Shown here: one piece after another, positions 1 through 64,000 of the stretch
Layout of the letters: every line of letters starts with the position of its first letter
Numbering within the stretch: position 1 is the stretch's first letter
Source: a virus
Lineage: Duplodnaviria > Caudoviricetes
DNA: 64,000 bases
Direction: 5' to 3' (one strand)
Virus record (IMG/VR): IMGVR_UViG_3300033145_002707
Location: 5,218-69,217 of that record
Translations under genes and position numbers: made by a program
The notes under the pieces: model-generated
Databases searched by the model: none
What the model was told of the DNA's origin: nothing
What the model saw: the letters and a program-made list of their open reading frames with translations, nothing else

Positions 1-143
1 AGAAAATCAGATTAGGGAAATTTGACATTCTGGCGTCAAAATATGGTGATGACAAAAAAGTCTCATATTCAATCAAAAGTACAGGCAGATCATTTACAGC
101 TGTTCAGCTGAAAAAATTGTTAGCATTTATAGACAAACTTTAG
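1..143 (+). CDS. Partial hypothetical protein (3' end only)
   Basis: Open frame from nt 3 (KIRLGKFDILASKY...LLAFIDKL*) ends at TAG 141-143, directly at repeat copy 1. Confidence 0.6.
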   Translation, partial: KIRLGKFDILASKYGDDKKVSYSIKSTGRSFTAVQLKKLLAFIDKL

Positions 144-205
144 CAAGGAGCCATTAAGTCCTGTGCGTTGAACGCAGCTATGAGGAAGTTACGTTCAGGT
201 TGGCT
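143..205 (+). ncRNA. Pistol-like ribozyme candidate, copy 1 (degenerate)
   Basis: GCAAGG-AGCCA-TTAAG-TCCTGT-GCGT-[P3 hairpin]-GGT-TGGCT; carries pseudoknot and P3 mismatches relative to copies 3 and 4. Confidence 0.6.
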
Positions 206-237
206 AAAATGTTAATCTTAAATGGAGGAAATGAAAA

Positions 238-741
238 ATGGAAACTAAAAAACAGGATTCAGCTTTTAAAAATCTTTACTTTGTGTCAAGTGCATTAGAC
301 CTTAAAGCAAACAGACTCTTCAAAAAGGTGTTGATGGTAAAGGATCAAATAGCAACTGGGACTGATGGATACAGATTGCACCAAGCCTCAGTACCTTTAG
401 CTGATGGCTTCTATTCTGTTCTGGCATGTACCAAACGCCATATTATCACAGAAAAGATAGAAGATGTTGATGTATATCCTAGTTTTGATGAGTGTATATG
501 TCTTGACTACAAATACCATATTAATACTGATTGTATTCAAAAAAAATTCGAAGATGATGGAGCATACGAAATAGCACTGATCAATAAGGTTGGAATTATC
601 GCATCAATTAAGCACATTCAATTCATTGTAGCATATGATAATTTTGATATCGCCTACATTAATGAAATATCACCTATATTCTTTTCAAACAAATCGTCTT
701 TAAAAGCATATGTTATGCCTATGCATCCGTTAACTGCTTAG
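238..741 (+). CDS. Hypothetical early protein
   Basis: 167-aa ORF with GGAGG RBS, flanked by repeat copies 1 and 2. Confidence 0.75.
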   Translation: METKKQDSAFKNLYFVSSALDLKANRLFKKVLMVKDQIATGTDGYRLHQASVPLADGFYSVLACTKRHIITEKIEDVDVYPSFDECICLDYKYHINTDCIQKKFEDDGAYEIALINKVGIIASIKHIQFIVAYDNFDIAYINEISPIFFSNKSSLKAYVMPMHPLTA

Positions 742-744
742 TTA

Positions 745-807
745 GCAGGGAGCCATTAAGCCCTGTGCGTTGAACGCAGTCATGAGGCAGCTGCGTTCAG
801 GTTGGCT
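745..807 (+). ncRNA. Pistol-like ribozyme candidate, copy 2
   Basis: GCAGGG-AGCCA-TTAAG-CCCTGT-GCGT-TGAACGCAGT..GCTGCGTTCA-GGT-TGGCT; predicted cut 801/802. Confidence 0.75.
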
Positions 808-1021
808 AAACTTTAAGATGGAGGAAATGAAATGGAATTATCGCAAGCTAAGATATTCCTGGTAAGACCATTGAGCCTTGTGGCAAGTGTAATTGCTTGT
901 TGGAGAGTTTTACGGTTATAGAGGTTAAAGAGAAAAAAGAATTAGTCTTGTGGTTCAATGTTGGCAAAGGCACGTTTGCAGAGAAAATGAAAATATGTTA
1001 ACCATTAAACGGAGGTGTATT

Positions 1022-1210
1022 ATGGAATTATCAGCAAAACTTAGAGCAGCACTTGCTCCAGCAAATGCAATGTTTACAGAAAGTGACAGAAGGTATTTTA
1101 ACGACCACAGATGGGAATATGCCAGTGAGTTGGCCAAGGAGATGAGATGGCCTGAATGTCAAAGGCTGGTAGCTAAAATTGACAAAGATTTTGGGAGATA
1201 TTCTTATTAG
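1022..1210 (+). CDS. Small hypothetical protein (MELSAKLRAAL...)
   Basis: GGAGGTG RBS before ATG 1022; stop TAG overlaps repeat copy 3. Confidence 0.7.
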   Translation: MELSAKLRAALAPANAMFTESDRRYFNDHRWEYASELAKEMRWPECQRLVAKIDKDFGRYSY

Positions 1211-1272
1211 CAGGGAGCCATTAAGCCCTGTGCGTTGAACGCAGCTATGAGGAAGTTGCGTTCAGGTTGGCT
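1210..1272 (+). ncRNA. Pistol-like ribozyme candidate, copy 3
   Basis: PK 1210-1215/1226-1231, P2 1216-1220/1268-1272, P3 1236-1246/1254-1264; conserved TTAAG, GCGT and GGT; predicted cut 1266/1267. Confidence 0.8.
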
Positions 1273-1297
1273 AATAACTTTTAAATGGAGGTGTATT

Positions 1298-1459
1298 ATG
1301 AATAATCAATGTCAAAATTGTATATGCTATTATACAAATTGGGATGAGGAAGTGGATGATACCATGGAGGAGCAAGCACCTGGAGAGGAATGCTCTTGTG
1401 GTATGAATCCAAACAGTCTTGAAAAGTGTGTTTGTTTCCAAGATGTAAGTGATCAATAA
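1298..1459 (+). CDS. Small Cys-rich hypothetical protein
   Basis: GGAGGTG RBS; MNNQCQNCICY...CSCG...CVCF. Confidence 0.65.
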   Translation: MNNQCQNCICYYTNWDEEVDDTMEEQAPGEECSCGMNPNSLEKCVCFQDVSDQ

Positions 1460-1481
1460 GTTTTTAAAACGGAGGTGTATT

Positions 1482-2993
1482 ATGGAAGGCACAAAAGATT
1501 TAATTCTTGCCCTTAGGGCAGGATACGCATTGTTTTATGCCCAAACCAATGAGATGGAGAGGGCAGTTGGCAGCATAGTTAAGGCTGTCAATGAATACGA
1601 AAGTGTTTCATCTGGCAATAAAGCCTATAATGCTTTGATTTGGGATTTAGAGTCTGACAAGGATCCAGATGTTGTAAGCAACATGTTAGATGGAGAAAGT
1701 CCTGGAACTGTTGTTGTAGCAAAGAATTTCAATTGGTTCTTAAAGGATGAATATGGCAATCTCAATAAGCAACTTGTGTCATATATCCAGAACCGTCTTG
1801 AGCTTTACACGACCCCAAAAGGCAGAAAAGCCTTGATAATTGTTGGGAGCGATGAGTTCGATGACGCTATTCCTCAAGTTTTATCAAAAGATTTTCTTCA
1901 GATAAACTTTGAATTGCCTGATGAAGACGAAATACGACAGATTTTTGAATCAATTGTCAATTCTGCTAAAGACAATCCAAACTTTAAGATGCCTGATGAC
2001 AAAGAAGTTGAGAGAATTATTCAGTCCTCTAAAGGCATGACCAGACGTGATGTGAAGAATGCTTATGCTTATTCAATCATCAAAGATGGTGGTGAGTTAA
2101 AGTCCAAGACAGTCGGTATTATACAGGCAAGTGATGTTGAAAAAACTCCAGGATTGAAGATAGGTGAATATCCAAAGGCCAGTCCGCTAATTGGATACAA
2201 TGAGGCTAAAGACTTTGTCCTTGATTTTATTGATGACCCTACTTCACTTGGTGTTATGCTTCTTGGTCCTGCTGGAACTGGTAAGACTTCTTTTGCCAGA
2301 TGGGTTGCAGCCAACTCTGGAAGGAAATGTATTGAGATGGAAATGGCTCAGATGATGGGTGAAGGTTTGGTTGGGCAGATGCAAAATGCTTTTAATAGAG
2401 CTATTCAAGTCATTAAGGCTAATGCTCCTTGCATACTCTTTATAGATGAGATTGAAAAGGGTTTGGCTGGAGCCAGTGGTGGTGGTGATAGTGATGGTGG
2501 AAGTATGAAACAATCTGCTGCTCAGTTCTTGAAATTCTTGTCTGATGACAGACCGGAAGGTGTTTATGTAATGGCTACGTGTAATGATATATCTCAGCTG
2601 GCACCTGAATGGGTTAGGGCTGAGAGATGGGATTGTGCTCCATTCTTTGTTGATTTTCCAAATGCTGCTGAACGAAAAGCAATATTCAAACATTACTGCG
2701 AGCACTATGAGCATAAGGCCAAAACAATTGGCAAATTTAGCACCGACAAAGATTGTGAAGGGTGGTCAGGTGCTGAGCTAAAGGCTGTATGTCGCATTGC
2801 TGCTACACTGAAAAGAAAAAATCCAGATGTTAAGCTCAAGGATGCAGCCAAGTTTATCAAGCCTATCAGCTTGACTATGGCGGAAAAGGTTACAGAGCTG
2901 AGAGGATGGGCAAAATCAAGAACCAACCCTGCTACTACTGATGTAAGCAAGGTTGCAAATGGCAAGGTGGAAGACAGAAAGCTTGAATTTTAG
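1482..2993 (+). CDS. Ycf46/SpoVK-like AAA+ ATPase
   Basis: Walker A GPAGTGKT, Walker B LFIDEIEK, MATCND, PEWVRAERWD; GGAGGTG RBS before ATG 1482. Confidence 0.9.
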   Translation: MEGTKDLILALRAGYALFYAQTNEMERAVGSIVKAVNEYESVSSGNKAYNALIWDLESDKDPDVVSNMLDGESPGTVVVAKNFNWFLKDEYGNLNKQLVSYIQNRLELYTTPKGRKALIIVGSDEFDDAIPQVLSKDFLQINFELPDEDEIRQIFESIVNSAKDNPNFKMPDDKEVERIIQSSKGMTRRDVKNAYAYSIIKDGGELKSKTVGIIQASDVEKTPGLKIGEYPKASPLIGYNEAKDFVLDFIDDPTSLGVMLLGPAGTGKTSFARWVAANSGRKCIEMEMAQMMGEGLVGQMQNAFNRAIQVIKANAPCILFIDEIEKGLAGASGGGDSDGGSMKQSAAQFLKFLSDDRPEGVYVMATCNDISQLAPEWVRAERWDCAPFFVDFPNAAERKAIFKHYCEHYEHKAKTIGKFSTDKDCEGWSGAELKAVCRIAATLKRKNPDVKLKDAAKFIKPISLTMAEKVTELRGWAKSRTNPATTDVSKVANGKVEDRKLEF

Positions 2994-3001
2994 GAGGGGA
3001 T

Positions 3002-3151
3002 ATGTCAATAAAATTTACAGTAATAATAAATGATGAGGAAATCATTGAAGACTATAAGGATACAGATGATGGATTCCTTATAATAGATTTTCTGGAAAAT
3101 CCAGATTTGTGGTTGACTTTGAATAATACAGAAATTAAATTTGAAAGATAG
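3002..3151 (+). CDS. Small acidic hypothetical protein (49 aa)
   Basis: AGGAGG RBS; MSIKFTVIINDEEIIED...KFER*; stop overlaps repeat copy 4. Confidence 0.6.
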   Translation: MSIKFTVIINDEEIIEDYKDTDDGFLIIDFLENPDLWLTLNNTEIKFER

Positions 3152-3213
3152 CAGGGAGCCATTAAGCCCTGTGCGTTGAACGCAGCTATGAGGAAGTTGC
3201 GTTCAGGTTGGCT
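3151..3213 (+). ncRNA. Pistol-like ribozyme candidate, copy 4
   Basis: Identical to copy 3 over 63 nt; predicted cut 3207/3208. Confidence 0.8.
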
Positions 3214-3249
3214 AAAAGAAAATATAAACCCAAATATAGGAGGTGTAAA

Positions 3250-3549
3250 ATGCCGTGTTGGCAAGTACAAAAATTGTCGGTCAAATTTCAAGCCAAGAAT
3301 ATAGAATTGCTTATAAATGCAATTGAATCTCTTTCCTGGAATTTTGAAAAAATTGGTGAGACCATAAAAATTAATTATGGAGATATAGTTCTTGATTTGG
3401 CAAAAGGTAAAGCTGAGTGCTATGACCAAAATGGGTTGAACAAATTGAAGGTGGCATACAGCACAAAGGCTATTGAAAAGGTAGCAGCCAAAAAAAACTG
3501 GCTGTTCAAGAAAGCAGCCAATAACAAAATGCAACTCAAAAGGTTTTAG
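3250..3549 (+). CDS. DUF1257 (Ycf35)-like protein
   Basis: About 100 aa, LLINAIESL...LNKLKVAYSTKAI pattern; lies downstream of a Ycf46-like ATPase. Confidence 0.55.
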   Translation: MPCWQVQKLSVKFQAKNIELLINAIESLSWNFEKIGETIKINYGDIVLDLAKGKAECYDQNGLNKLKVAYSTKAIEKVAAKKNWLFKKAANNKMQLKRF

Positions 3550-3562
3550 GAGGAAGTGAAAA

Positions 3563-4129
3563 ATGAGAAAATTATCCATCATAATTGCTGTATTTGTAAT
3601 GTTCATGTTATCAAATGTTTTTACTGTAGTTCATGCAGGGACAGAGTTGGAGAGAATAGACAAAGTGTGTCGTGAAAAATGGGAAATGTCAGGAGCTAAA
3701 ACACTGGCAAATGTCACATATACCACCAATGAGATAGGCTATACAAAAGCAAACAAATACCTGTATTATCACAATAAAGGCTTGAATGAGAATTATGATT
3801 TTGAAATTATTCAAAAATTAGGGAAGCATCTGGTATTTTACTGCTCAGGTGTAACAACTCATTATGGCAGGACAAAAACGACTGAATTCAATTCTAATTA
3901 TCGCCAGCTTGTTGCCATTGATGTTACAAGATCAACAGAGGAAGACAGGTTCTATTTAGACAAAGCACAGAATGGTTCTTCGCTTTTTTACCTTACTGGT
4001 GGAAAGCATTACAAATTGGTGAACTTGCTGAAGGTGGAAATTAATGGGTTTGACAGCAAGATTCCAGTTGTTGCTTGTGTTTCAAATGGTCGTGACAGGT
4101 CAATGTGGAAAATAAAATATAAAAAATAA
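3563..4129 (+). CDS. Secreted or membrane-anchored hypothetical protein
   Basis: N-terminal signal peptide MRKLSIIIAVFVMFMLSNVFTVVHA. Confidence 0.7.
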   Translation: MRKLSIIIAVFVMFMLSNVFTVVHAGTELERIDKVCREKWEMSGAKTLANVTYTTNEIGYTKANKYLYYHNKGLNENYDFEIIQKLGKHLVFYCSGVTTHYGRTKTTEFNSNYRQLVAIDVTRSTEEDRFYLDKAQNGSSLFYLTGGKHYKLVNLLKVEINGFDSKIPVVACVSNGRDRSMWKIKYKK

Positions 4130-4141
4130 GGAGGATTTGGA

Positions 4142-4324
4142 ATGTTGTTACAAGAAAAAATAAATTCAATCAAACGCACAAATGATATAAAGTCTTTTGG
4201 GTACAAGCATGAAGATTTGTTTATATTCACTGATCATGAACTTGAAGAACTTAACAAACACGGCTTAATTGGTGATTTAGACATTAGCTTGATAAAGATG
4301 AGGAGGGAATCATGTCGACAATAG
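4142..4324 (+). CDS. Hypothetical protein
   Basis: GGAGG RBS, 60 aa. Confidence 0.6.
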   Translation: MLLQEKINSIKRTNDIKSFGYKHEDLFIFTDHELEELNKHGLIGDLDISLIKMRRESCRQ

Positions 4325-4539
4325 ATATTGAAATCTTAGAAGATGGCACAATCAGTATCACGACAGGAGAAATCGCTGAGACTCAGCATCTTTCAGCAGA
4401 TGCTATGCTGACTGAGCTGGAAGACATGGTTGGTGAGATTATTTCTAAGAAAGAAAATCCAAACAGTCCTGGCAAACTTTTTTTCAAAGACAAGAGAGTA
4501 TTGAGAGGTGGCAAAATAGTAAAGGCAGGGAGCCATTAA
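4312..4539 (+). CDS. DUF2997-like protein
   Basis: IDIEILEDGTISITT pattern; the last codons KAGSH* lie inside repeat copy 5. Confidence 0.55.
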   Translation: MSTIDIEILEDGTISITTGEIAETQHLSADAMLTELEDMVGEIISKKENPNSPGKLFFKDKRVLRGGKIVKAGSH

Positions 4540-4587
4540 GCCCTGTGCGTTCAGAGATGAACTGAGGATTCATCTCTGAGGTTGGCT
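4525..4587 (+). ncRNA. Pistol-like ribozyme candidate, copy 5 (alternative P3)
   Basis: Same core, but P3 is TCAGAGATGAA/TTCATCTCTGA (perfect 11 bp); predicted cut 4581/4582. Confidence 0.8.
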
Positions 4588-4617
4588 GATGAATAATATA
4601 AACTTATAAATAGGAGG

Positions 4618-5520
4618 ATGAAGATGGCTAAAGTCAAAGAGATTCAAGAAGCAAATGTGTTTTCAGAAGGAATGTTGGTTGTAAGACGATTTCATACAGG
4701 CTGGTCTGCTGCTACTGGAGCAAGTGATTCAGAGATGGGCAATTTGCCTGTTGAGATTATCCGTGGAGTCAAAAGCCTTTTGACTGAAGATGGCAAGGAG
4801 CGATTGAGGAATTTGAACTCAATCATGAACGAGGCAAAAGGTTTTATTAGCAGGAACTCAATGCCCCATCCAATTCCAACCCTTGATTTTGTACCAAAGC
4901 ATAAGATTGAATTTGTTGACGAAGGTTTGAGGCAGAGGCAAATAAATGCTTCTGCTTGTTTTGAAGAGCTGGTTGAAAACTATGAATCAGCAAAACTGGA
5001 TTACAAAAAGAGGTATCCAGATCACTATCAGCCTGAAAAATATCCAACTGTATCAAGGCTGAGAGCTGGTTTTGTCTTTGAATGGTCTTTCAGGGTGTTT
5101 ACATCACCTTCAAAAGAAATGTCAGTGTTGCCTGCAAGCCTTTATAAGGAAGAGGTAGCAAAGTTCAAAAGCGAGGTTCAAGAGATGAAAGACATGGCTG
5201 TTGACGCCATAGGAAAAGAACTGCTCAAGAAGGTCAATTCTCTTAAAGAGCAGTGCTCGTCAGAAAATGTTGCTACGGCAACAGTCAACAGTGTTCATAA
5301 TTTTCTTGACAAGTTTGATGATTTGTGGGATGGGTTTGTAGCTCATAAAGAATTGAGGAAGATGATTCAAGAGTTGAAGAATTATATGGATGGAACTGAT
5401 GCTGAGATGTTAAGAGCTGATGATAGTTTCAGGAATATGGTTGAAAAGAAAATGACCAAGATTGCTGACCAGTTGACTGTTGATGATGGCATACTTGCTG
5501 AGCGGAGCCTTGATTTTTAA
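4618..5520 (+). CDS. DUF3150-like protein
   Basis: 300 aa with YQPEKYPTVSRLRAGFVFEW segment and helical C-terminus. Confidence 0.55.
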   Translation: MKMAKVKEIQEANVFSEGMLVVRRFHTGWSAATGASDSEMGNLPVEIIRGVKSLLTEDGKERLRNLNSIMNEAKGFISRNSMPHPIPTLDFVPKHKIEFVDEGLRQRQINASACFEELVENYESAKLDYKKRYPDHYQPEKYPTVSRLRAGFVFEWSFRVFTSPSKEMSVLPASLYKEEVAKFKSEVQEMKDMAVDAIGKELLKKVNSLKEQCSSENVATATVNSVHNFLDKFDDLWDGFVAHKELRKMIQELKNYMDGTDAEMLRADDSFRNMVEKKMTKIADQLTVDDGILAERSLDF

Positions 5521-5535
5521 GGCAAAGGAGGCAAA

Positions 5536-6129
5536 TTGAAAAAAATAAAACTCAATAGTGATGCCTCTGACGGGATGGAAGTTGATGATGTCAAAAGGCT
5601 CATAAAGTCAATGGCTTGGGTATGGAAAAGGAAATTGCCTATTGAGTCAGTCACGGACACAGACGATCTTGAGCAGGAAGGCTGGATTGTCTATGTGTCT
5701 TGCAGGCAAAAATATAGGCCAACAAGTGGTGTTAAATTTTCTACATTCTTATGGAGATGCTTGGCGAATAGGTATCAGAATGTAGTCAGATCAGAAAGGA
5801 GGTACAGAGTTAGAGTGTCAACATCTGAAGATGTTGGTCTGTTCAGATTGGATGGTCAAGCAAGCCAAGAAAGGATGACAATTATATCTGAAGCAATTGA
5901 AGTGATTAGGGAAGTTTGTCCTGAGTTAGCTGATATGATTTCGGATAGAGTGCCTGACGAGCTGTTGGCTATAGCGAGAAATAGGAAACGAAGGAATAGA
6001 ACAAAAAGAGGATTCAAATCAATAGGTGGTAATTTGACTTTTGACAAGTGGTTGCTGGAGAATTATTTTGGAGTTGAACTCGGTGAAAATTCAGCAATGA
6101 GGCGGTCGGTTTATGATATTATTGACTGA
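5536..6129 (+). CDS. Sigma-70-family RNA polymerase sigma factor-like protein
   Basis: Region-2 pattern DDLEQEGW...KYRP..GVKFSTFLWRCLANR. Confidence 0.7.
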   Translation: MKKIKLNSDASDGMEVDDVKRLIKSMAWVWKRKLPIESVTDTDDLEQEGWIVYVSCRQKYRPTSGVKFSTFLWRCLANRYQNVVRSERRYRVRVSTSEDVGLFRLDGQASQERMTIISEAIEVIREVCPELADMISDRVPDELLAIARNRKRRNRTKRGFKSIGGNLTFDKWLLENYFGVELGENSAMRRSVYDIID

Positions 6130-6171
6130 TTATTTTTAATTAAACCAAATGAATTCAAAAACAGAGGAGAT

Positions 6172-6918
6172 TTGAAAATGGTTATCAAAACTGATAGAAA
6201 ACAATTGGAGTTCTTTGCAAATGACTTGAGCATTGAGGTTGACCCAAAAGATAAGGATGAAAGTCTTTATGATGAAGTCATAAAAGCACTGGATGTTTTG
6301 ACAGATGATGAATGGGATGCTTTGAATGAAAAGACCCAGGAGTGGTCAAATGAACTTAACCAAGCCAGACTTGCTGCCAGGAAAGGGAGCAAAACTGAAA
6401 AACCTGAGAAGGAAGAGGAATCTGAAACTAAGTCTGAAAAGGCATCTAAGGAGGCACAAGAGGTTCCTGAGAAGGCCAAAAATAAGGATAAAGGTAAAGC
6501 CAATGGCAAAGAAAAATTTGCCAAAAAAGATGCTGCTAAGGAGCCAACCAAAAAAGAGTTGGATGCAGCAAAAGCCAAGGCAAAAGAAAAGGCTAAAACA
6601 GTCTTTTCAGAATCAAAAAAACAAACAACAAATGACAAGCCTTATAATGATGGCACAACAGCTTGGCATGTTTGGATGACTGTTGTTGATGCTGGCAAGA
6701 AAGGTATTACAGCTGAAGCTGCTCTACCTGAATTTGAAAAGAGGATTAAGGCTGCTGGACTTGAAACCAGCAATGCAAAGAGCAGGGTGAATACGATTTT
6801 GCGTCAGTGTGTTGACCCAAAAGGCCTGGTAGATGTGAAAGATGGTGTTTACACATCAACAAAAAAGAGTGCTGAAGCCATCAAGCAGGCTTCTAAAACC
6901 AAGAAGGAAAAGGAATAG
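6172..6918 (+). CDS. Lys/Glu-rich hypothetical protein, possibly DNA-binding
   Basis: Low-complexity K/E/A linker between two small folded regions. Confidence 0.7.
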   Translation: MKMVIKTDRKQLEFFANDLSIEVDPKDKDESLYDEVIKALDVLTDDEWDALNEKTQEWSNELNQARLAARKGSKTEKPEKEEESETKSEKASKEAQEVPEKAKNKDKGKANGKEKFAKKDAAKEPTKKELDAAKAKAKEKAKTVFSESKKQTTNDKPYNDGTTAWHVWMTVVDAGKKGITAEAALPEFEKRIKAAGLETSNAKSRVNTILRQCVDPKGLVDVKDGVYTSTKKSAEAIKQASKTKKEKE

Positions 6919-6923
6919 ATGTT

Positions 6924-6965
6924 TGCCCAGTCACTACTGATAACCAGTGGTGACTGGGCTTTTTT
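6924..6965 (+). terminator. Rho-independent terminator
   Basis: GCCCAGTCACTACTG-ATAAC-CAGTGGTGACTGGGC followed by TTTTTT. Confidence 0.85.
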
Positions 6966-6990
6966 CGTGACCTTTTTTCAGGAGCAAATT

Positions 6991-7932
6991 ATGAAAATTG
7001 TCATCATAGGTGCTGGTATATCTGGTGCTATAGCAGCAGGAGCATTGTCAAGTTATAACCCCAAAATCTTTGATGCAGCCAAGAAAAAAGTCCAAAATCA
7101 TAGAGCTGTTATGAGGCTAAGAGATAGTTCAGTTTGTATGTATCTTGGAGTTGGATACAGAAAAGTCAAAGTCCACAAGGCTATTTCTTTTGAAGGCAAG
7201 CTAAAATCAGCACCAAATATAAAAATGAATAATCTTTATTCTATGAAGACAAATGGCACTCTTAGTGATAGGTCTATAAGTAACCTTGGTTCTGCTGACA
7301 GGTTTATCATGACTCAACCTTATTCCATAAAAGATGTAGCTTATGATAAATGGCTTGTTGGTGTATCAAAAAATGCATTGTCATTTGCAGATGGCACAAC
7401 AGAAACATTCGATGCCTGTATAAGCACAATCCCTATGCCCATTATGCTTATTGCTGCTGGCATTGGAGATGCATCAGACTTGTTTGAGTATAAAAATATT
7501 TTCGTGTATAGAGGAAAATTGAATATCAAATCAAGCATAAATCAAACACTATACTTCCCGTCAGATGCATTCCATATATACAGAGCAACTATCCAAAGCC
7601 AAGACATAATCATAGAATCTGTATCAGAGATAAATCCAGAAGAGATAGCTGGAGCCATGAAATGCTTTGGAATCAAGCCACCTCATTACGACATCAGTGT
7701 TGCCAAAGTGTACAAACAAGAGATGGGCAAAATGCTGCCTATCAACGAGCACAGAAGAAAATGGTCAATAATTACCCTTACAGATACGTTCAATATATAT
7801 TCTTTTGGAAGGTTTGCCATATGGAAACCAATAAGGACAGACCATCTCGTGAGTGATATTGAGAACATAAAGGCAATGATAACAGATGACAGCAAATATT
7901 TTGCGCACAAAATTGCTATAAATAAGCCATAA
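6991..7932 (+). CDS. FAD-dependent oxidoreductase (Glf/UDP-galactopyranose mutase-like fold)
   Basis: IIGAGISG dinucleotide motif, DACISTIPMP, SFGRFAIWK; GGAG RBS before ATG 6991. Confidence 0.75.
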   Translation: MKIVIIGAGISGAIAAGALSSYNPKIFDAAKKKVQNHRAVMRLRDSSVCMYLGVGYRKVKVHKAISFEGKLKSAPNIKMNNLYSMKTNGTLSDRSISNLGSADRFIMTQPYSIKDVAYDKWLVGVSKNALSFADGTTETFDACISTIPMPIMLIAAGIGDASDLFEYKNIFVYRGKLNIKSSINQTLYFPSDAFHIYRATIQSQDIIIESVSEINPEEIAGAMKCFGIKPPHYDISVAKVYKQEMGKMLPINEHRRKWSIITLTDTFNIYSFGRFAIWKPIRTDHLVSDIENIKAMITDDSKYFAHKIAINKP

Positions 7933-7940
7933 AGGAGAAA

Positions 7941-8714
7941 ATGATGGATGTAAAATTAATTGAATACACCAAAAATGCTGAACGGCTGCTGGTATTCAGC
8001 AAAAGAACCAGGCATATGAAAAGTGTTGATTCATATGACGAAGTGCTTGAGATGGATGATGAGGAAATTCAAGGCAATTTGAATTATGTTTTTAATACAA
8101 TACAATCAAGTTGGGAATTTGTTGACTATGTTTTTCTAATTTGTGATGTTACAAGAGCATTCACACACCAGCTTGTTAGGCACAGGGTGGGCACAGCATT
8201 TGCTCAGCAAGCCCAAAGGGTGGCAACTCAGGAAGGATTTGGCTATCTTGCAACTGGAACTTGTATTGAGAATGAAACGTATCACAATACAATGAAAGAT
8301 ATACAAAATGGCTATGACAAGTTGATAAATGAGGATGAATGTCGGCCTCAAGATGCTCGTGGAGTCTTGCCTACCAATGTATATACCAATATTCTTTTCA
8401 AAGTCAATCTCAGAGCTTTGAGTGATATGCTTTGTACAAGGCTATGTGTCAGGGCTCAAGGCGAATTTCAGCTGGTTGCTCGTGAAATGCAGAAGCTGGT
8501 TGTCAAGGTTCATCCATTTACTGCTCCAATTCTTGGTCCGAATTGTATGAGATATGGTGTTTGTAAATTCCCGAGGTTTGCAGATTGCCCAATCAAGAAA
8601 AAATTTCCTTTTCTCAATGGTATCAATGACCGTATGAGGGATGAAATAAAAGACTTTTGGACTAAAACAGTAGGTTTTGATCCTCAGCCAACAGCCCATT
8701 CATGGGAAAAATAA
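7941..8714 (+). CDS. thyX: Flavin-dependent thymidylate synthase ThyX-like protein (divergent motif)
   Basis: VTRAFTHQLVRHR...FAQQAQR, QDARGVLP, R.C.RAQGE. Confidence 0.85.
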   Translation: MMDVKLIEYTKNAERLLVFSKRTRHMKSVDSYDEVLEMDDEEIQGNLNYVFNTIQSSWEFVDYVFLICDVTRAFTHQLVRHRVGTAFAQQAQRVATQEGFGYLATGTCIENETYHNTMKDIQNGYDKLINEDECRPQDARGVLPTNVYTNILFKVNLRALSDMLCTRLCVRAQGEFQLVAREMQKLVVKVHPFTAPILGPNCMRYGVCKFPRFADCPIKKKFPFLNGINDRMRDEIKDFWTKTVGFDPQPTAHSWEK

Positions 8715-8743
8715 TATTCATTTGAAATAAAGGAGAACTGAAA

Positions 8744-9598
8744 ATGACAGACAAATACAAAACAGTTGCCATTGATGCAGATGGTACAATATTGAATTAT
8801 GACGGATGGAAAGGTGTGGGGAATTTTGGGGAGCCATTGCCGGGAGCCAGAGAGGCAATCAAAGAACTTAAACAAAGTGGATATAGTATTATCATATTCA
8901 CCACAAGAGGTTCTGATTCAGATGATCTAAGGCGCTGGCTTATAAAATACGACATACCATTTGATGGACTGAATCAAAATCTGCCAACAGCTCCTAAAAA
9001 CATATCTGATAAAAAGGTTATAGCTACTGTTTATATAGATGATAGAGCAATACCATTTGAGGGTAGCTGGAAAGGCATGGTTGAGAAAGTCAAAGCATTC
9101 AAACCTTGGTATCAGAAGGTGAATATGAGACCATCTCTTAACATAAAAGTTGCTGGATACTATGTTGACCAAGTGTCTTTGTATGTTCAAAATATTCATA
9201 ATTCAATCGATGCTTATTCCAAACTTGGCCACCCAAATTGGATTCAGGATGAAGTCCGTGCCTATGAATGGCTGACCAACAAAGAATTTATAGTGTCTTT
9301 GGCTTTTAATTATACAGTAATGCCTTGTGAGTTTGAACTTCTTCAGATAAAAGCGGGTAGCACAGTTCAAATACCAGAAGTCCTCTGCTACAATTCTGAA
9401 TTTGACGCTGGCCTCAGCCATTTTGGATTTCATGTAGATGACTTGGATGAGGCAATTGAAGCATTTAGAAAAAAGAGCTATTTGGTGCTTTCAGATGTTG
9501 AGACACTTAATCATTCAGGTTGTCCAGACACATACAAGTACACATTTATAGACACTTCAGTGCTTGGTTTTATTAGCAAGCTAATCATAAAAGCTTAA
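8744..9598 (+). CDS. HAD-family phosphatase fused to a glyoxalase/VOC domain
   Basis: IDADGT, IFTTR and YIDDRA HAD motifs; C-terminal SHFGFHVDDLDEA VOC motif. Confidence 0.8.
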   Translation: MTDKYKTVAIDADGTILNYDGWKGVGNFGEPLPGAREAIKELKQSGYSIIIFTTRGSDSDDLRRWLIKYDIPFDGLNQNLPTAPKNISDKKVIATVYIDDRAIPFEGSWKGMVEKVKAFKPWYQKVNMRPSLNIKVAGYYVDQVSLYVQNIHNSIDAYSKLGHPNWIQDEVRAYEWLTNKEFIVSLAFNYTVMPCEFELLQIKAGSTVQIPEVLCYNSEFDAGLSHFGFHVDDLDEAIEAFRKKSYLVLSDVETLNHSGCPDTYKYTFIDTSVLGFISKLIIKA

Positions 9599-9638
9599 TA
9601 GCACTGTATATAGACAGAATATAAAGGAGAATAAACCC

Positions 9639-10361
9639 ATGAGGAACTTTGTAATAACAGGCTCAGCAAGTGGTTTGGGCAAAGAAATTTACAGACTGAT
9701 AAATCAGACAGAAGGCATGAAAGCCTTTGGTGTAGACAAAGATAAGGGGATCAATACTGATATTAATATTGATATCAGAGAACTCTGGGCAACATCTGGT
9801 GCGATAGCAAGCCGTTTTGATGGATTTCACGAGATATATGGCTTGATAAATTGTGCTGGCGTCAATTACATTAATAACATGGAGGATATACCAGAAGAGC
9901 AATGGTACAGAGTTATGGATACCAATGCCAAAGGAATTTGGCTGATGGCCAAAGGACTTATGCCTTTGCTTGAAAAATCAAAAGGTGTTATTCTTAATAT
10001 TGTAAGCAACGCTGCTCATATACCCATGACTCACAGTATTGCATACAATGCATCCAAGGCTGCTGCTTTGATGATGACAAAGCAGATGAGCAGAGAATTA
10101 ACAAAGAGCAAGGGCATCACTGTTTTCTCAATCAGTCCGAACAAGTTGAAGGGAACAGGTATGTCAACTTATATTGAAAAGACTGTTCTTGAGCTTAGGC
10201 CAGACCTGACTGCTGACCAAGCCAAGCAATATCAGCTGAATGCTTTGCCAGCAGGGTTTGAGACTGATCCTAAACATATAGCTGAACTTATTGTTTGGTT
10301 ACTTGAAAAACCTCATCGCCATAAATACTTGACTGGTTGTGATTTGCAACTTGGAGCATAA
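9639..10361 (+). CDS. Short-chain dehydrogenase/reductase
   Basis: TGSASGLG, NCAG, YNASK. Confidence 0.9.
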   Translation: MRNFVITGSASGLGKEIYRLINQTEGMKAFGVDKDKGINTDINIDIRELWATSGAIASRFDGFHEIYGLINCAGVNYINNMEDIPEEQWYRVMDTNAKGIWLMAKGLMPLLEKSKGVILNIVSNAAHIPMTHSIAYNASKAAALMMTKQMSRELTKSKGITVFSISPNKLKGTGMSTYIEKTVLELRPDLTADQAKQYQLNALPAGFETDPKHIAELIVWLLEKPHRHKYLTGCDLQLGA

Positions 10362-10363
10362 CT

Positions 10364-10642
10364 ATGGCCAACAACAAACCGGATTATTGTATCTATTGTC
10401 TATTAGATGGTTGTGCAAGTGGTGCTTGTGCTATAGACGAGTTAGAGTGTGATCACCTTGATACACATTATGAAAACTGGCCAGATGGTGGAGCAATTGA
10501 GGTGTGTGAAGATTGTGGCATGTCAAGGCATCATTGGGAATTCGGTGAATCTGATTGGATTATGGTTCCAAATATACCAAGAGTTAGAGAAAACATGCAA
10601 AAATCAATTGATAGGATAATCAAAAATGTCAAACCAAAATAA
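10364..10642 (+). CDS. Small Cys-rich hypothetical protein
   Basis: CxxC pairs. Confidence 0.6.
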   Translation: MANNKPDYCIYCLLDGCASGACAIDELECDHLDTHYENWPDGGAIEVCEDCGMSRHHWEFGESDWIMVPNIPRVRENMQKSIDRIIKNVKPK

Positions 10643-10994
10643 AAAAGCACTTGATGAAAGGATTAAAATCAAGAAAATAGCCAAAGAGTCAACAAAAATC
10701 ATGATGATCAAAAACGAAGAACGTGGAAATTGCTCAGGTGATATTGGATTGTTTGGTTGTTTCCTTGAGGTTAGAACTATGTACCTACGCCTACGTAGTC
10801 TCGTATGGGACAAAGGGCCACCAAACTCATTGATATTACCAATTCGAACAAAGAAGTATAACAAATGGAAAGCAGACGTGAAGAATGCTCTTGAAGACCT
10901 CAGAAATTATACCATATTGGCTGAGATTGCTCTTGAAGACAATAATATCAAAGGCGACGGAGACGACTCAGCACTTGAGAGGAAGCAAATATGA
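10626..10994 (+). CDS. DUF1599/Nmad1-like nucleotide-modification-associated protein
   Basis: YLRLRSL...ALEDLRNYTIL pattern. Confidence 0.6.
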   Translation: MSNQNKKALDERIKIKKIAKESTKIMMIKNEERGNCSGDIGLFGCFLEVRTMYLRLRSLVWDKGPPNSLILPIRTKKYNKWKADVKNALEDLRNYTILAEIALEDNNIKGDGDDSALERKQI

Positions 10995-11962
10995 ACGAAA
11001 GAGAAACAAAAATAATCAGGTATGTTGATTCAATCAAGAATGGTTGGAGAAAATTTCCACCATCTTTGCATATAGAGCTTACAGACCATTGCTTTAACAA
11101 ATGCATAATGTGTGGCCACTGGAAAAGAACATTCAAAACATCTATTGATGGGAAAGTGCTTATTGGTTTCCTTAAAAAAGGCAAACAGCTTGGCCTTGAA
11201 AGCATTTGTTTGTCTGGTGGTGACCCTATGATTAATCAAGATCTCAATAAAATAATGGAATGGTGTTTTAACAATGAAATAGATTTTGGTATTGTTACGG
11301 CTGGATTTGTACCAAACAATATAGACTTTTCTTTTTTAAGAAAAGCCAAATGGGTTCGTGTAAGCCTTGATGCTCTTGGCAATGCAGCTTATAAGAAATG
11401 TCGTGGTGGCAGTATATCTTTTGACGAAGTGCACAAGTCAGTGCAAGACATGAATTCATATGGTGTTAATGTACAGTTTGGAATAACAATACATAAGCAC
11501 AATGTAGATGATCTTGAAGCAATATACCTATACGCAAGTAAACATGGTAGCAGAACCGACTCAAGGCTGGTGTATGATCATGCAGGCAATCTATCCATAG
11601 ACAACGACCAGATAGATGGTGTTATAAGGTTATCCCAAAAATATATGGCCAACTTTGATCATTATTCTCCGACACATATAGAGACATGCTACGCTTGCCT
11701 TTATCAACTTTTTATAAGGGCTGATGGTGAAATATTCCCTTGCTGTATCATGGCTGGAGACACTGAGGAAAAATCAAAAGCAGAAGTTAGCTTTGGTTCA
11801 ATATATAGCAATGCTTGGGGAGACATACACAGCTGGGCAAACCACTTTGCTGACCACAGGTCTGATGCAATTAAAGCAATATGTGATGAGTCTTGTATAA
11901 TGAGGCTTGACACAATCAATGGTACGGTTCATAGTAAAACAAACGAAAGGAACTTCTTTTGA
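10991..11962 (+). CDS. Radical SAM protein with SPASM/twitch-like domain
   Basis: CFNKCIMC, SGGDP, C-terminal CYAC...GEIFPCC. Confidence 0.9.
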   Translation: MNERETKIIRYVDSIKNGWRKFPPSLHIELTDHCFNKCIMCGHWKRTFKTSIDGKVLIGFLKKGKQLGLESICLSGGDPMINQDLNKIMEWCFNNEIDFGIVTAGFVPNNIDFSFLRKAKWVRVSLDALGNAAYKKCRGGSISFDEVHKSVQDMNSYGVNVQFGITIHKHNVDDLEAIYLYASKHGSRTDSRLVYDHAGNLSIDNDQIDGVIRLSQKYMANFDHYSPTHIETCYACLYQLFIRADGEIFPCCIMAGDTEEKSKAEVSFGSIYSNAWGDIHSWANHFADHRSDAIKAICDESCIMRLDTINGTVHSKTNERNFF

Positions 11963-12984
11963 AAAGAAAAATCAACGACAAAGAATTGAAAAGGGCATTA
12001 GAGCATGTATTTGGCAAGGTATCATATATCACACATGATGATGATGGAACTGTTGAGCTGGATATAGATGAGAATCATGTCTTGCAATCTGTAGCTGATC
12101 TTCCTGTTGATGGCAATGGTGTTTATATCCAGCATAATAATGCCTTGGAGCTATCAAGCCTTGATGGCTTTGACAGAACAAATGAAATGATGCAAATGAA
12201 GAATGCAAGGAGCTTTTTTCATGTGTTTAGAGTCTGGCATGGGTTAAAGTTCTTGACTGAATATACCAAGGAACATTCAGTTGTTGCTGACTTAGGTGCT
12301 GGCTATTGTGAGATGCCACACCTGTGTCAAGCAGCAATCAAAAAATATAATTACTACTGCCTCGAATTTGACTACAAAAAGCTGAATACAGTGTCTCACA
12401 GAAAGATAGGCAAATTCAACAGGGTGCTTGTTAGGTCTGACTTGACAAGAGGTGAGTTGCCATTTGGTAACGAAGAAGTTGATGCAATAATCTGCTTTGA
12501 GTTCATAGAGCACATAGCAAAAGATTCATTCCTTAACTTGCTGATCGATATGAATAGAGTGCTGAAGATGGGTGGGTGTATGGCCTTGTCAACACCAAAT
12601 ATAGAAGTAGGAAGGACACCAGCCGTTGATCACTTGTATGAATATACATATAGAGAGTTCTGTAACATACTGCTGGCAGCAGGATTTGAGGTGATAGAAT
12701 CATTTGGCATAGGTGTTGGCAAAAGGTCAGATTTGGCTGAGGCTAAAAAGACTCATTTCTATAAAGTCATGGATTCATTCTTTCCTATGACACTTGTGAA
12801 TCAATTAGCATTCATAGAACATCCTGACAAGTGCAGGAGTTTTTCTGTGTTTGTTAGAAAAACTACTGACCCTGATGCAAATGCCATGTCGTTAGTCGAT
12901 CTTAGCAAATCAATGGCACTAAATGTCGAAAGAGAATCAATGGTCAGCAAGAAACACAAAGCAGGAAGGGTCAGATACAAATGA
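11959..12984 (+). CDS. Class I SAM-dependent methyltransferase
   Basis: VADLGAGY, DAIICFEFIEH, RVLKMGG...STPN. Confidence 0.85.
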   Translation: MKRKINDKELKRALEHVFGKVSYITHDDDGTVELDIDENHVLQSVADLPVDGNGVYIQHNNALELSSLDGFDRTNEMMQMKNARSFFHVFRVWHGLKFLTEYTKEHSVVADLGAGYCEMPHLCQAAIKKYNYYCLEFDYKKLNTVSHRKIGKFNRVLVRSDLTRGELPFGNEEVDAIICFEFIEHIAKDSFLNLLIDMNRVLKMGGCMALSTPNIEVGRTPAVDHLYEYTYREFCNILLAAGFEVIESFGIGVGKRSDLAEAKKTHFYKVMDSFFPMTLVNQLAFIEHPDKCRSFSVFVRKTTDPDANAMSLVDLSKSMALNVERESMVSKKHKAGRVRYK

Positions 12985-15473
12985 TGTTTACACACCTGCA
13001 TGTACATGATCAATATTCATTCCTTGATGGATATGGTTCAGCCAAGCAATATTGTGAAAGGGCTAAAGAGTTAGGCATGAAAGCCATAGCCCTAACCAAT
13101 CATGGCAATATAGATGGAGCCATAAAATGGCAAATTGCTTGCAAAGAGGTTGGTATCAAGTCTATACTTGGAGTTGAAGCATATATTGTTCCAGACCTTA
13201 TGGTAAAAGAAAAGGGCGAGAAAAGAGGCCACATCACTTTGCTGGCCAAGAATGAAAAGGGCTGGGAAAACATATCAAAGATGCTAACCTATGCAAATAT
13301 TGATGGGTTCTACTATAAGCCAAGAATAGACCCAGAGTTGCTATTGGATCATTTGGATGGTGTGCTTGTTATGAGTGCCTGTTATGCATCCTTTATATAC
13401 ATGGATGGTGGAATCGATTTGCTTGAAGAACTTATAGCCAAAAGGGTTGATATAGCACTGGAAATAATGCCTCACGATATAGAAGGACAAAGTGAGCATA
13501 ATAAATTAATAGTTGCCTTAGCTGATAAATATGAACTCCCTTTGGTTGCAACCAATGATTGCCACTATGTTACAGCTGAGCAAGCAGATGAACAGGAAGT
13601 CTTGCTTGCTATGCAATCCAAGAAGAAGTGGAAAGATGAGAACAGGTGGAGATTTGACACCCAAACTCTTTTCTTGACGTCTGCTGAAGAAATGAAAGGA
13701 CTTTTCAAAAAGCAGAAAGCATTGCCAGCCAAAGTTGTGAATGAAGCCATAGCCAATACCAATATGATAGCAGACAAATGTAACCTTTTTATAGAGAAAA
13801 AAGACGTTTTGCTGCCAAAGCCAGATGTGCCAGGATATGAAGACATCGATGAAAATGGCCAGCTGATTCAACTAACCTTGGATGGTTTTGAAGAAAGGAT
13901 GAAGAAGCACGATTGGATAGACAAGAATAACAGGCAAGAATATCTTGACAGAATATCTGAAGAACTGGAAATCATTATTGCTCAGGGGTTTGCAAGATAT
14001 TTTTTGATAGTCTGGGAATTAATCAATTGGTGTAAAAATCCAGATGATGGTGGAGAGCCAGTGATGGTTGGTCCTGGTCGTGGTTCTGTAGGTGGTAGCA
14101 TTGTTGCCTTTTGCTTGCACATCATACAAGTTGACGCAATTAAACTGAACCTTGTATTTTCAAGGTTTATATCAGAGGGCAGAATTGATTTGCCAGATAT
14201 TGATATGGACTTTGAAGATATAAAAAGAGATAGGATATTGGAACATCTCAAGAAAACATATGGAAAGCATAATGTAGCAGGGTTGTCAACCTTTGCTAAG
14301 ATGCATGGCAGAGGTGCTTTGAGAGATGTAGCAAGAGTATTTGATGTGCCTTTGGCTGAGGTTGATAAGGCAGCTAAATCCATAGTCGTAAGATGTTTGG
14401 ATAAAGACACAAAAGTGTGGACAAACAAAGGGCCAATAGCAATTAAATTATTAGATAAAAACACTAACAGCACCAAAGTAACAGCAGCATACGGAAGTAG
14501 GAGGATAACAAAGAACATTAAAGCTATTCACAAAACTGATAGATTTGTCAATATGTATGAAATAGTGTTAGAGTCAGGAAAAAAAATAAAGTGCTCAATA
14601 GATCATTATTTTTGGACAAGGAATGTCAGGTCTGGCAAGATTGGTTGGAAAACACTGAAAAACACAGATCAAAGAACAGATACGATTCTGGCTGCTGAAT
14701 TCGATGAAGTTTATTCATTTTGTAAACAATGTGGCAAGCTGGTGTATCAGCACAGAACAGTTAAGACTCACAAAAGAATTTTTTGTTCTTTGTCATGTAC
14801 AACAACATGGAGAAACATCCACAACAATCCATTGGATGATCCAAAAGCATTGAAGAAAATGAAAGAATCAAGAAAAGGCGTAAGATGTAAATGGTTTGAT
14901 GATGAAAAGGTGGTTGCAAGAGTTTTGGCTGGCAGGCGTAAACGCATGCTTGAGAATAATCCTATGAAGAGGCCAGAAGTTAGAGCAAAAGCAAGCAAAA
15001 AATTAAAAAAAATAATGAAGGTTGTAAACAACAATCCTGCCAAGAAAGAAGCACAAAGGCAATACATGCTAAAAAGACTTGCTGACAACCCTGAATCTCA
15101 TCCATTAAGGCTTTTGGCCAAAAATCCAAGAAAAGGAGTGTCTGTTATAAGCAAGCCACAAAGTGAATTGTCTATATTGGTCAAAAAAGTCTTTGTTGGC
15201 TACAGTGTAGAGGACGAATATCCTATACAAAGAGTGATAAATGGCAAATTCAAAAAGATTGGGCATTATTATTTAGACATTGCTATACCTGAACTTATGT
15301 TGAACATAGAATATGATGGTGGATTGCATCTTTTAAACAAAAATATTAATGGTGATAAGGAAAGGGATAAATTCCTTACGAACCAAGGATGGAAAACAAT
15401 AAGATTTAATAAGAGCAACATAAAAAAAGCAAAGAAGGATTTAGATGAAATTCGAAAAAATTATATCAATTAA
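12981..15473 (+). CDS. dnaE: DNA polymerase III alpha, N-part (PHP domain and palm) + N-intein + endonuclease
   Basis: HLHVHDQYSFLDG, GPGRGSVGGS, PDIDMDF; intein begins at C472 (14394). Confidence 0.9.
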   Translation: MMFTHLHVHDQYSFLDGYGSAKQYCERAKELGMKAIALTNHGNIDGAIKWQIACKEVGIKSILGVEAYIVPDLMVKEKGEKRGHITLLAKNEKGWENISKMLTYANIDGFYYKPRIDPELLLDHLDGVLVMSACYASFIYMDGGIDLLEELIAKRVDIALEIMPHDIEGQSEHNKLIVALADKYELPLVATNDCHYVTAEQADEQEVLLAMQSKKKWKDENRWRFDTQTLFLTSAEEMKGLFKKQKALPAKVVNEAIANTNMIADKCNLFIEKKDVLLPKPDVPGYEDIDENGQLIQLTLDGFEERMKKHDWIDKNNRQEYLDRISEELEIIIAQGFARYFLIVWELINWCKNPDDGGEPVMVGPGRGSVGGSIVAFCLHIIQVDAIKLNLVFSRFISEGRIDLPDIDMDFEDIKRDRILEHLKKTYGKHNVAGLSTFAKMHGRGALRDVARVFDVPLAEVDKAAKSIVVRCLDKDTKVWTNKGPIAIKLLDKNTNSTKVTAAYGSRRITKNIKAIHKTDRFVNMYEIVLESGKKIKCSIDHYFWTRNVRSGKIGWKTLKNTDQRTDTILAAEFDEVYSFCKQCGKLVYQHRTVKTHKRIFCSLSCTTTWRNIHNNPLDDPKALKKMKESRKGVRCKWFDDEKVVARVLAGRRKRMLENNPMKRPEVRAKASKKLKKIMKVVNNNPAKKEAQRQYMLKRLADNPESHPLRLLAKNPRKGVSVISKPQSELSILVKKVFVGYSVEDEYPIQRVINGKFKKIGHYYLDIAIPELMLNIEYDGGLHLLNKNINGDKERDKFLTNQGWKTIRFNKSNIKKAKKDLDEIRKNYIN

Positions 15474-15558
15474 ACCTGTTGGCAAAAGAAAAGCATATGA
15501 TGTAGAGCTTGATCATAGGCACAAAGGATATTTTGCAAACGGATTTCAAACTCATAAC
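14394..15558 (+). mobile_element. Intein in dnaE with DUF559/Vsr-like homing endonuclease, encoded across two reading frames
   Basis: CLDKDTKV (block A), CSIDHYFW (block B), CKQC..CSLSC, LDIA...NIEYDGGLH; C-part MKFEKIISI...YDV...YFANGFQTHN followed by Ser. Confidence 0.85.
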
Positions 15559-17928
15559 TCAGGTGGGGATGTTAGAGCTGACTTTTCAATAGCTGATGCC
15601 TTTGATGCATTTGAAGATGGCAAAACTTTTAAAAGAAAATATCCAAAGGTCAGCAGAATTGCAATATCTATGGAAGGGCAACTGAAATCTGCAGGTCGTC
15701 ATGCTTGTGCTATGGTTGTTGCTGCTTCTGATTTAAGGTCTGGTGAAAATGCCAGTTTAGCCATAAGGAAGAAGGTGGTAGTTGGAAATTGGGATAAAGA
15801 AGATGCTGAGTATATGGGCTTGATGAAACTTGATGTCCTTGGCCTCAATGCCTTAACAGTATTAAATGAGTGTAAAAAATTAATCAAAAAAAGACATAAA
15901 GTAGAATTAGACTATGATACATTGGATATTGATGATCCAAAAATATATAAAGAGTTCAACGAAGGACATGGTGTAGGAGTTTTTCAATTTGCCAGCCATG
16001 GCATGATGAAGCTGTGTAGAGAGGTTGGAGTTGAAGACTTTGAGGAACTCATAGCACTCAATGCTTTGCATAGGCCAGGAACACTCAGAAGTGGACTGAC
16101 ACACAAGTACCATATGAGAAAACATGGCATAGAAAAGGTCTCATATATCCACCCTTTGATTAAGGACATCACTGAAAGAACACAAGGCATTATACTATAT
16201 CAGGAACAAGTCATGGCAATCATGTATTGGGTTGGTGGGTTGCCATGGAAGACAACAGATATGATTAGGAAGGTTGTCAGCAAAAGCAAGGGTGAGGAGC
16301 AATTCCTAAAATTTAAGAAGATGTTTATTCAAGGGTGCCTTGACAGGAAGACAGTTTCAGCTGAAGATGGAGAAAAAATATTTAGTGAGCTGCAATATTT
16401 TGGTAGTTATGGCTTCAACCGTGCCCATGCTGCTGAGTATGCAACAATAGCTGCTTGGGAAATGTGGCTTAAAGTCCATTATCCTACCGAATACATGGTA
16501 ACAATATTGACCTACGGCTCAGATGATAAAAAGGCTGAGCATATACAAGAAGCGAGAAGGCTTGGCCTCAAACTACTTCTACCAGATATCAACAAGTCTG
16601 GTGCAACAGAATGGATACCTGATGATAATGGCAATCTACTCATACCAATAAAAGAGATTAAAGGTGTTGGAGAGGTAGCAGCCAATGAGATAATCCTGAA
16701 AAGAAAACCAGCCAGATTTAGAGCTGGCGTAAAAATTGAAAATCTTGGTGGGCCATACAAAGATGTTGAGGACATGGAAACCAGAGCCATCAAGAGAAAA
16801 GTAAATTCACGTGTTGTCAAGTTGCTTGAAAAAACACATTGCTTTGGAGACAGTGATGAAAAATTAAAAATTGGAGAGATTGAACTGGATGAATTATCTA
16901 AGTGTTTCAACTTTAGCCTTTCCAACGACCCCATGTACAGATACAGGAAGATGATAGAACTGATCAAAACTCAAATCAAGCTTGAACCATTGAGTGCATT
17001 GGATTTCAGCAGAGAAAAATATAGATATCATTTTGGTAGAATGTCTATACTCAAGTTTGGATATAAAGAAGACAAGAATGTAAAAATGAAAGATGTTCGA
17101 GGAACTGCTGGTGATTTGGGTGGTGTATATGGTAATTATGAAGATGATACGGACTTTTCCATGATAGTTTTTGGACGAGAATTTTACAAAGCTAACAAAT
17201 ATGCTATAGAGCATTGCCAAGACAAATGGTTATTGGTTAAGGCCAAATCAATGAGGAGCAACAACATACACACGAGTGAACTTTGGTTTGGGGAAGACCT
17301 TATGGCAGGGAAGGCTGATGGTCTTGGACTTGAGCTTGTCAAGACACCAGAATATACTAAATCATATGATGATGATATGAAAAGATTGCTTGATTGTAAA
17401 GATTGTGAACTAAGAAATGAATGTACAAAACCAGTGTTACCAAGCAAAGGACAGATGAATGTTATGCTTTTTGGGGAAGCCCCTGGGAAAAATGAGGATA
17501 AATATGGTAGAGGTTTTTATGAGAGTGCTAAATCTGGAAAGCTAATGTGGAAAGAGTTTGACAAATATGGTCTTGAGAGGTCAATGTTTCACATAACAAA
17601 TATAGTGAAATGCTATCCATCTGAAACAAGAACACCTAAGAGAAAACACATAAAGATATGCAAACAATGGATTGATAAAGAAATAGCTACAATTAAACCA
17701 GCTATAATTCTGGCTTTTGGGAATACTGCTGTCAAATTTTTTACAGATGATGACAAAGGAATCTTTGGTTTAAGTGGTACCACTGTATGGGATGATAACT
17801 ATAATTGCTACATCTGTTGGTGTGCACACCCTGCTTCAGCTGTATATCAACATGAAAACAAAATCTATTTTGACAAAGGGGTAGAGAACTTTGCCAGAAC
17901 GTTGAACAGTGTTGGCCTTGGTGGCTAA
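15445..17928 (+). CDS. dnaE: C-intein + DNA polymerase III alpha C-part + family-4 uracil-DNA glycosylase-like domain
   Basis: GRHACA, KLDVLGL, YQEQVM, YGFNRAHA; UDG from about 17395 (CKDCELR, GEAPG, TNIVKC, HPA). Confidence 0.9.
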   Translation: MKFEKIISIKPVGKRKAYDVELDHRHKGYFANGFQTHNSGGDVRADFSIADAFDAFEDGKTFKRKYPKVSRIAISMEGQLKSAGRHACAMVVAASDLRSGENASLAIRKKVVVGNWDKEDAEYMGLMKLDVLGLNALTVLNECKKLIKKRHKVELDYDTLDIDDPKIYKEFNEGHGVGVFQFASHGMMKLCREVGVEDFEELIALNALHRPGTLRSGLTHKYHMRKHGIEKVSYIHPLIKDITERTQGIILYQEQVMAIMYWVGGLPWKTTDMIRKVVSKSKGEEQFLKFKKMFIQGCLDRKTVSAEDGEKIFSELQYFGSYGFNRAHAAEYATIAAWEMWLKVHYPTEYMVTILTYGSDDKKAEHIQEARRLGLKLLLPDINKSGATEWIPDDNGNLLIPIKEIKGVGEVAANEIILKRKPARFRAGVKIENLGGPYKDVEDMETRAIKRKVNSRVVKLLEKTHCFGDSDEKLKIGEIELDELSKCFNFSLSNDPMYRYRKMIELIKTQIKLEPLSALDFSREKYRYHFGRMSILKFGYKEDKNVKMKDVRGTAGDLGGVYGNYEDDTDFSMIVFGREFYKANKYAIEHCQDKWLLVKAKSMRSNNIHTSELWFGEDLMAGKADGLGLELVKTPEYTKSYDDDMKRLLDCKDCELRNECTKPVLPSKGQMNVMLFGEAPGKNEDKYGRGFYESAKSGKLMWKEFDKYGLERSMFHITNIVKCYPSETRTPKRKHIKICKQWIDKEIATIKPAIILAFGNTAVKFFTDDDKGIFGLSGTTVWDDNYNCYICWCAHPASAVYQHENKIYFDKGVENFARTLNSVGLGG

Positions 17929-17960
17929 TCGGTTTACAATATAATGATAGGAGAAAGCTA

Positions 17961-18470
17961 ATGCAAAATGATGAAATATCAATTGACAAGAACAATCTTG
18001 ATGAAGAATGTGTTGAGCTTCCAGCTGACTATGATGAATGGTCAAGTATAGAGGAGAGAGCACTTGCTATGTTGAATGCTCTTATTACCAGAAGAGCTGT
18101 TGTCAAGGCTAAATCCCAACTTGAACTCAGAGGAACACTTCTGGAGAGAATCAACAAAAGATACAACCTGAAACTCGAGAAAGTCACTGAGCAAGCCTAT
18201 AAAGATTTGGTTTATTTGCATAAAGATGTAGTTGAAGTCACAAGGGAAAGGGATGAGATTGCTGAGATGTATCACATAGCCAAGGCCAAAAGGCAATCTT
18301 TAGATAAAAAGAAAGGTATGCTTGACTATCTAACAAACCTGCATGGTCAAGGCTATTTCATAAAGGCAAGCAAATCATACAAGAAGAAGGAAACAAACAG
18401 AATAAAGGAAGGGATTAAAAAGAAAATAGATGAGAGAAAAAGGCCAACTGGTAAAAGAGTAAAGGCATAA
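17961..18470 (+). CDS. Possible UvsY-like recombination mediator
   Basis: Helical protein, IDKNNLDEECVELP start; sits next to SSB and RecA genes. Confidence 0.45.
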   Translation: MQNDEISIDKNNLDEECVELPADYDEWSSIEERALAMLNALITRRAVVKAKSQLELRGTLLERINKRYNLKLEKVTEQAYKDLVYLHKDVVEVTRERDEIAEMYHIAKAKRQSLDKKKGMLDYLTNLHGQGYFIKASKSYKKKETNRIKEGIKKKIDERKRPTGKRVKA

Positions 18471-18492
18471 CATACAAGCAAGGAGAGCTATC

Positions 18493-19572
18493 ATGGCAAA
18501 ATGGAGTAAAAAGGGTGTATCCCAAGATGACTATGAACGTAAAGCAAAAGAGAAAGACGACAAATATGGTAGTGGCAAATTTTCAGGAAAGGGATATTTG
18601 AGGGAAGATTTGTTAGACACATTTGTACCAAAGGAAGGCGAGAACTGCATACGCATCGTTGAGCCAATTGAGGTTGAAAAGCTCGGATTCTGGGCTATGT
18701 CTGTTCGCTTCCATAGAGAGGTTGGACATGATAGAGACTATTATTTGTGCAACAAGTGGATGCGAGGCAAATATGGAGATGACTTCAAATTTCCTGGTGG
18801 CTGTTTTATTGATGAACAACAAACATCTGAGCTATGGGATGAAGATCCAGACCTTGCAAAAACATATTATCCAAGCCCACAAAGGGAGTTGGTGGTCGTG
18901 CTTGACCTTAAAAGTGAGGACCCAAGCAAACTACTAAAATTCAGTTGCCCCAAAACTCTTTGTGAAGATATCATAGGCCAAAGCAAACGCAAAGGCTCAG
19001 ATGTTTATGTGGATGTAAGTGATCCCAAAGATGGTGTTGCTGTATACTTTGACAGATTTGGCAAGGGTCGTGACACCAGATATAAAAATGTCCAGCTTGG
19101 CCAAGATGCCATTCCACTTGCTGATTCAATAGCCGATGCTCGTGTCAAATTGTATGACTTGCTTATTGTTCCATCGTATGACGATGTCAAATCAGCATTT
19201 TTGAATGATGAAGAGGATCACAAATCTAATAGCTATGATGAGCCTGAGAAGGAAGAGAAACCTGATAAGCCAATAGATGATGAATTCACTGCTCTTGAAA
19301 GACTTGAGTTAAAGAAGCTGTTGAAGAAAGCCAACCCTGAATTTATCGTTTACAAGACAACAACGGATGATGAAATCAGAAATGAGTTGAGGTCGCTGGC
19401 TGAACCTGAGCCAGAAGAGGAGCCTGAGCCAGAAGAGGAGCCTGAGCCAGAAGAGGAGCCTGAGCCAGAAGAGGAGCCTGATGAGAAAGATAAAAAGTCT
19501 TCAGGCAATTCTGCTGAAGACATAAAGAAAAAACTCAAAGATGCAATCAAAAAACGCAATGCAAAGAAATAG
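18493..19572 (+). CDS. Single-stranded DNA-binding protein (gp32-like)
   Basis: FVPKEGENCIRIV...FH...YLC pattern, acidic tail, replication-module context. Confidence 0.65.
   Translation: MAKWSKKGVSQDDYERKAKEKDDKYGSGKFSGKGYLREDLLDTFVPKEGENCIRIVEPIEVEKLGFWAMSVRFHREVGHDRDYYLCNKWMRGKYGDDFKFPGGCFIDEQQTSELWDEDPDLAKTYYPSPQRELVVVLDLKSEDPSKLLKFSCPKTLCEDIIGQSKRKGSDVYVDVSDPKDGVAVYFDRFGKGRDTRYKNVQLGQDAIPLADSIADARVKLYDLLIVPSYDDVKSAFLNDEEDHKSNSYDEPEKEEKPDKPIDDEFTALERLELKKLLKKANPEFIVYKTTTDDEIRNELRSLAEPEPEEEPEPEEEPEPEEEPEPEEEPDEKDKKSSGNSAEDIKKKLKDAIKKRNAKK
19405..19476 (+). repeat. 18-bp tandem repeat x4 (PEPEEE)
   Basis: CCTGAGCCAGAAGAGGAG repeated four times exactly. Confidence 0.95.
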
Positions 19573-19589
19573 CAGGAGGTTTGTAGTCT

Positions 19590-20675
19590 ATGCCTGACAA
19601 GGAAAAGATAAAAAGGTTTAAAAAAGAAACATTTGAGTCTGAGCCAGTAACAATGTTTGAAGAGCATGTTGACTTTATTACAACAGGCTGTACAACCTTG
19701 AACCTGGCTGCGTCAAGCAAAGCAAGAAATGGTGGTTGGGCAAGAGGCAGAATATTGAACCTTGTTGGAGATGGTTCCAGTGGCAAAACATTGGTTGCTT
19801 TGGAGTTTGCTGCTGTCTGTTACCATAAGCTGAAAAGCATCAAATCCAAACTCTTTCCACCTGTCAAGAAGCTGAAAATCATATATGACAATGTGGAAGG
19901 AGTTATGGACTTTCCAGTAGAGAGCATGTATGGGAAGGAATTTTATGATGCAGTTGAGTGGGAACCAAGGTCTGAATATATTGAAGACTTTGGGCAGAGA
20001 TATTTGAAAGAATTGAAGAACCTCAAAAGCGGGGAGGCTTTGATATATATCATAGACAGCTGGGATGCTCTTGATTCAAAGGAAGAGGGTGAAGCCTTTG
20101 ATAAGCATATAGACAAAGGCACAAAGCTGGAAGGCTCATTTGACCTTGGCAAACAGAAGTATGCCAGCAAAAGGTTTTTTAAGAAGCTGTGTAAAGAAAT
20201 GAAAGGCAAAGATTGCACATTGATGATTGTGTCTCAAACAAGAGTCAAAATTGGTGTAACTTTTGGCAAGAAAAAACACAGAACTGGTGGAGCAGCTCTT
20301 GACTTCTATACACACCAAGTTTGCTGGCTTTATGAGGCTGGCAAACTTAAGAAAATATCTCATGGCCATGAATGGGCATATGGAATTAGGATCAAGGCCA
20401 AATTTGAACGCAACAAGGTTGCCAAGCCTTATAGGGAAACAGTTTTTGATATACTCTTTGATTATGGTATTGATGATGAAAGATCTATGGTCACCTGGTT
20501 CTTTGGCCCAGAGAAAAAAGAGATGGAATGGGATGGCAAGAAGCACAAGAGGGAAGAATTCATCAATCTGCTTGAAGACAATCCAGATGAGAGGGAAGCT
20601 ATGATCGATGCCGTCGAAGCTAAGTGGAACAAGATTGAAGCAGCCATGCCTAAAAAGAAGAAAAAATATGGATGA
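19590..20675 (+). CDS. recA: RecA/UvsX-like recombinase
   Basis: TGCTTLNL, GDGSSGKT, IIDSWDAL, TGGAALDFY, RNKVAKPY. Confidence 0.9.
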   Translation: MPDKEKIKRFKKETFESEPVTMFEEHVDFITTGCTTLNLAASSKARNGGWARGRILNLVGDGSSGKTLVALEFAAVCYHKLKSIKSKLFPPVKKLKIIYDNVEGVMDFPVESMYGKEFYDAVEWEPRSEYIEDFGQRYLKELKNLKSGEALIYIIDSWDALDSKEEGEAFDKHIDKGTKLEGSFDLGKQKYASKRFFKKLCKEMKGKDCTLMIVSQTRVKIGVTFGKKKHRTGGAALDFYTHQVCWLYEAGKLKKISHGHEWAYGIRIKAKFERNKVAKPYRETVFDILFDYGIDDERSMVTWFFGPEKKEMEWDGKKHKREEFINLLEDNPDEREAMIDAVEAKWNKIEAAMPKKKKKYG

Positions 20676-21525
20676 TTTCCTAATCATAGATTGTTTGAGC
20701 ATTTGTCATTCGGTAAAGCACTCAACAAAACGGCTGACTTTTGCAGGCAACAAGACCGGAATCATATTTGGCTTTATGAAAAAGTTGTTAGTTACAGCTG
20801 AAGAAACTGGTTGTGGCAACGTTGTATTTTCATGGGATACACAAGGTAGTCTTAGGAGGGAAATCTATCCAGAGTACAAAGCCAACAGGCATGTTGATTT
20901 ATCAACTGAAGATGAGCTACTGGAAAGCGTTGCTCGCAACCAATTTGATATAATCAGAACAGAAATGCTTCCCAATCTTGGGTTTGAGAATATTTTTGGC
21001 TTTGATAACTATGAGGCTGATGATGTTATAGCAACTGCTGTAAAGTCATATCCTAAACAAAAATGGACGATAGCCACCAGAGACAACGATATGTGGCAAT
21101 TGTTATCTCCATCTTGTCGCATATATGATCATGTTTCTAAGCATTTCATAACAGAAAAAAGTTTTAAAGATGATTGGAATCTTGACCCACCTGATTGGGC
21201 ACTGGTAAAGGCTATAGCTGGCTGTTCAACAGATAATGTTGCTGGTGTATATGGAGTTGGAAACAAGACCGCAGCAGCCTTCCTAAAGGGAGAGCTAAAA
21301 CCGACCAGCAAGAAAGCATTGGATATCATAGAGAATTATGGAATTGTTCAAGAAAATTTATCACTCGTTCATCTTCCATTTGATAAAACATTGTATGATA
21401 AGATTGAGCTGGTAGATGACAAATTATCAGTCAACAAGCTTGTAAAGGTTTGTGAAACATATGGTTTTGAATCAATGTTAAACAGCAAAATGATAAGCAG
21501 ATGGAAAGCAGCATTCAATATTTGA
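20668..21525 (+). CDS. 5'-3' exonuclease / RNase H (FEN-like)
   Basis: YPEYKANR, YEADDVIA, RDNDMWQL, GCSTDNVAGVYGVG. Confidence 0.9.
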   Translation: MDDFLIIDCLSICHSVKHSTKRLTFAGNKTGIIFGFMKKLLVTAEETGCGNVVFSWDTQGSLRREIYPEYKANRHVDLSTEDELLESVARNQFDIIRTEMLPNLGFENIFGFDNYEADDVIATAVKSYPKQKWTIATRDNDMWQLLSPSCRIYDHVSKHFITEKSFKDDWNLDPPDWALVKAIAGCSTDNVAGVYGVGNKTAAAFLKGELKPTSKKALDIIENYGIVQENLSLVHLPFDKTLYDKIELVDDKLSVNKLVKVCETYGFESMLNSKMISRWKAAFNI

Positions 21526-21536
21526 AAGGATAAATT

Positions 21537-22091
21537 ATGAAAAGAGTAAAATTGATCGACGATACAGATGTATTATTTCTCGGTATTGACCCAGGACAAA
21601 CTGGAGCAATAGCATTGATAGACAAGAGACAAGAAGTATATCTGTTGAGAGATTATCCTGGAGATGAAGTAGCAACAGCACAGATTGTCTCAGAAATAAT
21701 TGGACGATTTGACATGGAATATAAACCAAGATTGTTTGCTGCTTTAGAGAAAGTCCATGCTATGGGTATGCCAGGAAAACCTTGTCCAGTTTGCAAAAGA
21801 AGGCCAACACAAGGTGTTACAAGCACTTTTAAGTTTGGTACAAATTTTGGAATTTGGAAAGGCATATTGGCTGCTTTTAGCATACCATTCATACTCCCTG
21901 CTCCGCAAACTTGGCAGAAGGGCATCATCGCTAAGGCTCAAGATAAAAGCCCCGCTGTTGCTGCGGCAGCAAGGATGTTTCCTTCAATTAAGACTCAGTT
22001 ATATGGGCCAAGAGGTGGCAAAAAAGATGGAAGGGCTGATGCTTTATTGATAGCTGATTATGCTCGTCGTATGCGCATGGGTAGAAACTGA
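21537..22091 (+). CDS. ruvC: RuvC-like Holliday junction resolvase
   Basis: LGIDPG, LEKV, DGRADALLIA. Confidence 0.85.
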   Translation: MKRVKLIDDTDVLFLGIDPGQTGAIALIDKRQEVYLLRDYPGDEVATAQIVSEIIGRFDMEYKPRLFAALEKVHAMGMPGKPCPVCKRRPTQGVTSTFKFGTNFGIWKGILAAFSIPFILPAPQTWQKGIIAKAQDKSPAVAAAARMFPSIKTQLYGPRGGKKDGRADALLIADYARRMRMGRN

Positions 22092-22311
22092 TTATGGAGA
22101 GGATAAAAGTGCCACAGATGGTTGGCATACTGCCAACCACCTGCCATTGGCAATACATCATATAGATTATGTAAAGAAAAATTGTGTACCTGAAAACTTG
22201 ATAACATTGTGTTATAGCTGTAATTCAAGAGCAAACTACAATAAGGGATTTTGGAAAGAACTATATCAAAATATTATAGTTGAGAAGGAGGCCGAATGCT
22301 GCGCAGCTTGA
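22092..22311 (+). pseudogene. Truncated HNH endonuclease remnant
   Basis: IHHIDYVKKN...NLITLCYSCNSRAN; no clear N-terminal domain or start. Confidence 0.55.
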
Positions 22312-23387
22312 CCCTCAAGCACTTTCGTTCATACAAAGAAGCATATCTTGAGTTTTCTCAAGGTGTCAATGCTATCATAGGTACTAATGATAGTGGAAAA
22401 ACCAACATAGTCCGTTCTATCCAGCTTGTAACAAACAACAGACCATCCGGAGAAAAATATAGAGCTAAATCTGGTGGTGATACTCTCGTCATGTTGGAGG
22501 CAGATGAAAAACTAATCAGCAGGGACAGAACGAAGAAAGCCAATACATATAGTATAACCAATGCAGATGTCACCGAAGATGTGTTCAAAGCCTTTGGCAA
22601 AGGTGTTCCAGAGGCTGTCACCAAACACCTAAACATGACAGATGTAAATGTGCACCTTCAGCTTGATGGTCCATTTCTTCTAAACAAATCAGCACCTGAT
22701 GTAGCAAGATACTTCAACAACATTGTCAATCTGGATGTTATAGATTCAACAATATCGAACATCTCCAAAATGTTGCGTAAGGAAAAGTCAGAATTGGCAT
22801 TTGAAACCAACAAAGGTGACGAACTTGCTGAGAGCCTTAAAGACTATGATTGGTTAGCTGGTGCCGATTTAGAATTGGTTAAGCTCGAAAAATTAGAGCA
22901 AGCAATAATAGGCATGAAGTCAGATTGGTCAAGTTTATATGCGATGACAGAGGAATTGGAAAGGCTAAATATGATAGATGAAAGCCTTGATAAAATTATC
23001 AGCAATGAGGCTAAGATTAAGGTATTGGAAGAACAAGATGCAGAAATAAGCTCATTGATGGATGATTGTCAGGAGTTGATCGAGCTTATTGAATCTCGTG
23101 AATTACTGACAGAGCTGAGCAACAGTCTTGATAAAATTGCAAATCCTGATAATATCAAACTTATAGATGATTTGCTAAACCTTGGTGAAAAGATTGAAAA
23201 AGAAAAACAGTTGCATCTTGAGCTATCATCATTAATCGAACAACGTGTTAACCTGGGCATTGAATTTTCTGAATGGGAAAGCAGAGAGAAAGCACTTGAG
23301 ATAGACTTTAAAAACATACTCCCAGATGCTTGCCCAATATTTGACGTACAATGTGACCACATAGATAGCAAGAAGAAAAATGACTAA
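22296..23387 (+). CDS. sbcC: SbcC/Rad50-like ATPase, N-terminal half
   Basis: Walker A GTNDSGKT, Q-loop QLDGPFLL, coiled coil; ends just after a CPIFDVQC hook-like motif. Confidence 0.8.
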   Translation: MLRSLTLKHFRSYKEAYLEFSQGVNAIIGTNDSGKTNIVRSIQLVTNNRPSGEKYRAKSGGDTLVMLEADEKLISRDRTKKANTYSITNADVTEDVFKAFGKGVPEAVTKHLNMTDVNVHLQLDGPFLLNKSAPDVARYFNNIVNLDVIDSTISNISKMLRKEKSELAFETNKGDELAESLKDYDWLAGADLELVKLEKLEQAIIGMKSDWSSLYAMTEELERLNMIDESLDKIISNEAKIKVLEEQDAEISSLMDDCQELIELIESRELLTELSNSLDKIANPDNIKLIDDLLNLGEKIEKEKQLHLELSSLIEQRVNLGIEFSEWESREKALEIDFKNILPDACPIFDVQCDHIDSKKKND

Positions 23388-24306
23388 AAGAATAAAGATG
23401 GATAGAAAAGCTGACGCAATACTTAGTGCTGATTGGCACATAAGACCAGATACACCAGTGTGTCGCACAGACGATTTTACATTTGCTATGTGGCGAAAAA
23501 TAGGAACAATCTTGACTTTGTCAAAAGAAAATTGCTGCCCAATACTCATTGCTGGAGATATAGGCAACGAGCATTATTGGCCCAACTGGTTACTTGAACG
23601 GTGCATCAAGTTGTTCGAAGGCCATGAAATTATAGCAATCCCTGGTCAACATGATTTGCCAAATCACAGAACTGATTTATTTGATAAGTCAGGGCTTGGT
23701 GTTTTGACTGCTGCAGGTGTTGTGAATACAATATTTAAGCCAATACTGATAGAGAATACGTTCGGTTTATTTCCATTTCCTTATGGTGAAAAGATTGAGC
23801 ATAAAACACACAGTACTGGAAATCCAAATGTAGCAATGATTCATCAGATGGTTATAGAAGGCAAGCCTCTATGGCCAGGACAAGAAGTACCAAGAGGTCA
23901 CGAGCTACTTAAATTATTCCCTGGATATAATTTAATTTTATCAGGTGATAATCACAACCCATTTGTGGCTGAATATCAAAGCAGAAAGTTAGTCAATCCT
24001 GGTTCACTCATGCGCACCACTGCTGATCAGGTTGATCATAAGCCAAGAGTGTATCTGTGGTATGCTGATACTAATAAAGTTGAGCCATATTATTTGCCAA
24101 TAGACAAAGATGTTATTACCAGAGAACACATAGATGCTAAAGGTGATAGAAAAAATCGTATGGAATCATATGTCAAAAGGGCTAAAGAATCTGTTGAAAT
24201 TGAATTAAGTTTTAAAGATAACATGGAAAAATTCCTTAAAAAGAATAAGACACCCAAAAAAGTCAAAGAGAAAATATGGAAAGCTACAGAAGGAGATTTG
24301 TCATGA
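23380..24306 (+). CDS. sbcD: SbcD/Mre11-like metallophosphoesterase nuclease
   Basis: ADWH, AGDI, GQHD, GDNH, NPGS. Confidence 0.9.
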   Translation: MTKRIKMDRKADAILSADWHIRPDTPVCRTDDFTFAMWRKIGTILTLSKENCCPILIAGDIGNEHYWPNWLLERCIKLFEGHEIIAIPGQHDLPNHRTDLFDKSGLGVLTAAGVVNTIFKPILIENTFGLFPFPYGEKIEHKTHSTGNPNVAMIHQMVIEGKPLWPGQEVPRGHELLKLFPGYNLILSGDNHNPFVAEYQSRKLVNPGSLMRTTADQVDHKPRVYLWYADTNKVEPYYLPIDKDVITREHIDAKGDRKNRMESYVKRAKESVEIELSFKDNMEKFLKKNKTPKKVKEKIWKATEGDLS

Positions 24307-24539
24307 GCCAGAAAAGGTTGTTTGAAATTAAATCACAGGTTGGTGAAGCAAAACAGGAAAAGGCAAAAGTGAGTGGTCAGATTATACAAGTTGATAGGCA
24401 GATGCTATCTAAATTTAAAGTTAAGAATTTGGATGAATCAAACGAGAAGCTGGGTGACATGGCAACCAGACTTAGTAAGGTGGAAAATGAATTCGATACT
24501 GGCATGGAAAAGCTGGAATCAGCACATGACTGGGAATAA
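24303..24539 (+). CDS. Small coiled-coil protein, possible SbcC middle segment
   Basis: Heptad-rich 78 aa between the nuclease and the SbcC C-half. Confidence 0.6.
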   Translation: MSQKRLFEIKSQVGEAKQEKAKVSGQIIQVDRQMLSKFKVKNLDESNEKLGDMATRLSKVENEFDTGMEKLESAHDWE

Positions 24540-24540
24540 T

Positions 24541-25161
24541 ATGGATACTAAAAGTTTTCGCATAAGGCTTGAAAGAAAAAAAGGAACAAAAGCTCAAATA
24601 GAAAAAACATTGGCTGAATCAGTCGTTTCTATTGAGTCAATATCTGACGAAATTCTTTGTTCAGAAAAAGCACAAGCCATAATACAAGCAGTTGCAAAGT
24701 TGACACAAGAGGAACTTGAATACAGAGTTACTGAACCTGTAAGTCTTGCATTAGCAGCTGTCTTTGACGACCCATACAAATTTGTTGCTAAATTTGAAAC
24801 AACTGGTAAAGGTACAACAGAATGCAAACTTGGGTTTGAGAGAGATGGTGTAATCAATGATATCCATGAGATAGGTGGTGGAGTAGTTGATGTTGCTTCC
24901 TTTGCTTTAAGAGTTAGTGCCTGGTCACTTGCTCAACCAAGAACAAGGTCAACTCTGATATTTGATGAGCCTTTTAGGTTTGTTAGCAGAGACAAAATGC
25001 CACAGGTCGGAGAAATGGTCAAGAATATCAGCTCGTCTCTGGGTTTGCAAATTATAATGATTTCACATATAGCTGGTTTGATAGACTGTGCAGACAAAGT
25101 GTTTGAAACAGATATAAACGAAGGGATATCAACTATAACAGAAAGGAGAAACAATGATTAA
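24541..25161 (+). CDS. sbcC: SbcC/Rad50-like ATPase, C-terminal half
   Basis: GGGVVDV signature-like motif, Walker B LIFDEPF, H-loop ISH. Confidence 0.8.
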   Translation: MDTKSFRIRLERKKGTKAQIEKTLAESVVSIESISDEILCSEKAQAIIQAVAKLTQEELEYRVTEPVSLALAAVFDDPYKFVAKFETTGKGTTECKLGFERDGVINDIHEIGGGVVDVASFALRVSAWSLAQPRTRSTLIFDEPFRFVSRDKMPQVGEMVKNISSSLGLQIIMISHIAGLIDCADKVFETDINEGISTITERRNND

Positions 25162-25396
25162 ATTAGGTGGAACTTACAAAGACAGCATTACAGGTTTTAA
25201 GGGAATGGCAACTGGATATGTAAAATATCTGTCCGGTTGTAACCAAGCACTATTGACACCAGCTGTTAATAAAGGTGGTGAAATGCCAGAACCACAATGG
25301 ATTGATGAGCAAAGACTTAAACAAGTTGGTAACAAAGTCATCACATTAGATAACGGGAAAATACCAGGTTTTGGCAAGATGGCACCAATAAAATAG
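25154..25396 (+). CDS. Hypothetical phage protein
   Basis: KDSITGFKGMATGYVKYLSGCNQALL. Confidence 0.7.
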   Translation: MIKLGGTYKDSITGFKGMATGYVKYLSGCNQALLTPAVNKGGEMPEPQWIDEQRLKQVGNKVITLDNGKIPGFGKMAPIK

Positions 25397-25435
25397 TTAT
25401 CCCGCATGGGTTTCCTTGGTTTTTCATTTATAGTG

Positions 25436-25538
25436 TGTGCTCCGAGCTGGCCTGTTGCCCACCAAGGTGTAAAAGAATGAGGGCACAGGCAACCTCCATG
25501 GGTGCGGGCGAACCATATCGGAGCATAGTCCGCATCCA
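25436..25538 (+). ncRNA. Unclassified pseudoknotted structured RNA candidate
   Basis: 10-bp stem 25436-25445/25518-25527, internal hairpin 25450-25490, 11-bp crossing helix 25499-25509/25528-25538; strand assumed from context. Confidence 0.4.
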
Positions 25539-25715
25539 CCTTTATAACATTGTAATAGCACCGTAAACATGTTTAAATCTATTTCAGATAAAGAGATGAA
25601 TCTAATGTCAATGTCGGTTTATAATTGTTGTAGGAGGCAAAATTAAAAGAAATAAAAAGAAAACCCTGCATCAAAGCTGGCTGTAAAAATTTGGAGAAAA
25701 GACAATGGCTATTTT

Positions 25716-25910
25716 TTGATAAAAATAGATAACTTTTTAAGATGGGAACCACATAATTTATTTTTCACACCTTTCTATTTTGATTGGACGACTAAAGATA
25801 ATGGGCAAGTTACTATGATTAAACGTGGGTGTGATAATACAAAACTTGAAGAGTTTCTGAAAAACTGCCAGGATTTTGGTATGGATTATTTAGAACAATC
25901 TATTATATAA
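25716..25910 (+). CDS. Hypothetical protein
   Basis: 64-aa ORF, co-oriented with neighbours. Confidence 0.4.
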   Translation: MIKIDNFLRWEPHNLFFTPFYFDWTTKDNGQVTMIKRGCDNTKLEEFLKNCQDFGMDYLEQSII

Positions 25911-26003
25911 TATCTTGGCCTTTATGCTTAACAGTTACTATTCCTTGGTGGATTTTTAAATCAATATTTATTCCACAAAAATATTTTGATTAAAGGAGAC
26001 AAA

Positions 26004-26747
26004 ATGAAAACAGTTGCAATCATACAAGCACGTATGGGTAGCACGAGACTTCCTGGCAAAGTGCTGATGGACATTTGTGGCAAGCCAGCCATAGAGAGGC
26101 TTGTTGACAGGGTAGCCAAGGCTAAACATATTGATCAAATAGTAGTTGCAACTGGTGATACACTTAGCAATGAACCATTAAAAAGATGGGGCCGTGAAAA
26201 CAGCACTCCTGTATTTGTTGGCTCAGAAAATGATGTGCTTGGTCGTGTACTTGAGTGTGCTGAGTTTTATAGAGCTGATAGAATAGTTGATATCACTGGG
26301 GATTGTCCATTAATAGATCACAAGCACATAGACCATCTTTGTAACACAATGGATGAATTTCATCATGTTGATTATTCATCAAACATAATGCCAAGGACAT
26401 GGCCAGACGGATTTGACGTTCAAGTATATAAAATGATCATGCTCAGAATTGCTAATGAAGAATTAAAAACAGACAGCCCATTGAGAGAACATGTTGGTAT
26501 CAACATACATAAGCTAAACCCAAAAATATATAACCAATTATCGCCTGGTAGCAAATACTGTCACCCAGAATGGGGGTTGACTCTTGACACAACTGAAGAC
26601 TTGACACTCATAAGGAAAATATTTGCTCATTTCGTTTATAACAAAAATTACGATTTCTCAGCAATAGATGTTATCGACTACATAAGAGATAACATCAATC
26701 TGCTCAACATCAACAGCCATATAAAGAGAAAAGGAATAACAAGTTGA
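26004..26747 (+). CDS. SpsF/PseF-like acylneuraminate cytidylyltransferase
   Basis: IIQARMGSTRLPGKVL, GSENDVLGR, DCPLID, LTLDTTED. Confidence 0.9.
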   Translation: MKTVAIIQARMGSTRLPGKVLMDICGKPAIERLVDRVAKAKHIDQIVVATGDTLSNEPLKRWGRENSTPVFVGSENDVLGRVLECAEFYRADRIVDITGDCPLIDHKHIDHLCNTMDEFHHVDYSSNIMPRTWPDGFDVQVYKMIMLRIANEELKTDSPLREHVGINIHKLNPKIYNQLSPGSKYCHPEWGLTLDTTEDLTLIRKIFAHFVYNKNYDFSAIDVIDYIRDNINLLNINSHIKRKGITS

Positions 26748-26895
26748 TTTTAAGAATATCAACCTTATTGCTGTCTGTTATATTTTTATCTTGCACATGG
26801 AACATGTCAGCAATCAATGTCATGATGATCATGGTATCAACTATGGTGTTTTATCATTTGGAATTGAAATTCCATTTTGAATAAAGGAAAAGAAA

Positions 26896-27108
26896 ATGAA
26901 AAGAATTAAAGCTGTTGGGCAAGAATTGCTGAGCCAACTCAAAAGCAAAACAATATTGACAAGAAAACCAAGCCTAACACTTTGTTCAAACCACAAGAAA
27001 ACAGTGATTGGTGGTGGCAGAATTTGGAATCCATTAACAATGGGGCAAGCATTCAGAGATGGGAAAGGATGGTATATAGGCCATGGAAATAAAAAAGCTG
27101 TTACATGA
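26896..27108 (+). CDS. Hypothetical protein
   Basis: AAGGA RBS, 70 aa. Confidence 0.45.
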   Translation: MKRIKAVGQELLSQLKSKTILTRKPSLTLCSNHKKTVIGGGRIWNPLTMGQAFRDGKGWYIGHGNKKAVT

Positions 27109-27227
27109 AAGGCTTGAGGAAAGGCTTGACTATCTCAAAAGACCAAACCAACATCACATTGAATTGCATACATCAAATTCTGGCTAAGGAAAAATAACAG
27201 AAAGAAGGCTTGAAAAAAGGAGCATTT

Positions 27228-27800
27228 ATGATAAAAGGATATTCAATTATTTTTGGCAAAGGCATTTCTTACGCTGGAAAATTTGTAGCAGGAACTTGGT
27301 TTGATGATAATTCTTTATATGAGATATCACCAACTGACAAAAAAGGTTTTGGTTTTAAGGTTGATCTTGCTATAGGGAAAATGATCAGACCCATTTCTTA
27401 TTTTTGGAAGCTTGGTTTCTGGAAAAAAGATAAACGAATGATAAAGGATATCCTTGCTCGTGGGGAAGGCTATGCGATGAGATTCTTTGGTGAAAAATTA
27501 TACAGTAAGATAATTTTATTGCCACCATACCACTGGGATAAAAGAACAATATGGAATCCATGGTATGCTCTTCATTGGTTTGTTTTAAGAATACCAACTT
27601 TTATATGGCCATATATCTCTATAAGTACTCCATGGATCAATGTATATGCAGGCTGTCGCAGGTTTAAAGTTGACCCATTTACTCGTGACCGAACATGGTG
27701 TGGTCATAAAGAAAGGAAATTGGCAGAACAGGAAGAGCCAGCTGATCGCTTTCATGCCCTGTCATTTTCTATTTCAATTCGTACCAGCAGATTGGCTTAA
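27228..27800 (+). CDS. Aromatic-rich hypothetical protein
   Basis: AGGAG RBS before ATG 27228. Confidence 0.6.
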   Translation: MIKGYSIIFGKGISYAGKFVAGTWFDDNSLYEISPTDKKGFGFKVDLAIGKMIRPISYFWKLGFWKKDKRMIKDILARGEGYAMRFFGEKLYSKIILLPPYHWDKRTIWNPWYALHWFVLRIPTFIWPYISISTPWINVYAGCRRFKVDPFTRDRTWCGHKERKLAEQEEPADRFHALSFSISIRTSRLA

Positions 27801-27823
27801 TATTTGTAAGCAAGGAGGCACAA

Positions 27824-28816
27824 ATGAAAACAATGTGTATCATAGGAGCAGGTTCAATTGGTGCCACCAAAGACAAACAATTTGATAGCAAGAAAACAAA
27901 AACAATTTTTACACAAGCCCATGCAGCATGGAAGCATCCAGAGATAAGTTTAGTCGGCATATGTGATACAGACCTAAAGAAGTCAATAGATGCTGGCAAT
28001 AAATGGGATTGCATCTCATATAGAAATTACAGAACTATGTTGGATGAACTCAACCCAGAAATAGTTTCAGTTTGCACACCAACAGAAACACATCACAAAA
28101 TTATGCGGGATTTGCTTAATGGTTATTGTAGCAATGCTGTAAATAAAAGTCCAAAACTTGTTATTTGCGAAAAGCCATTCTGTTCAACAATTGAAGAAAC
28201 AAAGGATATTTCTGAATTGTATAAGGTTCTTGATGTTCCAATTCTCATAGACTATATAAGGAGATTTGACAAATCAATTATAAGGCTGAAAAACAAAATT
28301 AAAAATAAAAAAATATATTCTTTCAGATTATCATATGGGCGTGGGCTCAAAAGAGATGGGTGCCATGGTATTGACATATGCAATTACTTGTTTGGTAAAT
28401 GTGAATCAATAAATTTAAAAAGCAGAATATCAGACCTATTCTATGACGGAGAAGATGATGACCCTTCTGTCCAGATATATGGCAGATGGGAAAAATGTAA
28501 GCAAGTAATATTTACACCGATTGATAGTAGAGATTATTCCATTTTTGAAATTGATATATTCACTGAAGATGGACGATACATGCTTGTCAATAGTGGTTTG
28601 CAAGGAGTAACATTCGTCAAAGATATGTCTCCATATGGTCATTATCAAGCCTTATCACCAGTCCCAAAGTATGAGGAAACTGGTTTAAATATAGCTCTAC
28701 TAAGGCTTATGGATAATGCCGTAAACTATCTCAATGGCTTTGAACCATTGCTGTGCACCAATACAGATGCCATTGAGGTTCATAGATTAATCAAATGTAT
28801 TAAGGAGGAATCATGA
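27824..28816 (+). CDS. Gfo/Idh/MocA family oxidoreductase
   Basis: IIGAGSIG, VCTPTETH, ICEKP, GCHGID. Confidence 0.9.
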   Translation: MKTMCIIGAGSIGATKDKQFDSKKTKTIFTQAHAAWKHPEISLVGICDTDLKKSIDAGNKWDCISYRNYRTMLDELNPEIVSVCTPTETHHKIMRDLLNGYCSNAVNKSPKLVICEKPFCSTIEETKDISELYKVLDVPILIDYIRRFDKSIIRLKNKIKNKKIYSFRLSYGRGLKRDGCHGIDICNYLFGKCESINLKSRISDLFYDGEDDDPSVQIYGRWEKCKQVIFTPIDSRDYSIFEIDIFTEDGRYMLVNSGLQGVTFVKDMSPYGHYQALSPVPKYEETGLNIALLRLMDNAVNYLNGFEPLLCTNTDAIEVHRLIKCIKEES

Positions 28817-30108
28817 GTAAACTGGCAATAAATGGTGGCCTAAAAGTAAGAACAGAATTGTTTCCGAACCAAGATACCTTTGATTGGCATGAATATGATG
28901 CCGTTACTAATGTTATGTATACAGGCAGATTATCAAATTATAGAGCAAATTGGACAAAAGATTTTTATGGTGGGCCAAAAATAAAAGAACTCGAAAAAGA
29001 TTGGTCAGATAAATTTGGCTCAAAATATTCCATCGCTGTTAATTCAGCAACATCTGGTCTTATTGCTGCCTGTGGTGCAATTGATTTGAAGCCTGGTGAC
29101 GAAGTGATTGTCACCCCATGGTCAATGACATGTAGTGCAACAGTTCCAATGATTTTTGGAGCATTGCCAGTATTTGCCGATATTGAAGAAAATTATTTTT
29201 GTCTTGATCCAAAAGATGTCAAAAAGAAAATCACCAAGAAAACAAAAGCCATCATTGTTGTTTCACTATTTGGTCAACCCTATAATCAGGAAATAAATAA
29301 AATTGCAAAAGAATATGGGCTGTATGTTATTGAAGATGCTGCTCAAGCACCAGGAGCAATGTATAAGAATAAATATACAGGCACCCTTGCTGATATTGGA
29401 ATATTCTCTTTCAATTATGGCAAGCATATCAATTCTGGAGAGGGAGGAATAATTACTACTGATGATGAACAACTTGCAATGAAATGTAGATTAGTTATGA
29501 ATCATGGAGAATCTGTTCAAAATGATATAGCAAATGATGAAAATTCTCGTGATGATCTACTCAATAACACTATTGGTTTCAACTTCCGCATGACAGAGCT
29601 TATTGCGGCAGTGGTTATCGAACAATTGAAAAAGTTTGATAATTTATTAAAAAAACGAATGGAAAATGTAATTTATCTTGATAGCATATTGGATAAAATA
29701 GACCCTATCAATATAACAAACGAAGGAAGATGGGAAAGCTATACAAATCCGGCTCATACATTTTATGTTCTTCCGTATATTTGGACAAATATTAAATTGC
29801 ATAGAGACAAATATATTGAAGCGGTTAAGGCAGAATTGATGCCAAGAAAAGACAGGGATACAGAAGGGGTTCCGATTGGTTGTGGATATATAAAGCCCAT
29901 CTATTTAATGCCTTTATTTCAAGCAAGAAGCCACTGGGCACTTAAAGAAGGCTCCTATTACAAAGGGCTGTGCCCTGTAGCGGAAGACTTATGGAAAAAT
30001 AAATTATTCCTAACATTACTCCATGCTCCAAATTCAACAATAGAAGACATGGCTGACGTTGGAGAAGCATTCACAAAGGTATGGAAAAATAGAGATGAAC
30101 TTCTTTAG
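28813..30108 (+). CDS. DegT/DnrJ/PseC family PLP-dependent sugar aminotransferase
   Basis: VNSATSGL, IEDAAQA, FSFNYGKHINSGEGG, GFNFRM. Confidence 0.93.
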   Translation: MSKLAINGGLKVRTELFPNQDTFDWHEYDAVTNVMYTGRLSNYRANWTKDFYGGPKIKELEKDWSDKFGSKYSIAVNSATSGLIAACGAIDLKPGDEVIVTPWSMTCSATVPMIFGALPVFADIEENYFCLDPKDVKKKITKKTKAIIVVSLFGQPYNQEINKIAKEYGLYVIEDAAQAPGAMYKNKYTGTLADIGIFSFNYGKHINSGEGGIITTDDEQLAMKCRLVMNHGESVQNDIANDENSRDDLLNNTIGFNFRMTELIAAVVIEQLKKFDNLLKKRMENVIYLDSILDKIDPINITNEGRWESYTNPAHTFYVLPYIWTNIKLHRDKYIEAVKAELMPRKDRDTEGVPIGCGYIKPIYLMPLFQARSHWALKEGSYYKGLCPVAEDLWKNKLFLTLLHAPNSTIEDMADVGEAFTKVWKNRDELL

Positions 30109-30196
30109 AGGATTTGTAAATGCAGCAGCAACGGCTATTGTTTTATGGATATTGATATTTTTATTTGTTTATTTTGTAAAATATATATTCAATTAA
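30095..30196 (+). CDS. Small single-pass membrane peptide (33 aa)
   Basis: MNFFRGFVNAAATAIVLWILIFLFVYFVKYIFN*, overlapping the upstream stop. Confidence 0.45.
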   Translation: MNFFRGFVNAAATAIVLWILIFLFVYFVKYIFN

Positions 30197-30351
30197 AACT
30201 TGAGGTGGGCCATCTGTCAAATAAAAAGATTCTTGTCTTGCTCAGCCTCCGTAGCCAAGAAAAGAGCAAGCCAGCAAGGGACTGGAACACTGGACTTTTC
30301 ACCCAGCTGATTCAAGAATGAGCAACCACCTCAATCTTTAAAGGAGCAAAT

Positions 30352-30600
30352 ATGGAACCAATTAAATTCAAAGGGCACAACAAAGTACTTGGGAAACCAA
30401 GCAGTATGACTAAAGAAGAATGTGGCGATCTGCCTGTCTTTACAGACGAAGAAAAATGTATCTCTAAATGGAAATTGAGTTGGAAAGAACGAGTGCTTGT
30501 GCTATTCAAAGGGTTTGTATGGGTTTGGGTTTTCACTGGCTCAACTCAACCGCCAATATCAATCTCTACAAAATATCCATTTGTAGAAAGGATAAAATAA
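30352..30600 (+). CDS. Hypothetical phage protein
   Basis: AAGGAG RBS; CGDLPVFTD...ISKWKLSWKER. Confidence 0.7.
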   Translation: MEPIKFKGHNKVLGKPSSMTKEECGDLPVFTDEEKCISKWKLSWKERVLVLFKGFVWVWVFTGSTQPPISISTKYPFVERIK

Positions 30601-31412
30601 TGAAAACGAAGTTTATTTGTGAAGTCGGTTCTAATCATAATCAATCTCTTGACAAGTGTTTTAGATTTATAGATGCAGCTAAAGAACTTGGCTGCTGGGG
30701 CATTAAATTCCAATTATTCCAAGCTGATAAATTGTGGACAAAGCCCGAAACAATTGCCAAAATGTCTCACTGGGAATTGCCTTCAGAGTTCATGATGCCT
30801 ATACGTGAACATTGTAATTCTGTTGATATAAACCTTGGTGTTTCAGTGTTCAGCACAGATTATATAAATTGGCTTGATGGTTATGTAGACTTTTTCAAGA
30901 TTGGTTCATACGAAATCCTTTGTGTTGATATGATAAAAGCATGTTATGCAACAGGCAAGCTGTTATTCATATCTGCTGGGCTAATAGAGCCAAGAAGTCT
31001 GCTTATGATTCTTAATGATGTTGACTCTGATTGGAAAAAAAGGTCTGGTAATATCCTTGTATATCATTGTAACAGCAACTATCCAGCCAAGGTTGAAAAT
31101 TGTAATCTGATAAAAATGCAAGCACTTATGGCAACAATGCCTGAAATGGTTGGCTGGTCTGATCATTCGGTAGAGCCAGGAGTGATATATCAAGCAATAG
31201 CACATGGAGCGAAAGCAATTGAATTTCATCTTGATTTAGCAGGGAATGGAAATGAATATGATAATGGCCATTGTTGGATACCTAGTGAAATAAATAATGT
31301 TATCAAAACAGTAAGAGTCATGGAAAAAAGCAGAGGAGGTCTCGGAAAAGGCATAGATAGCAATTTGTTGTCAATGCGTACTGACCCAATAACAATGAAA
31401 AGAGGATATTAA
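30600..31412 (+). CDS. N-acetylneuraminate synthase family (NeuB/PseI/LegI), no SAF domain
   Basis: EVGSNHN, IKFQLF, FKIGS, YHCNSNYPA, GWSDHS, AIEFH. Confidence 0.9.
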   Translation: MKTKFICEVGSNHNQSLDKCFRFIDAAKELGCWGIKFQLFQADKLWTKPETIAKMSHWELPSEFMMPIREHCNSVDINLGVSVFSTDYINWLDGYVDFFKIGSYEILCVDMIKACYATGKLLFISAGLIEPRSLLMILNDVDSDWKKRSGNILVYHCNSNYPAKVENCNLIKMQALMATMPEMVGWSDHSVEPGVIYQAIAHGAKAIEFHLDLAGNGNEYDNGHCWIPSEINNVIKTVRVMEKSRGGLGKGIDSNLLSMRTDPITMKRGY

Positions 31413-31912
31413 TGTCATTATCAAAACAACAGAGAATAGAAAACCTCAAGAAGGGCAAACAATGGGAACTATGGGAAATTGATTATTTAGAGAAACATTA
31501 TCAATATAAAGGGAATAAGGAGATTGGTGATTTCATTGAAAGAACCAAGGATGCAGTATCTTCAAAACTTCATGCTTTGAAGCTGATAAGAACCAACAGT
31601 AAATATTTGTCAATGATAAGGAATATGCGGGAAGGTTCAATACAAAGGAAAAGGCTTTACAAAGACATGACAAAGAAGTTTGGCCCACCAGCAAAGGAGC
31701 CTATGTCTGAGTTTGCAGAAAAATTATATCAAAAGTTTATTGAAAGGAGAAAAAAAGAAGATGCTGAAAGACAAGGAAATACTGATAACGGGTGGGACTG
31801 GCAGTCTTGGAAAAGAGATTCTAAACCAATTGTTAGAATATCATCCCCCAAGAGGTGTGAGGATTTATTCCAGGGACGAGCTGAAACAGTGGGAGCTGAA
31901 GCGAGCTGTTAA
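31412..31912 (+). CDS. Hypothetical protein with HTH-like N-terminus
   Basis: WEIDYLEKHY...EIG...RTKDAVSSK; 3' end overlaps the next gene by about 150 nt. Confidence 0.5.
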   Translation: MSLSKQQRIENLKKGKQWELWEIDYLEKHYQYKGNKEIGDFIERTKDAVSSKLHALKLIRTNSKYLSMIRNMREGSIQRKRLYKDMTKKFGPPAKEPMSEFAEKLYQKFIERRKKEDAERQGNTDNGWDWQSWKRDSKPIVRISSPKRCEDLFQGRAETVGAEASC

Positions 31913-32763
31913 AACTGCATATGCTAAAAGGCATGATTTGAATAGGACTGTAAGAGATACTGAAATTCCTGTCTCGTATCTTATTGGTGATGTAAGAGAT
32001 TGTGAAAGACTTGAGATGGCAACCAAGAATGTCGATATCATTATCCATTGTGCTGCCTTGAAACAAGTCCAAGAAAACAAATATTGATGGAGCTGAAAAT
32101 GTTATCAAGGCTGCTATAAAAAACAATGTATCAAAGGTTATGAATATAAGTACAGACAAGGCTGTATATCCAATAAATCTTTATGGCATGACTAAAGCTG
32201 TTGCTGAAAAACTTTTCAGCCAAGCCAATGTGTATGCTGGAAGTTCAGGCAAGCCCAGATTTGCTTCCTGCAGATATGGCAATGTTATAGGCTCAAGAGG
32301 AAGCATCTTTCCACTCTTCAAAAAGCAAATTGAAGAGCAAGGCTTTATAACAATCACTCATAACGACATGACCAGGTTTTTTATTCCTTTGGAACGAGTC
32401 GCCAAATTCGTCATCGATAGAATTGGTGATATGGTGCCTGGTGAAATTTACATTCCAAAAATGCCCTCTGCTCATATCAGTATGATTGCAGAAATTTTTG
32501 TTGAAGAATTTTATAAAAATCATGAATCTAATACTGTGAAAAGAATAATAGAAATAGGTATTCGGCCAGGTGAAAAGATTCATGAAACATTGATAACTAA
32601 AGAAGAAGCAAAGATGGTTTTCCATGACGGTATAGATGGTTATTTTAAAATCATATCACAGCAGTTAACAAAAGAATCTTTTTTTGAATATAAAAGTGAT
32701 ACCAATCCAGAATGGTTATCAGGAGAAGACATAAAAGGATTAATAGCTAATATTTATGCTTAG
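31761..32763 (+). pseudogene. PseB/CapD-like UDP-GlcNAc 4,6-dehydratase, frameshifted near 32070
   Basis: ITGGTGSLG, SRDELKQ, IGDVRD, AALKQV, then a frame change to KTNIDGAENV, STDKAVYPINLYG, RYGNVIGSRGS. Confidence 0.85.
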
Positions 32764-32771
32764 GAGAAACA

Positions 32772-33350
32772 ATGATTAAACTATATAGTGATGATGAAAT
32801 CTATATGCGGCCATTCAAAGAATCAGACATGAAAGAGCCATACACAAGTTGGTTCTATGATCAAGAAGTGACAAGATTTAACTCACACGGCCTGTTTCCT
32901 TATTCAAAAGAGCAAAAGGAAGTTTTTGTTAAATCTTTAGATACTAATATTGTATGGGCGATAATGGCAAAAAATAAAAAAGAACTCAAATCAGGACAAT
33001 TTTTGCCTCCACCTGGTTACTATGATGATATCCATATAGGCAATATATCTTTACAATCAATCAATTGGATAAACCGATCAGCTGAATTCGCTGTTATCAT
33101 AGGTGATATAAATTATTGGGGAAAAGGTATATGCACTCAAGCTGGTCAATGGTTATTCGATCATGGATTCAACAAGCTCAACCTTAACCGGATATGGTCA
33201 GGAACAGCTGCTATCAATACTGGTATGATAAAAGTATTCAAAAAGCTCGGCATGAAAGAGGAAGGCAGGTTTCGGCAGGGCACATATCTGGCTGGTGATT
33301 ACTATGATATATTATGTTATGGAATTTTGAAAAATGAACATAATCGATAA
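32772..33350 (+). CDS. GNAT N-acetyltransferase (RimJ/PseH-like)
   Basis: IGNISL...AEFAVIIGD..YWGKG, LNLNRI, GMKEEG. Confidence 0.9.
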   Translation: MIKLYSDDEIYMRPFKESDMKEPYTSWFYDQEVTRFNSHGLFPYSKEQKEVFVKSLDTNIVWAIMAKNKKELKSGQFLPPPGYYDDIHIGNISLQSINWINRSAEFAVIIGDINYWGKGICTQAGQWLFDHGFNKLNLNRIWSGTAAINTGMIKVFKKLGMKEEGRFRQGTYLAGDYYDILCYGILKNEHNR

Positions 33351-33852
33351 GTCGCACAGCACAATAACAAAGAGAATAGATGATTCATTTTATCAACACT
33401 CCAAATCGTCAGCAGGTGGTGGCAACTGGCATTACACATCTGATGGCAAGCTGCATGGGATAGTTGAACCAGAAGGTGTGATAAATGGATTTCAAGTTTG
33501 TATCAAGGAATACAAATTTCTATGGTTTACATGGCATTCAAAGCACAAACTGATAATTTTTCCTGGCTATTTCATAAAGGGTAGCAAGAGGGTTATATCT
33601 AAAAAACCAATTTACAAGAGCATCTGGAATCCTGGCAAAAACACATGGTATCATATATATCTTTATTATCATGACGAAGTGATAGATGTTGTGTTTCATG
33701 ATAAGGTTGGTGACTATGAAAACTATAAGAGGGTTTTTTCAGTTTGTACAAATGAGAAAAAACACATAAGGCCATTTGTTCAGCACATAAATGAATTTAT
33801 ATTTACACCACCTGTACATGAGAATTGTAGATGCTCTGTGTTAGGGATATAG
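33334..33852 (+). CDS. Hypothetical protein
   Basis: 172-aa ORF ending in PPVHENCRC. Confidence 0.55.
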   Translation: MNIIDKSHSTITKRIDDSFYQHSKSSAGGGNWHYTSDGKLHGIVEPEGVINGFQVCIKEYKFLWFTWHSKHKLIIFPGYFIKGSKRVISKKPIYKSIWNPGKNTWYHIYLYYHDEVIDVVFHDKVGDYENYKRVFSVCTNEKKHIRPFVQHINEFIFTPPVHENCRCSVLGI

Positions 33853-34106
33853 TTGTGATAAACAAATATAACAATTTTGAAAAGGCTAAATCTAATTTTG
33901 TTGATGGAAACACAATAGATAAGATAGAAAAAATAAGAGCAGAGAATAATAAAAACTGGATGAACCTGCTCAGGCTTGCTATAAAATATGCACCCAAAGA
34001 GGCAAATGGAATATTCATCAAAATTACTGATTGTGATAAAAAAATAAACGACCTGATGAAAGAGATGGTGACTAACGATGATACACAGAGTAATATACAA
34101 AGATAA
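33831..34106 (+). CDS. Small hypothetical protein
   Basis: IDKIEKIRAENNKNWMNLLRLA; start position uncertain. Confidence 0.6.
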   Translation: MLCVRDIVVINKYNNFEKAKSNFVDGNTIDKIEKIRAENNKNWMNLLRLAIKYAPKEANGIFIKITDCDKKINDLMKEMVTNDDTQSNIQR

Positions 34107-35130
34107 AAAGGCATACTGCTCATTTCCTTTGCTTGATTATAAATCTGATGATGAGATATATGTTGGATTTTTTAAAGCTCCAGTTGTTGATCATCATGGC
34201 ATATATGACTGGATTGTCATGAAGTCCACAGACAAAGGTGAAACATGGGAAGATGATGACAGTCTGTCTTCCTATTTAAGCATTGGTGGTGTTAGCCCAA
34301 GGGAAAGGTCTGATAGGTGCCAGATAGATTCTGGTGAAAAGCTAATATCTATTGGCTCGTTTGGGTTTGAAAAAGTTGGTGACAAAATCGGTTTAAGCAA
34401 ACACATAAGCATCGTTTCCATGAAAAAGCCAACAATATGTGGCCAAACCATTGAAAACCAATGGTCTGTAAGGACTACTGAAATATATCCAGCAGGATTT
34501 AATTATGTAATAACATTCAACAGACCATTGTTATCAAATGGCTATGCAATTGCACCAGGATATGGGCGTTGTAAATTAACAGGTATAGACAATTCATTTA
34601 TAATAAAGGTTGACATAGAAAATGGTTTCTGGGAATTCATAAAGATGTTTCCAAGCCATATATCATCGAATGAAGTAGCAATCGTTGAGGTGTCTCCAAC
34701 ATTGCTGTTGGCTATGATAAGAGATGATTATCACAAGAACATGTACCAAAGCTGGTCAAATGATACAGGTAAAAATTGGTCATATCCAATTATATCAGAA
34801 ATTACTGGTGGGCCAGTTCACTTGCTCAAGCTCCATAATGGTGGTATATTATGCACATATGGAATAAGAGATGGCAAAATGGGTATCATGGCAACAGTTC
34901 TGGATCATTATATGCATTGGGACAAACCATATATATTGAGGGATGATTCTGGATGGCCAAGTTCGCTTCACAAAAAAGGCTGGTTTGGGAGAGAACTTGT
35001 AAAGACTGGAGAGTCGGATGTAGGTTATCCAGTTTCAATCCAATTGCAGGATGGTTCTATCCTTACGGTCTATTATATAACACTTGAAGATATGGTAACA
35101 CACATATCTTCAACTAAATGGAAGTTATAA
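34078..35130 (+). CDS. Sialidase-like / BNR-repeat protein
   Basis: Asp-boxes STDKGETW and SNDTGKNW, SNE, DVGYP. Confidence 0.8.
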   Translation: MIHRVIYKDKKAYCSFPLLDYKSDDEIYVGFFKAPVVDHHGIYDWIVMKSTDKGETWEDDDSLSSYLSIGGVSPRERSDRCQIDSGEKLISIGSFGFEKVGDKIGLSKHISIVSMKKPTICGQTIENQWSVRTTEIYPAGFNYVITFNRPLLSNGYAIAPGYGRCKLTGIDNSFIIKVDIENGFWEFIKMFPSHISSNEVAIVEVSPTLLLAMIRDDYHKNMYQSWSNDTGKNWSYPIISEITGGPVHLLKLHNGGILCTYGIRDGKMGIMATVLDHYMHWDKPYILRDDSGWPSSLHKKGWFGRELVKTGESDVGYPVSIQLQDGSILTVYYITLEDMVTHISSTKWKL

Positions 35131-35141
35131 AAGGAGGAAGT

Positions 35142-35372
35142 ATGAAACCAAGAGCAATCGAAAAAGAAGTGAAAGATGACAAAGAAAATCGCACACAGAT
35201 AGACGAATTAAAAGTTGCCATACAAAAGGACAAAGCTGAACGTACACAAAAATGTATCAAAGAGATTGATGCAACATTAAAAAAGTATAATTGCAGATTG
35301 GATGGTGTCATGATGTTGAAAGATAATTCTGTGAAATCACAAGTAACCATCATGGCCTTAGACAGCAAATAG
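35142..35372 (+). CDS. Small coiled-coil hypothetical protein
   Basis: GGAGG RBS before ATG 35142. Confidence 0.65.
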   Translation: MKPRAIEKEVKDDKENRTQIDELKVAIQKDKAERTQKCIKEIDATLKKYNCRLDGVMMLKDNSVKSQVTIMALDSK

Positions 35373-35384
35373 AGGAGAAAACAA

Positions 35385-38264
35385 TTGAATAATTTCATGA
35401 ACAGGAATACCATGGCGATCAAACAAGTCAACGAGGGCTTACTAACATGGCTTCACAATCAGGACAATGTTGATTGGGTTCAAGAAGTGAGAAGCAAGAA
35501 TGGTGACAGAAACATGATCATCAAGGAAGGCAGCGAATCAAGTGTTGCTCATAATATGAAATCACCGAGGAATGAGGCAAGGTTGGCTGTCAACAACATG
35601 ATTTTGTACAAAGAAGATGTCAGCATAGTTATTGGATTCGGATTTGGTTACCTCATAAAAGCAATGTTAAACAAGATGGAGAAAGGCCATAAAATCGTTG
35701 TGTTTGAACCAGTAGCAAATATTTTAAGATTTGCTTTAAGCAATTTTGATTTTTCTGAAGCCATAATAAGCAGAAAGCTCATGATAATCCACGAAGGAAA
35801 AGAACAAATCTTATTTGCCATACAAGTGCTGAACGACATGAGTGTTATTCCAAATTGGATATTATCAATAGACAAATACACCATGTTAAAGCCTGAAATA
35901 TATGGTGAGACAATAACAGCAGTTACAGAATATATAAACCAGATCATGTGTAATACTGGTACAATTGCTGGGGCTGCTGGAGCAATTATAGCAGACAACG
36001 ATATAGCATGTATGCCATATGTCATAAGACACAGAGGGGTGGCAGAACTAAAAGACATATACAAAAACAAGCCAGCAATACTTGTAAGCACCGGACCTTC
36101 CTTGTCAAAAAATATACACAACCTTATAGGATTAAAAGACAAAGTCATCATAATAGCTGTAGGACAAGCTCTAAGGGTGCTTCTTGCTTATGATATAGTA
36201 CCTGATTTTATATGTACTGTTGATTTTGGTGAGGTTAACATGGGGCATTTCAAAGGTTTGATGGACAGCGGTGTTCCTCTTGTTACAATAAATCGTACAT
36301 ATGCAGATTTAATAAAAGCTTGGAAAGGACCAAAATTTATCGCTGCCACACCAGTTCCAGGATATGAAGACATGGCTGCTGGAATATTAAAAGGCAAAGG
36401 CTTTTTACAATCTGGTGGTTCAGTAGCACACCTATGCTTTGCTTTGGCAGCTGAATCCCTTGGGTGCTCACCTATAGTCTTTGTTGGCCAAGACCTTGCA
36501 GTCGGAGAAAAATCACACATACCTTTGGCTGATGCAGCTGGAGATGTTAAGGTTGATAATAACGGACATATAGAATGGAAAGTCAAAGACCACAGATGCT
36601 CATTGCATGACGAAGGGAAAAAATATTCAATGGGACCAGCAGTTAGTGTGCCTGGATATTATGGTAAAACAGTTATGACAAATGTAGGCTTAGCTGCATT
36701 CAAGACTGCTTTTGAAGGCATGATAAAACAACACAAAGACAAAGAGATTATAAATGCCACCGAGGGAGGATGCATGATAATTGGTGCTGCACAGCTTCCT
36801 TTGAAAGAAGTAATTGAAAAATATTGCAAAAATAATATAGACAAATCTGTAATTGAGCCTTTGCTATCATGTGCTGATGATGGAGACGAACTCATATCCA
36901 AAGTTGTTCCTCTGCTGAAAGACGACTTGAAAATATTGAAAGAGATAATAGACAATAGTACCAAAGGCTTGAAAAAGTGCAAAAGTATGAAGAACATAGC
37001 TGACAAGCCTGCATATAAAAACATAATGACAAAACAGAGTGAGAAGACAATCAACAGATTTTTACGAGAGGCTAATGATAAATCCAAAGACGACAAAGCT
37101 AAATCAGCTAAGCTATTTTACGAGAAAGCCATAATACATTTTGATGGAACCAAGCTTGGAACAATGCTATCACTGTCTTATAATAACCAGATATATTCTG
37201 AAAAAGCATTTATTGCATCTGCAAAAAATCCACTTGTAAGTGTTGCTATATATGGAGCAAGTAGAGCAATACAAAGTAGAGGGCTAAAGACAGAAGGCAA
37301 GATTGTTCATTTTTTCAAGAATAAAAATGATGCCATGATGCGGCTCAAGAGGAATGATTTTATACTCAATGCAGCCAAAAATGCAGCTGAATCACTGAAT
37401 GGTTCATACAAAAAGACTCTTGACATATTAAAAAAATATGATAAAACCAAAGATGATTCTCTGTTAACATCTTCTAAGGTTGAACCTGTTGATTTATCTG
37501 ATGCTGATGAATACTTCAAGGCTGGCAACTGGGCCCATCCTTTCTTAGATGCTGACAAAGCAATGCTAACACCGCTGTCATCAAAGGAATATAATCATGC
37601 TTTAGCTGTTTATACCAAAGCAATCAACATGAGAGGCAAAGCAATTGAAGAGGCTAAGAAAGCCGAGAAAAAAGATGGAGACAAAATGTCCAAATTAATA
37701 AGGTATAACAAGCTACTTGATGACAGCAAAGAACTTGGAAGAGATGGGTCGTTTGATGAGGCTTTAGAGATGCTGAAAGAAGCAGCAAAACTATTACCAA
37801 AAGAGGTTGAAGCGAGATGGGGTGTAGCCACTGCGCTCCACCACTCAGGAGATTTAGAAGCATCAGCCAAAGCCTATGAAAAATTGGTAAAAGACTTCCC
37901 TAAAAGCAACCGATTCAAATTTGAATATGGACAAGTGCTTCTGTACTTGGATAACATCCAGGAAGGCATGAAACAAATAGGCCAAGCAATGGAAGGCACA
38001 AATGAGTTTGACAGTTTCCAGTCAAAGATTGGTGACATATACAAAGCTGCTGGTATGCACAAAGAGGCCATCATAGCATACAAACCATACCTTCAAAAGT
38101 TCCAGTTTGACTTTGGCGTTTGGATTAAATTTGCAGAGTGTCTGGTTGAAATCAATGAACCTATAAAGGCCAAAAAAGCATTCAGCACAGCCTTAAAATT
38201 AAAGCCAGGCAACAAGCTTGCCAAAGCTGGTATAAAAATGTGTAATACAAAGGCAAGGGATTAA
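35385..38264 (+). CDS. Maf-family (DUF115/MptE-like) nonulosonate transferase with C-terminal TPRs
   Basis: STGPSL, IVPDFICTVD, GGSVAH, IVFVGQDLA, INATEGG; TPRs in the last ~200 aa. Confidence 0.85.
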   Translation: MNNFMNRNTMAIKQVNEGLLTWLHNQDNVDWVQEVRSKNGDRNMIIKEGSESSVAHNMKSPRNEARLAVNNMILYKEDVSIVIGFGFGYLIKAMLNKMEKGHKIVVFEPVANILRFALSNFDFSEAIISRKLMIIHEGKEQILFAIQVLNDMSVIPNWILSIDKYTMLKPEIYGETITAVTEYINQIMCNTGTIAGAAGAIIADNDIACMPYVIRHRGVAELKDIYKNKPAILVSTGPSLSKNIHNLIGLKDKVIIIAVGQALRVLLAYDIVPDFICTVDFGEVNMGHFKGLMDSGVPLVTINRTYADLIKAWKGPKFIAATPVPGYEDMAAGILKGKGFLQSGGSVAHLCFALAAESLGCSPIVFVGQDLAVGEKSHIPLADAAGDVKVDNNGHIEWKVKDHRCSLHDEGKKYSMGPAVSVPGYYGKTVMTNVGLAAFKTAFEGMIKQHKDKEIINATEGGCMIIGAAQLPLKEVIEKYCKNNIDKSVIEPLLSCADDGDELISKVVPLLKDDLKILKEIIDNSTKGLKKCKSMKNIADKPAYKNIMTKQSEKTINRFLREANDKSKDDKAKSAKLFYEKAIIHFDGTKLGTMLSLSYNNQIYSEKAFIASAKNPLVSVAIYGASRAIQSRGLKTEGKIVHFFKNKNDAMMRLKRNDFILNAAKNAAESLNGSYKKTLDILKKYDKTKDDSLLTSSKVEPVDLSDADEYFKAGNWAHPFLDADKAMLTPLSSKEYNHALAVYTKAINMRGKAIEEAKKAEKKDGDKMSKLIRYNKLLDDSKELGRDGSFDEALEMLKEAAKLLPKEVEARWGVATALHHSGDLEASAKAYEKLVKDFPKSNRFKFEYGQVLLYLDNIQEGMKQIGQAMEGTNEFDSFQSKIGDIYKAAGMHKEAIIAYKPYLQKFQFDFGVWIKFAECLVEINEPIKAKKAFSTALKLKPGNKLAKAGIKMCNTKARD

Positions 38265-38318
38265 TATTTTAGCGTGCTCTGTGGTGCTGTTAGGATGCTG
38301 AATAGGCAAATCTTACTA

Positions 38319-38747
38319 TTAGACATATGGGTTAAAAAACCCTTTTATATAAGGCCGACTCCTAAATGGCCTTATTTTAATAAAGGCATTATCCCTTATA
38401 GCATTCTGTCTTGTCAAAGTCCTGCTGCCACCACCAGAAGCACCAATTGAAAGCTCATCGTTGATGATGATTTCAATATGAACAATATCGTTCTTGGCCC
38501 TATTTTCCCAAAATACAATATCACCCATTTTTGGAATCATCACTTCATTGCCTATCCATCTGGCATATAAACCTCTTGCTGGCCAATCACCTTTTCTGGG
38601 AAGAATGCCAATGGATTTTCCACACTCAACAGTCAACCCAGAACAATCAAAACCTGATGGATCATCACCACCCCATGTATAAAATGTACCATGATAGCTC
38701 ATTGCTACTTGAATCATGATGCTTCTTTTTTCTGCTTCATCCATCAT
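38319..38747 (-). CDS. NlpC/P60 peptidoglycan peptidase (endolysin candidate)
   Basis: YTWGG...GFDCSG, GDIVF, HI. Confidence 0.85.
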   Translation of the reverse strand: MMDEAEKRSIMIQVAMSYHGTFYTWGGDDPSGFDCSGLTVECGKSIGILPRKGDWPARGLYARWIGNEVMIPKMGDIVFWENRAKNDIVHIEIIINDELSIGASGGGSRTLTRQNAIRDNAFIKIRPFRSRPYIKGFFNPYV

Positions 38748-39160
38748 CTTATACCCTCCCAGCGTTTTATCTGATTACAAGTACATCTGATAGCTTTTAA
38801 CAACCGTTGGAAATCGATAGGCTTTACAAAATAATCTCTAAAGCCAACTCGTAAACAATCGTCGAGAGAAAACTTGTCTACATAGCCTGTCATCGCAAAA
38901 GCAACAGTCCTGGGCTCCCTGTCAATCATAATAAGAGCAAGTGTTTTCCCATCAATACAACTTCCTGGCATATATAGATCTGTCAAAAGCACTTTGATAT
39001 CTGGATGCTGAGCAGTCAAATGCAATGCCTTTTCAGCATTATTTGCTGTATAATATTTAATATTATTCTGCTCAAGGAACTTAGCAAGCACACACAATAT
39101 ATCTTCATTATCATCTACAACCAATATTGCAAATTTATATGGTGACTTTACTCCCTCCAT
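38744..39160 (-). CDS. Stand-alone response regulator receiver (CheY-like)
   Basis: ILVVDDN, LLTDLYMPG, AMTGY, FVKP. Confidence 0.9.
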   Translation of the reverse strand: MEGVKSPYKFAILVVDDNEDILCVLAKFLEQNNIKYYTANNAEKALHLTAQHPDIKVLLTDLYMPGSCIDGKTLALIMIDREPRTVAFAMTGYVDKFSLDDCLRVGFRDYFVKPIDFQRLLKAIRCTCNQIKRWEGIR

Positions 39161-39431
39161 TGTCTAATCCTTTATGCCCATGATCTTTAAAAGTTGTTTC
39201 AATTCTATTATCAGCGATCACTCTTTGCTTTGTTTCAGATATTATCTCACAATGAAGATTCCCAGACACCAACTTGCAATGGCTGTTTAGATTTTTTATT
39301 TCAGCCTTAACAGTCTCCTTCATATCTTTAATACCTTTGTTGAGCAAAGACCTGAGTGCTCCAAATAAAGCTCCAAAACAAACAACAACTATCGCTGTGA
39401 TAAAAGCAATTGTTTGAATATTCTCTGACAT
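39135..39431 (-). CDS. Holin-like single-TM protein
   Basis: Hydrophobic N-terminus followed by a coiled coil, near the endolysin candidate. Confidence 0.45.
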   Translation of the reverse strand: MSENIQTIAFITAIVVVCFGALFGALRSLLNKGIKDMKETVKAEIKNLNSHCKLVSGNLHCEIISETKQRVIADNRIETTFKDHGHKGLDNGGSKVTI

Positions 39432-39682
39432 CAGACAACCTCTTTATATTTAGCAGGAAGCTCTCCCTTGGCTTTCAAAGAATCAATTGCCAACTGCCGC
39501 ATTTCTTTTGCAATCTTTTCATTATTCACTCGTTGTTTTTCATCAGCAGTTTTCTGTTTCTTAAAGTGATCAGCAAGCTCCTTAGCCATTTCAGGCAAAA
39601 ACTCTTGCCCATCATATTGCGGTCTGGCAAACAAACCAACAATGTTTTTATTCGTATCTCTTTTGATATAATAATTTCTCAT
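39431..39682 (-). CDS. Probable tail fibre assembly chaperone
   Basis: Small ORF immediately after the fibre gene. Confidence 0.5.
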   Translation of the reverse strand: MRNYYIKRDTNKNIVGLFARPQYDGQEFLPEMAKELADHFKKQKTADEKQRVNNEKIAKEMRQLAIDSLKAKGELPAKYKEVV

Positions 39683-39684
39683 AG

Positions 39685-40650
39685 TTAAACATCCTTTCCT
39701 CTTGGGTCTATGTATCCAACTGTACTAATTTTTAATATCACATTAACAGTAGCTCTTGCCCTTATTTGAGTAAAAGTATCAGTGTAAACATGCACTTGAG
39801 TTGTAACATGATGCTGATTAGCATCAGAAGCAACCCCATTATTCCCAATAGGATCTCCTCCTTGTACAGGCAATATATCATCTGCATCTGGACAAGTAAG
39901 GTTTATTGCCCATGAGGTACCAACACTGTTGCCATATACATTAAGTTTTGCCTCTGTTTGTACCCCAGATGGAGTTGATATTGAAAAAACCTGATTAGCT
40001 GCAATACCTATAACAGCATCATGATCATATGGAGGAGCATCCCAATAAAATCTATCTCCGTGCTGTTTAAAACCAATAATATTATTTGCAGCTTCCGTAA
40101 GAACAGAACCAATCCTTCTGTAGACACTATAATCAGTAGCATCAGCAAGCAGATTGGTAGCAATTAAGCTGGTATCATAACCAACATCAACTTTTGTCCC
40201 GTCTGCCGACATAATAATGAAAACATGATACCAAGTGTCTGCAGCAACAACACCAAGACCTGATGGGAAACCACCAGCATTGTTCCCCTCTGCCCAAGCA
40301 ACATCTATCTGTTTAATTATGGCAGAAGAAAGAACTATTGTATTGGAATCTCCGGTATTCCTACACTTGCCAACAGTTATACTAATATCATGGTCAGCGT
40401 CAACTCCACTATTTGACATAACTAATCCATCAATATAGCCACGAGGCATTGGTACCGTTTTAAGCAGTGCTTCATGCAATTGTGCGTTTGTTTCTGTTGC
40501 TGCTGTCTTTAATGTAATGCCTGCTGATTCAATTACATAAGCAATCTCTTCCTGAATAGCATTTAACCAGTCATCATTTACAGTCGTCCCTGGTGGGCCA
40601 TCTGTAAATTTGTCATCAGCAGTTTTGTTTGCTCCTTCTGTTCTGTGCAT
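39685..40650 (-). CDS. Tail fibre protein (Mu gp49-like N-terminus)
   Basis: FTDGPPGT.VNDDWLNAIQEEIAYVI. Confidence 0.8.
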   Translation of the reverse strand: MHRTEGANKTADDKFTDGPPGTTVNDDWLNAIQEEIAYVIESAGITLKTAATETNAQLHEALLKTVPMPRGYIDGLVMSNSGVDADHDISITVGKCRNTGDSNTIVLSSAIIKQIDVAWAEGNNAGGFPSGLGVVAADTWYHVFIIMSADGTKVDVGYDTSLIATNLLADATDYSVYRRIGSVLTEAANNIIGFKQHGDRFYWDAPPYDHDAVIGIAANQVFSISTPSGVQTEAKLNVYGNSVGTSWAINLTCPDADDILPVQGGDPIGNNGVASDANQHHVTTQVHVYTDTFTQIRARATVNVILKISTVGYIDPRGKDV

Positions 40651-40662
40651 ACCATAACCTCC

Positions 40663-41256
40663 TTATGTAGTCATAACACCCCATGCCAATTCGGGCATGA
40701 AACGCCAAATGTTTGTGTCGTTTTCAAGACCAGTGCTTTGCTCAGGTTCAACAATACCTATAGCCATAGCACTTGTTGCCAAAGTACATGTGATACTGCC
40801 TGCTACATCTGATTTGACATAAACAGGCCCACCAATCTCATCAGCAAAACTGGCACTGAAAGCAGACTGATAAACAAGCCCTCGCCTCAGAATGGTTCCA
40901 AACACACTTGCTGTATAGCTTTCAGCAGCTATAGCCAAGACAACAGGTTTAGAAACAACTGAGCCAATTATCCCGCTTGCCAACACCCATTGGCCTGAAG
41001 TGTCCCTCATCAGAAGGTTGCCAAATGAGCAAGCCTCAGAAATAAGTTGAGAATATTCAATCCAGCCTTTGATGCCTTCTGCTGTTATGTACTGTGAATC
41101 TGGCTGGCGCCAGAAGTCGCCAGGGTTAAAAAATTCTGATTCCATAACTGTAACCATGAAATCTCTCAAATCCTGACACGAAACTTGCCCTGTTACGTTA
41201 TCAGCCATCAATGCGAGCAATGCCGTTCTCGTTCTTTGTGTATTAGCCATAATCAA
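40663..41256 (-). CDS. Structural protein sharing an N-terminal module with the long fibre
   Basis: RTRTALLALMADN..GQVSCQDLRDFMV. Confidence 0.65.
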   Translation of the reverse strand: MIMANTQRTRTALLALMADNVTGQVSCQDLRDFMVTVMESEFFNPGDFWRQPDSQYITAEGIKGWIEYSQLISEACSFGNLLMRDTSGQWVLASGIIGSVVSKPVVLAIAAESYTASVFGTILRRGLVYQSAFSASFADEIGGPVYVKSDVAGSITCTLATSAMAIGIVEPEQSTGLENDTNIWRFMPELAWGVMTT

Positions 41257-41335
41257 TCTCCTTTATATTATTTGTTTTTCATTCTTTACTTTCCAAAATT
41301 CACAAACAGTATATATTTCTAAATAGCCAGCCAAT

Positions 41336-44300
41336 TTACCATGTAGACAACGCAGTTCTTTTCCATGTATTTGTTGCTGTACAAACATAAATATAATTTG
41401 TATCGTGTTTAATATCACCTTTAGCACCATCAGCACCAGCAGAAGCGGGTGTACTTTGTGCATTTTGTCTAAATTTATCAGCAGCAAGGATTATCCCAGT
41501 AGCGCCATAGAAAGCATTAACATCTAATGTAGCTATATTAACGCTATTAATCCTAAAATCTAATTTTTGTCCTGTTGGAGCATTCAAATAAGTCGTACCA
41601 GATGCATCTTGCAGTAATGCATAACCAGTACCACCATTTTGATCTACATGAGAAAATCCGGCGTGATCAGCAAATCCCATAGACCCCACATGCGCCCTAC
41701 CTATTACTGCTGAATTATCTGAGTCTGGGTGTACTTCTAATTTTTGAGTTGGTGTATCTGTCCCAATACCCACACATCCACCATCTTTTACAAATATTCC
41801 TAAAGTGCCACTATCATCTCTTAAATATAGTCCACCAGAGTCTCTTGCTCTAACTTCATCTGATAACAGAATAAATCCATTTCCTATCCATACATTACCA
41901 TTAACATCAACACTCAAAGCAGGATCAGGACTTCCATCTGATGCTACTAATTCAGAATGTCTATGAAGTGTATCAGCGATTGAGTTATCTGTAAGAGTTG
42001 TAAGATTTGTTTCAGTAATACTTGCTGTCTGGCGTATGGCTTCCCCATTAGCAGCAGGAGCCTGTAAGCTAACAACCTGATATGTGCCACCCATATTAAT
42101 ATCAGCTTTAGGTGTAGCCACATATTCTTTTACTGCCTGTTCTGTAGGAAGGGCAGCATCACTATTACCAGCAAGAGTACCATCTGTTGAAAATTCTGTT
42201 ATAGCTTGTGCATCTAAAGTAAAACCAGCTTTTGCATAAACAACACCACCTTTACGTAAAGACCACATAACATTAAGCCCAGAATCAACACCAAAAGCAT
42301 GAGCATTTGCTGGATTTAGATCATCACTGCTTTCAATTTTTAAATGGTCTTTGCTCAACCCTAAAACTCTTATTCCCCTTACTGGTGCTGTTGAGCCCGT
42401 ACCATCAACAACAATACCATCCACAAAATCTGCAACTTTAATCCCGTTAGTCCAATCACTGATATCATTAGCTGAATTTATATCAATAGCATAACCTTTT
42501 AAAGATTGTCCGCCACCACGGATAACAACACCATTTCCCTTACCATCTACTGCTGTTAAATTACCTACATTAACCTCAACCCCAATAGCATTCCCAGTAG
42601 ATCCGGCAAGCAATTCAACAAGTGGATTTATTCCCCATATATCAGCACTAGAACCTGGTTCAGCTCTTCCACCAAAATAACCAGCAACACAAAAGGCGTC
42701 ATCTACTCCATTTTTAGCAGAAATTTCCCATACTCCGGTTTGTATTGCAGAATCAACACCTATTCTTGTATCATCAGCAGGCAATACATTTACTCGCCTA
42801 TATGTTCCAGCAGCTATTTTGTTGTTGGTGTTTGTAATATTAGTTAATAAATCCCCCATACCAGTAAAATGTACACCAAGTCCCATCTCTATTGAAAGAG
42901 GATATGAAAGTGTATGTACAAGATTATCATCACACTTATAAGTTCCATTTGGAAAATAGACATCTACTCCACCAGTTGAAGGCAAAGATGCTAACATTTT
43001 ATTAATAGCTATCGAAGCGTTTGTAATTCCATCAGCTACATCATCATCCCACATATGAGGATAAATTGTTCCTTTTGCTGTTGCTCCAAAAACAACAGTA
43101 ATGCTTGGGCCGAATATCTGATATGGGCCAGCTTTAAGTTCACCTTCAATAGTAAGTGTACCAACCCCATCAATTACAGCACCATTTTCAAACACGATTT
43201 TTATATTTTCTGGAGTAGTTTCACTTGTAGTAAGTGTATATGTAGTACTACTGTTACCAATAGTATTTTTTGAATGAATTGTAGCTTTATCAGCACCAAT
43301 AATATCAACAAATGCTTTAATTGTTTTACCATCCCCTGTTACACCTTGATCAGCTTCATTGTGGTCTGGATAGTAGGCATTAGAATCTATATAAGTTTTG
43401 ACTGCTAATTCTGTAGGTACAGCAATATCACTGTTTCCACCAAGTGTTCCGTCGGTTGAGAACTCATTTACTGATGCTCCACTTTTTAATGTTAAGCCAC
43501 CTGTACCAATTGCTGCTTCAGTAACATTTGCTGCCTCAAATGTTATGCTATTACCAGCTTGACTCAATGTTATATTTGTATCAGTCGCAACACCGAATAC
43601 TTGTGTTGCAACTGCAAGATGGATAACCTCTATTGCACCAACACTCATAACCATTGTATCGCCAACTTGTGACATCAACAGCTGTGTATCACCTGTAATA
43701 CCGACTCTTTGTGACAGAGCATTAAAAATAGCTACACTGGTACCATCAGCAGTTACAGCAACTGCTCCACCAACCCCTGCATCAGTAATAGTAATGTTCG
43801 TATCATTGACAACAAGAATACTGTCTGTATTTTGAGTATGTCTTGCATTTGTATTTTCAGTTATACCATCATGGTCATGCAATATGGTATCGCCACCATC
43901 GGTTAGGTCTGTAGCATTTGCATCAGAAATATTATTGACTTCAGAGCCATCTTCTACATTTAAAAGAGATAGGGAAGTTGCTTTTGATAGTACCTCTGGA
44001 ACACCTACTCCTGCTGTATTCCTGCCAAGTAATGAGGCTGTAGCCATATCATTCATTTTGGCAAGTGTAACTTTCTTATCCACAATGGTTTGAGCTCCAT
44101 CTGCTACACTTGTAACATCACCACTATGATTAGGATGGATATATAGATTATAAAGTGTATCAAAATAAGTTTTCAAAAAAGCCTTGACCTGTGTCCAAGT
44201 GCTTGTTACCAGAATATCACCAGCAACACTATTACGATATACCACTTTATCTGCATCTATTGGAGGATTTTTTGTAGCCACTGCAGCGATGTCTGTATCT

Positions 44301-44671
44301 GTGTTTTGAATATGAGCCAACGCAACAGCATTACCAGCATATGTTACAACAGCCTTTTCTGTTGGTACAGCAATATCACTATCTCCAAGCATTGCTCCAT
44401 CGGTTGAGAACTCATCAATACCAGCACCAAGACTTAATGATACCTTCCCAGCAGGACCAACAGATAGCGCTCGGTCTGGAGTGCCATCAGAAGCAGACAG
44501 CTCTGAATGTCTATGCAGATTATCTACCATTGAATCATTCTTTAGTGCTTCTAACGATGGCAACTCAACTGAAACAACGAAATCCCTTAAATCCTGTGCT
44601 GAGATTAGTCCTGATTCATTATCAGCATACATCACCAAAAGCTGAGCTTCAGTCCGTATTGTATCTGCCAT
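41336..44671 (-). CDS. Long tail fibre/tailspike with internal repeats and a beta-helix-like region
   Basis: FSTDG...SD.A.PTE.AV..Y x3, LHRHSEL.ASDG.PD.ALSV x2, AINK...GG..VYFPNGTY. Confidence 0.75.
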   Translation of the reverse strand: MADTIRTEAQLLVMYADNESGLISAQDLRDFVVSVELPSLEALKNDSMVDNLHRHSELSASDGTPDRALSVGPAGKVSLSLGAGIDEFSTDGAMLGDSDIAVPTEKAVVTYAGNAVALAHIQNTDTDIAAVATKNPPIDADKVVYRNSVAGDILVTSTWTQVKAFLKTYFDTLYNLYIHPNHSGDVTSVADGAQTIVDKKVTLAKMNDMATASLLGRNTAGVGVPEVLSKATSLSLLNVEDGSEVNNISDANATDLTDGGDTILHDHDGITENTNARHTQNTDSILVVNDTNITITDAGVGGAVAVTADGTSVAIFNALSQRVGITGDTQLLMSQVGDTMVMSVGAIEVIHLAVATQVFGVATDTNITLSQAGNSITFEAANVTEAAIGTGGLTLKSGASVNEFSTDGTLGGNSDIAVPTELAVKTYIDSNAYYPDHNEADQGVTGDGKTIKAFVDIIGADKATIHSKNTIGNSSTTYTLTTSETTPENIKIVFENGAVIDGVGTLTIEGELKAGPYQIFGPSITVVFGATAKGTIYPHMWDDDVADGITNASIAINKMLASLPSTGGVDVYFPNGTYKCDDNLVHTLSYPLSIEMGLGVHFTGMGDLLTNITNTNNKIAAGTYRRVNVLPADDTRIGVDSAIQTGVWEISAKNGVDDAFCVAGYFGGRAEPGSSADIWGINPLVELLAGSTGNAIGVEVNVGNLTAVDGKGNGVVIRGGGQSLKGYAIDINSANDISDWTNGIKVADFVDGIVVDGTGSTAPVRGIRVLGLSKDHLKIESSDDLNPANAHAFGVDSGLNVMWSLRKGGVVYAKAGFTLDAQAITEFSTDGTLAGNSDAALPTEQAVKEYVATPKADINMGGTYQVVSLQAPAANGEAIRQTASITETNLTTLTDNSIADTLHRHSELVASDGSPDPALSVDVNGNVWIGNGFILLSDEVRARDSGGLYLRDDSGTLGIFVKDGGCVGIGTDTPTQKLEVHPDSDNSAVIGRAHVGSMGFADHAGFSHVDQNGGTGYALLQDASGTTYLNAPTGQKLDFRINSVNIATLDVNAFYGATGIILAADKFRQNAQSTPASAGADGAKGDIKHDTNYIYVCTATNTWKRTALSTW

Positions 44672-44684
44672 AATAAATTATCCT

Positions 44685-45443
44685 TTAACTTGGCTGTTGA
44701 AATCCAACCCCAAAACCACCTGTATCAAAGCAGCCTGTATGTGCTCTATTGAAACAAAAACCAAACCCATTCCCATAACCACCTTCCAAATGTCCTATTT
44801 CATATGAAACAGTAGAATCGAAACTGTCATCAAAACCCATGCCAAAAGCATAGCCAGTATAGTGAAAACTAACTTTTGTATGGCCTGGTTTATATTTATT
44901 GAGTAAACATTCAAGAGGCTCCAGAACAACTATTTTCATCAGTGAATCACCTGCACCACTGGCACCAGCTATAAAATGGATAACATCAGCTGCATAAGAA
45001 ACATTGACTGTCCAATAGAAAATAACCTCTTGATCACCACAAGGATCACCAGCAACACCAGCTCCAGCCCAAAATGGTGCATATTCAGTTATTGTTATTC
45101 TGTACCCAAGAGCTGCAGCCAAATCGATAAAATACTGTTTGTGCTGCTGACCAAGTGTAATCATCTTTGTATGCAGCGCATTCCTTCTTTCAGTCAAAGT
45201 TTCACCAGCTTCAGTACAATCATCAGGCAATCCAAAATCAGCTTCATGCTCATTTATGAGCTCCAATGTTCTTCTGGTATCCCGCTCTTTTATAAGATCA
45301 TCAGAACGAGCATCTACTCTGGCCAATTCTTCAGCTTCACCTTTAAGCACTTGTGTCAACCTGCTATCCTCATGACGTGTCCAGGCTTTACCTTTTGGCA
45401 ACAAGCTTTGTAACAGCCTTAAATAGTTTTTTGAATTATACAT
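44685..45443 (-). CDS. Baseplate wedge YmfQ/DUF2313 (Mu gp48-like)
   Basis: LLPKGKAW, TLTERR, GY.ITITEY, LECLLNKYKPGHT. Confidence 0.85.
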   Translation of the reverse strand: MYNSKNYLRLLQSLLPKGKAWTRHEDSRLTQVLKGEAEELARVDARSDDLIKERDTRRTLELINEHEADFGLPDDCTEAGETLTERRNALHTKMITLGQQHKQYFIDLAAALGYRITITEYAPFWAGAGVAGDPCGDQEVIFYWTVNVSYAADVIHFIAGASGAGDSLMKIVVLEPLECLLNKYKPGHTKVSFHYTGYAFGMGFDDSFDSTVSYEIGHLEGGYGNGFGFCFNRAHTGCFDTGGFGVGFQQPS

Positions 45444-46533
45444 AATCGTTAAATGTCAAAACTCCCAAAACATGAACTTGGTTAACAGCTGCTGTTGGAT
45501 CAACAATTGGAGAAACAAGAGTATGCTTTTCCTCATCAGTAGCAAGGCTTATCGCTTCTGATATTGCAGACAAATAGAGTGTCTCACCAGGGCCACCATC
45601 ACGATAAAATAAATCCTCCAACTGCTGTTGAACTGCCGCTTGAACTGCTGATGTATTTGGACTAATATTTATAGTCAATGCAACAGCAAGCTCTGAAAGT
45701 GCAACGACAAAGAATCCTGGCTCAGCTGTTACAGGGATGCCAATTTCCTCACCAGTTATTGGATCTTGGTGAGAAACAATATAGTCATATACTGCTGTTC
45801 TCTCAGCCAGACTTGGTATAATTGAAACATCATCATCCCTTGTAAAAGCAAGCCCAATGGTGCCAATCCCCATATATTGCGGAAATGCCCATGCCCTTGT
45901 AACACCTGACACTTCTTTTGCCCATGCTTCATAATCAAATTCTGCTCCACCATGAGGTGGTAGCCTTTTCCTTGCAAGAATCCTTAACCTGTAATCATCA
46001 TCATCCTCAATGTCTGATCCACCTGACAATTCATCTACATTAACAGTAACAGTTGAATCAATTCCAACAATTGGTGAAACAAATGACAAAACTGCTGCGG
46101 CATCTTCATTCCCAGCAGAACCAGCAAGACTTGCAGTCAAATCAATTGTTGCTATGCCAAGAGCAATAGTAACAGCAGCATCAGTCACATATATTTGGCC
46201 ATCTGTAGATTGCAATTCAGAGCCAACTGGAATAACAACACCATTAGTGCCTATTGCATTTGCTTTCCCAGTTGCTTTCACTGCTGCTTTTCGTGAAATA
46301 CCATACTCGCTCCCTATTGATTCAAGCCTTTCAGTGTCTGCTTTCAAAGCAAATAGCTGGTCAGCCTGATACCCTAAAAACCCATACAGCAAATGGACTG
46401 CTCCAGCATATACTGTTGCCATAGCTTTAAGGACAGATCGTCTTAAAAAACTATTTGCACCATTAATCTCCACCTCAAAATCGTGTGCTATTCTGTCAGC
46501 TATCGTTTGTAATCCAGGTCTATTAAAGGGCAT
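45436..46533 (-). CDS. Baseplate J-like protein (Mu gp47-like)
   Basis: GGSDIEDDDDYRLR, PPHGGA..DYEAWA.EVSGVTRAW. Confidence 0.9.
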   Translation of the reverse strand: MPFNRPGLQTIADRIAHDFEVEINGANSFLRRSVLKAMATVYAGAVHLLYGFLGYQADQLFALKADTERLESIGSEYGISRKAAVKATGKANAIGTNGVVIPVGSELQSTDGQIYVTDAAVTIALGIATIDLTASLAGSAGNEDAAAVLSFVSPIVGIDSTVTVNVDELSGGSDIEDDDDYRLRILARKRLPPHGGAEFDYEAWAKEVSGVTRAWAFPQYMGIGTIGLAFTRDDDVSIIPSLAERTAVYDYIVSHQDPITGEEIGIPVTAEPGFFVVALSELAVALTINISPNTSAVQAAVQQQLEDLFYRDGGPGETLYLSAISEAISLATDEEKHTLVSPIVDPTAAVNQVHVLGVLTFNDYV

Positions 46534-47002
46534 TTTCCTGTGCCTCCCATTGCTGATTGAACGAAATATTCAATGTAGTAGTATCTTTATATATTTTCAC
46601 CAAAAAAGCCAATGTTGGCTGAACGACTGTGCCTGCTCGTTCAACTTCAACCTCTATTTTTTTAGTTATATTATCATCAATCATCCATTGCAACGACTCT
46701 AAAATATATTGCTTAGCTCTAACCAAAGTTTCCTCAGTTGTTTTGTTTCTCTCAAGTAACCATAGCTTAGAACCAATGCGATCATACTCAATCCCTGAAA
46801 CAAGATCACCCCACCAACCTCTATTCCCTCTGTTTGGATCAGGTAATATGTCATCAGCATTGGCTTTTGCATCTGTGAATAATGAAACTATAGCAGCTGT
46901 TTCTAAGCCGTCATCATGCTCCAAATCATTATTCTCAAAACCAAAATCACCTTCCATCAAATCTGTATCCCATGATATTCGTATGTCTGTAGGATTAGAC
47001 AT
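46523..47002 (-). CDS. Mu gp46-like baseplate protein
   Basis: GLETAAIVSLFTD, RGWWGD, GSKLWLL.R.K. Confidence 0.9.
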   Translation of the reverse strand: MSNPTDIRISWDTDLMEGDFGFENNDLEHDDGLETAAIVSLFTDAKANADDILPDPNRGNRGWWGDLVSGIEYDRIGSKLWLLERNKTTEETLVRAKQYILESLQWMIDDNITKKIEVEVERAGTVVQPTLAFLVKIYKDTTTLNISFNQQWEAQENAL

Positions 47003-47528
47003 ATTCAACCTCAGAGTGTCTTCTTAATTTATGATGTAAAGTAGCATGGCATGATATACAAAGAGTTTGTAAATTATCTGGATGACAGTTCTCTGAATTA
47101 CAATCTTTATGATGCAACTGAAGATTAGGATATTCCCTCCCATTAATGTCTTTTTTAATTTCAAATTCTACACCACACCTCTCACATCTATCTTTCAGCA
47201 GATCATCCTTATATTCCTTATCACTCCAAGCATCACAATATCCATCTGTTCTACACCGCATATTTCCTATAGCTATTTTTTGTTTTGTCTCATCAGATAA
47301 TTTTTTGCCGATGTTGGCAGCACCTATCTTTGCTTTTGTTTCAGCAGAAAAAGATTTACGTTTTTTACCAAGTTTTGCCAAACTTATTTTCTTACCAGTT
47401 CCTTTTGAAACCACCTTGCCTATACTATTGTGGCCACTTATAAATTTTCTATATTTTCCTCTATACATAGTTACAGTTTGACCACATCCGCAAGTACAAA
47501 ACTTATCATTTTTTTCATTGATAACCAT
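46995..47528 (-). mobile_element. Free-standing NUMOD3/HNH homing endonuclease gene
   Basis: CTCGCG, SAETKAKI and SDETKQKI repeats, CERC, LHH.D...N..P.NL.TLC..CH. Confidence 0.85.
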
Positions 47529-48056
47529 TTAGTTTGCCTTTGTAATTATTGTTGTATCTGTGTCTTCAACCATTAATGCATTTGGAACACCAGTATTCCC
47601 ACCTGCTGGACTTATATGAGTATGAACATTAAAAATATCCATAGCCAGTTTATTTAACAACTTATTCAATGTTCCAGCAACATCACCAATTTTTATTTCA
47701 GCTCCTTCAACTTCAATAATTCCACCAGCTTTCAAAAGAACCCTGTGTCCTTCTGAATGATATTGTGCAACCTCTCCAGGTGCCAAGTCAGTTGGCCTAT
47801 GTCGTTTGTCGTGAACACACAAAACAATTCCATTATCTCTGTTACCATTTATAAACACACAAACTGCTTCAGCTTCAACATAAGGATAGCTTTCGAATCC
47901 GTATTCTTGAAATCTTTCAATATCAGTTATTGTTTCACCAGATAAACCAACCACCTGTAGTTTTTGAGTTGATTCACTGTTGTCAATAGCCTTCAAAATA
48001 GACCGACCAATGATCAAATATATTCTATTTTTTAAAGCTGCTATTATTCTTTTCAT
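47529..48056 (-). CDS. Baseplate spike (Mu gp45-like)
   Basis: ERFQEYGF.S.P, GGxR.NG.V, L.PGEVAQY, HTH. Confidence 0.9.
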   Translation of the reverse strand: MKRIIAALKNRIYLIIGRSILKAIDNSESTQKLQVVGLSGETITDIERFQEYGFESYPYVEAEAVCVFINGNRDNGIVLCVHDKRHRPTDLAPGEVAQYHSEGHRVLLKAGGIIEVEGAEIKIGDVAGTLNKLLNKLAMDIFNVHTHISPAGGNTGVPNALMVEDTDTTIITKAN

Positions 48057-49138
48057 TGGGACACCTGAGTATTTGGATCAAACCTTTTGTCTGATGGTCC
48101 TTTTATTTTAACAGATTCTGGTTTTAATTCATAGGTATCAGGGTGAACAAGGGTGATAGATGTTTCACTTCCACCTTCAGTCAGTGAAAAGGATAGGTCA
48201 GAAATTAAATATTCCTTGTTAATATTCAAAAAATCATCCTTCACTTCGGCAATCTGATTTATTTTCCAAGGTTCATCGTTAGACTGCAACCATCCTTGAA
48301 CAACATAGTTTAATGATCTGCTTCGTCCTGCCCTATTCCTTGCTTCCCACCTGGCCAAGTTCTTTGCTCCAGCATTATCAACTGATTTATCGGACAAGAA
48401 AACAATAGGTTTATATCTGTTTATCACATCATCTTCAAGATTTCCAATAGGCTGTGTATAATCAACAAGTGTCAAATTGTCGTTTCCAGAACTTTGTGCC
48501 TTTACAATATAATTTGAGAATCTATCCATATCATTCTGATTTAAATTTCCGACTTTTATATTCTCACCAAACACAAATGTATCTGCTGCTCTGGTTACAC
48601 CTGCTCTTGTCAATGTCAATTGGCCATCGCCAAAAGTCAAGGGCAAAACAGCCTTGTTTTCACAAAGCCTTAGTATTGCTTCAGAAACAGTTTCACCTTC
48701 ATTGGTCTTAAATGATTTTTCTTTTTTACTAACATCAGCTGCTACAGAATCATCTACAACAACTGTTATATCATATGGTGCACAAAGCCTTTTGATAATA
48801 GATTCAACAGATATATTTTTCCATTCATTGGTACCACTGACAAAAGAACAATCAACCAGGTCAGATGTTTTGTCTCTGCCCATTATCTGAATATTATGTG
48901 AGGTAGCATCATAGCCAACATTTACTTGATCAATATAGCCAGTGATAAGCACTGTTCCACTGAGCAGAACCTCACATTTATCACCCATCTTAATTTGCCA
49001 ATCAGTCAATTGGCCAGGAAAAAGGTCTGTCGCTGTAAAGCCAAAAGCACCAGCAAGCTGGTTCATGGATAAATCAACCTGTAAAGATTTCCATCCACCA
49101 TATAAAATACCATTTACATTCAGTTCAATGTCACTCAC
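48053..49138 (-). CDS. Baseplate hub (Mu gp44/GpP-like)
   Basis: YGGWKS, ITGYID, GRDKT.DLVDCS, RFS.Y.V. Confidence 0.9.
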   Translation of the reverse strand: MSDIELNVNGILYGGWKSLQVDLSMNQLAGAFGFTATDLFPGQLTDWQIKMGDKCEVLLSGTVLITGYIDQVNVGYDATSHNIQIMGRDKTSDLVDCSFVSGTNEWKNISVESIIKRLCAPYDITVVVDDSVAADVSKKEKSFKTNEGETVSEAILRLCENKAVLPLTFGDGQLTLTRAGVTRAADTFVFGENIKVGNLNQNDMDRFSNYIVKAQSSGNDNLTLVDYTQPIGNLEDDVINRYKPIVFLSDKSVDNAGAKNLARWEARNRAGRSRSLNYVVQGWLQSNDEPWKINQIAEVKDDFLNINKEYLISDLSFSLTEGGSETSITLVHPDTYELKPESVKIKGPSDKRFDPNTQVSQ

Positions 49139-49201
49139 TTAATAATCTCCGTAGTTTTTTCTGACATCTTTCGGCCAATACGAACCATGGTTATTCCCTC
49201 A

Positions 49202-50602
49202 TTATTCACTTAAAACTTCTATTTGTTGTCCACCAGGCATAAACCCTGGATGTCTTACCAACGGAACATTTCTTACAAAAATGCTTTCACATCTGTCCAA
49301 ATCGTCATATAGGTTATAGGAAAGCTCCAAAGATGACACAACACCAGCACCAATCTCAAATGCAACAACATTGGCAAAGGTCGCTCCAATCTGTTTCATT
49401 GATTTGATAAAAATTCTTTTTGCTTCCTTCAACGAGTTATAAGTAGTTTCATCAAATATACTCAAACCATATTTGGTGAAAAGGGTACTATCAGCATCAT
49501 TGCCCATGTCCAGAAGTAATGCATCAATTGCTTTAGTAATTTTTGTCATAGTATCAAACGAATTTTCAAAGCTATAATAATCAATCCTAACCGCCACCTG
49601 TGTAGCTTTCAACAAAATTGCAGCTCTTATTGTGTTTGTATAAGCAACCCTGTTGGCCTTTTCCTGTGCCCTTATATAATTGTCAACAGGGATTTCTTCA
49701 ACTTGCCCACCGTATGGTGAAGGATCATCAATCTCAGGCAATTCACCAAAACGATTCACTTCAACCATTGCTTTAACACAAGAAGTGCCTATTGTATTGT
49801 CTATTTTATCGCCTGACTTAAAACGATTGGTCGTCAGCCCACTGCATACTCCGACCGACAAACTTGAAAAGGTATCACCAGCCAACCCAACCAACTTAAA
49901 AAATTCGTTGGTTGCTCCAATTACAATGCTGGCAAGCTCGCATGGACTACTAATAACTGATGCCAATAACGATTTGGCAGATTCTATGCCAGCTAAAGCA
50001 TCTGAAACTGTTGAAGAAATGGTATCCTTCACTGAAACAACTGTTGCTTTCATCATATCAAAAGCACTCGTAACATCAGTCACTGCTTGAGTTACAGCAA
50101 ACCCTGGCATATTGGTTTGAGTATATTTAGCATCAGTCACATCTCCCAAACTATCAAGGCTTATATCAGCGATATCATCAACCGCACCAACATTATCCTG
50201 AGGTGACTGTGGGAACTTATTTTTGCCCGCCTGAACAAATGTTATTGAAAATCTGGCAATGCCACCCTCTTCAAACGATTCAGATATTCTTGCTTTGCCT
50301 AAAACAGCAACAGTCAGTTCTCCCAAAAATGGATGAATCAGTGTACCTGAACCTGAGCCTTTAATGGCAGCAATCAATGCATCACGTTCACCAAAATAAT
50401 CAAAACTGTTTTCTCTGTTTTGAAGTATATAAGCATTGATAGAAAACTCGTCAGCATCAGCACCAAGATCTTCAACATAAGGCACATCTTTAAATGGATA
50501 TTGATGAAGAACATTTCTCCTGCCAACACCAGTATCTGCATCCATTACTTTAAATGGAACACCTCTAAAACTTGCCTGCTGTAAATTCTTCATCCAAGAC
50601 AT
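49202..50602 (-). CDS. DNA circularisation protein (Mu gp43/N-like)
   Basis: ASFRGVPF, GRR...HQYP...PYVEDLG, G.LIHPFLGE, HPGF.PG. Confidence 0.9.
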   Translation of the reverse strand: MSWMKNLQQASFRGVPFKVMDADTGVGRRNVLHQYPFKDVPYVEDLGADADEFSINAYILQNRENSFDYFGERDALIAAIKGSGSGTLIHPFLGELTVAVLGKARISESFEEGGIARFSITFVQAGKNKFPQSPQDNVGAVDDIADISLDSLGDVTDAKYTQTNMPGFAVTQAVTDVTSAFDMMKATVVSVKDTISSTVSDALAGIESAKSLLASVISSPCELASIVIGATNEFFKLVGLAGDTFSSLSVGVCSGLTTNRFKSGDKIDNTIGTSCVKAMVEVNRFGELPEIDDPSPYGGQVEEIPVDNYIRAQEKANRVAYTNTIRAAILLKATQVAVRIDYYSFENSFDTMTKITKAIDALLLDMGNDADSTLFTKYGLSIFDETTYNSLKEAKRIFIKSMKQIGATFANVVAFEIGAGVVSSLELSYNLYDDLDRCESIFVRNVPLVRHPGFMPGGQQIEVLSE

Positions 50603-51780
50603 TAATGTGCTCCTACGTATGCTTCAGTAGCAATATTGACATTTGGATTGCCAGATATATTCGTAACTTTCTCAACCACTGCCGTTGAATCTTTATCACT
50701 CATGACCTTTATTTTAATTTCAGTTTGCTGTGTTGCTCCTGGAAATAGCTGATTGGCACTTGCAATTGCTTCTTGGTGAGTTCTTTCTGAACCTGCAGAT
50801 TCAATGCCTCCCACAACCTTAGCAGTAGTTACACCAATAAATTTTCCTATCGCTCCAACAACTTTGGCTATCCCAAGAGCCATGTCCATCAGCATTTTGA
50901 CTGTCTCACCAAAACCAGCTATAAGTTCTTTATTCTCTCCAACCCAAGTGCTCATCTTCTCAACAACCTCTGTCATCCTTGGTAACAACGGGATAAGAGC
51001 TGTTGATATGAATCCTTGGATTGACTTCTTTAAAAGATTTACTGCATCATTAAATTTTTCACTCTGCCTAATTACTTTCTCTGGTATTACACCACCCTTT
51101 GATTTAAGTTGATCGCCAAATTCCTTCAGCCCTTTGGAACCACCTCTCAAGGTATTAATCATCTTGATACCAGACCGACCAAACATCCCATATAGAATGT
51201 CTGCTCTTGCTGTTTCATTAGTCATATTGGCAGTTTTGTCAGCAACCTCATCAAGGATTTGTCTCATTGGCTTCATCTGCCCATTTGAATCCTTCAAACC
51301 AATTTTCAATTTGACCAAGCCATCATACATTTCACCAGTACCATCTTGAGCCTCACCCATACGCCTATTAAACTGCTCAAGTGACTTATCCATCTCAGCT
51401 GTAGACAACCCAGTCTGCTCTCCAGCAAATCTTAATTTTTGAAGCTCTTCAGTCGTTATGCCAATTCTATCAGCAGTTTTGCCAATTATATCAGCCATAC
51501 CAGTGAATCTTTTAATTATAAGGAGAGCTGCAGCACCAGCAATACCAAGGCCAACAGCCATCTTTGTTCCCATTGACCGTATCCTGGCAGCAGCCCTTTT
51601 AGCAGCAGCACCAAGTTTTTTCAATCTCCTTATGGATGCCTTAGAAAAGGCAGCAATCTTGCTCCTGACCTTATCAATTGGGCCACCCATCTTTGACATC
51701 TGTGCAGCAACTTTCTTTATAGGAGCAGTAGCCTTGTCAACGACTTTAAATATGACACTCAAATTGAAAGTTTTTGCCAT
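50602..51780 (-). CDS. Tape measure protein (short, 392 aa)
   Basis: Ala/Gly/Lys-rich helical protein after the tail chaperone. Confidence 0.8.
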   Translation of the reverse strand: MAKTFNLSVIFKVVDKATAPIKKVAAQMSKMGGPIDKVRSKIAAFSKASIRRLKKLGAAAKRAAARIRSMGTKMAVGLGIAGAAALLIIKRFTGMADIIGKTADRIGITTEELQKLRFAGEQTGLSTAEMDKSLEQFNRRMGEAQDGTGEMYDGLVKLKIGLKDSNGQMKPMRQILDEVADKTANMTNETARADILYGMFGRSGIKMINTLRGGSKGLKEFGDQLKSKGGVIPEKVIRQSEKFNDAVNLLKKSIQGFISTALIPLLPRMTEVVEKMSTWVGENKELIAGFGETVKMLMDMALGIAKVVGAIGKFIGVTTAKVVGGIESAGSERTHQEAIASANQLFPGATQQTEIKIKVMSDKDSTAVVEKVTNISGNPNVNIATEAYVGAH

Positions 51781-51920
51781 GAATTAATCCTCTCCATACC
51801 TTCCTGCCAAAACATCAGTTCTTCAATTTCCATTTCCCAAACACTTTCTGGAGGAAACCTGTAATAATATGTTATTCCCCAGATCAAGTCTTTCCAGTCC
51901 TGAGGAATTATGCTAAAAAA
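51759..51920 (-). other. Programmed -1 frameshift site and G-T chaperone extension
   Basis: T TTT TTA heptamer (51914-51920) before the stop; the -1 frame reads FSIIPQDWKDLIWGITYYYRFPPESVWEMEIEELMFW, a P2 gpE'-like pattern. Confidence 0.85.
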
Positions 51921-52213
51921 TCCTGAACCTTGTCACATATAGCAGACAAATCATCAAAGTCAAGTTCTCCGACCAGCTCTTCATCAAGCCCACTTAAAGC
52001 ATGTACCAGCGGGATAATATCTTGAGGCTTTACATTCTTGCCTTCATCCTCAAACATAGAATCAGGAAATAGCTGAAAATGCTTGGCCTTCAAACGACCA
52101 AGAGTCAGTTCTTCAATTATAAATTCCTGCTTACCATCATTCTTTATCAATGGATATTTAAGCTGGACTTTCACTGTTTTCGGTTTAGGCTTTTTAATTC
52201 TTTTCGCTACCAT
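51908..52213 (-). CDS. Tail assembly chaperone (G protein)
   Basis: ELTLGRLKAK...LSGL...GELD..DL; position between tube and tape measure genes. Confidence 0.8.
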   Translation of the reverse strand: MVAKRIKKPKPKTVKVQLKYPLIKNDGKQEFIIEELTLGRLKAKHFQLFPDSMFEDEGKNVKPQDIIPLVHALSGLDEELVGELDFDDLSAICDKVQDFLA

Positions 52214-52605
52214 TATGTCTCACTCTTCGTCTCAACCCATGCAGCACCTTGGAATATGAGACCAGTTTCTCCTTCACCACCAGTTAGAGTGAAGTTGCCA
52301 AGACATGTTGCATTGTTCATAGTATAAACTTTGCCTCCGCCTGCCGATCTGAATATCACAGTCCCATCACCATTAATGCTTGCCAAATCTGATAATAAAA
52401 TGTCATTCCGGTCGGTAATAGTCACCTCACACTGAGCCATGATCGGATTTTGTGTAAAACCATGCAAACCAGTATCTCCAACTACTGCTGCCCTCTCAAA
52501 AGCAGGCTCTCCAGAAATTCCAATTCCTGATGCAACAGCCCCAGGCTTGTTTAGCAAAAGCTCTCCATTCACTAAAACCTCAATTCTACCAGTAATTTTC
52601 CCCAT
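52213..52605 (-). CDS. Tail tube protein (Mu gpM-like)
   Basis: Position after the sheath; RAAVVGDTGLHGF. Confidence 0.85.
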   Translation of the reverse strand: MGKITGRIEVLVNGELLLNKPGAVASGIGISGEPAFERAAVVGDTGLHGFTQNPIMAQCEVTITDRNDILLSDLASINGDGTVIFRSAGGGKVYTMNNATCLGNFTLTGGEGETGLIFQGAAWVETKSET

Positions 52606-52635
52606 AACAAATTCTCCTTTTTTAAAAATAAGAAA

Positions 52636-52695
52636 AGGCCAACTAAATAATTTAAGAAAAGCTACATCTGTTTTCTAAAAATTATCAGTTGGCCT
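52636..52695 (-). terminator. Long imperfect hairpin between sheath and tube genes
   Basis: AGGCCAACT...AGTTGGCCT with inner AT-rich pairs, followed by a T-rich run on the minus strand. Confidence 0.55.
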
Positions 52696-52737
52696 CCTAA
52701 AAGTAGCCTAATACTAATAATCAAGCAACTGTTTATT

Positions 52738-54264
52738 TTAAAGTATGAACTGCAACAAACCGGCTAACACCCTGAACTGATTAATCAGGTCTGGTGGTAA
52801 GAGCACATCAACCCTGTTCCGGTCAGTTGCGTTTCTTTCAACTATAATGTTTGTTACAAACTCTTCCAAATTTTCAATCAAACCAACATTCCTAAGATCC
52901 GTAAACAAAGCGATCGTTTCAGCCTTGATAGTCTTTGGTGTAACAATTTTGCTCCCTGGCTGTACAGGAAATGTGTCATCTGCCAGCTTAAATCTTGGAG
53001 TGATGAACCTATTCTCCATTCTCACTTTATACTGATACCTGATTTCACTCAAAGTGGCAAGAGTTTGAATATCAAGATAACTTGGATCGGGATTTCCTGC
53101 TGAGTTTTTCTGATACGTTGTAATACACCTCTCAATGAGCACATTGGATGAAGTATCAGTTATCCAAGTTGCAATACCATCATAGAGTACAATATCACGC
53201 TCAGCCCTTGTGAACCTATTTTCTATCGGAGGGGCAAGAACATCTTTCAGCTTGAGGAATTGCAAAGGTCTTGCTGGATCATTATTCAAATTCCAAGCAG
53301 CTACAGCACCAATAGCTGCAGCCCATTCCTCTGGAGCAGTTGGAGAATCGTATGCTCCAACAATCGTGTTATGAGGTGAATTCCTTCCATTACCAAGAGT
53401 TGTACAACTTGCCAATGTTCCTCTGACAGCAGTGAAACCATGGCCTTGCATATCAATGAGTGGCCCAAACCTATCTTCAAGTTCAGCTTCAATTTCAGTC
53501 AGATTTGGTGCATCAGTATAAGGCTGAATTATATAATGGAATTGCTCATCATCTATCACAGCCCAAGCATCTCCAAGGTCAGGATCAGTTGTTCCACCAA
53601 GCATTGAAATCATTGATATTATAGCAGACACCCTTGAGAATATACTTTCGTTAGCTGACTGGCCTTCATAATAATTCATCCTGACATCAAGATAATTGCC
53701 TACAGTACCAGAGCAAACAGCACTTAGATGCAAAGCACTTTCACCAACAAGGTTATTTTGTTCAGCTACAACTGGTAGTGTTGAATCAAGATTTATCAAT
53801 GCTTTCAAACCAGCTACAATTCCACTTGCGCTTTGACCTGATGCTATCGCATACTTGAACTCTGTACCATTTATCATAAGATAAAAAGTACCAACCCCTG
53901 AACACCCAGCAGGTGCTTCCATAGCATTGGAAACATCCATATGCATAGATGCAGCAACACCACCATCGGCACTCAAAGCCATTGCATACAATTCTGTATT
54001 TGGATTATTCTCTTTGAATGTTTTACACATACGAGCCAGAATGGAACCATTCCCAAAATATCCATCTGCAAGGTTGTCGTTAGTGATAGCCTTTAGTGTC
54101 TCAACAACAGCAGTACCACCAACTGCCAGCTTTTGGCCAAGTATCAAAACTTTATGTGGATTCTGGATAAGTCCTTGCAAAGCCCTTGAGTTATCCACCT
54201 CGACATAAGCACCAGGGGTTCTAATGGTCGTTGGGATGTTGCTAAATGATATAGCCATATCCAT
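52738..54264 (-). CDS. Tail sheath protein (Mu gpL-like)
   Basis: IRTPGAYVEVDNS, DPARPLQ.L.L, GIAT, D.SYLD..T..TL, NRVDVLLPPDL. Confidence 0.93.
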   Translation of the reverse strand: MDMAISFSNIPTTIRTPGAYVEVDNSRALQGLIQNPHKVLILGQKLAVGGTAVVETLKAITNDNLADGYFGNGSILARMCKTFKENNPNTELYAMALSADGGVAASMHMDVSNAMEAPAGCSGVGTFYLMINGTEFKYAIASGQSASGIVAGLKALINLDSTLPVVAEQNNLVGESALHLSAVCSGTVGNYLDVRMNYYEGQSANESIFSRVSAIISMISMLGGTTDPDLGDAWAVIDDEQFHYIIQPYTDAPNLTEIEAELEDRFGPLIDMQGHGFTAVRGTLASCTTLGNGRNSPHNTIVGAYDSPTAPEEWAAAIGAVAAWNLNNDPARPLQFLKLKDVLAPPIENRFTRAERDIVLYDGIATWITDTSSNVLIERCITTYQKNSAGNPDPSYLDIQTLATLSEIRYQYKVRMENRFITPRFKLADDTFPVQPGSKIVTPKTIKAETIALFTDLRNVGLIENLEEFVTNIIVERNATDRNRVDVLLPPDLINQFRVLAGLLQFIL

Positions 54265-54284
54265 TCCTCCTTATGTTTTCTTTG

Positions 54285-54455
54285 TTATTCTGATTTTATT
54301 TTTTTAGGAGGTTGGCCAATTGCACAATCACCACATTTAACACGTCTCCTCCAGTATCGACTCCACAGCTTAATTTCACCAACTTCAGCCAAAGGAATTT
54401 TTGTATCTAAATCTCTGACCAGCAAGCCTTTTCTTGGAATTAAGAATTTTGTCAT
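54285..54455 (-). CDS. DUF2635 (Mu gp38-like) protein
   Basis: P.KGL.VRD...YWRRR..CGD. Confidence 0.75.
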   Translation of the reverse strand: MTKFLIPRKGLLVRDLDTKIPLAEVGEIKLWSRYWRRRVKCGDCAIGQPPKKIKSE

Positions 54456-54459
54456 GATA

Positions 54460-55062
54460 TTATTCCTCTTCGATTTCCTGTTCAGCATCGACATTATCTG
54501 AATCAGTTGGCAATCTATCTGATGGCCTATCAACTATATCACCAATGTTATCATACTTTTCTCCATCTGCCAAGATGTACTGAGCCCAAAGCCTTTTGAA
54601 CTCTGGCAAATCACCCATATCAACACCATCATCAGTGTCTATTCTTACATCTGCAGCAAATTCAAACTGGTACCAGAGCTGTACCCTGTTGATTCCTACA
54701 ACCTTGCCACCAATATATGTCACAAGACTTTCAAAACCATCCATCTGCCAACCGAGCAAAGCCTTGAATAAATCTTTTCTAACATTAAATAAAGTATCAT
54801 ATGCAGTCAGGCCTGTCTTATCTTTTTGTGAAAGAGCATTGTCAAGCATGACGATAACGCCAAATCTTTCTGTAATGATTTGACTTATACCTCCGTCAAC
54901 ATTATTTTCAGTGACAACTTCATCAAGCTGAACAACAAATGCTGCTTCTTTTTGAAGCATTCCTTGTTCAGTGGCAACAGCAAATTCAGCAGCACCAGCA
55001 ACATTATCTCCAAACCTTGTGCTGCCTGTTCTTATTTTTATGACAATTGGAGCCAGTTTCAT
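54460..55062 (-). CDS. Tail terminator (Mu gp37-like)
   Basis: LFKALLGWQ, LWYQFEF; position. Confidence 0.7.
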   Translation of the reverse strand: MKLAPIVIKIRTGSTRFGDNVAGAAEFAVATEQGMLQKEAAFVVQLDEVVTENNVDGGISQIITERFGVIVMLDNALSQKDKTGLTAYDTLFNVRKDLFKALLGWQMDGFESLVTYIGGKVVGINRVQLWYQFEFAADVRIDTDDGVDMGDLPEFKRLWAQYILADGEKYDNIGDIVDRPSDRLPTDSDNVDAEQEIEEE

Positions 55063-55523
55063 TTACCACCAATCGCTTTCTCTATAGTTCTGGTTACATC
55101 CTTGCCAACAGCATTTATAATTGCATCTCTATGCTCTTCAATGGCTGGTTCTAAGAAGGGTCTTGCCTTCATTTTGCTCGTGCCTTCTTCAAGCAGCTCT
55201 GCATAAGGTGCTCCTGCCTCTGCACCAACTTCCATTTCCATGCCCCTAACATCAAAAACAATAGACCTCAACAATTCACCACTATCAACAGCAGGTGCCT
55301 CACCAGGTGCTGATGCTCTATGAGCCTTGCCACCCCTGAGATAAAAATTTCCTGACTTCTTTTCTCTTGCCATTGACTTTATAATAGTGTTTCTTATGGT
55401 GTTAGCACCAACTGTCAGCCTTCTTTTGATTTTCTCAGGCATCTCTATAGCAACACCATCAAGCCTTTTAGCAATTGCTGTCAGCTCTACATTCATCATA
55501 TCCATGCCTTTAAGCTCAATCAT
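55059..55523 (-). CDS. HK97 gp10-like neck protein
   Basis: ASAPGEAPAVDSGEL..SI, LEEGTSKMKARPFL.PA. Confidence 0.85.
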   Translation of the reverse strand: MIELKGMDMMNVELTAIAKRLDGVAIEMPEKIKRRLTVGANTIRNTIIKSMAREKKSGNFYLRGGKAHRASAPGEAPAVDSGELLRSIVFDVRGMEMEVGAEAGAPYAELLEEGTSKMKARPFLEPAIEEHRDAIINAVGKDVTRTIEKAIGGK

Positions 55524-56014
55524 ATCGGATAACCAACACCTCGTTCCTCAATTTCCTCGGCTATAACTGTTAAATATTCCCTATTCTCTTCTCGATCAAT
55601 GACTCCGTGTATCTTGAACAACCTTCCTGCTGCACTTGACCTTCGTTCGAGAAACAAAAAATAATCACTTTTCAAATGAGAAAAATCAGTCATTATTTTA
55701 AAACCAGATGAGAATCCAAACCCCATCTCCCTTCCAAGTTTAGCAACAGCAACTTTTCTGACGGCGAATTCATGAGATACATTTTCATCTATCTGCTGGC
55801 CTCTTATATATTTTTGACCAGTTCCGCTATATCCAAGAGGCTTCATACCCATCCAAACAGTTACAAGTGGAGCCATGTATCCAAAATCACCTACTTCAAA
55901 GCCCTCTCCATATGCATTTCCAAGTCCAAAATCAAAACCTCCTGCCTCATTTGGATCATGAGTCGACTTTAAAACTTGAACTCGATATTTTAATTGTGGT
56001 GCCAACCATGTCAT
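55520..56014 (-). CDS. Head-tail adaptor/stopper (SPP1 gp16-like)
   Basis: L..RV.V...VTVW; contains Gly/Phe-rich insertions. Confidence 0.65.
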   Translation of the reverse strand: MTWLAPQLKYRVQVLKSTHDPNEAGGFDFGLGNAYGEGFEVGDFGYMAPLVTVWMGMKPLGYSGTGQKYIRGQQIDENVSHEFAVRKVAVAKLGREMGFGFSSGFKIMTDFSHLKSDYFLFLERRSSAAGRLFKIHGVIDREENREYLTVIAEEIEERGVGYPI

Positions 56015-56018
56015 CCAA

Positions 56019-56657
56019 TCACCTGATCATAACCTCTACCACCCTATACAAATCCAAACCAAATTTGGCTTCCGGTGGTGGTTTTTTAGGATCTATTACT
56101 CTTGTTGCATAAATGGATGATGCCCATAGCATGATGGATTCAATTATAGTCTGTGGAATAGCAACTGCAGCAGCACCATATCCAGCAACATACCTAATAA
56201 GATAACCACCATAATCACGAGATGTGTTGGTTGGAGCAACCACAGACCTTTTCAAAACAAGTCTCCCTACTCCACTTCCAAGTATTGTAAAATAATTGTC
56301 TGAACTGTACTCAGTTTCAACATCATCTTCGTCAAGTGTTGCAACCTTGGTTATAGAAACAAGAGGTGGCATTGGCAACTTGATATTCTCAGCTGGCCAA
56401 TAATCCAATTTCACCGTTATTGTTTGGTGAATCAAAGCCCTGCCCATATATTGTTCAGATGCTATTCTTGCAGCCTTTATAAAACCTGCAAGAGTTGCGT
56501 CTTCATCACCTCCGTCTATATGGCCAAAGTCGACTAACTCGTCAACAGTTACTGGCTCGAGAGCTGGTTCAGTTGTAACTGACCAAGCCCTGTTTCCATG
56601 CTTTGGCAAAGGATTCGCAATCAGACTATCAGTTTTCCTGTTAAGGCTTGCCACCAA
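56019..56657 (-). CDS. Head-tail connector (HK97 gp6/phiE125 gp8-like)
   Basis: PA.EPVT.DE, AR...EQY.GRALI.QT, IRYVAGYG. Confidence 0.85.
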   Translation of the reverse strand: MVASLNRKTDSLIANPLPKHGNRAWSVTTEPALEPVTVDELVDFGHIDGGDEDATLAGFIKAARIASEQYMGRALIHQTITVKLDYWPAENIKLPMPPLVSITKVATLDEDDVETEYSSDNYFTILGSGVGRLVLKRSVVAPTNTSRDYGGYLIRYVAGYGAAAVAIPQTIIESIMLWASSIYATRVIDPKKPPPEAKFGLDLYRVVEVMIR

Positions 56658-56669
56658 CTCACCTCACGA

Positions 56670-57059
56670 TTATTCTGCCAATTTGGCTGTAATAAGCTCA
56701 ATTTCAGACTCTGATAGTCCTGATGCTGGTGCTCCTGCACTTATGTCAAGCTCATCTGCCGCCTGAATAACAGCCTTGGATGGCATATCAAGTTTTTTGG
56801 CAAGCTCATAAACACGCATTACCAAAACTTTCTCACTGTCCTTATCCTTATTGCTTGGTGATTTACCAAGGTCTTTATTTTCAGGAGCAGCAACAACAGC
56901 CTTGCGTTCGATTTTAACATATGTCGCAATCTCTTGATCATCAACAAAATTCTTAGCAAGACCTTCACTAACTACATATTCCTGACCAATTTTGAATCGC
57001 TGAACAGTTATACCGTCGTTGCTGCCTTGAGTCGTAACATCCATTTTGATTTTAGGCAT
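56670..57059 (-). CDS. Head-region hypothetical protein with C-terminal IF2_N-like domain
   Basis: MRVYELAKKLDMPSKAVI...LDI......SGLSESE. Confidence 0.6.
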   Translation of the reverse strand: MPKIKMDVTTQGSNDGITVQRFKIGQEYVVSEGLAKNFVDDQEIATYVKIERKAVVAAPENKDLGKSPSNKDKDSEKVLVMRVYELAKKLDMPSKAVIQAADELDISAGAPASGLSESEIELITAKLAE

Positions 57060-57089
57060 ATTCCACCTCTTTTAAATATTTGATAAATG

Positions 57090-57629
57090 TTAATTTGCTT
57101 GCGCAACTATCATCAAATCTCTTTCGATCACAGACCACTGAGTTGCAACTTCACAAAGAAGCAGCACTGTACCACCTGTTGCTCCGGCTGTAACCATCAA
57201 CTGTGAACAAACAGTGCCATCTATGTCTATCAAAGACACACCACCTAATCCGCCACCATTTGCAGAAGCATAAATTGAAAGATTAGCAGCACCAACAGCC
57301 ACTCCAAAGTTTATTTTCAGATATTGTCCAACAGATGGTAGTGGCAAATACATTGAAAGCTTTGAATCTCCAGTAGACATTGTCGAAAACAGAATATGTC
57401 CATAAGGCACCAGGAATCTGCTATGTGTACTCATCATTGTATCATCGGCAGCACCAGCTGATATATCCGCAAACCATACAGATTTTCTGGATAACAAAAA
57501 ATTTCTCAAATATGAACCATTATAATCTGTATCAAAAAATTTAAAATTGCCAGCAGCCTTCATGAAAAACAAGCTACCACCACGCTCTCTCCCTACGTCT
57601 GTTTGATATGTATTATTTATCTCGGCCAT
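57090..57629 (-). CDS. Putative capsid decoration protein, paralog A
   Basis: Shares KFFDTDY.G.YLRNFLLSRKSVW and MSTHSRFLVPYGHILFS with its neighbour. Confidence 0.6.
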   Translation of the reverse strand: MAEINNTYQTDVGRERGGSLFFMKAAGNFKFFDTDYNGSYLRNFLLSRKSVWFADISAGAADDTMMSTHSRFLVPYGHILFSTMSTGDSKLSMYLPLPSVGQYLKINFGVAVGAANLSIYASANGGGLGGVSLIDIDGTVCSQLMVTAGATGGTVLLLCEVATQWSVIERDLMIVAQAN

Positions 57630-57662
57630 TGTTCTCCCCCTCGATAGTTTAAATGTTATTGA

Positions 57663-58187
57663 TTATGCCAGCCTTGCTGTAACACTTGCATTTCTTTCAA
57701 TCACAGACCACTGCTGGTCAACATCACAACTAATGATCAGTTTTCCCATCGCTGATACTTCAAAAGACGACAAAGCTAACCCACCAATATCAATCAATGA
57801 GACATTATCCAAACCACCACCAGATTGGGCCCAGATAGAGATGTTGGCATCACCAATCATCCTTGTAAAATTCATCGCAAGATATTGACCTATTGATGGC
57901 AATGGAAGCAGCATTGAAAGCTTGGAATCTCCAGTTGAACCACTGAAAAGAATATGTCCATAAGGGACAAGGAAACGGCTGTGGGTACTCATCATCATAT
58001 CATTTGTACCATCGCTTGAAAGACGTGGTTCCCATACAGATTTTCTGGATAACAGAAAATTTCTCAAATACATTCCTGTATAATCTGTATCAAAAAACTT
58101 AAACAAACCAGTTGCCTTCATATACATAAGGCCACCACCTTGTTCTCTTCCCACGTTTGCTTGGTATTTTTGACTTATCTCGGCCAT
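57663..58187 (-). CDS. Putative capsid decoration protein, paralog B
   Basis: Tandem duplicate of 57090-57629, including the RBS region. Confidence 0.6.
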   Translation of the reverse strand: MAEISQKYQANVGREQGGGLMYMKATGLFKFFDTDYTGMYLRNFLLSRKSVWEPRLSSDGTNDMMMSTHSRFLVPYGHILFSGSTGDSKLSMLLPLPSIGQYLAMNFTRMIGDANISIWAQSGGGLDNVSLIDIGGLALSSFEVSAMGKLIISCDVDQQWSVIERNASVTARLA

Positions 58188-58220
58188 TGGTCTCCCCCTC
58201 GATAAAAGTTGTTCGTTATA

Positions 58221-58242
58221 GCGAGGGACATTGCTCCCTCGC
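58221..58242 (-). terminator. GC-rich hairpin after the capsid-associated gene
   Basis: GCGAGGGA/TCCCTCGC stem; weak U tract. Confidence 0.45.
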
Positions 58243-58268
58243 CATTATACACTATGTTCAGCCAGGAC

Positions 58269-58871
58269 CTATACTGGATTGACTGGCCAATTAGCCGGAA
58301 GCCCTAAGAATGCATGAGCAGCAACAGCAACAATGGAAATATCAGTTGAAGCACTCATCATGATTCTCACCCAACGTTTTGGTCCGAGATATCCGATCTT
58401 AGCCTGGTAACTATTTGTCAAACAGCTCGCAGCACTTGTAGTTGAAAGAGCTATTGCCAATACCAACCCAGACAAACCACCTGCTCTCGCCGGTACGGAA
58501 ATTTTGTATGCTGTTCTTGTAATATTATCAAGAGCAAGCCAGCTGTCAATTGTCAAGTCTGACATCAACTGATAAATATCCACACCACAAACATGCTCAG
58601 CAGAAACATATGACCATGCACCAACATCATCAACACCAGTGGTACTGTTGGAAGCATGCTCCATATACACATTGATCGGATCAGCAAAGCTGGTCAAAAT
58701 GACACCACCAGCGCCAGAACCGATTGCGCTATGCTGGATTGTAAAAGCACAAGTCTCATAGCCCTGTGTATCCACAGTTGCACCAATAATCGGCGTCACA
58801 CTCAAATCAGCCAAGTGCGGAGCAACCACCTCAAAAAATTTAAAATTGCTTATCTGTTCTCTAATACTCAT
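58269..58871 (-). CDS. Capsid-associated protein
   Basis: Follows the major capsid gene; VDTQGYE and GYLGPKRWVRI. Confidence 0.6.
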   Translation of the reverse strand: MSIREQISNFKFFEVVAPHLADLSVTPIIGATVDTQGYETCAFTIQHSAIGSGAGGVILTSFADPINVYMEHASNSTTGVDDVGAWSYVSAEHVCGVDIYQLMSDLTIDSWLALDNITRTAYKISVPARAGGLSGLVLAIALSTTSAASCLTNSYQAKIGYLGPKRWVRIMMSASTDISIVAVAAHAFLGLPANWPVNPV

Positions 58872-58939
58872 GATTAAAATCCTCCTTGTTAGGATAATTT
58901 ATATGTTTATTGCCAACATAAGCTTAACCTAAATTTCGA

Positions 58940-60367
58940 TTATACACTTATGATTCCAAGTTTAAGTGCCTGGAAATTAGTCACATCACCACCAACTCTC
59001 TTCCTCGTATAAAACTCAACATAAGGTTTAGCAGTAAATGGATCACGCTGGATGGTGATTCCGAGACGGTCAACAACCATATATGCTTCAGTCCAATCAG
59101 CCAAAGCTACAGATAAGGTATTTGCAGCCACTGTTGGCATTGAGGTTGACATGCGAACTGGCAAACCAAGAATTGTACTATTCTCATCATCTTTGAAACT
59201 CGGTTTCCAAATATAAGCTCCAGTTCCATCCTTGAGATACATAGCATCAGCAACAGTCAAACGATTCATCAGCCAGGTGCCTCTCGACAGATATTGCTCA
59301 ATCATACTGTATTTCACAGCAATAAATCCATCAGCAGTCAAAGCAGCCGCAGCCTGCATGGCTATCTGCTCAACTGTACCAAAAGCAACACCATTACCAT
59401 AGCTCAGAATGCCTCTTGGTTTTCCAACACCATTACCATTTACAAAAGCTGCTCCTTCACCTCTGGTGAAACGGTTTGCAACCTTGTCTGCAATCCAGTT
59501 CTCGATATTGATTCCAGAATCTTCCAGAAGAGTCTGAGTTGCTCTTGGCTTGGCATACATAATATGAACAGGGATTCTTTTCTTGTAGAGCTTTCCTGTA
59601 TCCGTTTCATCACTTGTCTCAGTTTCACCTTCCCAACCAAAACCAAACTGATCCCAATCTACCAACCATTCAATGGCTCCGGTAGAAATGGACTCAACAC
59701 TGGCCAACTGGCGAATCGGATCAGCTTCAAAAAGTCTCTTTATAATCCGGTTGCTCATAACTGGAGTCACTGTATAGCCACCATCAGGGTCAACTCCTAC
59801 AGACAGTGCCTTCAGTGCCTCTGGAGTAGCAAGCCTTTCGTCCTTACGAATAAACAGTTCAAATGCTTGTTTATATCCATCGTAGACTTCAACATCCACT
59901 TCCATCTGCTTCACCCTGTCAAAAGTGGCACCCTTGTCGCTTTTATCCCTGACTATCATAGCATTAATCATGAAGTCTTTGGCTTCTTTGAGCTGATCAG
60001 CCTTTTGGACTACTGACAGGGAATTGTCTTCGTTTGGAACCCTCTTGAAAGCAGTTTCGACAGCATCGATCCTGGCATCAAGGGAATCCTTTTGCTCTTG
60101 GATGGTAATGGCAATTTTCTCATCAATGGCAACCTGACGGGTCGTGATTTCCTCGGAGAACTTTGTGATCCGTTCCTCAAGCAAAGCATTAAATTTCCCA
60201 TCACCTTCACCAATCAGACCTTTCACTGCTTCATAAGACTTGTGCAATTCATCAAAATTGGCTTTGGTATTATCACCAAGCTTTTTGATTTCGTCCTGAA
60301 TTGCCTTGACAACTGCAGGTTCCGGTGTAATATCATTGCCCTCTGCATCTTTTTTCTGATAACGCAT
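58940..60367 (-). CDS. Major capsid protein, HK97 fold
   Basis: LSVGVDPDGGYTV, TQTLLEDS, FVNGNGVGKPRGIL, RDPFTAKPYVEFYT.KRVGG. Confidence 0.95.
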   Translation of the reverse strand: MRYQKKDAEGNDITPEPAVVKAIQDEIKKLGDNTKANFDELHKSYEAVKGLIGEGDGKFNALLEERITKFSEEITTRQVAIDEKIAITIQEQKDSLDARIDAVETAFKRVPNEDNSLSVVQKADQLKEAKDFMINAMIVRDKSDKGATFDRVKQMEVDVEVYDGYKQAFELFIRKDERLATPEALKALSVGVDPDGGYTVTPVMSNRIIKRLFEADPIRQLASVESISTGAIEWLVDWDQFGFGWEGETETSDETDTGKLYKKRIPVHIMYAKPRATQTLLEDSGINIENWIADKVANRFTRGEGAAFVNGNGVGKPRGILSYGNGVAFGTVEQIAMQAAAALTADGFIAVKYSMIEQYLSRGTWLMNRLTVADAMYLKDGTGAYIWKPSFKDDENSTILGLPVRMSTSMPTVAANTLSVALADWTEAYMVVDRLGITIQRDPFTAKPYVEFYTRKRVGGDVTNFQALKLGIISV

Positions 60368-60389
60368 AATTAAATTCCTCCCTATGCTT

Positions 60390-61139
60390 CTATAAATTAA
60401 TTTGTTTCAAGCTATTCAATATGCCAGACAAGCCATCAGGGCCAACCCTTTTAATAATAGGTAGCCCATCATTTACTTTTTTCAAGCTGTCTAAAACATT
60501 TGTCAGCTCTTGTTCCCCTCTTTTCTTCATCTCCACATCTCGCAAAGATGCTTTGCAAACACTGATAATCATTTGTGCTTGATTCTTGCTGTGCCCTGCC
60601 TCTCGCAAAGCATTTTCCAAATCACGAACGTTCTTAGCTTCCTCTATGGCTTTCACAGTCGACACAACGGCACCAAGTTTTGCCGGAAACGTGACAATAC
60701 TAAGTTCCCACAAATCGACCTTTTTTAATGTGCGTGTTTGTTTCTCTTTATTGGTATCATATTCAACTGCATCGTACCCAATTGACATACCAAGCTTGAA
60801 TGTCTTTGTCTCAGCACCAAGCTTCATAATCTCATAGACATCACTGCCCAAACTGGTTTTCAAAGCCAGCTTGCCAGCAGTTTTCAAGCCTCTTTTGTCT
60901 TCATCAAGACTAATCCAAACACCAGGAATTTTTGATGAGTCATGCTGCCACAGCATAGCAACACCTGTTTTGTTACGACCACCAGCAGCCAATGTATCGA
61001 TGAAGGCACCAGGAGCAACAAGATCTCCGTAAGCATCTGGTGTTTTATTAAATAATGAACCATATCCTTTAAAGGTACCATCATCATTAATATCCTTAGC
61101 CTTGACTTCAAGCGGAATATCCAAATAGGACTTATTCAT
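60390..61139 (-). CDS. Prohead protease (HK97 family)
   Basis: GTFKGYGS, MLWQHD, MSIGY, LWELSIVTFPA. Confidence 0.93.
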   Translation of the reverse strand: MNKSYLDIPLEVKAKDINDDGTFKGYGSLFNKTPDAYGDLVAPGAFIDTLAAGGRNKTGVAMLWQHDSSKIPGVWISLDEDKRGLKTAGKLALKTSLGSDVYEIMKLGAETKTFKLGMSIGYDAVEYDTNKEKQTRTLKKVDLWELSIVTFPAKLGAVVSTVKAIEEAKNVRDLENALREAGHSKNQAQMIISVCKASLRDVEMKKRGEQELTNVLDSLKKVNDGLPIIKRVGPDGLSGILNSLKQINL

Positions 61140-61212
61140 ATCAGCTTCCTCCAAAAATATTCTCTTAAAATAAAACATCTGTTCATTGATTCAGTTATCG
61201 GCCAACAAGTCA

Positions 61213-61419
61213 TTAAGTTTTGTTTTTTTGGAATACAATATCGTTGTCTTGATTGGGCAATGGTCTTAAATGCAAATTGCTGCCATATGCTATTTTATCT
61301 GGAATGCCTTTCGGAAAAGCAGAGCACACATGAAGCTCAATGTTTTCAGTCCCATCTGGCTGTACCACCCCAATATAATGCACACATTTCCTTTTGAAAC
61401 AATTTGGTTGATTAACCAT
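61213..61419 (-). CDS. Small Cys/His protein, possible immunity-type partner
   Basis: C..C.H...C.AFP.GIP..I..G...H..P. Confidence 0.6.
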   Translation of the reverse strand: MVNQPNCFKRKCVHYIGVVQPDGTENIELHVCSAFPKGIPDKIAYGSNLHLRPLPNQDNDIVFQKNKT

Positions 61420-61440
61420 GCTTATTAATCTCCAATGTTA

Positions 61441-62571
61441 TTAGCCAAACATATCATCAAACAAAGACTCTATATCCTTTGGCAACATCCCTCTTTTATA
61501 TTTAGGAGATGTATATGCAGAAAAACATTCAGAAAATGCTTCATCAGCGTTTGTCCCTGCATATCTACTGACCCCTTTTTCAAAGAATTTTGAACCTCTT
61601 TTGCTAAAAATTTTATTCCATTTTTTGGTAAAATTTTTCTTTTTCAAAACACCACTTCCAGCAATTTCAGTTTTGATGAAATGTCCAAACTCATGACGAT
61701 ATATCCCCAACAAATCAGACGAAACACTAAAATTCTTTTTTCCAACTTTCAATCTGTGCAAATCATGGCCCTTTTTCAAAGTTGATGACATAAACATTTC
61801 AGCATCACCAGCAAGGTAACTACCAATTTGATTTGTCCCTGGCAAAACATCTCTTTTATAAATTTTGATTGATTTTAGTCTTGAAGAAGAACCCCTGATG
61901 ATATCTTTGGTCTTCAAGAATGACGCTTCAATTCTATCAAATTCTTTAAGCATAGGATTTAACACTTTATCCAACAACTCTTTTTTGGAAAATTCATGTT
62001 CAAAGCCTGCTGTAAAATTCGAACCAAATTGAGATGAACTAAACCTTTCCTTAGCTTCATCTACAGTTTTTGCTGGAGTGAACCTTGGTGGCTTGGGCTT
62101 TAAGATAGGCTTTGTAGGCTTGCCAAAAATCTTTTTTAACACAGACTCATTAATTTCCTGCATGTCTTTAAATTTAAATGTTTTTATGCCTTTGTCATAA
62201 TACATCTTCCCGGTTCTATCATCAATTACAACTGTATGTAAATTCACACCAGGGTGCTTCTTAGCCTCAGCCAACTTCCTTGCCAAAGAATCTTTAGGCA
62301 TATAGACACCATCGATACCAGCTTTAGAAGCCTTTTTGACTATTTTGACGTCAACAAAGTGCTTTGGCCTGCTGGATGTACCAACTCTAATGTCAAACGG
62401 AACAGACCTCCCTGGCAACGTGTCACCACCTATAGATGACGCAAGCTTAGAGCTTTTAGATGCATTATCAATCTGACTATTGCCAACAATTGGCCTATCA
62501 ACAGCTGTAGCCTTTTTGATTTTTGATACATCCTTTTTTGTCAAGCACACCTTGGCTTTTGTAAACAACAT
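61441..62571 (-). CDS. Two-domain protein: possible PD-(D/E)xK-like N-domain plus zincin metallopeptidase
   Basis: PFD...VDVK; HEFGH...YA.TN..EAFSE. Confidence 0.6.
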   Translation of the reverse strand: MLFTKAKVCLTKKDVSKIKKATAVDRPIVGNSQIDNASKSSKLASSIGGDTLPGRSVPFDIRVGTSSRPKHFVDVKIVKKASKAGIDGVYMPKDSLARKLAEAKKHPGVNLHTVVIDDRTGKMYYDKGIKTFKFKDMQEINESVLKKIFGKPTKPILKPKPPRFTPAKTVDEAKERFSSSQFGSNFTAGFEHEFSKKELLDKVLNPMLKEFDRIEASFLKTKDIIRGSSSRLKSIKIYKRDVLPGTNQIGSYLAGDAEMFMSSTLKKGHDLHRLKVGKKNFSVSSDLLGIYRHEFGHFIKTEIAGSGVLKKKNFTKKWNKIFSKRGSKFFEKGVSRYAGTNADEAFSECFSAYTSPKYKRGMLPKDIESLFDDMFG

Positions 62572-62844
62572 TTACCTCACACCATCAGCAATTATCACAA
62601 CAAGCTCAGATTTTTTAATCATCTTGATTAGATTATTCAAAGTGTCTTTGACATGTGGATTCCTTGGTTTTAATGATTTCAAATTGATAATCAAATCATT
62701 AGTAACAAGTGATGAGCCAAGCACCATCAGCCCTTTAGATGCATTGTTGCCTTTCTCCATTATAAAATCATTAAGATTCAACATACCAGTATTGGTAGCA
62801 AGATCACCAACATATCCATCAACATCATACAATTGAACACTCAT
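62572..62844 (-). CDS. Hypothetical protein
   Basis: 90-aa ORF translationally coupled to MuF. Confidence 0.6.
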   Translation of the reverse strand: MSVQLYDVDGYVGDLATNTGMLNLNDFIMEKGNNASKGLMVLGSSLVTNDLIINLKSLKPRNPHVKDTLNNLIKMIKKSELVVIIADGVR

Positions 62845-63794
62845 TAGCCAGATATCCTTTTGTCAGAACGCATTATGAAATCCAAACAAGAGGTTTTTCT
62901 TGTCGGCAAACCTACATAATCACACAATGGTGTATTGCCACTAATTCCTTTTACTGTCCCTTCATATTGCTTTGGTGAATTGGCAGGAACAGCTGGTGGA
63001 ATTTCATCAAGTTCATTAAGTGTATGATATATAACAACACATCTGCAATTTATAATATTTTCAGCACTACCTGATGGGTCGCCAGGATATTTTAAGCCCT
63101 CTCCGTTGACAACAAATTCTCCATCTTGTGTAGTCCTTTGTCCATCTGCATCTGCATGAGAGTCCCTAACTCTTTCATCAAGAGTTGCCACCCACTCTCT
63201 CTCCATCTCAATCCTGGTACTGGCTATGGCTGCATCAACTGACTTAACTGCTGCTGTATGAGTTTCTGTTATAGCAATTGTTCTGGCTCTAATGCCATTT
63301 GTAATTTTTCCTGTATTCCTAATCCTTTTAGCTATTTGCCTATGTGATTCACCTTCTGCAATGCCTTTCCTTATAGCCCTTTGGATATTTTCTCTGGTAG
63401 TCTTTTGAATTTTAGTTATTTTTGCCCCAGCTTGAACCCTATTCCAACTATTCATTGTTCTCCAAAACTCGTCTTTTGGAGTCTTTGCTTCAAGTGGAAT
63501 CGCAAGCTTAACTTCCTTTATAACATCTGTAACCTTTTTATTGAAGATTGTAGCAGTCCTTCTGTATTGTTTCCCAAGTGTAGCAACCAATCTTGCCCTT
63601 GTTTTATTCACTGCTACATCAATGTCGAATAGTAGCCCTTGGTCTATAAACTTAGCTACATCTGAATACTGCTTGTTCAAAGCCAACCTAAATTCTTTAG
63701 CCTGCATCTCCTCCAAAATAAGCATGTTCCTCGTCATCTCAATTTGAAATCTATTTCTATCCCTTTTGTTTTTGGGCAGACCAAATCGACACAA
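62844..63794 (-). CDS. MuF / SPP1 gp7-like minor head protein (start uncertain)
   Basis: RARTIAITETH, EWVATLDERVRDSH, YPGDP......INCRC. Confidence 0.9.
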   Translation of the reverse strand: MCRFGLPKNKRDRNRFQIEMTRNMLILEEMQAKEFRLALNKQYSDVAKFIDQGLLFDIDVAVNKTRARLVATLGKQYRRTATIFNKKVTDVIKEVKLAIPLEAKTPKDEFWRTMNSWNRVQAGAKITKIQKTTRENIQRAIRKGIAEGESHRQIAKRIRNTGKITNGIRARTIAITETHTAAVKSVDAAIASTRIEMEREWVATLDERVRDSHADADGQRTTQDGEFVVNGEGLKYPGDPSGSAENIINCRCVVIYHTLNELDEIPPAVPANSPKQYEGTVKGISGNTPLCDYVGLPTRKTSCLDFIMRSDKRISG

Positions 63795-64000
63795 TGCTTT
63801 TTGGAAGTCAATTTATATCCACAATCAATACACTCACATTTGAATGTTTCCTTTTCTTCATCAACATATTCAAGGCCAAGCATCTGATTAATTTCCTCAT
63901 CAGTATAGCCTTGCCTCAAAAGTTCAAGCCTCACTTCCTCTTCATCTTCTTCATCTACAGGCTCATCGTCTTCAGGTGGTGGTTCAGCAGGAGGAGGTGG
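63734..64000 (-). CDS. Partial gene, probably the portal C-terminus (acidic/Pro tail and Cys motif)
   Basis: Frame open to the window edge; PPPAEPPPEDD...KCECIDCG...HC...CPK; lies upstream of MuF. Confidence 0.5.
   Translation of the reverse strand, partial: PPPPAEPPPEDDEPVDEEDEEEVRLELLRQGYTDEEINQMLGLEYVDEEKETFKCECIDCGYKLTSKKHCVDLVCPKTKGIEIDFKLR

Follow-up and report, generated by a model that had tools for sequence, protein, structure and literature searches.

The closest described system to the elements reported here is the pistol class of self-cleaving ribozymes (RF02679; Weinberg et al. 2015; Harris et al. 2015, PMC4604425), for which the env25 and A. putredinis crystal structures are available. 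In the published structures P1, the pseudoknot (PK) and P3 form one coaxial stack, with P2 lying beside the pseudoknot, an A-minor contact to P1, and P1 stacked on the end of the pseudoknot opposite P3 (PMC11300833; PMC6154101). Because of this position we infer that P1 is peripheral to the active site. The consensus drawn for pistols from 500 sequences treats P1 as fixed; when P1 was disrupted in a canonical L. sphaericus pistol, activity fell substantially, and P1 is called very important there (PMC4604425). The pseudoknot hammerhead has the same helix and pseudoknot connectivity as the pistol (PMC11300833), showing that the pistol scaffold tolerates rewiring; it is built around its own core (CUGAUGA/GAAA), in which the general acid is the G8 2'-OH, whereas the elements described here carry the pistol core. 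The minimal HDV-like 'theta' ribozymes of gut phages (PMC10879173) are likewise a stripped-down natural subtype found in many uncultured phages at defined RNA-processing sites, although they belong to another ribozyme class and sit next to tRNAs. In the early operon of phage T7, several intergenic structures serve as RNase III sites through which one transcript yields defined mRNAs with 3' hairpins; cutting there depends on the host RNase III, and the resulting ends are 5'-phosphate and 3'-OH. The role of self-cleaving ribozymes in phages remains an open question according to a review (PMC6765202).

We analysed a 64,000-nucleotide stretch of viral DNA (the window). Reading of the sequence and a repeat finder identified a 63-base element in five direct copies, all on the + strand, each with the layout GCAGGG-AGCCA-UUAAG-CCCUGU-GCGU-[P3]-GGU-UGGCU, that is PK5'-P2a-UUAAG-PK3'-GCGU-P3-GGU-P2b. 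Mean column identity over a gapless 63-nt alignment of the five copies was 93%. A 15-mer of the core has five exact occurrences and, when up to three mismatches are allowed, gives nine matches; shuffled sequences gave a mean of 1.8 and at most five, and none of 100 reached nine. The anatomy of the elements is thus established, and their features are as follows; the scissile bonds are predictions.

143..205, + strand: copy 1, predicted scissile bond 199/200, possibly impaired
206..240, + strand: short A/U-rich leader with GGAGG and start codon, after copy 1
745..807, + strand: copy 2, predicted scissile bond 801/802
808-834, + strand: short A/U-rich leader with GGAGG and start codon, after copy 2
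1210..1272, + strand: copy 3, predicted cut 1266/1267
1210-1215, 1216-1220 and 1226-1231, + strand: PK5', P2a and PK3' of copy 3
1236-1264 and 1268-1272, + strand: P3 and P2b of copy 3
1221-1225, 1232-1235 and 1265-1267, + strand: unpaired UUAAG, GCGU and GGU of copy 3
1273-1300, + strand: short A/U-rich leader with GGAGG and start codon, after copy 3
3151..3213, + strand: copy 4, identical in sequence to copy 3, predicted scissile bond 3207/3208
3214-3252, + strand: short A/U-rich leader with GGAGG and start codon, after copy 4
4525..4587, + strand: copy 5, predicted scissile bond 4581/4582
4588-4620, + strand: short A/U-rich leader with GGAGG and start codon, after copy 5

The copies are not equally intact. 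Alignment of copy 1 showed three weakening substitutions, namely G4>A (an A.C mismatch) and C17>U (a G.U pair) in the pseudoknot and a C.A mismatch in P3, and its minimum free energy (MFE) fold places the pseudoknot in a shifted register; it still scored 90.3 bits in the R1 family model, and it may be impaired. In copy 2 the MFE fold formed both the PK hairpin and P3, and copy 3 had an MFE z of -2.5. The P3 of copy 5 has 11 bp, all paired, in a sequence entirely unlike that of the other copies. A sixth copy, truncated after GCGU and dead, lies about 850 bp upstream of the window (G000:4362-4387).

To the Rfam Pistol model (RF02679), all five copies aligned over model positions 23-68 of 68 only, skipping the part of the model that holds the P1 hairpin. 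UUAAG, GCGU and GGU-UG were intact in every copy and all conserved core nucleotides were placed, with E-values of 6.6e-5 to 3.6e-3 per genome. Scores were 21.4 bits for copy 1, 27.1 for copy 2, 27.9 for copy 3 and 28.9 for copy 5, below the gathering threshold of 34.5 bits; a scan of the whole window at gathering thresholds returned no match, and the elements appeared only in the permissive E-value mode. As a control, canonical pistols from viral contigs scored 40-65 bits over positions 1-68, and short-P3 relatives of our elements in contigs L168 and L169 reached 35.2-35.9 bits as local 23-68 matches. A search of window positions 1-5000 at E up to 10 gave no match to the hammerhead families, including the pseudoknot type with its CUGAUGA/GAAA core. 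The Rfam alignments show that the elements are homologous to the pistol core. The elements share with pistols the core order (P2a, UUARG, a 6-nt PK 3' strand, GCGU, a variable P3, GGU with the G/U site, P2b), a 6-bp pseudoknot partner strand and an association with phage genes. They meet the membership features of a 6-bp pseudoknot, a P2 closing the core, a variable P3 hairpin, the conserved core nucleotides and a fixed-length P3-P2 junction holding the G/U site; a P1 hairpin with linker and a score at or above the gathering threshold are not met.

The absence of P1 is equally clear. The spacing between PK5' and P2a is 0 nt (1 nt in four relatives), and neither a P1 hairpin nor an A-rich linker was found in the window copies or their relatives, in which the sequence upstream of G1 is unconserved. 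Since GCAGGG and AGCCA adjoin directly, there is no room for a P1 3' strand or linker; a P1 formed with upstream sequence was rejected for the same lack of space and conservation. In the pistol, the PK 5' strand comes from the loop of the P1 hairpin; here it is a free stretch at the 5' end with only 0-1 nt before P2a, which makes the pseudoknot helix a simple hairpin with P2a in its loop. Further differences are a P2 of 5 bp, a P3 that is often long (11 bp), and a PK and P2 that are almost invariant rather than freely covarying.

An earlier sequence-only reading of this DNA had claimed five 63-nt copies at 143, 745, 1210, 3151 and 4525 in the order of parts given above, and the sequence, repeat finder and alignment all bear this out. 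Its mapping of UUAAG, GCGU, GGU and both helices onto the pistol, with G33 at 1225, G40 at 1232 and the cut at 1266/1267 in copy 3, agrees with the Rfam alignment. The claims that P1 and its linker are absent, with the PK strand running straight into P2, and that a standard covariance model may miss the elements also held, as did the statement that no description was known: no published P1-less pistol was found in the searchable literature.

A P1-less model, which the same reading had proposed, was then built and searched for relatives together with a pattern scan. This recovered 92 full copies, of which 64 are distinct, from 60 sources that are mostly sediment metagenome contigs, at a density of up to five copies within 1.75 kb; members were also present in IMG/VR contigs L131, L133, L150 and L151. 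An exact 21-mer of the core had no IMG/VR match outside this record, and a loose 14-base pattern gave chance matches only. A blastn search of window positions 1-8000 against cultured-phage records found no match, hence no cultured relative is identified. Scanning of genome contigs gave nine loci, only one of which was a true copy (L233); this 4.9-kb contig was assigned to a Bathyarchaeia MAG, is probably mis-binned phage DNA and gave no host assignment. P1-less forms with other pseudoknots were sought in two relaxed viral scans, which returned only L243 (8391-8446), a separate P1-less lineage with the pseudoknot GCCCGG/CCGGGC, the rest being canonical pistols or chance matches. In the last model search L243 narrowly missed the E cut-off, and its pseudoknot was read directly, outside the formal pair count.

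Across the family alignment, 97.2% of cells are paired; shuffling gives 78% and sliding the partners 28-49%, bearing in mind that this alignment was fitted to the model structure. Changes on both sides of a pair were observed at all 11 pairs of P3, three of five in P2 and one of six in the pseudoknot. GCAGGG/CCCUGU pairing is possible in 98.2% of cells; PK pair 1 varies between G.U, A-U and G-C, and four of the six PK pairs essentially never vary in the main family, so that PK covariation there is thin. In L243, compensatory changes occur at two further PK pairs. The earlier reading would have been refuted by a lack of covariation in PK and P2 among homologues; P2 passes this test, and the pseudoknot is thinly supported within the family and compensated in L243. 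The natural minimal pistol architecture it inferred is therefore supported, and self-cleavage remains an inference.

Selection on the RNA structure is shown by these data together with the conservation of the core. Thirty-four core positions are nearly invariant while the proteins flanking family copies are only 22-58% identical, indicating purifying selection on the core. The search pattern itself fixes part of this invariance (at GGG/YCC, CA/UG, UUARG, GCGU and GGUUG), and 12 of the invariant positions are not constrained by it. The variable sites cluster at G6, A7-U63 and an optional 1-nt insert, a pattern that fits a strained hinge at the former P1 site. The RNA is read from the + strand, as G.U pairs are present in both PK and P3 and every copy lies on the coding strand. 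A minus-strand RNA also folds but was rejected, because the G.U pairs, the orientation of the genes and the Rfam match all point to the + strand.

The repeats could alternatively be mainly a DNA module, either a cassette recombination joint or a small mobile repeat, with an incidental RNA fold. The identical core between genomes with highly diverged proteins, the differing neighbouring genes between contigs, and the truncated upstream copy, which is joined directly to a ribosome-binding site (RBS) cassette, are in favour of this. Nevertheless, P3 covaries at every pair across 54 distinct sequences and the G.U pairs work on one strand only, so selection acts on the RNA fold and not on DNA identity. 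Every copy is also on the coding strand, and any recombination at the joints could merely follow from the presence of ribozyme repeats. We consider this explanation very unlikely.

A pistol-derived structured RNA that has lost self-cleavage, acting as a 3' stabiliser, a protein site or a host nuclease site, is harder to dismiss. The damage caused by P1 loss in the canonical L. sphaericus pistol (PMC4604425) speaks against a working ribozyme, no cleavage evidence exists, and self-cleavage is thus inferred. The core is moreover conserved far beyond the upkeep of its helices, and GAGG or GGAG occurs in 35 of 38 long P3 loops, suggesting recognition by a trans-acting factor; this core invariance and the GAGGA loop exceed the needs of a plain ribozyme and may hint at an added or different role. 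Against a non-cleaving RNA, the catalytic nucleotides of the class (UUARG, GCGU and the GGU junction, fixed in length and with U-G after it) are kept in 63-64 of the 64 distinct copies, a precise set that binding or stability alone would not require. Decayed copies do exist and are visibly different: L213:1911-1971 has a broken GCGU, and the copy upstream of the window is cut short. Loss of cleavage is therefore an unlikely explanation.

The placement of the elements among genes is conserved: each copy is just after, or overlaps, a stop codon and lies upstream of the next start codon. A Shine-Dalgarno (SD) motif and start codon follow within 80 nt in 90 of the 92 copies, and their median distance to the predicted cut is 32 nt. 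In 42 of the 92, the G of a TAG stop is G1, and others hold the stop in UUAAG. Within the window, the TAG stop of the upstream ORF shares its G with base 1 of copy 1, as do those of ORF 1022-1210 (copy 3) and ORF 3002-3151 (copy 4); copy 2 is located after the stop of ORF 238-741, and ORF 4312-4539 terminates at the UAA within UUAAG of copy 5 (4537-4539). Copies in relatives are in synteny with ORF 238, 1022 and 4618 homologues; no homologue of G000 ORF 4407-5360 was found beside the ORF 238 homologues in other contigs. That these genes form an 'early' operon, as had been claimed, remains an inference from gene content and position only.

This placement raises the possibility of a conditional ribozyme, whose catalytic fold is gated by the terminating ribosome or by a factor binding the GAGGA loop. 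In most copies the stop codon overlaps the 5' strand or the UUAAG loop (bases 1 or 13-15), so a terminating ribosome must unfold PK and P2, and the SD-like motif in the long P3 loops is conserved with no start codon after it. Cleavage would then report translation of the upstream gene, which refines our main reading and does not exclude it. On the other hand, GAGGA is missing from the 16 variants with a short P3, whose loops are GNRA- or UUCG-like, yet these variants keep the same placement, and genome compaction suffices to explain overlapping stops. Gating is therefore also unlikely.

We favour the reading that these elements are natural P1-less pistol-type self-cleaving ribozymes that segment a phage transcript. 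This is likely, with catalysis, cut site, product fate and early timing all inferred; because about 90 relatives share the position between stop codon and ribosome site, they are probably a working natural variant. During transcription, bases 1-6 (GCAGGG) would pair with 17-22 (CCCUGU), so that the pseudoknot helix arises as an ordinary local hairpin. P3 would fold next, and the UGGCU 3' strand would pair with AGCCA in the hairpin loop (P2), completing an active site of the usual pistol kind. Judging by homology, the general base acting on the G57 2'-OH would be G23 (env25 G40) and the general acid a hydrated Mg2+ at G16 (G33), the chain being cut between G57 and U58. The predicted 5' product is the preceding gene together with a structured tail of 57 nt and a terminal 2',3'-cyclic phosphate; the 3' product would open with UUGGCU bearing a 5'-OH and continue through the A/U-rich leader and GGAGG into the following gene. 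In this way, the polycistronic transcript made from the left (+ strand) arm of the phage, which has a contractile tail, would become single- or few-gene mRNAs with defined ends. Functionally this would resemble T7, with intergenic sites splitting a polycistronic message. In contrast to T7, the RNA would cut itself without a host enzyme, and the predicted ends are 5'-OH and 2',3'-cyclic phosphate.

A bolder reading, no more than a possibility, is that stop codon, ribozyme, leader and RBS form a 'punctuation cassette' after most early-region genes of a group of sediment phages. The 34-nt core, with the GAGGA P3 loop included, would be frozen by a second job such as factor recognition, coupling of cleavage to termination, or service as a cassette-exchange joint.

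If our favoured reading is true, a widespread P1-less form would redefine the minimal pistol, P1 would serve only to present the pseudoknot strand, and a core of about 50-63 nt would be usable as a tool. Such elements are probably under-counted, since standard Rfam scans miss the copies in the window. Nearly every small, putatively early gene in the family is bracketed by a ribozyme-like element whose cleavage is inferred, and the fixed position of these elements relative to stop codon and RBS makes the idea of operon segmentation directly testable.

Window positions 1-5000 were inspected by direct reading and with a repeat finder, which recovered one direct-repeat family of five copies. Trimmed to 63 nt, these aligned without gaps at 93% mean identity, each with the layout GCAGGG-AGCCA-UUAAG-CCCUGU-GCGU-[29-nt hairpin]-GGU-UGGCU. 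The five elements and motif order claimed by the sequence-only reading therefore held in every detail. The transcript is the + strand, as fixed by the G.U pairs and gene orientation. By window start position, the copies are:

143, + strand: copy 1, with three changes, all of which weaken it: G4>A, C17>U and a C.A hairpin mismatch
745, + strand: copy 2, with few differences, at paired hairpin positions
1210, + strand: copy 3, completely identical to copy 4
3151, + strand: copy 4, completely identical to copy 3
4525, + strand: copy 5, hairpin wholly different in sequence, 11-bp stem and 7-nt loop retained

Exact matches to the core 15-mer numbered five, and nine matches were found with up to three mismatches (shuffle mean 1.8). 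The MFE folds of copies 2, 3 and 5 contained a pseudoknot (PK) hairpin and P3, leaving UGGCU unpaired and able to pair into the hairpin loop.

The sequence-only reading had predicted that a standard covariance model may miss these elements. This held for the window copies, as an Rfam scan at gathering thresholds returned no match in the whole 64-kb window. In a permissive search, Pistol (RF02679) was the top match for all five copies; every alignment was to the + strand and spanned model positions 23-68 of 68, with scores of 21.4-28.9 bits against a cut-off of 34.5. The segments A-NNCA, UUAAG, PK 3' strand, GCGU, P3, GGU and UGNN fall exactly on the RF02679 consensus; nothing in the copies corresponds to positions 1-22, which cover the P1 hairpin and linker. 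Canonical pistols from viral contigs, used as a control, scored 40-65 bits over positions 1-68. They carry a P1 of 4-5 bp with a 6-nt loop complementary to the PK strand, and 11-19 nt lie between that loop and P2. In the window elements, zero bases separate the complementary strand GCAGGG from P2a (the first P2 strand), and conservation ends exactly at the first G of GCAGGG. P1 is therefore missing rather than diverged. Element G16, G23 and G57/U58 are taken to be env25 G33, G40 and G53/U54 by homology, and on this basis the copy 3 positions proposed earlier (1225 for G33, 1232 for G40, cut at 1266/1267) also held. Separately, a pistol at L229:6553-6614 retains a 4-bp P1 (GCAA/UUGC) but has a linker to P2 of only about 2 nt; its layout could be transitional between the canonical and P1-less forms.

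Scanning IMG/VR by sequence pattern revealed four further viral contigs with the P1-less layout (L131, L133, L150, L151), and the same pattern occurred in 72 metagenome contigs, most from one sediment or soil sample set and several multi-copy. The P1-less covariance model suggested by the sequence-only reading was built from the five window copies and retrieved 92 full-length copies (64 distinct, 60 sources), including some missed by the pattern. The densest array holds five copies within 1.75 kb (L169). Among 185,579 prokaryote genomes searched, there was only one true copy; it lies in an archaeal MAG, on a small contig that is likely a mis-binned phage contig. One decaying family member (L213:1911-1971) retains an intact, fully paired P3 with a broken core (GCGU to AUGU, a deletion in P2a, UUAAA), illustrating an inactive relic. 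Dense arrays of canonical ribozymes were also seen in two viral contigs: in L157:2101-3316 one pistol and two type-P5 twisters pass the cut-off and a type-P1 twister falls short of it, and L139:6405-8062 has three pistols, all above cut-off.

Pair counts were taken from an alignment of relatives fitted to the model structure. Standard pairs filled 97.2% of cells, versus 78% when shuffled and 28-49% with partners slid by 1-3 columns. Both sides changed at 11/11 P3 pairs, across 54 distinct P3 sequences, and three of the five P2 pairs showed compensatory changes (A-U to U-A, C-G to G-C and, adjacent to the core, A-U to G-C). The PK (bases 1-6 with 17-22) is nearly invariant in the main family: pair 1 is G.U, A-U or G-C; pair 6 is G-C, G.U or A-U, with five mismatches; the remaining four show essentially no change. 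The search pattern itself accounts for some of this invariance, but twelve positions that it left unconstrained were equally invariant. A separate P1-less lineage (L243:8391-8446; GCCCGG-GGCCA-UUAGG-CCGGGC-GCGU-P3-GGU-UGGC), in which the PK is compensated at two further pairs, supports the pseudoknot independently. Core conservation far exceeds what helix maintenance needs. Of 38 long P3 stems, 35 have a GAGG/GGAG loop motif (mostly GAGGA) that no start codon follows; among 16 short ones only 2 have it. This SD-like motif (for example window 1247-1253 and 4562-4568) is present although the long P3 stems are entirely different from one another; the short P3 variants instead end in loops of the GNRA- or UUCG-like kind.

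Every copy is flanked by a stop codon on one side and the following ribosome-binding site on the other. Base 1 doubles as the G of a TAG stop in 42/92 copies; in others, copy 5 among them, the ORF terminates at the UAA of UUAAG. An SD and start codon follow in 90/92 copies, the median distance from the predicted cut being 32 nt. Metagenome homologues of window ORFs 238, 1022 and 4618 share only 22-58% protein identity and keep the ribozyme on the same side, which indicates long retention under selection. The genes across a ribozyme vary from contig to contig. Together with the extra core conservation and the GAGGA-type loops of long P3 stems, this leaves room for three other readings, each possible: that the ribozyme is gated, that a trans factor acts with the element, or that the repeats serve as recombination joints.

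The window spans bases 5218-69217 of a 69-kb IMG/VR virus record that encodes a contractile-tailed phage. At 41-63 kb the minus strand carries its sheath, baseplate, tape-measure and major head genes. Preceding the + strand arm, and immediately before the first gene with a ribozyme, is a gene-poor interval of about 1.1 kb (3100-4197 in whole-record numbering), with no + strand ORF of ≥45 aa carrying the preceding run of genes across it. This interval contains only short ORFs (47-65 aa, mostly minus strand) and may hold early promoters or an origin. Along the arm lie small ORFs that matched no family, genes for an AAA ATPase and ThyX, a sigma-factor-like gene and others; from this content and position, the label 'early operon' is a reasonable inference, not shown. 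About 850 bp before the window start lies a truncated sixth copy (record 4362-4387, within 4362-4405). Preceded by a TAG stop, it retains only the first 26 nt (GCAGGG to GCGU), which are fused directly to the repeated RBS cassette TTTTAAACGGAGGTGTATTATG; having lost P3, the GGU cleavage junction and P2b, it cannot cleave. The cassette of about 26 nt (repeat family D2), TAAAYGGAGGTGTATTATG, recurs at window 999-1024, 1275-1300 and 1459-1484 and at record 4388-4409, and precedes several small genes, whether or not a ribozyme comes first. Downstream of copy 2, a short ORF (window 832-921) starts MELS like ORF 1022-1210 and then diverges, perhaps as a duplicated, frameshifted remnant of its neighbour. 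The start of ORF 6919-7932 holds a strong hairpin resembling an intrinsic terminator (window 6925-6959, +; 15 bp, nine G-C pairs, then a T run), which might end the ribozyme-bearing transcription unit.

Can the fold do without P1? In published structures P1, the PK helix and P3 form a single coaxial stack, with P2 parallel to and beside the PK and an A-minor contact to P1 (PMC11300833; PMC6154101). We infer that P1 sits at the PK end away from P3 and that the linker returns along P1 to P2; deleting both should therefore place the 3' end of the PK strand beside the 5' end of P2. Variation concentrates at this joint: G6 is not G in 6/64 sequences, A7-U63 is mismatched or swapped in several, and four relatives carry one extra nt. 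This variability, the 1-nt insert and the full 5-bp P2 are consistent with the inferred geometry. Against it, P1 disruption in a canonical pistol caused substantial activity loss (Harris et al., PMC4604425); however, that experiment keeps a long unpaired tether and cannot be equated with the compact natural form.

No pistol without P1 was described in the full-text literature searched, and within that scope the earlier statement that no published description was known held. P1 is part of the consensus published from 500 examples. Short-P3 relatives score 35.2-35.9 bits against RF02679 as partial matches, so some could already sit unnoticed in Pistol match lists. The P1-less variant is real and under selection; with no cleavage data, catalysis is inferred only.

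In the reading we prefer, that of a self-cleaving element, each copy would cut at G57/U58 during transcription, giving an upstream mRNA whose 3' end is a structured tail of 57 nt bearing a cyclic phosphate, and a downstream mRNA starting with a 5'-OH on a short A/U-rich leader. Processing of polycistronic transcripts by bacterial and phage ribozymes has been suggested, not established (PMC6765202). The T7 early region has RNase III sites, and the proposed element would be their host-independent counterpart.

Follow-up and report, generated by a model that had tools for sequence, protein, structure and literature searches.

Five + strand copies of a 63-nt element lie between early genes of an uncultured phage, and in the last of these copies the central hairpin (P3) has been replaced while its flanks are the same as in copy 3. 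What kind of element can exchange a whole helix and leave the remainder untouched, and what would it be doing between genes? The window examined here, a stretch of 64,000 nucleotides, was taken from the record of an uncultured virus (69,217 bases), of which it covers bases 5218-69217. A probe for the core of the element found exactly five sites in it and none in shuffles, and the same five copies were recovered from the window by a covariance model (R1, filters off) at 70.5-84.2 bits, the next best hit scoring 11.4 bits. We consider it probable (about 0.7) that the repeat is a derived variant of the pistol ribozyme which lacks the P1 hairpin and is predicted to cut polycistronic phage mRNA. 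This reading is built on four observations: the element is homologous to pistol in sequence and structure, it lacks P1, its P3 covaries together with single pairs of P2 and of the pseudoknot, and it is placed strictly between cistrons.

Copy 1 (143-205; 70.5 bits with R1) is the weakest of the five. Its pseudoknot, GCAAGG/UCCUGU, contains one mismatch and one wobble, giving a computed helix energy of -2.1 kcal/mol as against -8.3 kcal/mol in the other copies, and its P3 contains a C-A mismatch. Copy 2 (745-807; 83.0 bits) differs in the distal part of P3, while copies 3 (1210-1272) and 4 (3151-3213) are identical (81.9 bits each) and copy 5 (4525-4587) scores highest at 84.2 bits. Self-cleavage is predicted at 199/200, 801/802, 1266/1267, 3207/3208 and 4581/4582 for copies 1 to 5, respectively. 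A sixth, truncated copy was identified upstream of the window (L284:4362-4405; G000:C1): its 5' half is intact through GCG-UU, but P3, the cut site and the 3' strand of P2 are deleted, so that GCG-UU is joined straight to a ribosome-binding module. Together with copy 1 and a decayed copy (L270:1911-1971, described below), it indicates that some copies are not maintained.

The P3 hairpin of copy 5 (4550-4580, arms 4550-4561 and 4569-4580, loop CUGAGGA at 4562-4568) is the feature to which attention had first been drawn. Within it, the arms TCAGAGATGAA (4551-4561) and TTCATCTCTGA (4569-4579) enclose the loop CTGAGGA, a combination with one match in the window (0.01 expected), while copies 3 and 4 carry TGAACGCAGCT and AGTTGCGTTCA around the loop ATGAGGA (1236-1264 and 3177-3205); copies 1 and 2 possess this latter hairpin with one and three mismatches, respectively. 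The first-pass annotation had described P3 as wholly replaced in copy 5 with the core unchanged, and the comparison with copy 3 agrees: 16 of 31 bases differ over 4550-4580, while the 25 nt on the 5' side and the 7 nt on the 3' side are identical. Among the 11 pairs that were first named, seven are changed on both sides, one on one side and three on neither. Both P3 types form a stem of 12 pairs, counting an invariant closing U-G, and enclose a loop of 7 nt; by computation they are about equally stable (-15.0 and -16.1 kcal/mol). Since a whole hairpin could move as a unit by recombination, the contrast between copies 3 and 5 does not by itself amount to stepwise compensation. The copy at L270:1911-1971 possesses a P3 of the copy 5 type with one further double change, from A-U to G-C, which suggests that P3 types are both inherited and exchanged.

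Comparison across a wider set of copies allowed the structure to be examined pair by pair. With a covariance model based on 17 copies of equal length, 90 copies were identified in 57 sources, and the alignment of these 90, fitted to that model, contains 61 distinct rows. Over these the whole structure is paired in 98.9% of cells and 12 of 21 pairs change on both sides, a result reached by none of 500 shuffles; sliding the 3' partners by 1-3 columns lowers the pairing to 27-51%. For P3, 99.8% of cells are paired and nine of ten pairs show double changes, which upholds the earlier reading of this hairpin as a target of selection on RNA structure. The same follows from an ungapped alignment of 17 sequences (99.7% of cells paired, nine of ten P3 pairs doubly changed, 0/500 shuffles reaching any of the measures) and from an alignment-free check in which pairs were counted inward from fixed anchors, all 49 unique P3s forming an unbroken stem of 7-14 pairs. 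P2 (AGCCA/UGGCU) is paired in 98.0% of cells, its outer pair being AU in 54 sequences, UA in three and another combination in three. The pseudoknot (GCAGGG/CCCUGU) is paired in 98.1%; among the 61 distinct sequences its first pair (1-22) is GU in 58, AU in two and GC in one, and its last pair (6-17), beside P2, is GC in 52, GU in three, AU in one and other in five. The inner four pseudoknot pairs show no substitution by another standard pair, two being invariant and two having a single mismatch only; covariation of the pseudoknot is accordingly sparse, and these four pairs neither support nor oppose it. Apart from the changes at single pairs, the pairs of P2 and the pseudoknot are near-invariant, but they were mostly fixed by the search pattern and therefore carry little evidential weight.

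The strand on which this structure is to be read can also be determined. The closing U-G of P3 is present in 58 of 59 scored sequences and there are 24 further G-U cells; on the other strand these would be A-C mismatches, so the fold is read as that of a + strand RNA. Covariation that keeps pairing equally well on the minus strand was not seen. These data bear on the idea that the element acts at the level of DNA only, as a palindromic binding or recombination site or as a small mobile repeat with no role in RNA. Its dispersal, the inverted repeat that it contains and the repetition of the ribosome-binding module downstream of it are all in keeping with such an origin, but every copy lies on the coding strand of its neighbours, and the RNA family model matches one strand only. 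A DNA-level repeat is extremely improbable and, because the G-U pairs are strand-specific, can for practical purposes be excluded.

If the element is an RNA, to which family does it belong? Searches of the whole window against Rfam at curated thresholds returned no match. With a permissive search of positions 100-4700, all five copies matched Pistol (RF02679) at 21.4-28.9 bits (copy 1 lowest, copy 5 highest), below the cut-off of 34.5 bits; Pistol was the sole Rfam family to match all five, and always at model positions 23-68 of 68. The match spans P2, the UUA.G junction, the 3' strand of the pseudoknot, GCG-U, P3, the G-U junction and the 3' strand of P2, and the five copies align with high posterior probability to the conserved UUA.GC...GCGU...GGU columns of the family. 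Short-P3 relatives with the same P1-less architecture exceed the cut-off in 9 of the 14 listed matches, at 35.2-35.9 bits. No hammerhead family appeared among the Rfam matches to 100-4700 up to E = 10.

All parts of this core can be placed on the + strand of copy 5. The 5' strand of the pseudoknot, GCAGGG (4525-4530), pairs with CCCUGU (4541-4546) and abuts the 5' strand of P2, AGCCA (4531-4535), which pairs with UGGCU (4583-4587); the two pseudoknot strands are placed by the covariation counts and by RNAalifold, which predicts their helix independently, and the UGGCU strand by the Rfam alignment and the covariation counts. The pseudoknot partner is not scored by the Rfam model and is nonetheless present and complementary in every copy. 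Between these strands lie the junction UUAAG (4536-4540), aligned to UUA.G of the Rfam consensus, and GCG (4547-4549), aligned to GCGU; after P3 there follows the G-U junction (4581-4582), aligned to the two-nucleotide GU of the model, within which self-cleavage is predicted. G4547, the first G of the GCG, we take to be the general-base guanine by homology. For the role of this base we follow a review (PMC6154101). Nested folding and RNAalifold both predict the pseudoknot helix and P3; in both predictions AGCCA lies in a loop and UGGCU stays unpaired at the 3' end, as P2 requires if it is to form as a pseudoknot.

What is missing is the 5' part of the model. Model positions 1-22, comprising the P1 hairpin and the linker that follows it, are unmatched in every copy of the window. 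The P1 hairpin, which would supply the 5' strand of the pseudoknot, is absent and the sequence 5' of the element is unconserved among copies; likewise there is no A-rich linker between P1 and P2, whereas canonical loci possess linkers of the AUAAA type. Scans of IMG/VR with a pistol-core pattern returned canonical pistols and a few P1-less forms among the matches listed. For 28 distinct cores with good P2 and P3 among these matches, the distance from the 5' strand of the pseudoknot to P2 was 0 nt in seven (four copies of the window's own record and the loci L014, L073 and L080) and 11-18 nt in the 19 canonical, P1-bearing rows; two were left unscored, namely copy 1 with its mutated pseudoknot and one doubtful match. 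A distance of 0 nt means that no 3' arm of P1 can exist. In the accessible text of Harris 2015 (PMC4604425), P1 is a standard feature of the pistol consensus drawn from 500 examples.

The remaining features are those of canonical pistols. They comprise P2, a UUA(A/G)G junction and GCG-U, a P3 that varies in sequence, a G-U junction of two nucleotides, a pseudoknot whose six pairs form onto the P2-P3 junction, and an intergenic location in phages. Canonical pistols in the loci collected here have a ribosome-binding site downstream as well. Besides the loss of P1 and of the A-rich linker, the variant differs from them in that P2 comprises five pairs, where canonical rows pair at only four of five scored positions, and in that P3 is often long (10-14 pairs) and ends in a Shine-Dalgarno-like loop.

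A pattern specific to the P1-less layout detected 56 metagenome loci. Many of these contain 2-5 copies within 1-3 kb, L239 having five in 1,753 bases, and the covariance model recovered several copies that this pattern had missed. IMG/VR contained, besides the window's record, only four contigs with the P1-less pattern, with one copy each; an exact-core scan of IMG/VR gave no match, nor were P1-less forms with the pistol pseudoknots CUGGG/CCCAG or CUGAG/CUCAG identified there. Among deposited phage genomes (INPHARED), nothing matched copy 3 with its leader. The only match among 185,579 species genomes is at L283:1112-1172, on a 4.9-kb contig of a metagenome-assembled genome labelled Candidatus Bathyarchaeia. 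This copy scores 74.6 bits and is identical in length and score to copies at L251 and L273, so the contig is probably that of a phage which was binned with an archaeon.

Does the core persist where the search did not demand it? The core letters were required by the search pattern and their constancy among pattern matches is thus forced. The nine full-length copies found by the covariance model alone are free of this restriction, and in seven of them UUAAG, GCG and the GU junction are intact; one of the other two has UUGAG and the second, L270:1911-1971, is decayed at several core positions. In the latter, GCG has become ATG and UUAAG has become UUAAA, one base of a pseudoknot strand is missing, and P3 is still paired; this copy precedes a homologue of the window ORF at 1022-1207. 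The core persists beside proteins that are just 21-58% identical to those of the window, and in L246, L272 and L265 the element stands ahead of homologues (about 22% identity) of the ORF starting at 4624.

These results have to be set against the view that the element derives from pistol but is catalytically dead, being kept between cistrons as a structural module that does not cleave itself, for example as a protector of 3' ends after cutting by a host nuclease or as a binding site for a protein or the ribosome. According to the accessible text of Harris 2015 (PMC4604425), a mutation that disrupts P1 caused a substantial loss of activity in a canonical pistol; a form lacking P1 may therefore be slow or dead. 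The decayed L270 copy, without its core letters yet with P3 paired, points in the same direction, as does the loop of long P3 stems (see below), whose conservation suggests a partner outside the element. What such a module leaves unaccounted for is that letters needed for catalysis only, namely UUAAG, GCG and a GU of exactly two nucleotides, have stayed fixed while P3 was rewritten repeatedly, and that the core is intact in seven of nine copies outside the search pattern, since a structural role needs no such letters. A dead module is for these reasons judged unlikely, though its probability is appreciable.

Solved pistol structures, as far as they are described in the accessible parts of the two articles, indicate how P1 might be dispensed with. 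The pseudoknot is stacked between P3 and P1 with P2 alongside (PMC11300833; PMC6154101), and P1 stacks on the far end of the pseudoknot with the A-rich linker lying in its minor groove, where the linker makes an A-minor triple with P1 (PMC11300833). P1 and the linker leave and return near one point and could be deleted together, and the loss of P1 is consequently structurally plausible. The mismatches tolerated at the pseudoknot pair adjacent to P2 fit a tight turn at this position. Canonical pistols with the same pseudoknot letters were identified (L021 and L054), and the P1-less form could have arisen from a canonical pistol of this type by a deletion of approximately 12 nt.

The placement of the element with respect to genes is strict. 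All copies are on the same strand as the neighbouring ORFs, and in 71 of 81 distinct contexts the stop codon of an upstream ORF falls between -11 and +12 relative to the base that opens the element. In 25 of those 71 the stop is a TAG whose G is this base, and in 15 of the 81 the TAA inside UUAAG serves as the stop, as it does in copy 5. There, a 75-aa ORF on the + strand (4312-4539) has its last five codons inside the element; it ends K-A-G-S-H-stop with TAA at 4537-4539, so the suggestion that the 5' half of the element is dual-coding was correct. The label of DUF2997-like given to the same ORF in the first-pass annotation found no support, as 4312-4536 matched no Pfam family even at E values up to 5 and no PHROGs entry. 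Downstream, a Shine-Dalgarno sequence and a start codon are found 19-53 nt past the end of the element in 71 of 81 contexts, mostly at 25-27 nt, the truncated copy upstream of the window being an exception with its start codon at 1 nt. For copy 5 they occupy 4611-4626 on the + strand and consist of AGGAGG and the ATG (4624) of the next ORF, which starts 36 nt past the element. A 20-nt ribosome-binding module, TTAAAYGGAGGTGTATTATG, occurs at 1005-1024, 1281-1300 and 1465-1484 and once more behind the truncated copy that lies upstream of the window; homogenisation seems to have affected the gene starts of this block as well as the copies of the element.

The block containing the five copies encodes small unknown proteins, an AAA ATPase and a sigma-like factor, while the rest of the window is that of a contractile-tailed phage. 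The block is closed by a strong intrinsic terminator on the + strand (6925-6959), a 15-pair stem followed by a T run. This was the only strong + strand site called in 1-7200, and none of the five copies was itself called as an intrinsic terminator.

An H-type pseudoknot that begins at or within a few nucleotides of an upstream stop codon in 71 of 81 contexts might be suspected of acting on the ribosome at that stop, by readthrough or by termination-reinitiation. With zero spacer, the pseudoknot would be inside the ribosome during decoding of the stop, and such a role leaves the specific pistol core unexplained. Of 62 contexts, 20 have both flanking ORFs in one frame, as many as chance would give, and the frame is open in just four. 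Since the frames agree no more often than by chance, readthrough or coupling is very unlikely.

Returning to the P1-less pistol as a cleaving element, the following course of events is proposed. After loss of the P1 hairpin and the A-rich linker, the pseudoknot strand GCAGGG runs directly into AGCCA of P2. The + strand transcript would adopt a compact pseudoknotted fold and undergo self-cleavage between G57 and U58, which in copy 5 are 4581 and 4582. This site is assigned by homology from the cleavage of pistol inside the GU junction between P3 and P2, as given in the accessible text of Harris 2015 (PMC4604425). The upstream message would keep the whole fold and end in a 2',3'-cyclic phosphate, while UUGGCU, bearing a 5'-OH, would open the downstream message ahead of a short A-rich leader and a strong ribosome-binding site. 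With five cuts of this kind the early block, up to its terminator at 6925-6959, would fall into segments that contain one to four genes each. Cyclic-phosphate and 5'-OH ends change RNA decay and translation, and similar effects are conceivable here. Catalytic activity, the exact cut site and any effect on mRNA stability or translation are thus predictions of this model.

The loop of P3 adds a further element to be explained. Of 38 unique P3s with a long stem (10-14 pairs; loci L232-L282 and the window), 36 have GAGGA or GGAGGA, a Shine-Dalgarno-like motif, in the loop, compared with a mean of 11.3 and a maximum of 22 in shuffled loops; in the window these loops are at 4562-4568, 1247-1253, 3188-3194 and 782-790. 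Short P3 stems are capped instead by tetraloops, UUCG and GAAA among them, and the motif occurs in 0 of 16. As it outlasts complete replacement of the stem, the motif is probably functional. A search of the flanks for complementarity to the loop gave nothing past chance-size matches of 4-6 nt and thus no pairing partner. One extension of the cleaving reading is that the P1-less pistol is an active minimal ribozyme of about 57 nt whose cutting is gated by translation, making it a ribosome-sensing separator of cistrons. As the upstream stop overlaps or nearly abuts the element, the pseudoknot and P2 would be opened by a ribosome that terminates there; a long P3 would bind the 30S subunit through its Shine-Dalgarno-like loop; and cleavage would be coupled to ribosome traffic on each cistron. 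We put this forward as a speculative and rather doubtful proposal.

Weinberg et al. are said to have reported in 2015 that the canonical pistol is a self-cleaving ribozyme. Among the early genes of phage T7, RNase III sites lie between cistrons and long duplexes are cut there by a host enzyme, and RiboJ is an engineered synthetic ribozyme insulator. As in these systems, a polycistronic message would be cut between cistrons, so that the RNA upstream of the cut ends in a structure and the RNA downstream of it starts with a defined leader; set against them, the P1-less variant would be cut by the RNA itself, independently of the host. The pseudoknot-type hammerhead, as described in the accessible text of Zhan et al. 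2024 (PMC11300833), resembles pistol in the way its helices are connected and in its overall fold; in both, the loop of a stem-loop makes the pseudoknot and there is an A-minor triple on that stem. It differs in possessing a hammerhead catalytic core and in retaining the stem that is absent from the P1-less variant. Theta ribozymes, according to the accessible sections of Kienbeck et al. 2024 (PMC10879173), offer a parallel as a pared-down self-cleaving subfamily that is abundant in phages and linked to RNA processing; they are minimal HDV-like ribozymes of gut phages and so belong to another ribozyme class, with a context beside tRNAs. No description of a P1-less pistol was found in the accessible literature, in which consensus models and structures of pistol have P1 and its A-minor linker as standard parts.

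If active, a natural and recurrent family from which P1 and the linker are deleted would redefine the minimal core of pistol. Standard annotation misses the window copies, which score under the Rfam cut-off. The biological role of self-cleaving ribozymes in bacteria and phages is still open, according to the accessible part of a review (PMC6765202), and arrays in which as many as five copies occupy 1.75 kb and sit exactly at gene boundaries provide a clear, testable case of ribozyme-driven operon processing. The short sequence and freely exchangeable P3 of the element could also allow it to serve as a compact insulator part.

Two further features of the window were recorded outside the block of early genes. 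The gene for the alpha subunit of DNA polymerase III is split into two ORFs (12981-17925), the first with intein-splicing and DUF559/endonuclease-like matches and the second ending in a uracil-DNA-glycosylase domain. An ORF on the minus strand (61441-62568), next to that of a Mu F-like head protein, weakly matches the Pfam family of the anthrax lethal factor N/C-terminal domain (E value 2.4e-08) and looks as if it carries a metalloprotease-type domain.

Follow-up and report, generated by a model that had tools for sequence, protein, structure and literature searches.

A phage flavoprotein–ThyX cassette upstream of a DnaE-type polymerase and its possible link to hypermodified thymine

The canonical route of thymidine hypermodification starts with a ThyA-type dUMP hydroxymethylase, a 5-hmdU DNA kinase and an aGPT-Pplase, whose product is then tailored by PLP, radical SAM, FAD or acetyltransferase enzymes (Lee et al., 2018, 2021). 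In Bacillus phage SP-15, the DNA contains 5-(4,5-dihydroxypentyl)uracil, a base that, going by titles in the references of the SP-15 paper, takes up label from ribose and is synthesised at the level of the nucleoside triphosphate; its candidate biosynthetic genes are those for a Thy1-family protein (gp130) and, in translational coupling with it, an SDR (gene 129). Furthermore, in DNA of the Pbunavirus phages F8 and 14-1, about one T in four is replaced, in TG context, by sugar-like hypermodified thymidine of 362 and 390 Da. These nucleosides were interpreted as derivatives of a tetrose sugar-alcohol and of a cyclic pentose, and no gene was assigned to their synthesis (Yee et al., 2025, bioRxiv 10.1101/2025.03.31.646159). 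By mass arithmetic, adding two oxygens to the SP-15 nucleoside (330) gives that of F8 (362). Wifcevirus phages show considerable restriction resistance in K-12, and no report on the DNA chemistry of Wifcevirus or Myosmarvirus was found in the literature searched. These systems are compared here with a gene block at positions 6991–12984 of a 64,000-nucleotide stretch of phage DNA (the window).

Genes of the block

The block is single and compact, with all genes on the plus strand and separated by gaps of no more than 40 nt or overlapping by 4–17 nt (Table 1). The contiguous operon of the original prediction was thus recovered, every listed gene lying where it had been placed, and so was its position directly upstream of a UDG-fused DnaE: the block leads into a DnaE that is split by an intein and ends in a C-terminal UDG domain. 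The DnaE ortholog in the closest relative, locus L085, is unsplit. A strong terminator-like hairpin in front of the block appears, from its sequence, to end the upstream transcription unit, and the cassette unit would begin 3′ of it. Because homologs begin with MKIVIIGAG, and because the hairpin lies inside the g1 ORF as called from 6919, the true start of g1 is placed at 6991 and the 5′ extension is judged spurious.

Table 1. Features of the gene block and of the adjoining polymerase genes
Feature	Coordinates	Strand	Description	Evidence or remark
Hairpin	6925..6959	+	Intrinsic-terminator-like	15-bp stem, 9 GC pairs, T-run
g1	6991..7932	+	FAD-binding flavoprotein (GxGxxG), UDP-galactopyranose-mutase-like fold, 313 aa	phrog_4828 4.5e-57
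g2	7941..8714	+	Divergent ThyX-family flavin-dependent thymidylate-synthase homolog	PF02511 1e-34
g3	8744..9598	+	Capless HAD phosphatase (BT0820-like) fused to VOC/glyoxalase-fold domain	
g4	9639..10361	+	Classical short-chain dehydrogenase/reductase (FabG-like)	9e-30; TGxxxGxG and YxxxK present
g5	10364..10642	+	Cys-rich ORF, 92 aa	Missing from the gene list of the original prediction
g6	10626..10994	+	Helical protein, Nmad1/DUF1599 superfamily, 122 aa	Family-profile link
g7	10991..11962	+	Radical SAM enzyme with C-terminal SPASM domain	Radical_SAM 9.8e-14, SPASM 2.3e-6, CX3CX2C present
g8	11959..12984	+	Class I SAM-dependent methyltransferase, small-molecule type (Methyltransf_11/23/25), 341 aa	
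DnaE, N-terminal part	12981..15473	+	PHP and NTPase domains, then intein-like segment and DUF559 endonuclease	
DnaE, C-terminal part	15445..17928	+	Fingers, HhH and fused C-terminal UDG-superfamily domain	PF03167 5e-24

The g1 protein matches no Pfam family. Its AF2 model (pLDDT 89) is nearest to UDP-galactopyranose mutase (UGM) by Foldseek (E 1e-14), with Z 23.4, rmsd 3.1, 297/313 residues aligned and 20% identity against UGM (VIA), while protoporphyrinogen oxidase is the runner-up structural family (Z 19.7); the model therefore bears out the proposed Glf-like FAD enzyme. The predicted protein shares with UGM the fold and the FAD-binding motif, but it falls short of the matched UGMs by 150–190 residues and is partnered in the genome by ThyX rather than by glycan genes.

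The ThyX motif of g2 reads RHR-VGTAFAQQ-A-QR, and the dUMP-binding arginines are retained. Phe takes the place of the conserved His in the S-x-L-E-H segment, and in the g2 clade residues conserved in canonical ThyX at the folate/flavin site are replaced; a Ser-to-Ala change is not diagnostic, since it varies inside the closest subclade. Divergence, as originally claimed, is thus evident at the folate/flavin site, but the thymidylate-synthase model TIGR02170 is still passed (91.5 bits, equivalog cut-off 87.9), and plain dTMP synthesis would still fit.

In g3, the HAD part covers residues 1–128 with DxDxT (phrog_1238 3.9e-25, PDB 2obb 7e-7), and the VOC part covers residues 142–250 (PF13669 6.6e-6, slightly below the family cut-off); Serratia phage WR01 encodes the two domains in separate genes, the window phage in a single fused one. 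The g4 SDR resembles pteridine reductases only generically, among about 200 SDR models. The Cys-rich g5 has no detectable homologs and is also absent from L085. The g6 protein itself has no direct Pfam match, but its family profile retrieves 91 proteins, and 24 of the 79 members scanned against Pfam match DUF1599/Nmad1 (best 9.7e-13), so that the suggested Nmad1/DUF1599-like protein is supported through its family. An Nmad1-like domain is also found in two fusions, with a member of the g2 ThyX clade in P0088 and with an NT5C deoxynucleotidase in P0071. In five loci (the window, L085, L086, L006 and L008), g6 lies upstream of a radical SAM gene, with a GT2 gene in between in the case of L085. 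Nearest solved relatives of the g7 radical SAM enzyme, at weak similarity, are MoaA, acting on GTP, and viperin, acting on CTP. The g8 methyltransferase is not conserved in relatives and is absent even from L085. New here are the Nmad1–radical SAM pair, the methyltransferase, and the HAD-VOC, Nmad1–ThyX and Nmad1–nucleotidase fusions.

Neither a ThyA-type gene (PF00303) nor a TET/JBP gene (PF12851) was found in the whole 69-kb record, nor in Banzai, F8, 14-1 and WR01, so that the known 5-hmU routes are undetectable in these genomes. Likewise, no kinase or aGPT-Pplase of canonical thymidine hypermodification was recognised in the window phage. Elsewhere in the window, positions 25986–38264 hold a full nonulosonic-acid (NulO-type) sugar pathway including a Maf-like transferase.

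The cassette across phages

The block is an expanded form of a phage-only enzyme cassette travelling with a DnaE-type polymerase. The flavoprotein–ThyX pair upstream of DnaE is also found in Pbunavirus, Wifcevirus, Myosmarvirus and a 40-kb Vibrio podophage. In 77 of 80 IMG/VR loci, ThyX directly follows the flavoprotein on the same strand (the remaining three are truncated), and DnaE lies downstream in 58 of the 80. Indeed, the co-occurrence analysis proposed with the original prediction found flavoprotein and ThyX together in all records of Pseudomonas (292/292), Escherichia (27/27), Serratia (9/9) and Xanthomonas (6/6) phages. As the cassette is co-inherited with the replication module, common ancestry largely accounts for its association with DnaE. 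Polymerase, ThyX and flavoprotein are the only proteins still recognisable by BLAST between the F8 replication region and the window.

The conserved gene order is flavoprotein, ThyX, a variable slot and DnaE. What fills the slot differs among phages: an SDR–VOC pair in about 26 loci, a carbamoyltransferase in 3 loci, GT2 in L085, a sulfotransferase-like gene in the Vibrio phage and, in further cases, methyltransferases, PIG-L and radical SAM enzymes. The same slot also carries clearly unrelated genes such as a denV-like glycosylase, helicase, ligase and SPFH. In one carefully annotated Pbunavirus genome, other annotated enzyme-like genes are few, namely a MazG-like pyrophosphatase and a cysteine dioxygenase-related protein. 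Between F8 and 14-1, the flavoprotein is 97% and ThyX 94% identical although the modifications differ; the divergence sits in the C-terminal half of HAD-DUF6378, gp070, an extra 14-1 methyltransferase and early genes.

Possible function of the cassette

The likeliest role of the cassette, plausible at a probability of roughly 0.45, is to make a hypermodified thymine, i.e., a C5-substituted deoxyuridine with a sugar-derived polyhydroxy side chain. UGM forms a covalent flavin-sugar adduct, and its being the closest fold of g1 counts for this reading; a flavin N5-iminium carrier is used by both parent families, ThyX and UGM. The ThyX homolog and the flavoprotein would jointly supply the C5 carbon chemistry, possibly with such a carrier. 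The capless HAD phosphatase may then strip phosphate from a nucleotide or a sugar-phosphate-derived side chain, and the SDR and the VOC domain may oxidise, reduce or isomerise this chain. Further tailoring in the window phage could come from the radical SAM/SPASM enzyme paired with the Nmad1-like protein and from the methyltransferase, and the UDG domain on DnaE would exclude unmodified uracil from DNA. The gathering of hydroxyl-tailoring enzymes in the ThyX–DnaE slot, the constant pairing of flavoprotein and ThyX, the lack of ThyA-type and TET/JBP genes and the scarcity of other enzyme-like genes in the annotated Pbunavirus also speak for hypermodification, the three kinds of fusion suggest that parts of the cassette are linked, and SP-15, with its dihydroxypentyluracil and Thy1–SDR coupling, is a precedent. 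The sugar- or aldehyde-derived C5 group first proposed is therefore upheld in part: sugar-like thymidine does occur in F8 and 14-1, which have the same core, but TG specificity and the TIGR02170 score tell against it. ThyX is a mononucleotide enzyme, and none of the cassette proteins shows a DNA-binding or base-flipping domain; confinement to TG in Pbunavirus points to a sequence-reading step at the DNA level that a nucleotide-pool enzyme does not explain. Hypermodification is also weakened by the near identity of the F8 and 14-1 flavoproteins and ThyX despite different modifications, by the lack of g5 and g8 in L085, and by the shared descent of cassette and DnaE.

A serious competitor, although a doubtful one, is ordinary nucleotide supply with unrelated passengers. 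ThyX would merely supply replication with dTMP, the HAD protein and the Nmad1-like one would clean up the deoxynucleotide pool or mend DNA ends, the flavoprotein would be an accessory redox or unknown protein, and the SDR, VOC, radical SAM and methyltransferase genes would be morons in a permissive slot, with the modified thymine of the relatives made by other, still unannotated genes. The ThyX score and its retained arginines suit such a role, but the clade has lost residues conserved in canonical ThyX, and the tie between the UGM-fold flavoprotein and ThyX in every assessable locus, even in very distant phages, is left unexplained. Unrelated genes in the slot and the poor conservation of g5 and g8 agree with passengers, whereas the frequent hydroxyl-tailoring transferases among the inserted genes and the HAD-VOC, Nmad1–ThyX and Nmad1–NT5C fusions do not. 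As for Pbunavirus, three quarters of T are canonical in F8 and 14-1, a pool enzyme cannot give TG specificity, and it is in gp070 and early genes, rather than in flavoprotein or ThyX, that the two phages diverge most; however, nucleotide supply gives no source for the C5 chemistry in phages without ThyA and TET/JBP.

It is improbable that the product is a modified nucleotide or cofactor never entering DNA, for example a nucleotide that counters host defences as antimetabolite or signalling decoy, or a pterin- or flavin-type cofactor for the ThyX reaction. The relatives of the radical SAM enzyme that act on nucleotides hint weakly at it, as do the likeness of the SDR to pteridine reductases and the NT5C-type and MazG-like partners, which suggest mononucleotide substrates, but all these similarities are generic, F8 and 14-1 have modified DNA, and the coupling to a replicative polymerase with its UDG fusion suits a DNA end-product better. 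UGM-fold enzymes normally act on nucleotide sugars, and the window holds a NulO-type pathway, yet it is very unlikely that the SDR, VOC, UGM-like and methyltransferase proteins join this pathway in glycan metabolism decorating the virion or host surface, because 13 kb with replication and recombination genes separates the two clusters, the cassette is found in Pbunavirus and Wifcevirus as well as at many further loci, BLAST of the F8 replication region against the window gave only polymerase, ThyX and flavoprotein, and the flavoprotein's neighbours are ThyX and DnaE.

Comparison with known systems

With thymine hypermodification as the preferred reading, the closest chemistry is that of Pbunavirus, measured in the DNA of F8 and 14-1; the window phage is uncultured. 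In F8 and 14-1, a DnaE-type polymerase is likewise preceded by a UGM-fold flavoprotein, a ThyX of the g2 clade and a HAD phosphatase, in unchanged order, and both these phages and the window are without ThyA-type and TET/JBP genes. In contrast, their HAD_PNKP is fused to DUF6378, a separate exonuclease is present, SDR, VOC, radical SAM, Nmad1-like gene and UDG fusion are absent, and their proteins are only 32–40% identical to those of the window. Wifcevirus and Myosmarvirus, for example E. coli phages Bas98-101 and Serratia phage WR01, arrange their genes as flavoprotein, ThyX, HAD, SDR, small ORF, VOC and DnaE: SDR and VOC are common with the window, but HAD and VOC are separate genes, an epsilon-like exonuclease lies 5′ of DnaE, and the Nmad1-like/radical SAM pair and the methyltransferase are missing.

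The canonical hypermodification systems likewise combine a thymidylate-synthase-family enzyme with a variable tailoring set including radical SAM and flavoenzymes, and UDG–polymerase fusions are likewise found with T-modified genomes; however, their synthase is ThyA-type instead of ThyX-type, and their side chains are amino-acid-derived, while those of the window's relatives are sugar-like. SP-15 has a family A polymerase in place of DnaE, and its genes show no BLAST-level similarity to those of the window, but it offers a likeness in both chemistry and gene arrangement: a C5-linked polyhydroxyalkyl chain on uracil, and a Thy1-family protein coupled to an SDR.

The cassette, its boundaries and its neighbors

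The cassette consists of eight genes (g1 to g8) on one strand, separated by gaps of 40 nt or less or overlapping by 4–17 nt. The start at position 6991 in the original prediction is correct: homologs of g1 begin at the Met located there, and a strong terminator-like hairpin, which ends the preceding unit, falls within the 5′-extended part of the g1 ORF. Because no + strand terminator of comparable strength is found between the cassette start and the end of the polymerase genes, the cassette and the split DnaE-type polymerase encoded directly downstream look like a single transcription unit. In the window, an intein-like segment carrying a DUF559 endonuclease breaks DnaE, and an overlapping second ORF continues the polymerase and carries a UDG domain at its end. 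In the closest relative, locus L085 (68–88% amino-acid identity), the orthologous DnaE-UDG is one unbroken ORF of 1258 aa, whose N-terminal part is 88% identical to the window DnaE, and the insertion point is therefore marked.

The gene two places before the cassette encodes a protein of 197 aa that matches Sigma-70 region 2 (2.8e-8). It is conserved in this position ahead of the flavoprotein gene in L003, L006, L007, and L086, and its product may serve the phage as a sigma factor of the middle genes. Directly before g1, a gene encodes a low-complexity protein, rich in Lys and Glu, whose C-terminal domain is small and folded. Pbunavirus gp066, also encoded just upstream of the flavoprotein, is of the same make, and its conserved C-terminal part in phage F8 looks like a winged helix. 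The two proteins show no similarity by BLAST and may be positional analogues. Elsewhere in the window, the phage carries a complete-looking pathway for a nonulosonic-acid sugar of the pseudaminic/legionaminic type. Two of its ORFs may represent a split or interrupted dehydratase gene: the second covers only positions 125–280 of the Polysacc_synt_2 (PseB-like) profile, and the first has no match in a Pfam scan.

Positions of the cassette, its neighbors and features of the compared loci
Feature	Sequence	Position	Strand	Remarks
Sigma-70 region 2 protein	window	5536-6129	+	197 aa
Lys/Glu-rich protein	window	6172-6918	+	just upstream of g1
Terminator-like hairpin	window	6925-6959		ends preceding unit
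Cassette, g1 to g8	window	6991-12984		eight genes
g1, flavoprotein	window	6991-7932		immediately upstream of g2, same strand
g2, ThyX	window	from 7941
DnaE with UDG domain	window	12981-17928		broken by intein-like segment
Nonulosonic-acid cluster	window	25986-38264	+	CMP-sugar cytidylyltransferase; GFO/IDH/MocA oxidoreductase; DegT/PseC aminotransferase; NeuB synthase; PseB-like dehydratase (C-terminal part only); GNAT; BNR/sialidase-like protein; 959-aa Maf-like (MptE-like) transferase with TPR repeats
First ORF of possible split dehydratase	window	31412-31912	+
Second ORF of possible split dehydratase	window	32140-32763	+	PseB-like
gp066	Pbunavirus, L083	12279-13172	-	Lys/Glu-rich
DnaE-UDG	L085	3988-7764		unbroken
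Carbamoyltransferase	L024 and L026 (10900-12612), L082			NodU/CmcH-type, 570-607 aa
Sulfotransferase-like gene	Vibrio phage vB_ValP_VA-RY-3, L087	8369-9124	+	PF13469, 5.8e-7
ORF12.1	phage 14-1, L093	6707-7207	-	annotated methyltransferase

The two flavoenzymes

The g1 product matches phrog_4828 at 4.5e-57 and no family in Pfam or NCBIfam. Its structure as predicted by AlphaFold from 32 homologs (pLDDT 89.3) is nearest to UDP-galactopyranose mutase (UGM; Foldseek E 1e-14). In VIA-align, 297 of 313 residues are aligned with UGM at Z 23.4, rmsd 3.1, and 20% identity, with lower scores for protoporphyrinogen oxidase (Z 19.7) and for the amine oxidases (about 18). The similarity to UGM extends over the FAD and sheet domains, as judged from the predicted structure. 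No longer, fused forms of g1 were found, which is weak evidence.

The g2 product is a ThyX protein by PF02511 (1e-34, 120 bits; cut-off 24.8) and only just clears TIGR02170 (91.5 bits; cut-off 87.9). It belongs to a clade with Phe at the His position of S-x-L-E-H and an R-x-R…SxR motif, and the profile of this clade aligns with Mycobacterium tuberculosis ThyX at 6.5e-22. The arginines of R-x-R and SxR and two later Arg positions are invariant in the clade, which departs from the characterized enzymes in that the His of S-x-L-E-H is replaced by Phe, RHR is mostly RTR, and the Tyr after SxR is replaced by Val. The g2 product does not have the full ThyX signature (RHR-x7-S, conserved His, Tyr): compared with M. 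tuberculosis ThyX, RHR is kept, and a Ser-to-Ala change, a one-residue insertion, a His-to-Phe change, and a Tyr-to-Val change are seen. The carbon-donor site may be altered in the cassette ThyX, because the replaced His is, in ThyX structures, the residue that stacks on folate. The one-residue insertion and the Ala are features of the window subclade. The Ser-to-Ala change was rejected as a sign of altered function since it is variable within this closest subclade, being present in the window, L006, L008, L014, L037, and L051 and absent in L007, L013, L019, and L004.

Putative tailoring genes and the spread of the cassette

The flavoprotein and ThyX match the same cultured phages in equal numbers (292 Pseudomonas, 27 Escherichia, 9 Serratia, and 6 Xanthomonas records). 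With an alignment of the g1 family as query, 80 loci with a g1 homolog were retrieved from IMG/VR, where the single g1 sequence retrieved none. ThyX comes next on the same strand in 77 of them, the remaining three being cut short, and DnaE lies downstream in 58. The gene order is flavoprotein, small ORF, ThyX, HAD, SDR, small ORF, VOC, exonuclease, and DnaE in Serratia phage WR01, and flavoprotein, small ORFs, ThyX, HAD fusion, exonuclease, and DnaE in Pbunaviruses. The same cassette layout, with the same flavoprotein-ThyX core, is found in a 40-kb podophage, Vibrio phage vB_ValP_VA-RY-3. A BLAST comparison of F8 with the window recognizes no proteins other than the polymerase, the flavoprotein, and ThyX.

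The ORFs between the flavoprotein and DnaE form a variable slot, and they were clustered in the 58 loci and their representatives scanned against Pfam. HAD_PNKP is found in 48 of these loci, an RNase_T exonuclease in 49, and an SDR-then-VOC pair in about 26; a 100-aa DUF6378 protein is fused to HAD in Pbunaviruses. Carbamoyltransferase, methyltransferases, a PIG-L-like protein, and a sulfotransferase-like protein are sporadic members, and a denV-like glycosylase, helicase, ligase, and SPFH are unrelated genes in the same slot. The carbamoyltransferase adjoins ThyX in three cassette loci, and the sulfotransferase-like gene of the Vibrio podophage lies between ThyX and the exonuclease/DnaE.

In the window, g3 encodes a capless HAD phosphatase (DxDxT; phrog_1238, 3.9e-25; PDB 2obb, 7e-7) fused to a VOC domain; the HAD part is BT0820-like, not HAD_PNKP, and no DUF6378 domain is found in the cassette. 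The following genes encode a classical SDR (g4), a Cys-rich protein of 92 aa for which no relatives were found (g5), and, after g6, a radical SAM protein with a SPASM domain (g7; CX3CX2C is present and both models score above their cut-offs) and a class I methyltransferase of the small-molecule type (g8). No close relatives of g7 and g8 were found among cultured phages. In L085, the cassette comprises ThyX, HAD-VOC, SDR, g6, a GT2 glycosyltransferase (PF00535, 1.8e-18), radical SAM, and the unsplit DnaE-UDG, and g5 and g8 are missing. The order of g6 followed by radical SAM is also found in L006, L008, L085, and L086.

The earlier assignment of g6 to Nmad1 finds no direct match, either in a Pfam scan of g6 or with PF07659 (DUF1599/Nmad1) on the window's own genome, and is supported through intermediate relatives: a g6 family profile retrieved 91 proteins from 1.8 billion representatives, and 24 of 79 scanned against Pfam match PF07659 (best 9.7e-13). 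An Atlas feature hit for g6 scored 0.93, and its structural neighbors there were uninformative helical matches. The family was not equated with DUF6378, since hhalign gave no significant match (P 0.012–0.025, probability 2–4%). In P0088, a g6-like domain is fused with ThyX of the cassette clade, and in P0071 the partner of such a domain is an NT5C deoxynucleotidase. Together with HAD-VOC, these fusions tie the cassette parts together.

Modified thymine and the routes to it

Among cassette carriers, hypermodified thymidine in virion DNA is known only for F8 and 14-1, in which nucleosides of 362 and 390 Da, read as derivatives of a tetrose sugar alcohol and of a cyclic aldopentose, take the place of about a quarter of T (Yee et al., 2025, bioRxiv 10.1101/2025.03.31.646159). 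In the same study, F8 DNA resists enzymes with TG in their sites, no genes are assigned to the modification, and gene-based prediction misses Pbunavirus. By our own arithmetic, 362 corresponds to thymidine plus C4H8O4, that is, deoxyuridine with C5H11O4 at C5. Wifcevirus phages, which also carry the cassette, are reported to be considerably restriction-resistant, and UDG-polymerase fusions, with family A polymerases, accompany T-modified genomes.

After replication, oxidation specific for NTG can be brought about by phage TET/JBP T-dioxygenases, but the TET/JBP domain that is the feature of this pathway (5mYOX) is absent from the window's genome, Banzai, F8, 14-1, and WR01 (PF12851, E ≤ 10). 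Likewise, canonical 5-hmdU hypermodification has a ThyA-family dUMP hydroxymethylase as its feature, whereas PF00303 has no match in the 69-kb record at E ≤ 1 and is undetectable in Banzai, F8, 14-1, and WR01, and neither 5-hmdU DNA kinase nor aGPT-Pplase is listed in general Pfam scans of the 32 ORFs at 4618–38264. The careful annotation of Banzai names few enzyme-like genes outside the cassette, apart from replication and structural genes: one for a MazG-like pyrophosphatase and one whose product is annotated as cysteine dioxygenase-related.

F8 and 14-1, whose modified nucleosides are 28 Da apart, were used as a natural genetic comparison with nucleotide windows across the genomes. Nine divergent segments were found, and only one of them, the C-terminal half of HAD-DUF6378, is inside the cassette; the flavoprotein shares 97% identity and ThyX 94% although the modifications differ. 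Both results weigh somewhat against the cassette as the source of the modification. Outside it, F8 gp066, which had looked like a domain swap, is the low-complexity protein described above and was rejected as an enzyme candidate, and 14-1 ORF12.1, in a region divergent from F8, has no match in a Pfam scan.

On balance, we give a probability of roughly 0.45 that the cassette makes hypermodified thymine. This reading is favored by the flavoprotein-ThyX pairing, obligate across very distant phages, by the many slot genes that are hydroxyl-tailoring in character, by the fusions, and by the existence of phages that have sugar-like modified T without a known route to 5-hmU. Besides the F8 and 14-1 comparison, it is weakened by the shared descent of the cassette with the polymerase, by a ThyX that clears the equivalog model, and by the TG specificity, which needs a DNA-level reader, none being visible in the cassette. 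A more specific scheme, which we consider unlikely, is a two-flavoenzyme relay: the UGM-fold flavoprotein and the remodelled ThyX would place a sugar-derived carbon chain, instead of a folate-derived methylene, onto C5 of deoxyuridylate via a flavin N5-iminium carrier. This would be a new biosynthetic class of C5-polyhydroxyalkyl uracils (F8 type, possibly SP-15 type), which Nmad1-assisted radical SAM and methyltransferase would tailor here to a so far undescribed base.

Pbunaviruses count among the Pseudomonas phages in widest therapeutic use, and the sugar-like modified thymine in their DNA has been shown only recently. If the cassette is responsible, a hypermodification route would start from a ThyX-type, not a ThyA-type, enzyme with a sugar-mutase-like flavoprotein, and the restriction resistance of several phage genera would be explained. 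Furthermore, the cassette would be a sequence marker for modified DNA, hence for END-type nuclease sensitivity, in hundreds of isolates and metagenomic phages. The extended cassette of the window, with radical SAM, Nmad1-like protein, and methyltransferase, and with a glycosyltransferase in the closest relative, suggests further, undescribed base variants.

Among known systems, phage SP-15 is kept as an analogy and set aside as a homolog, because BLAST finds no similarity of its gp129 and gp130 to SDR and ThyX of the window. For its modified base, titles in the reference list of the sequencing paper refer to ribose label and to synthesis as the triphosphate. In SP-15, a gene of the Thy1 family is coupled to one for an SDR, and, by our own arithmetic, the F8 nucleoside (362) has two oxygens more than the dihydroxypentyl-uracil nucleoside of SP-15 (330).
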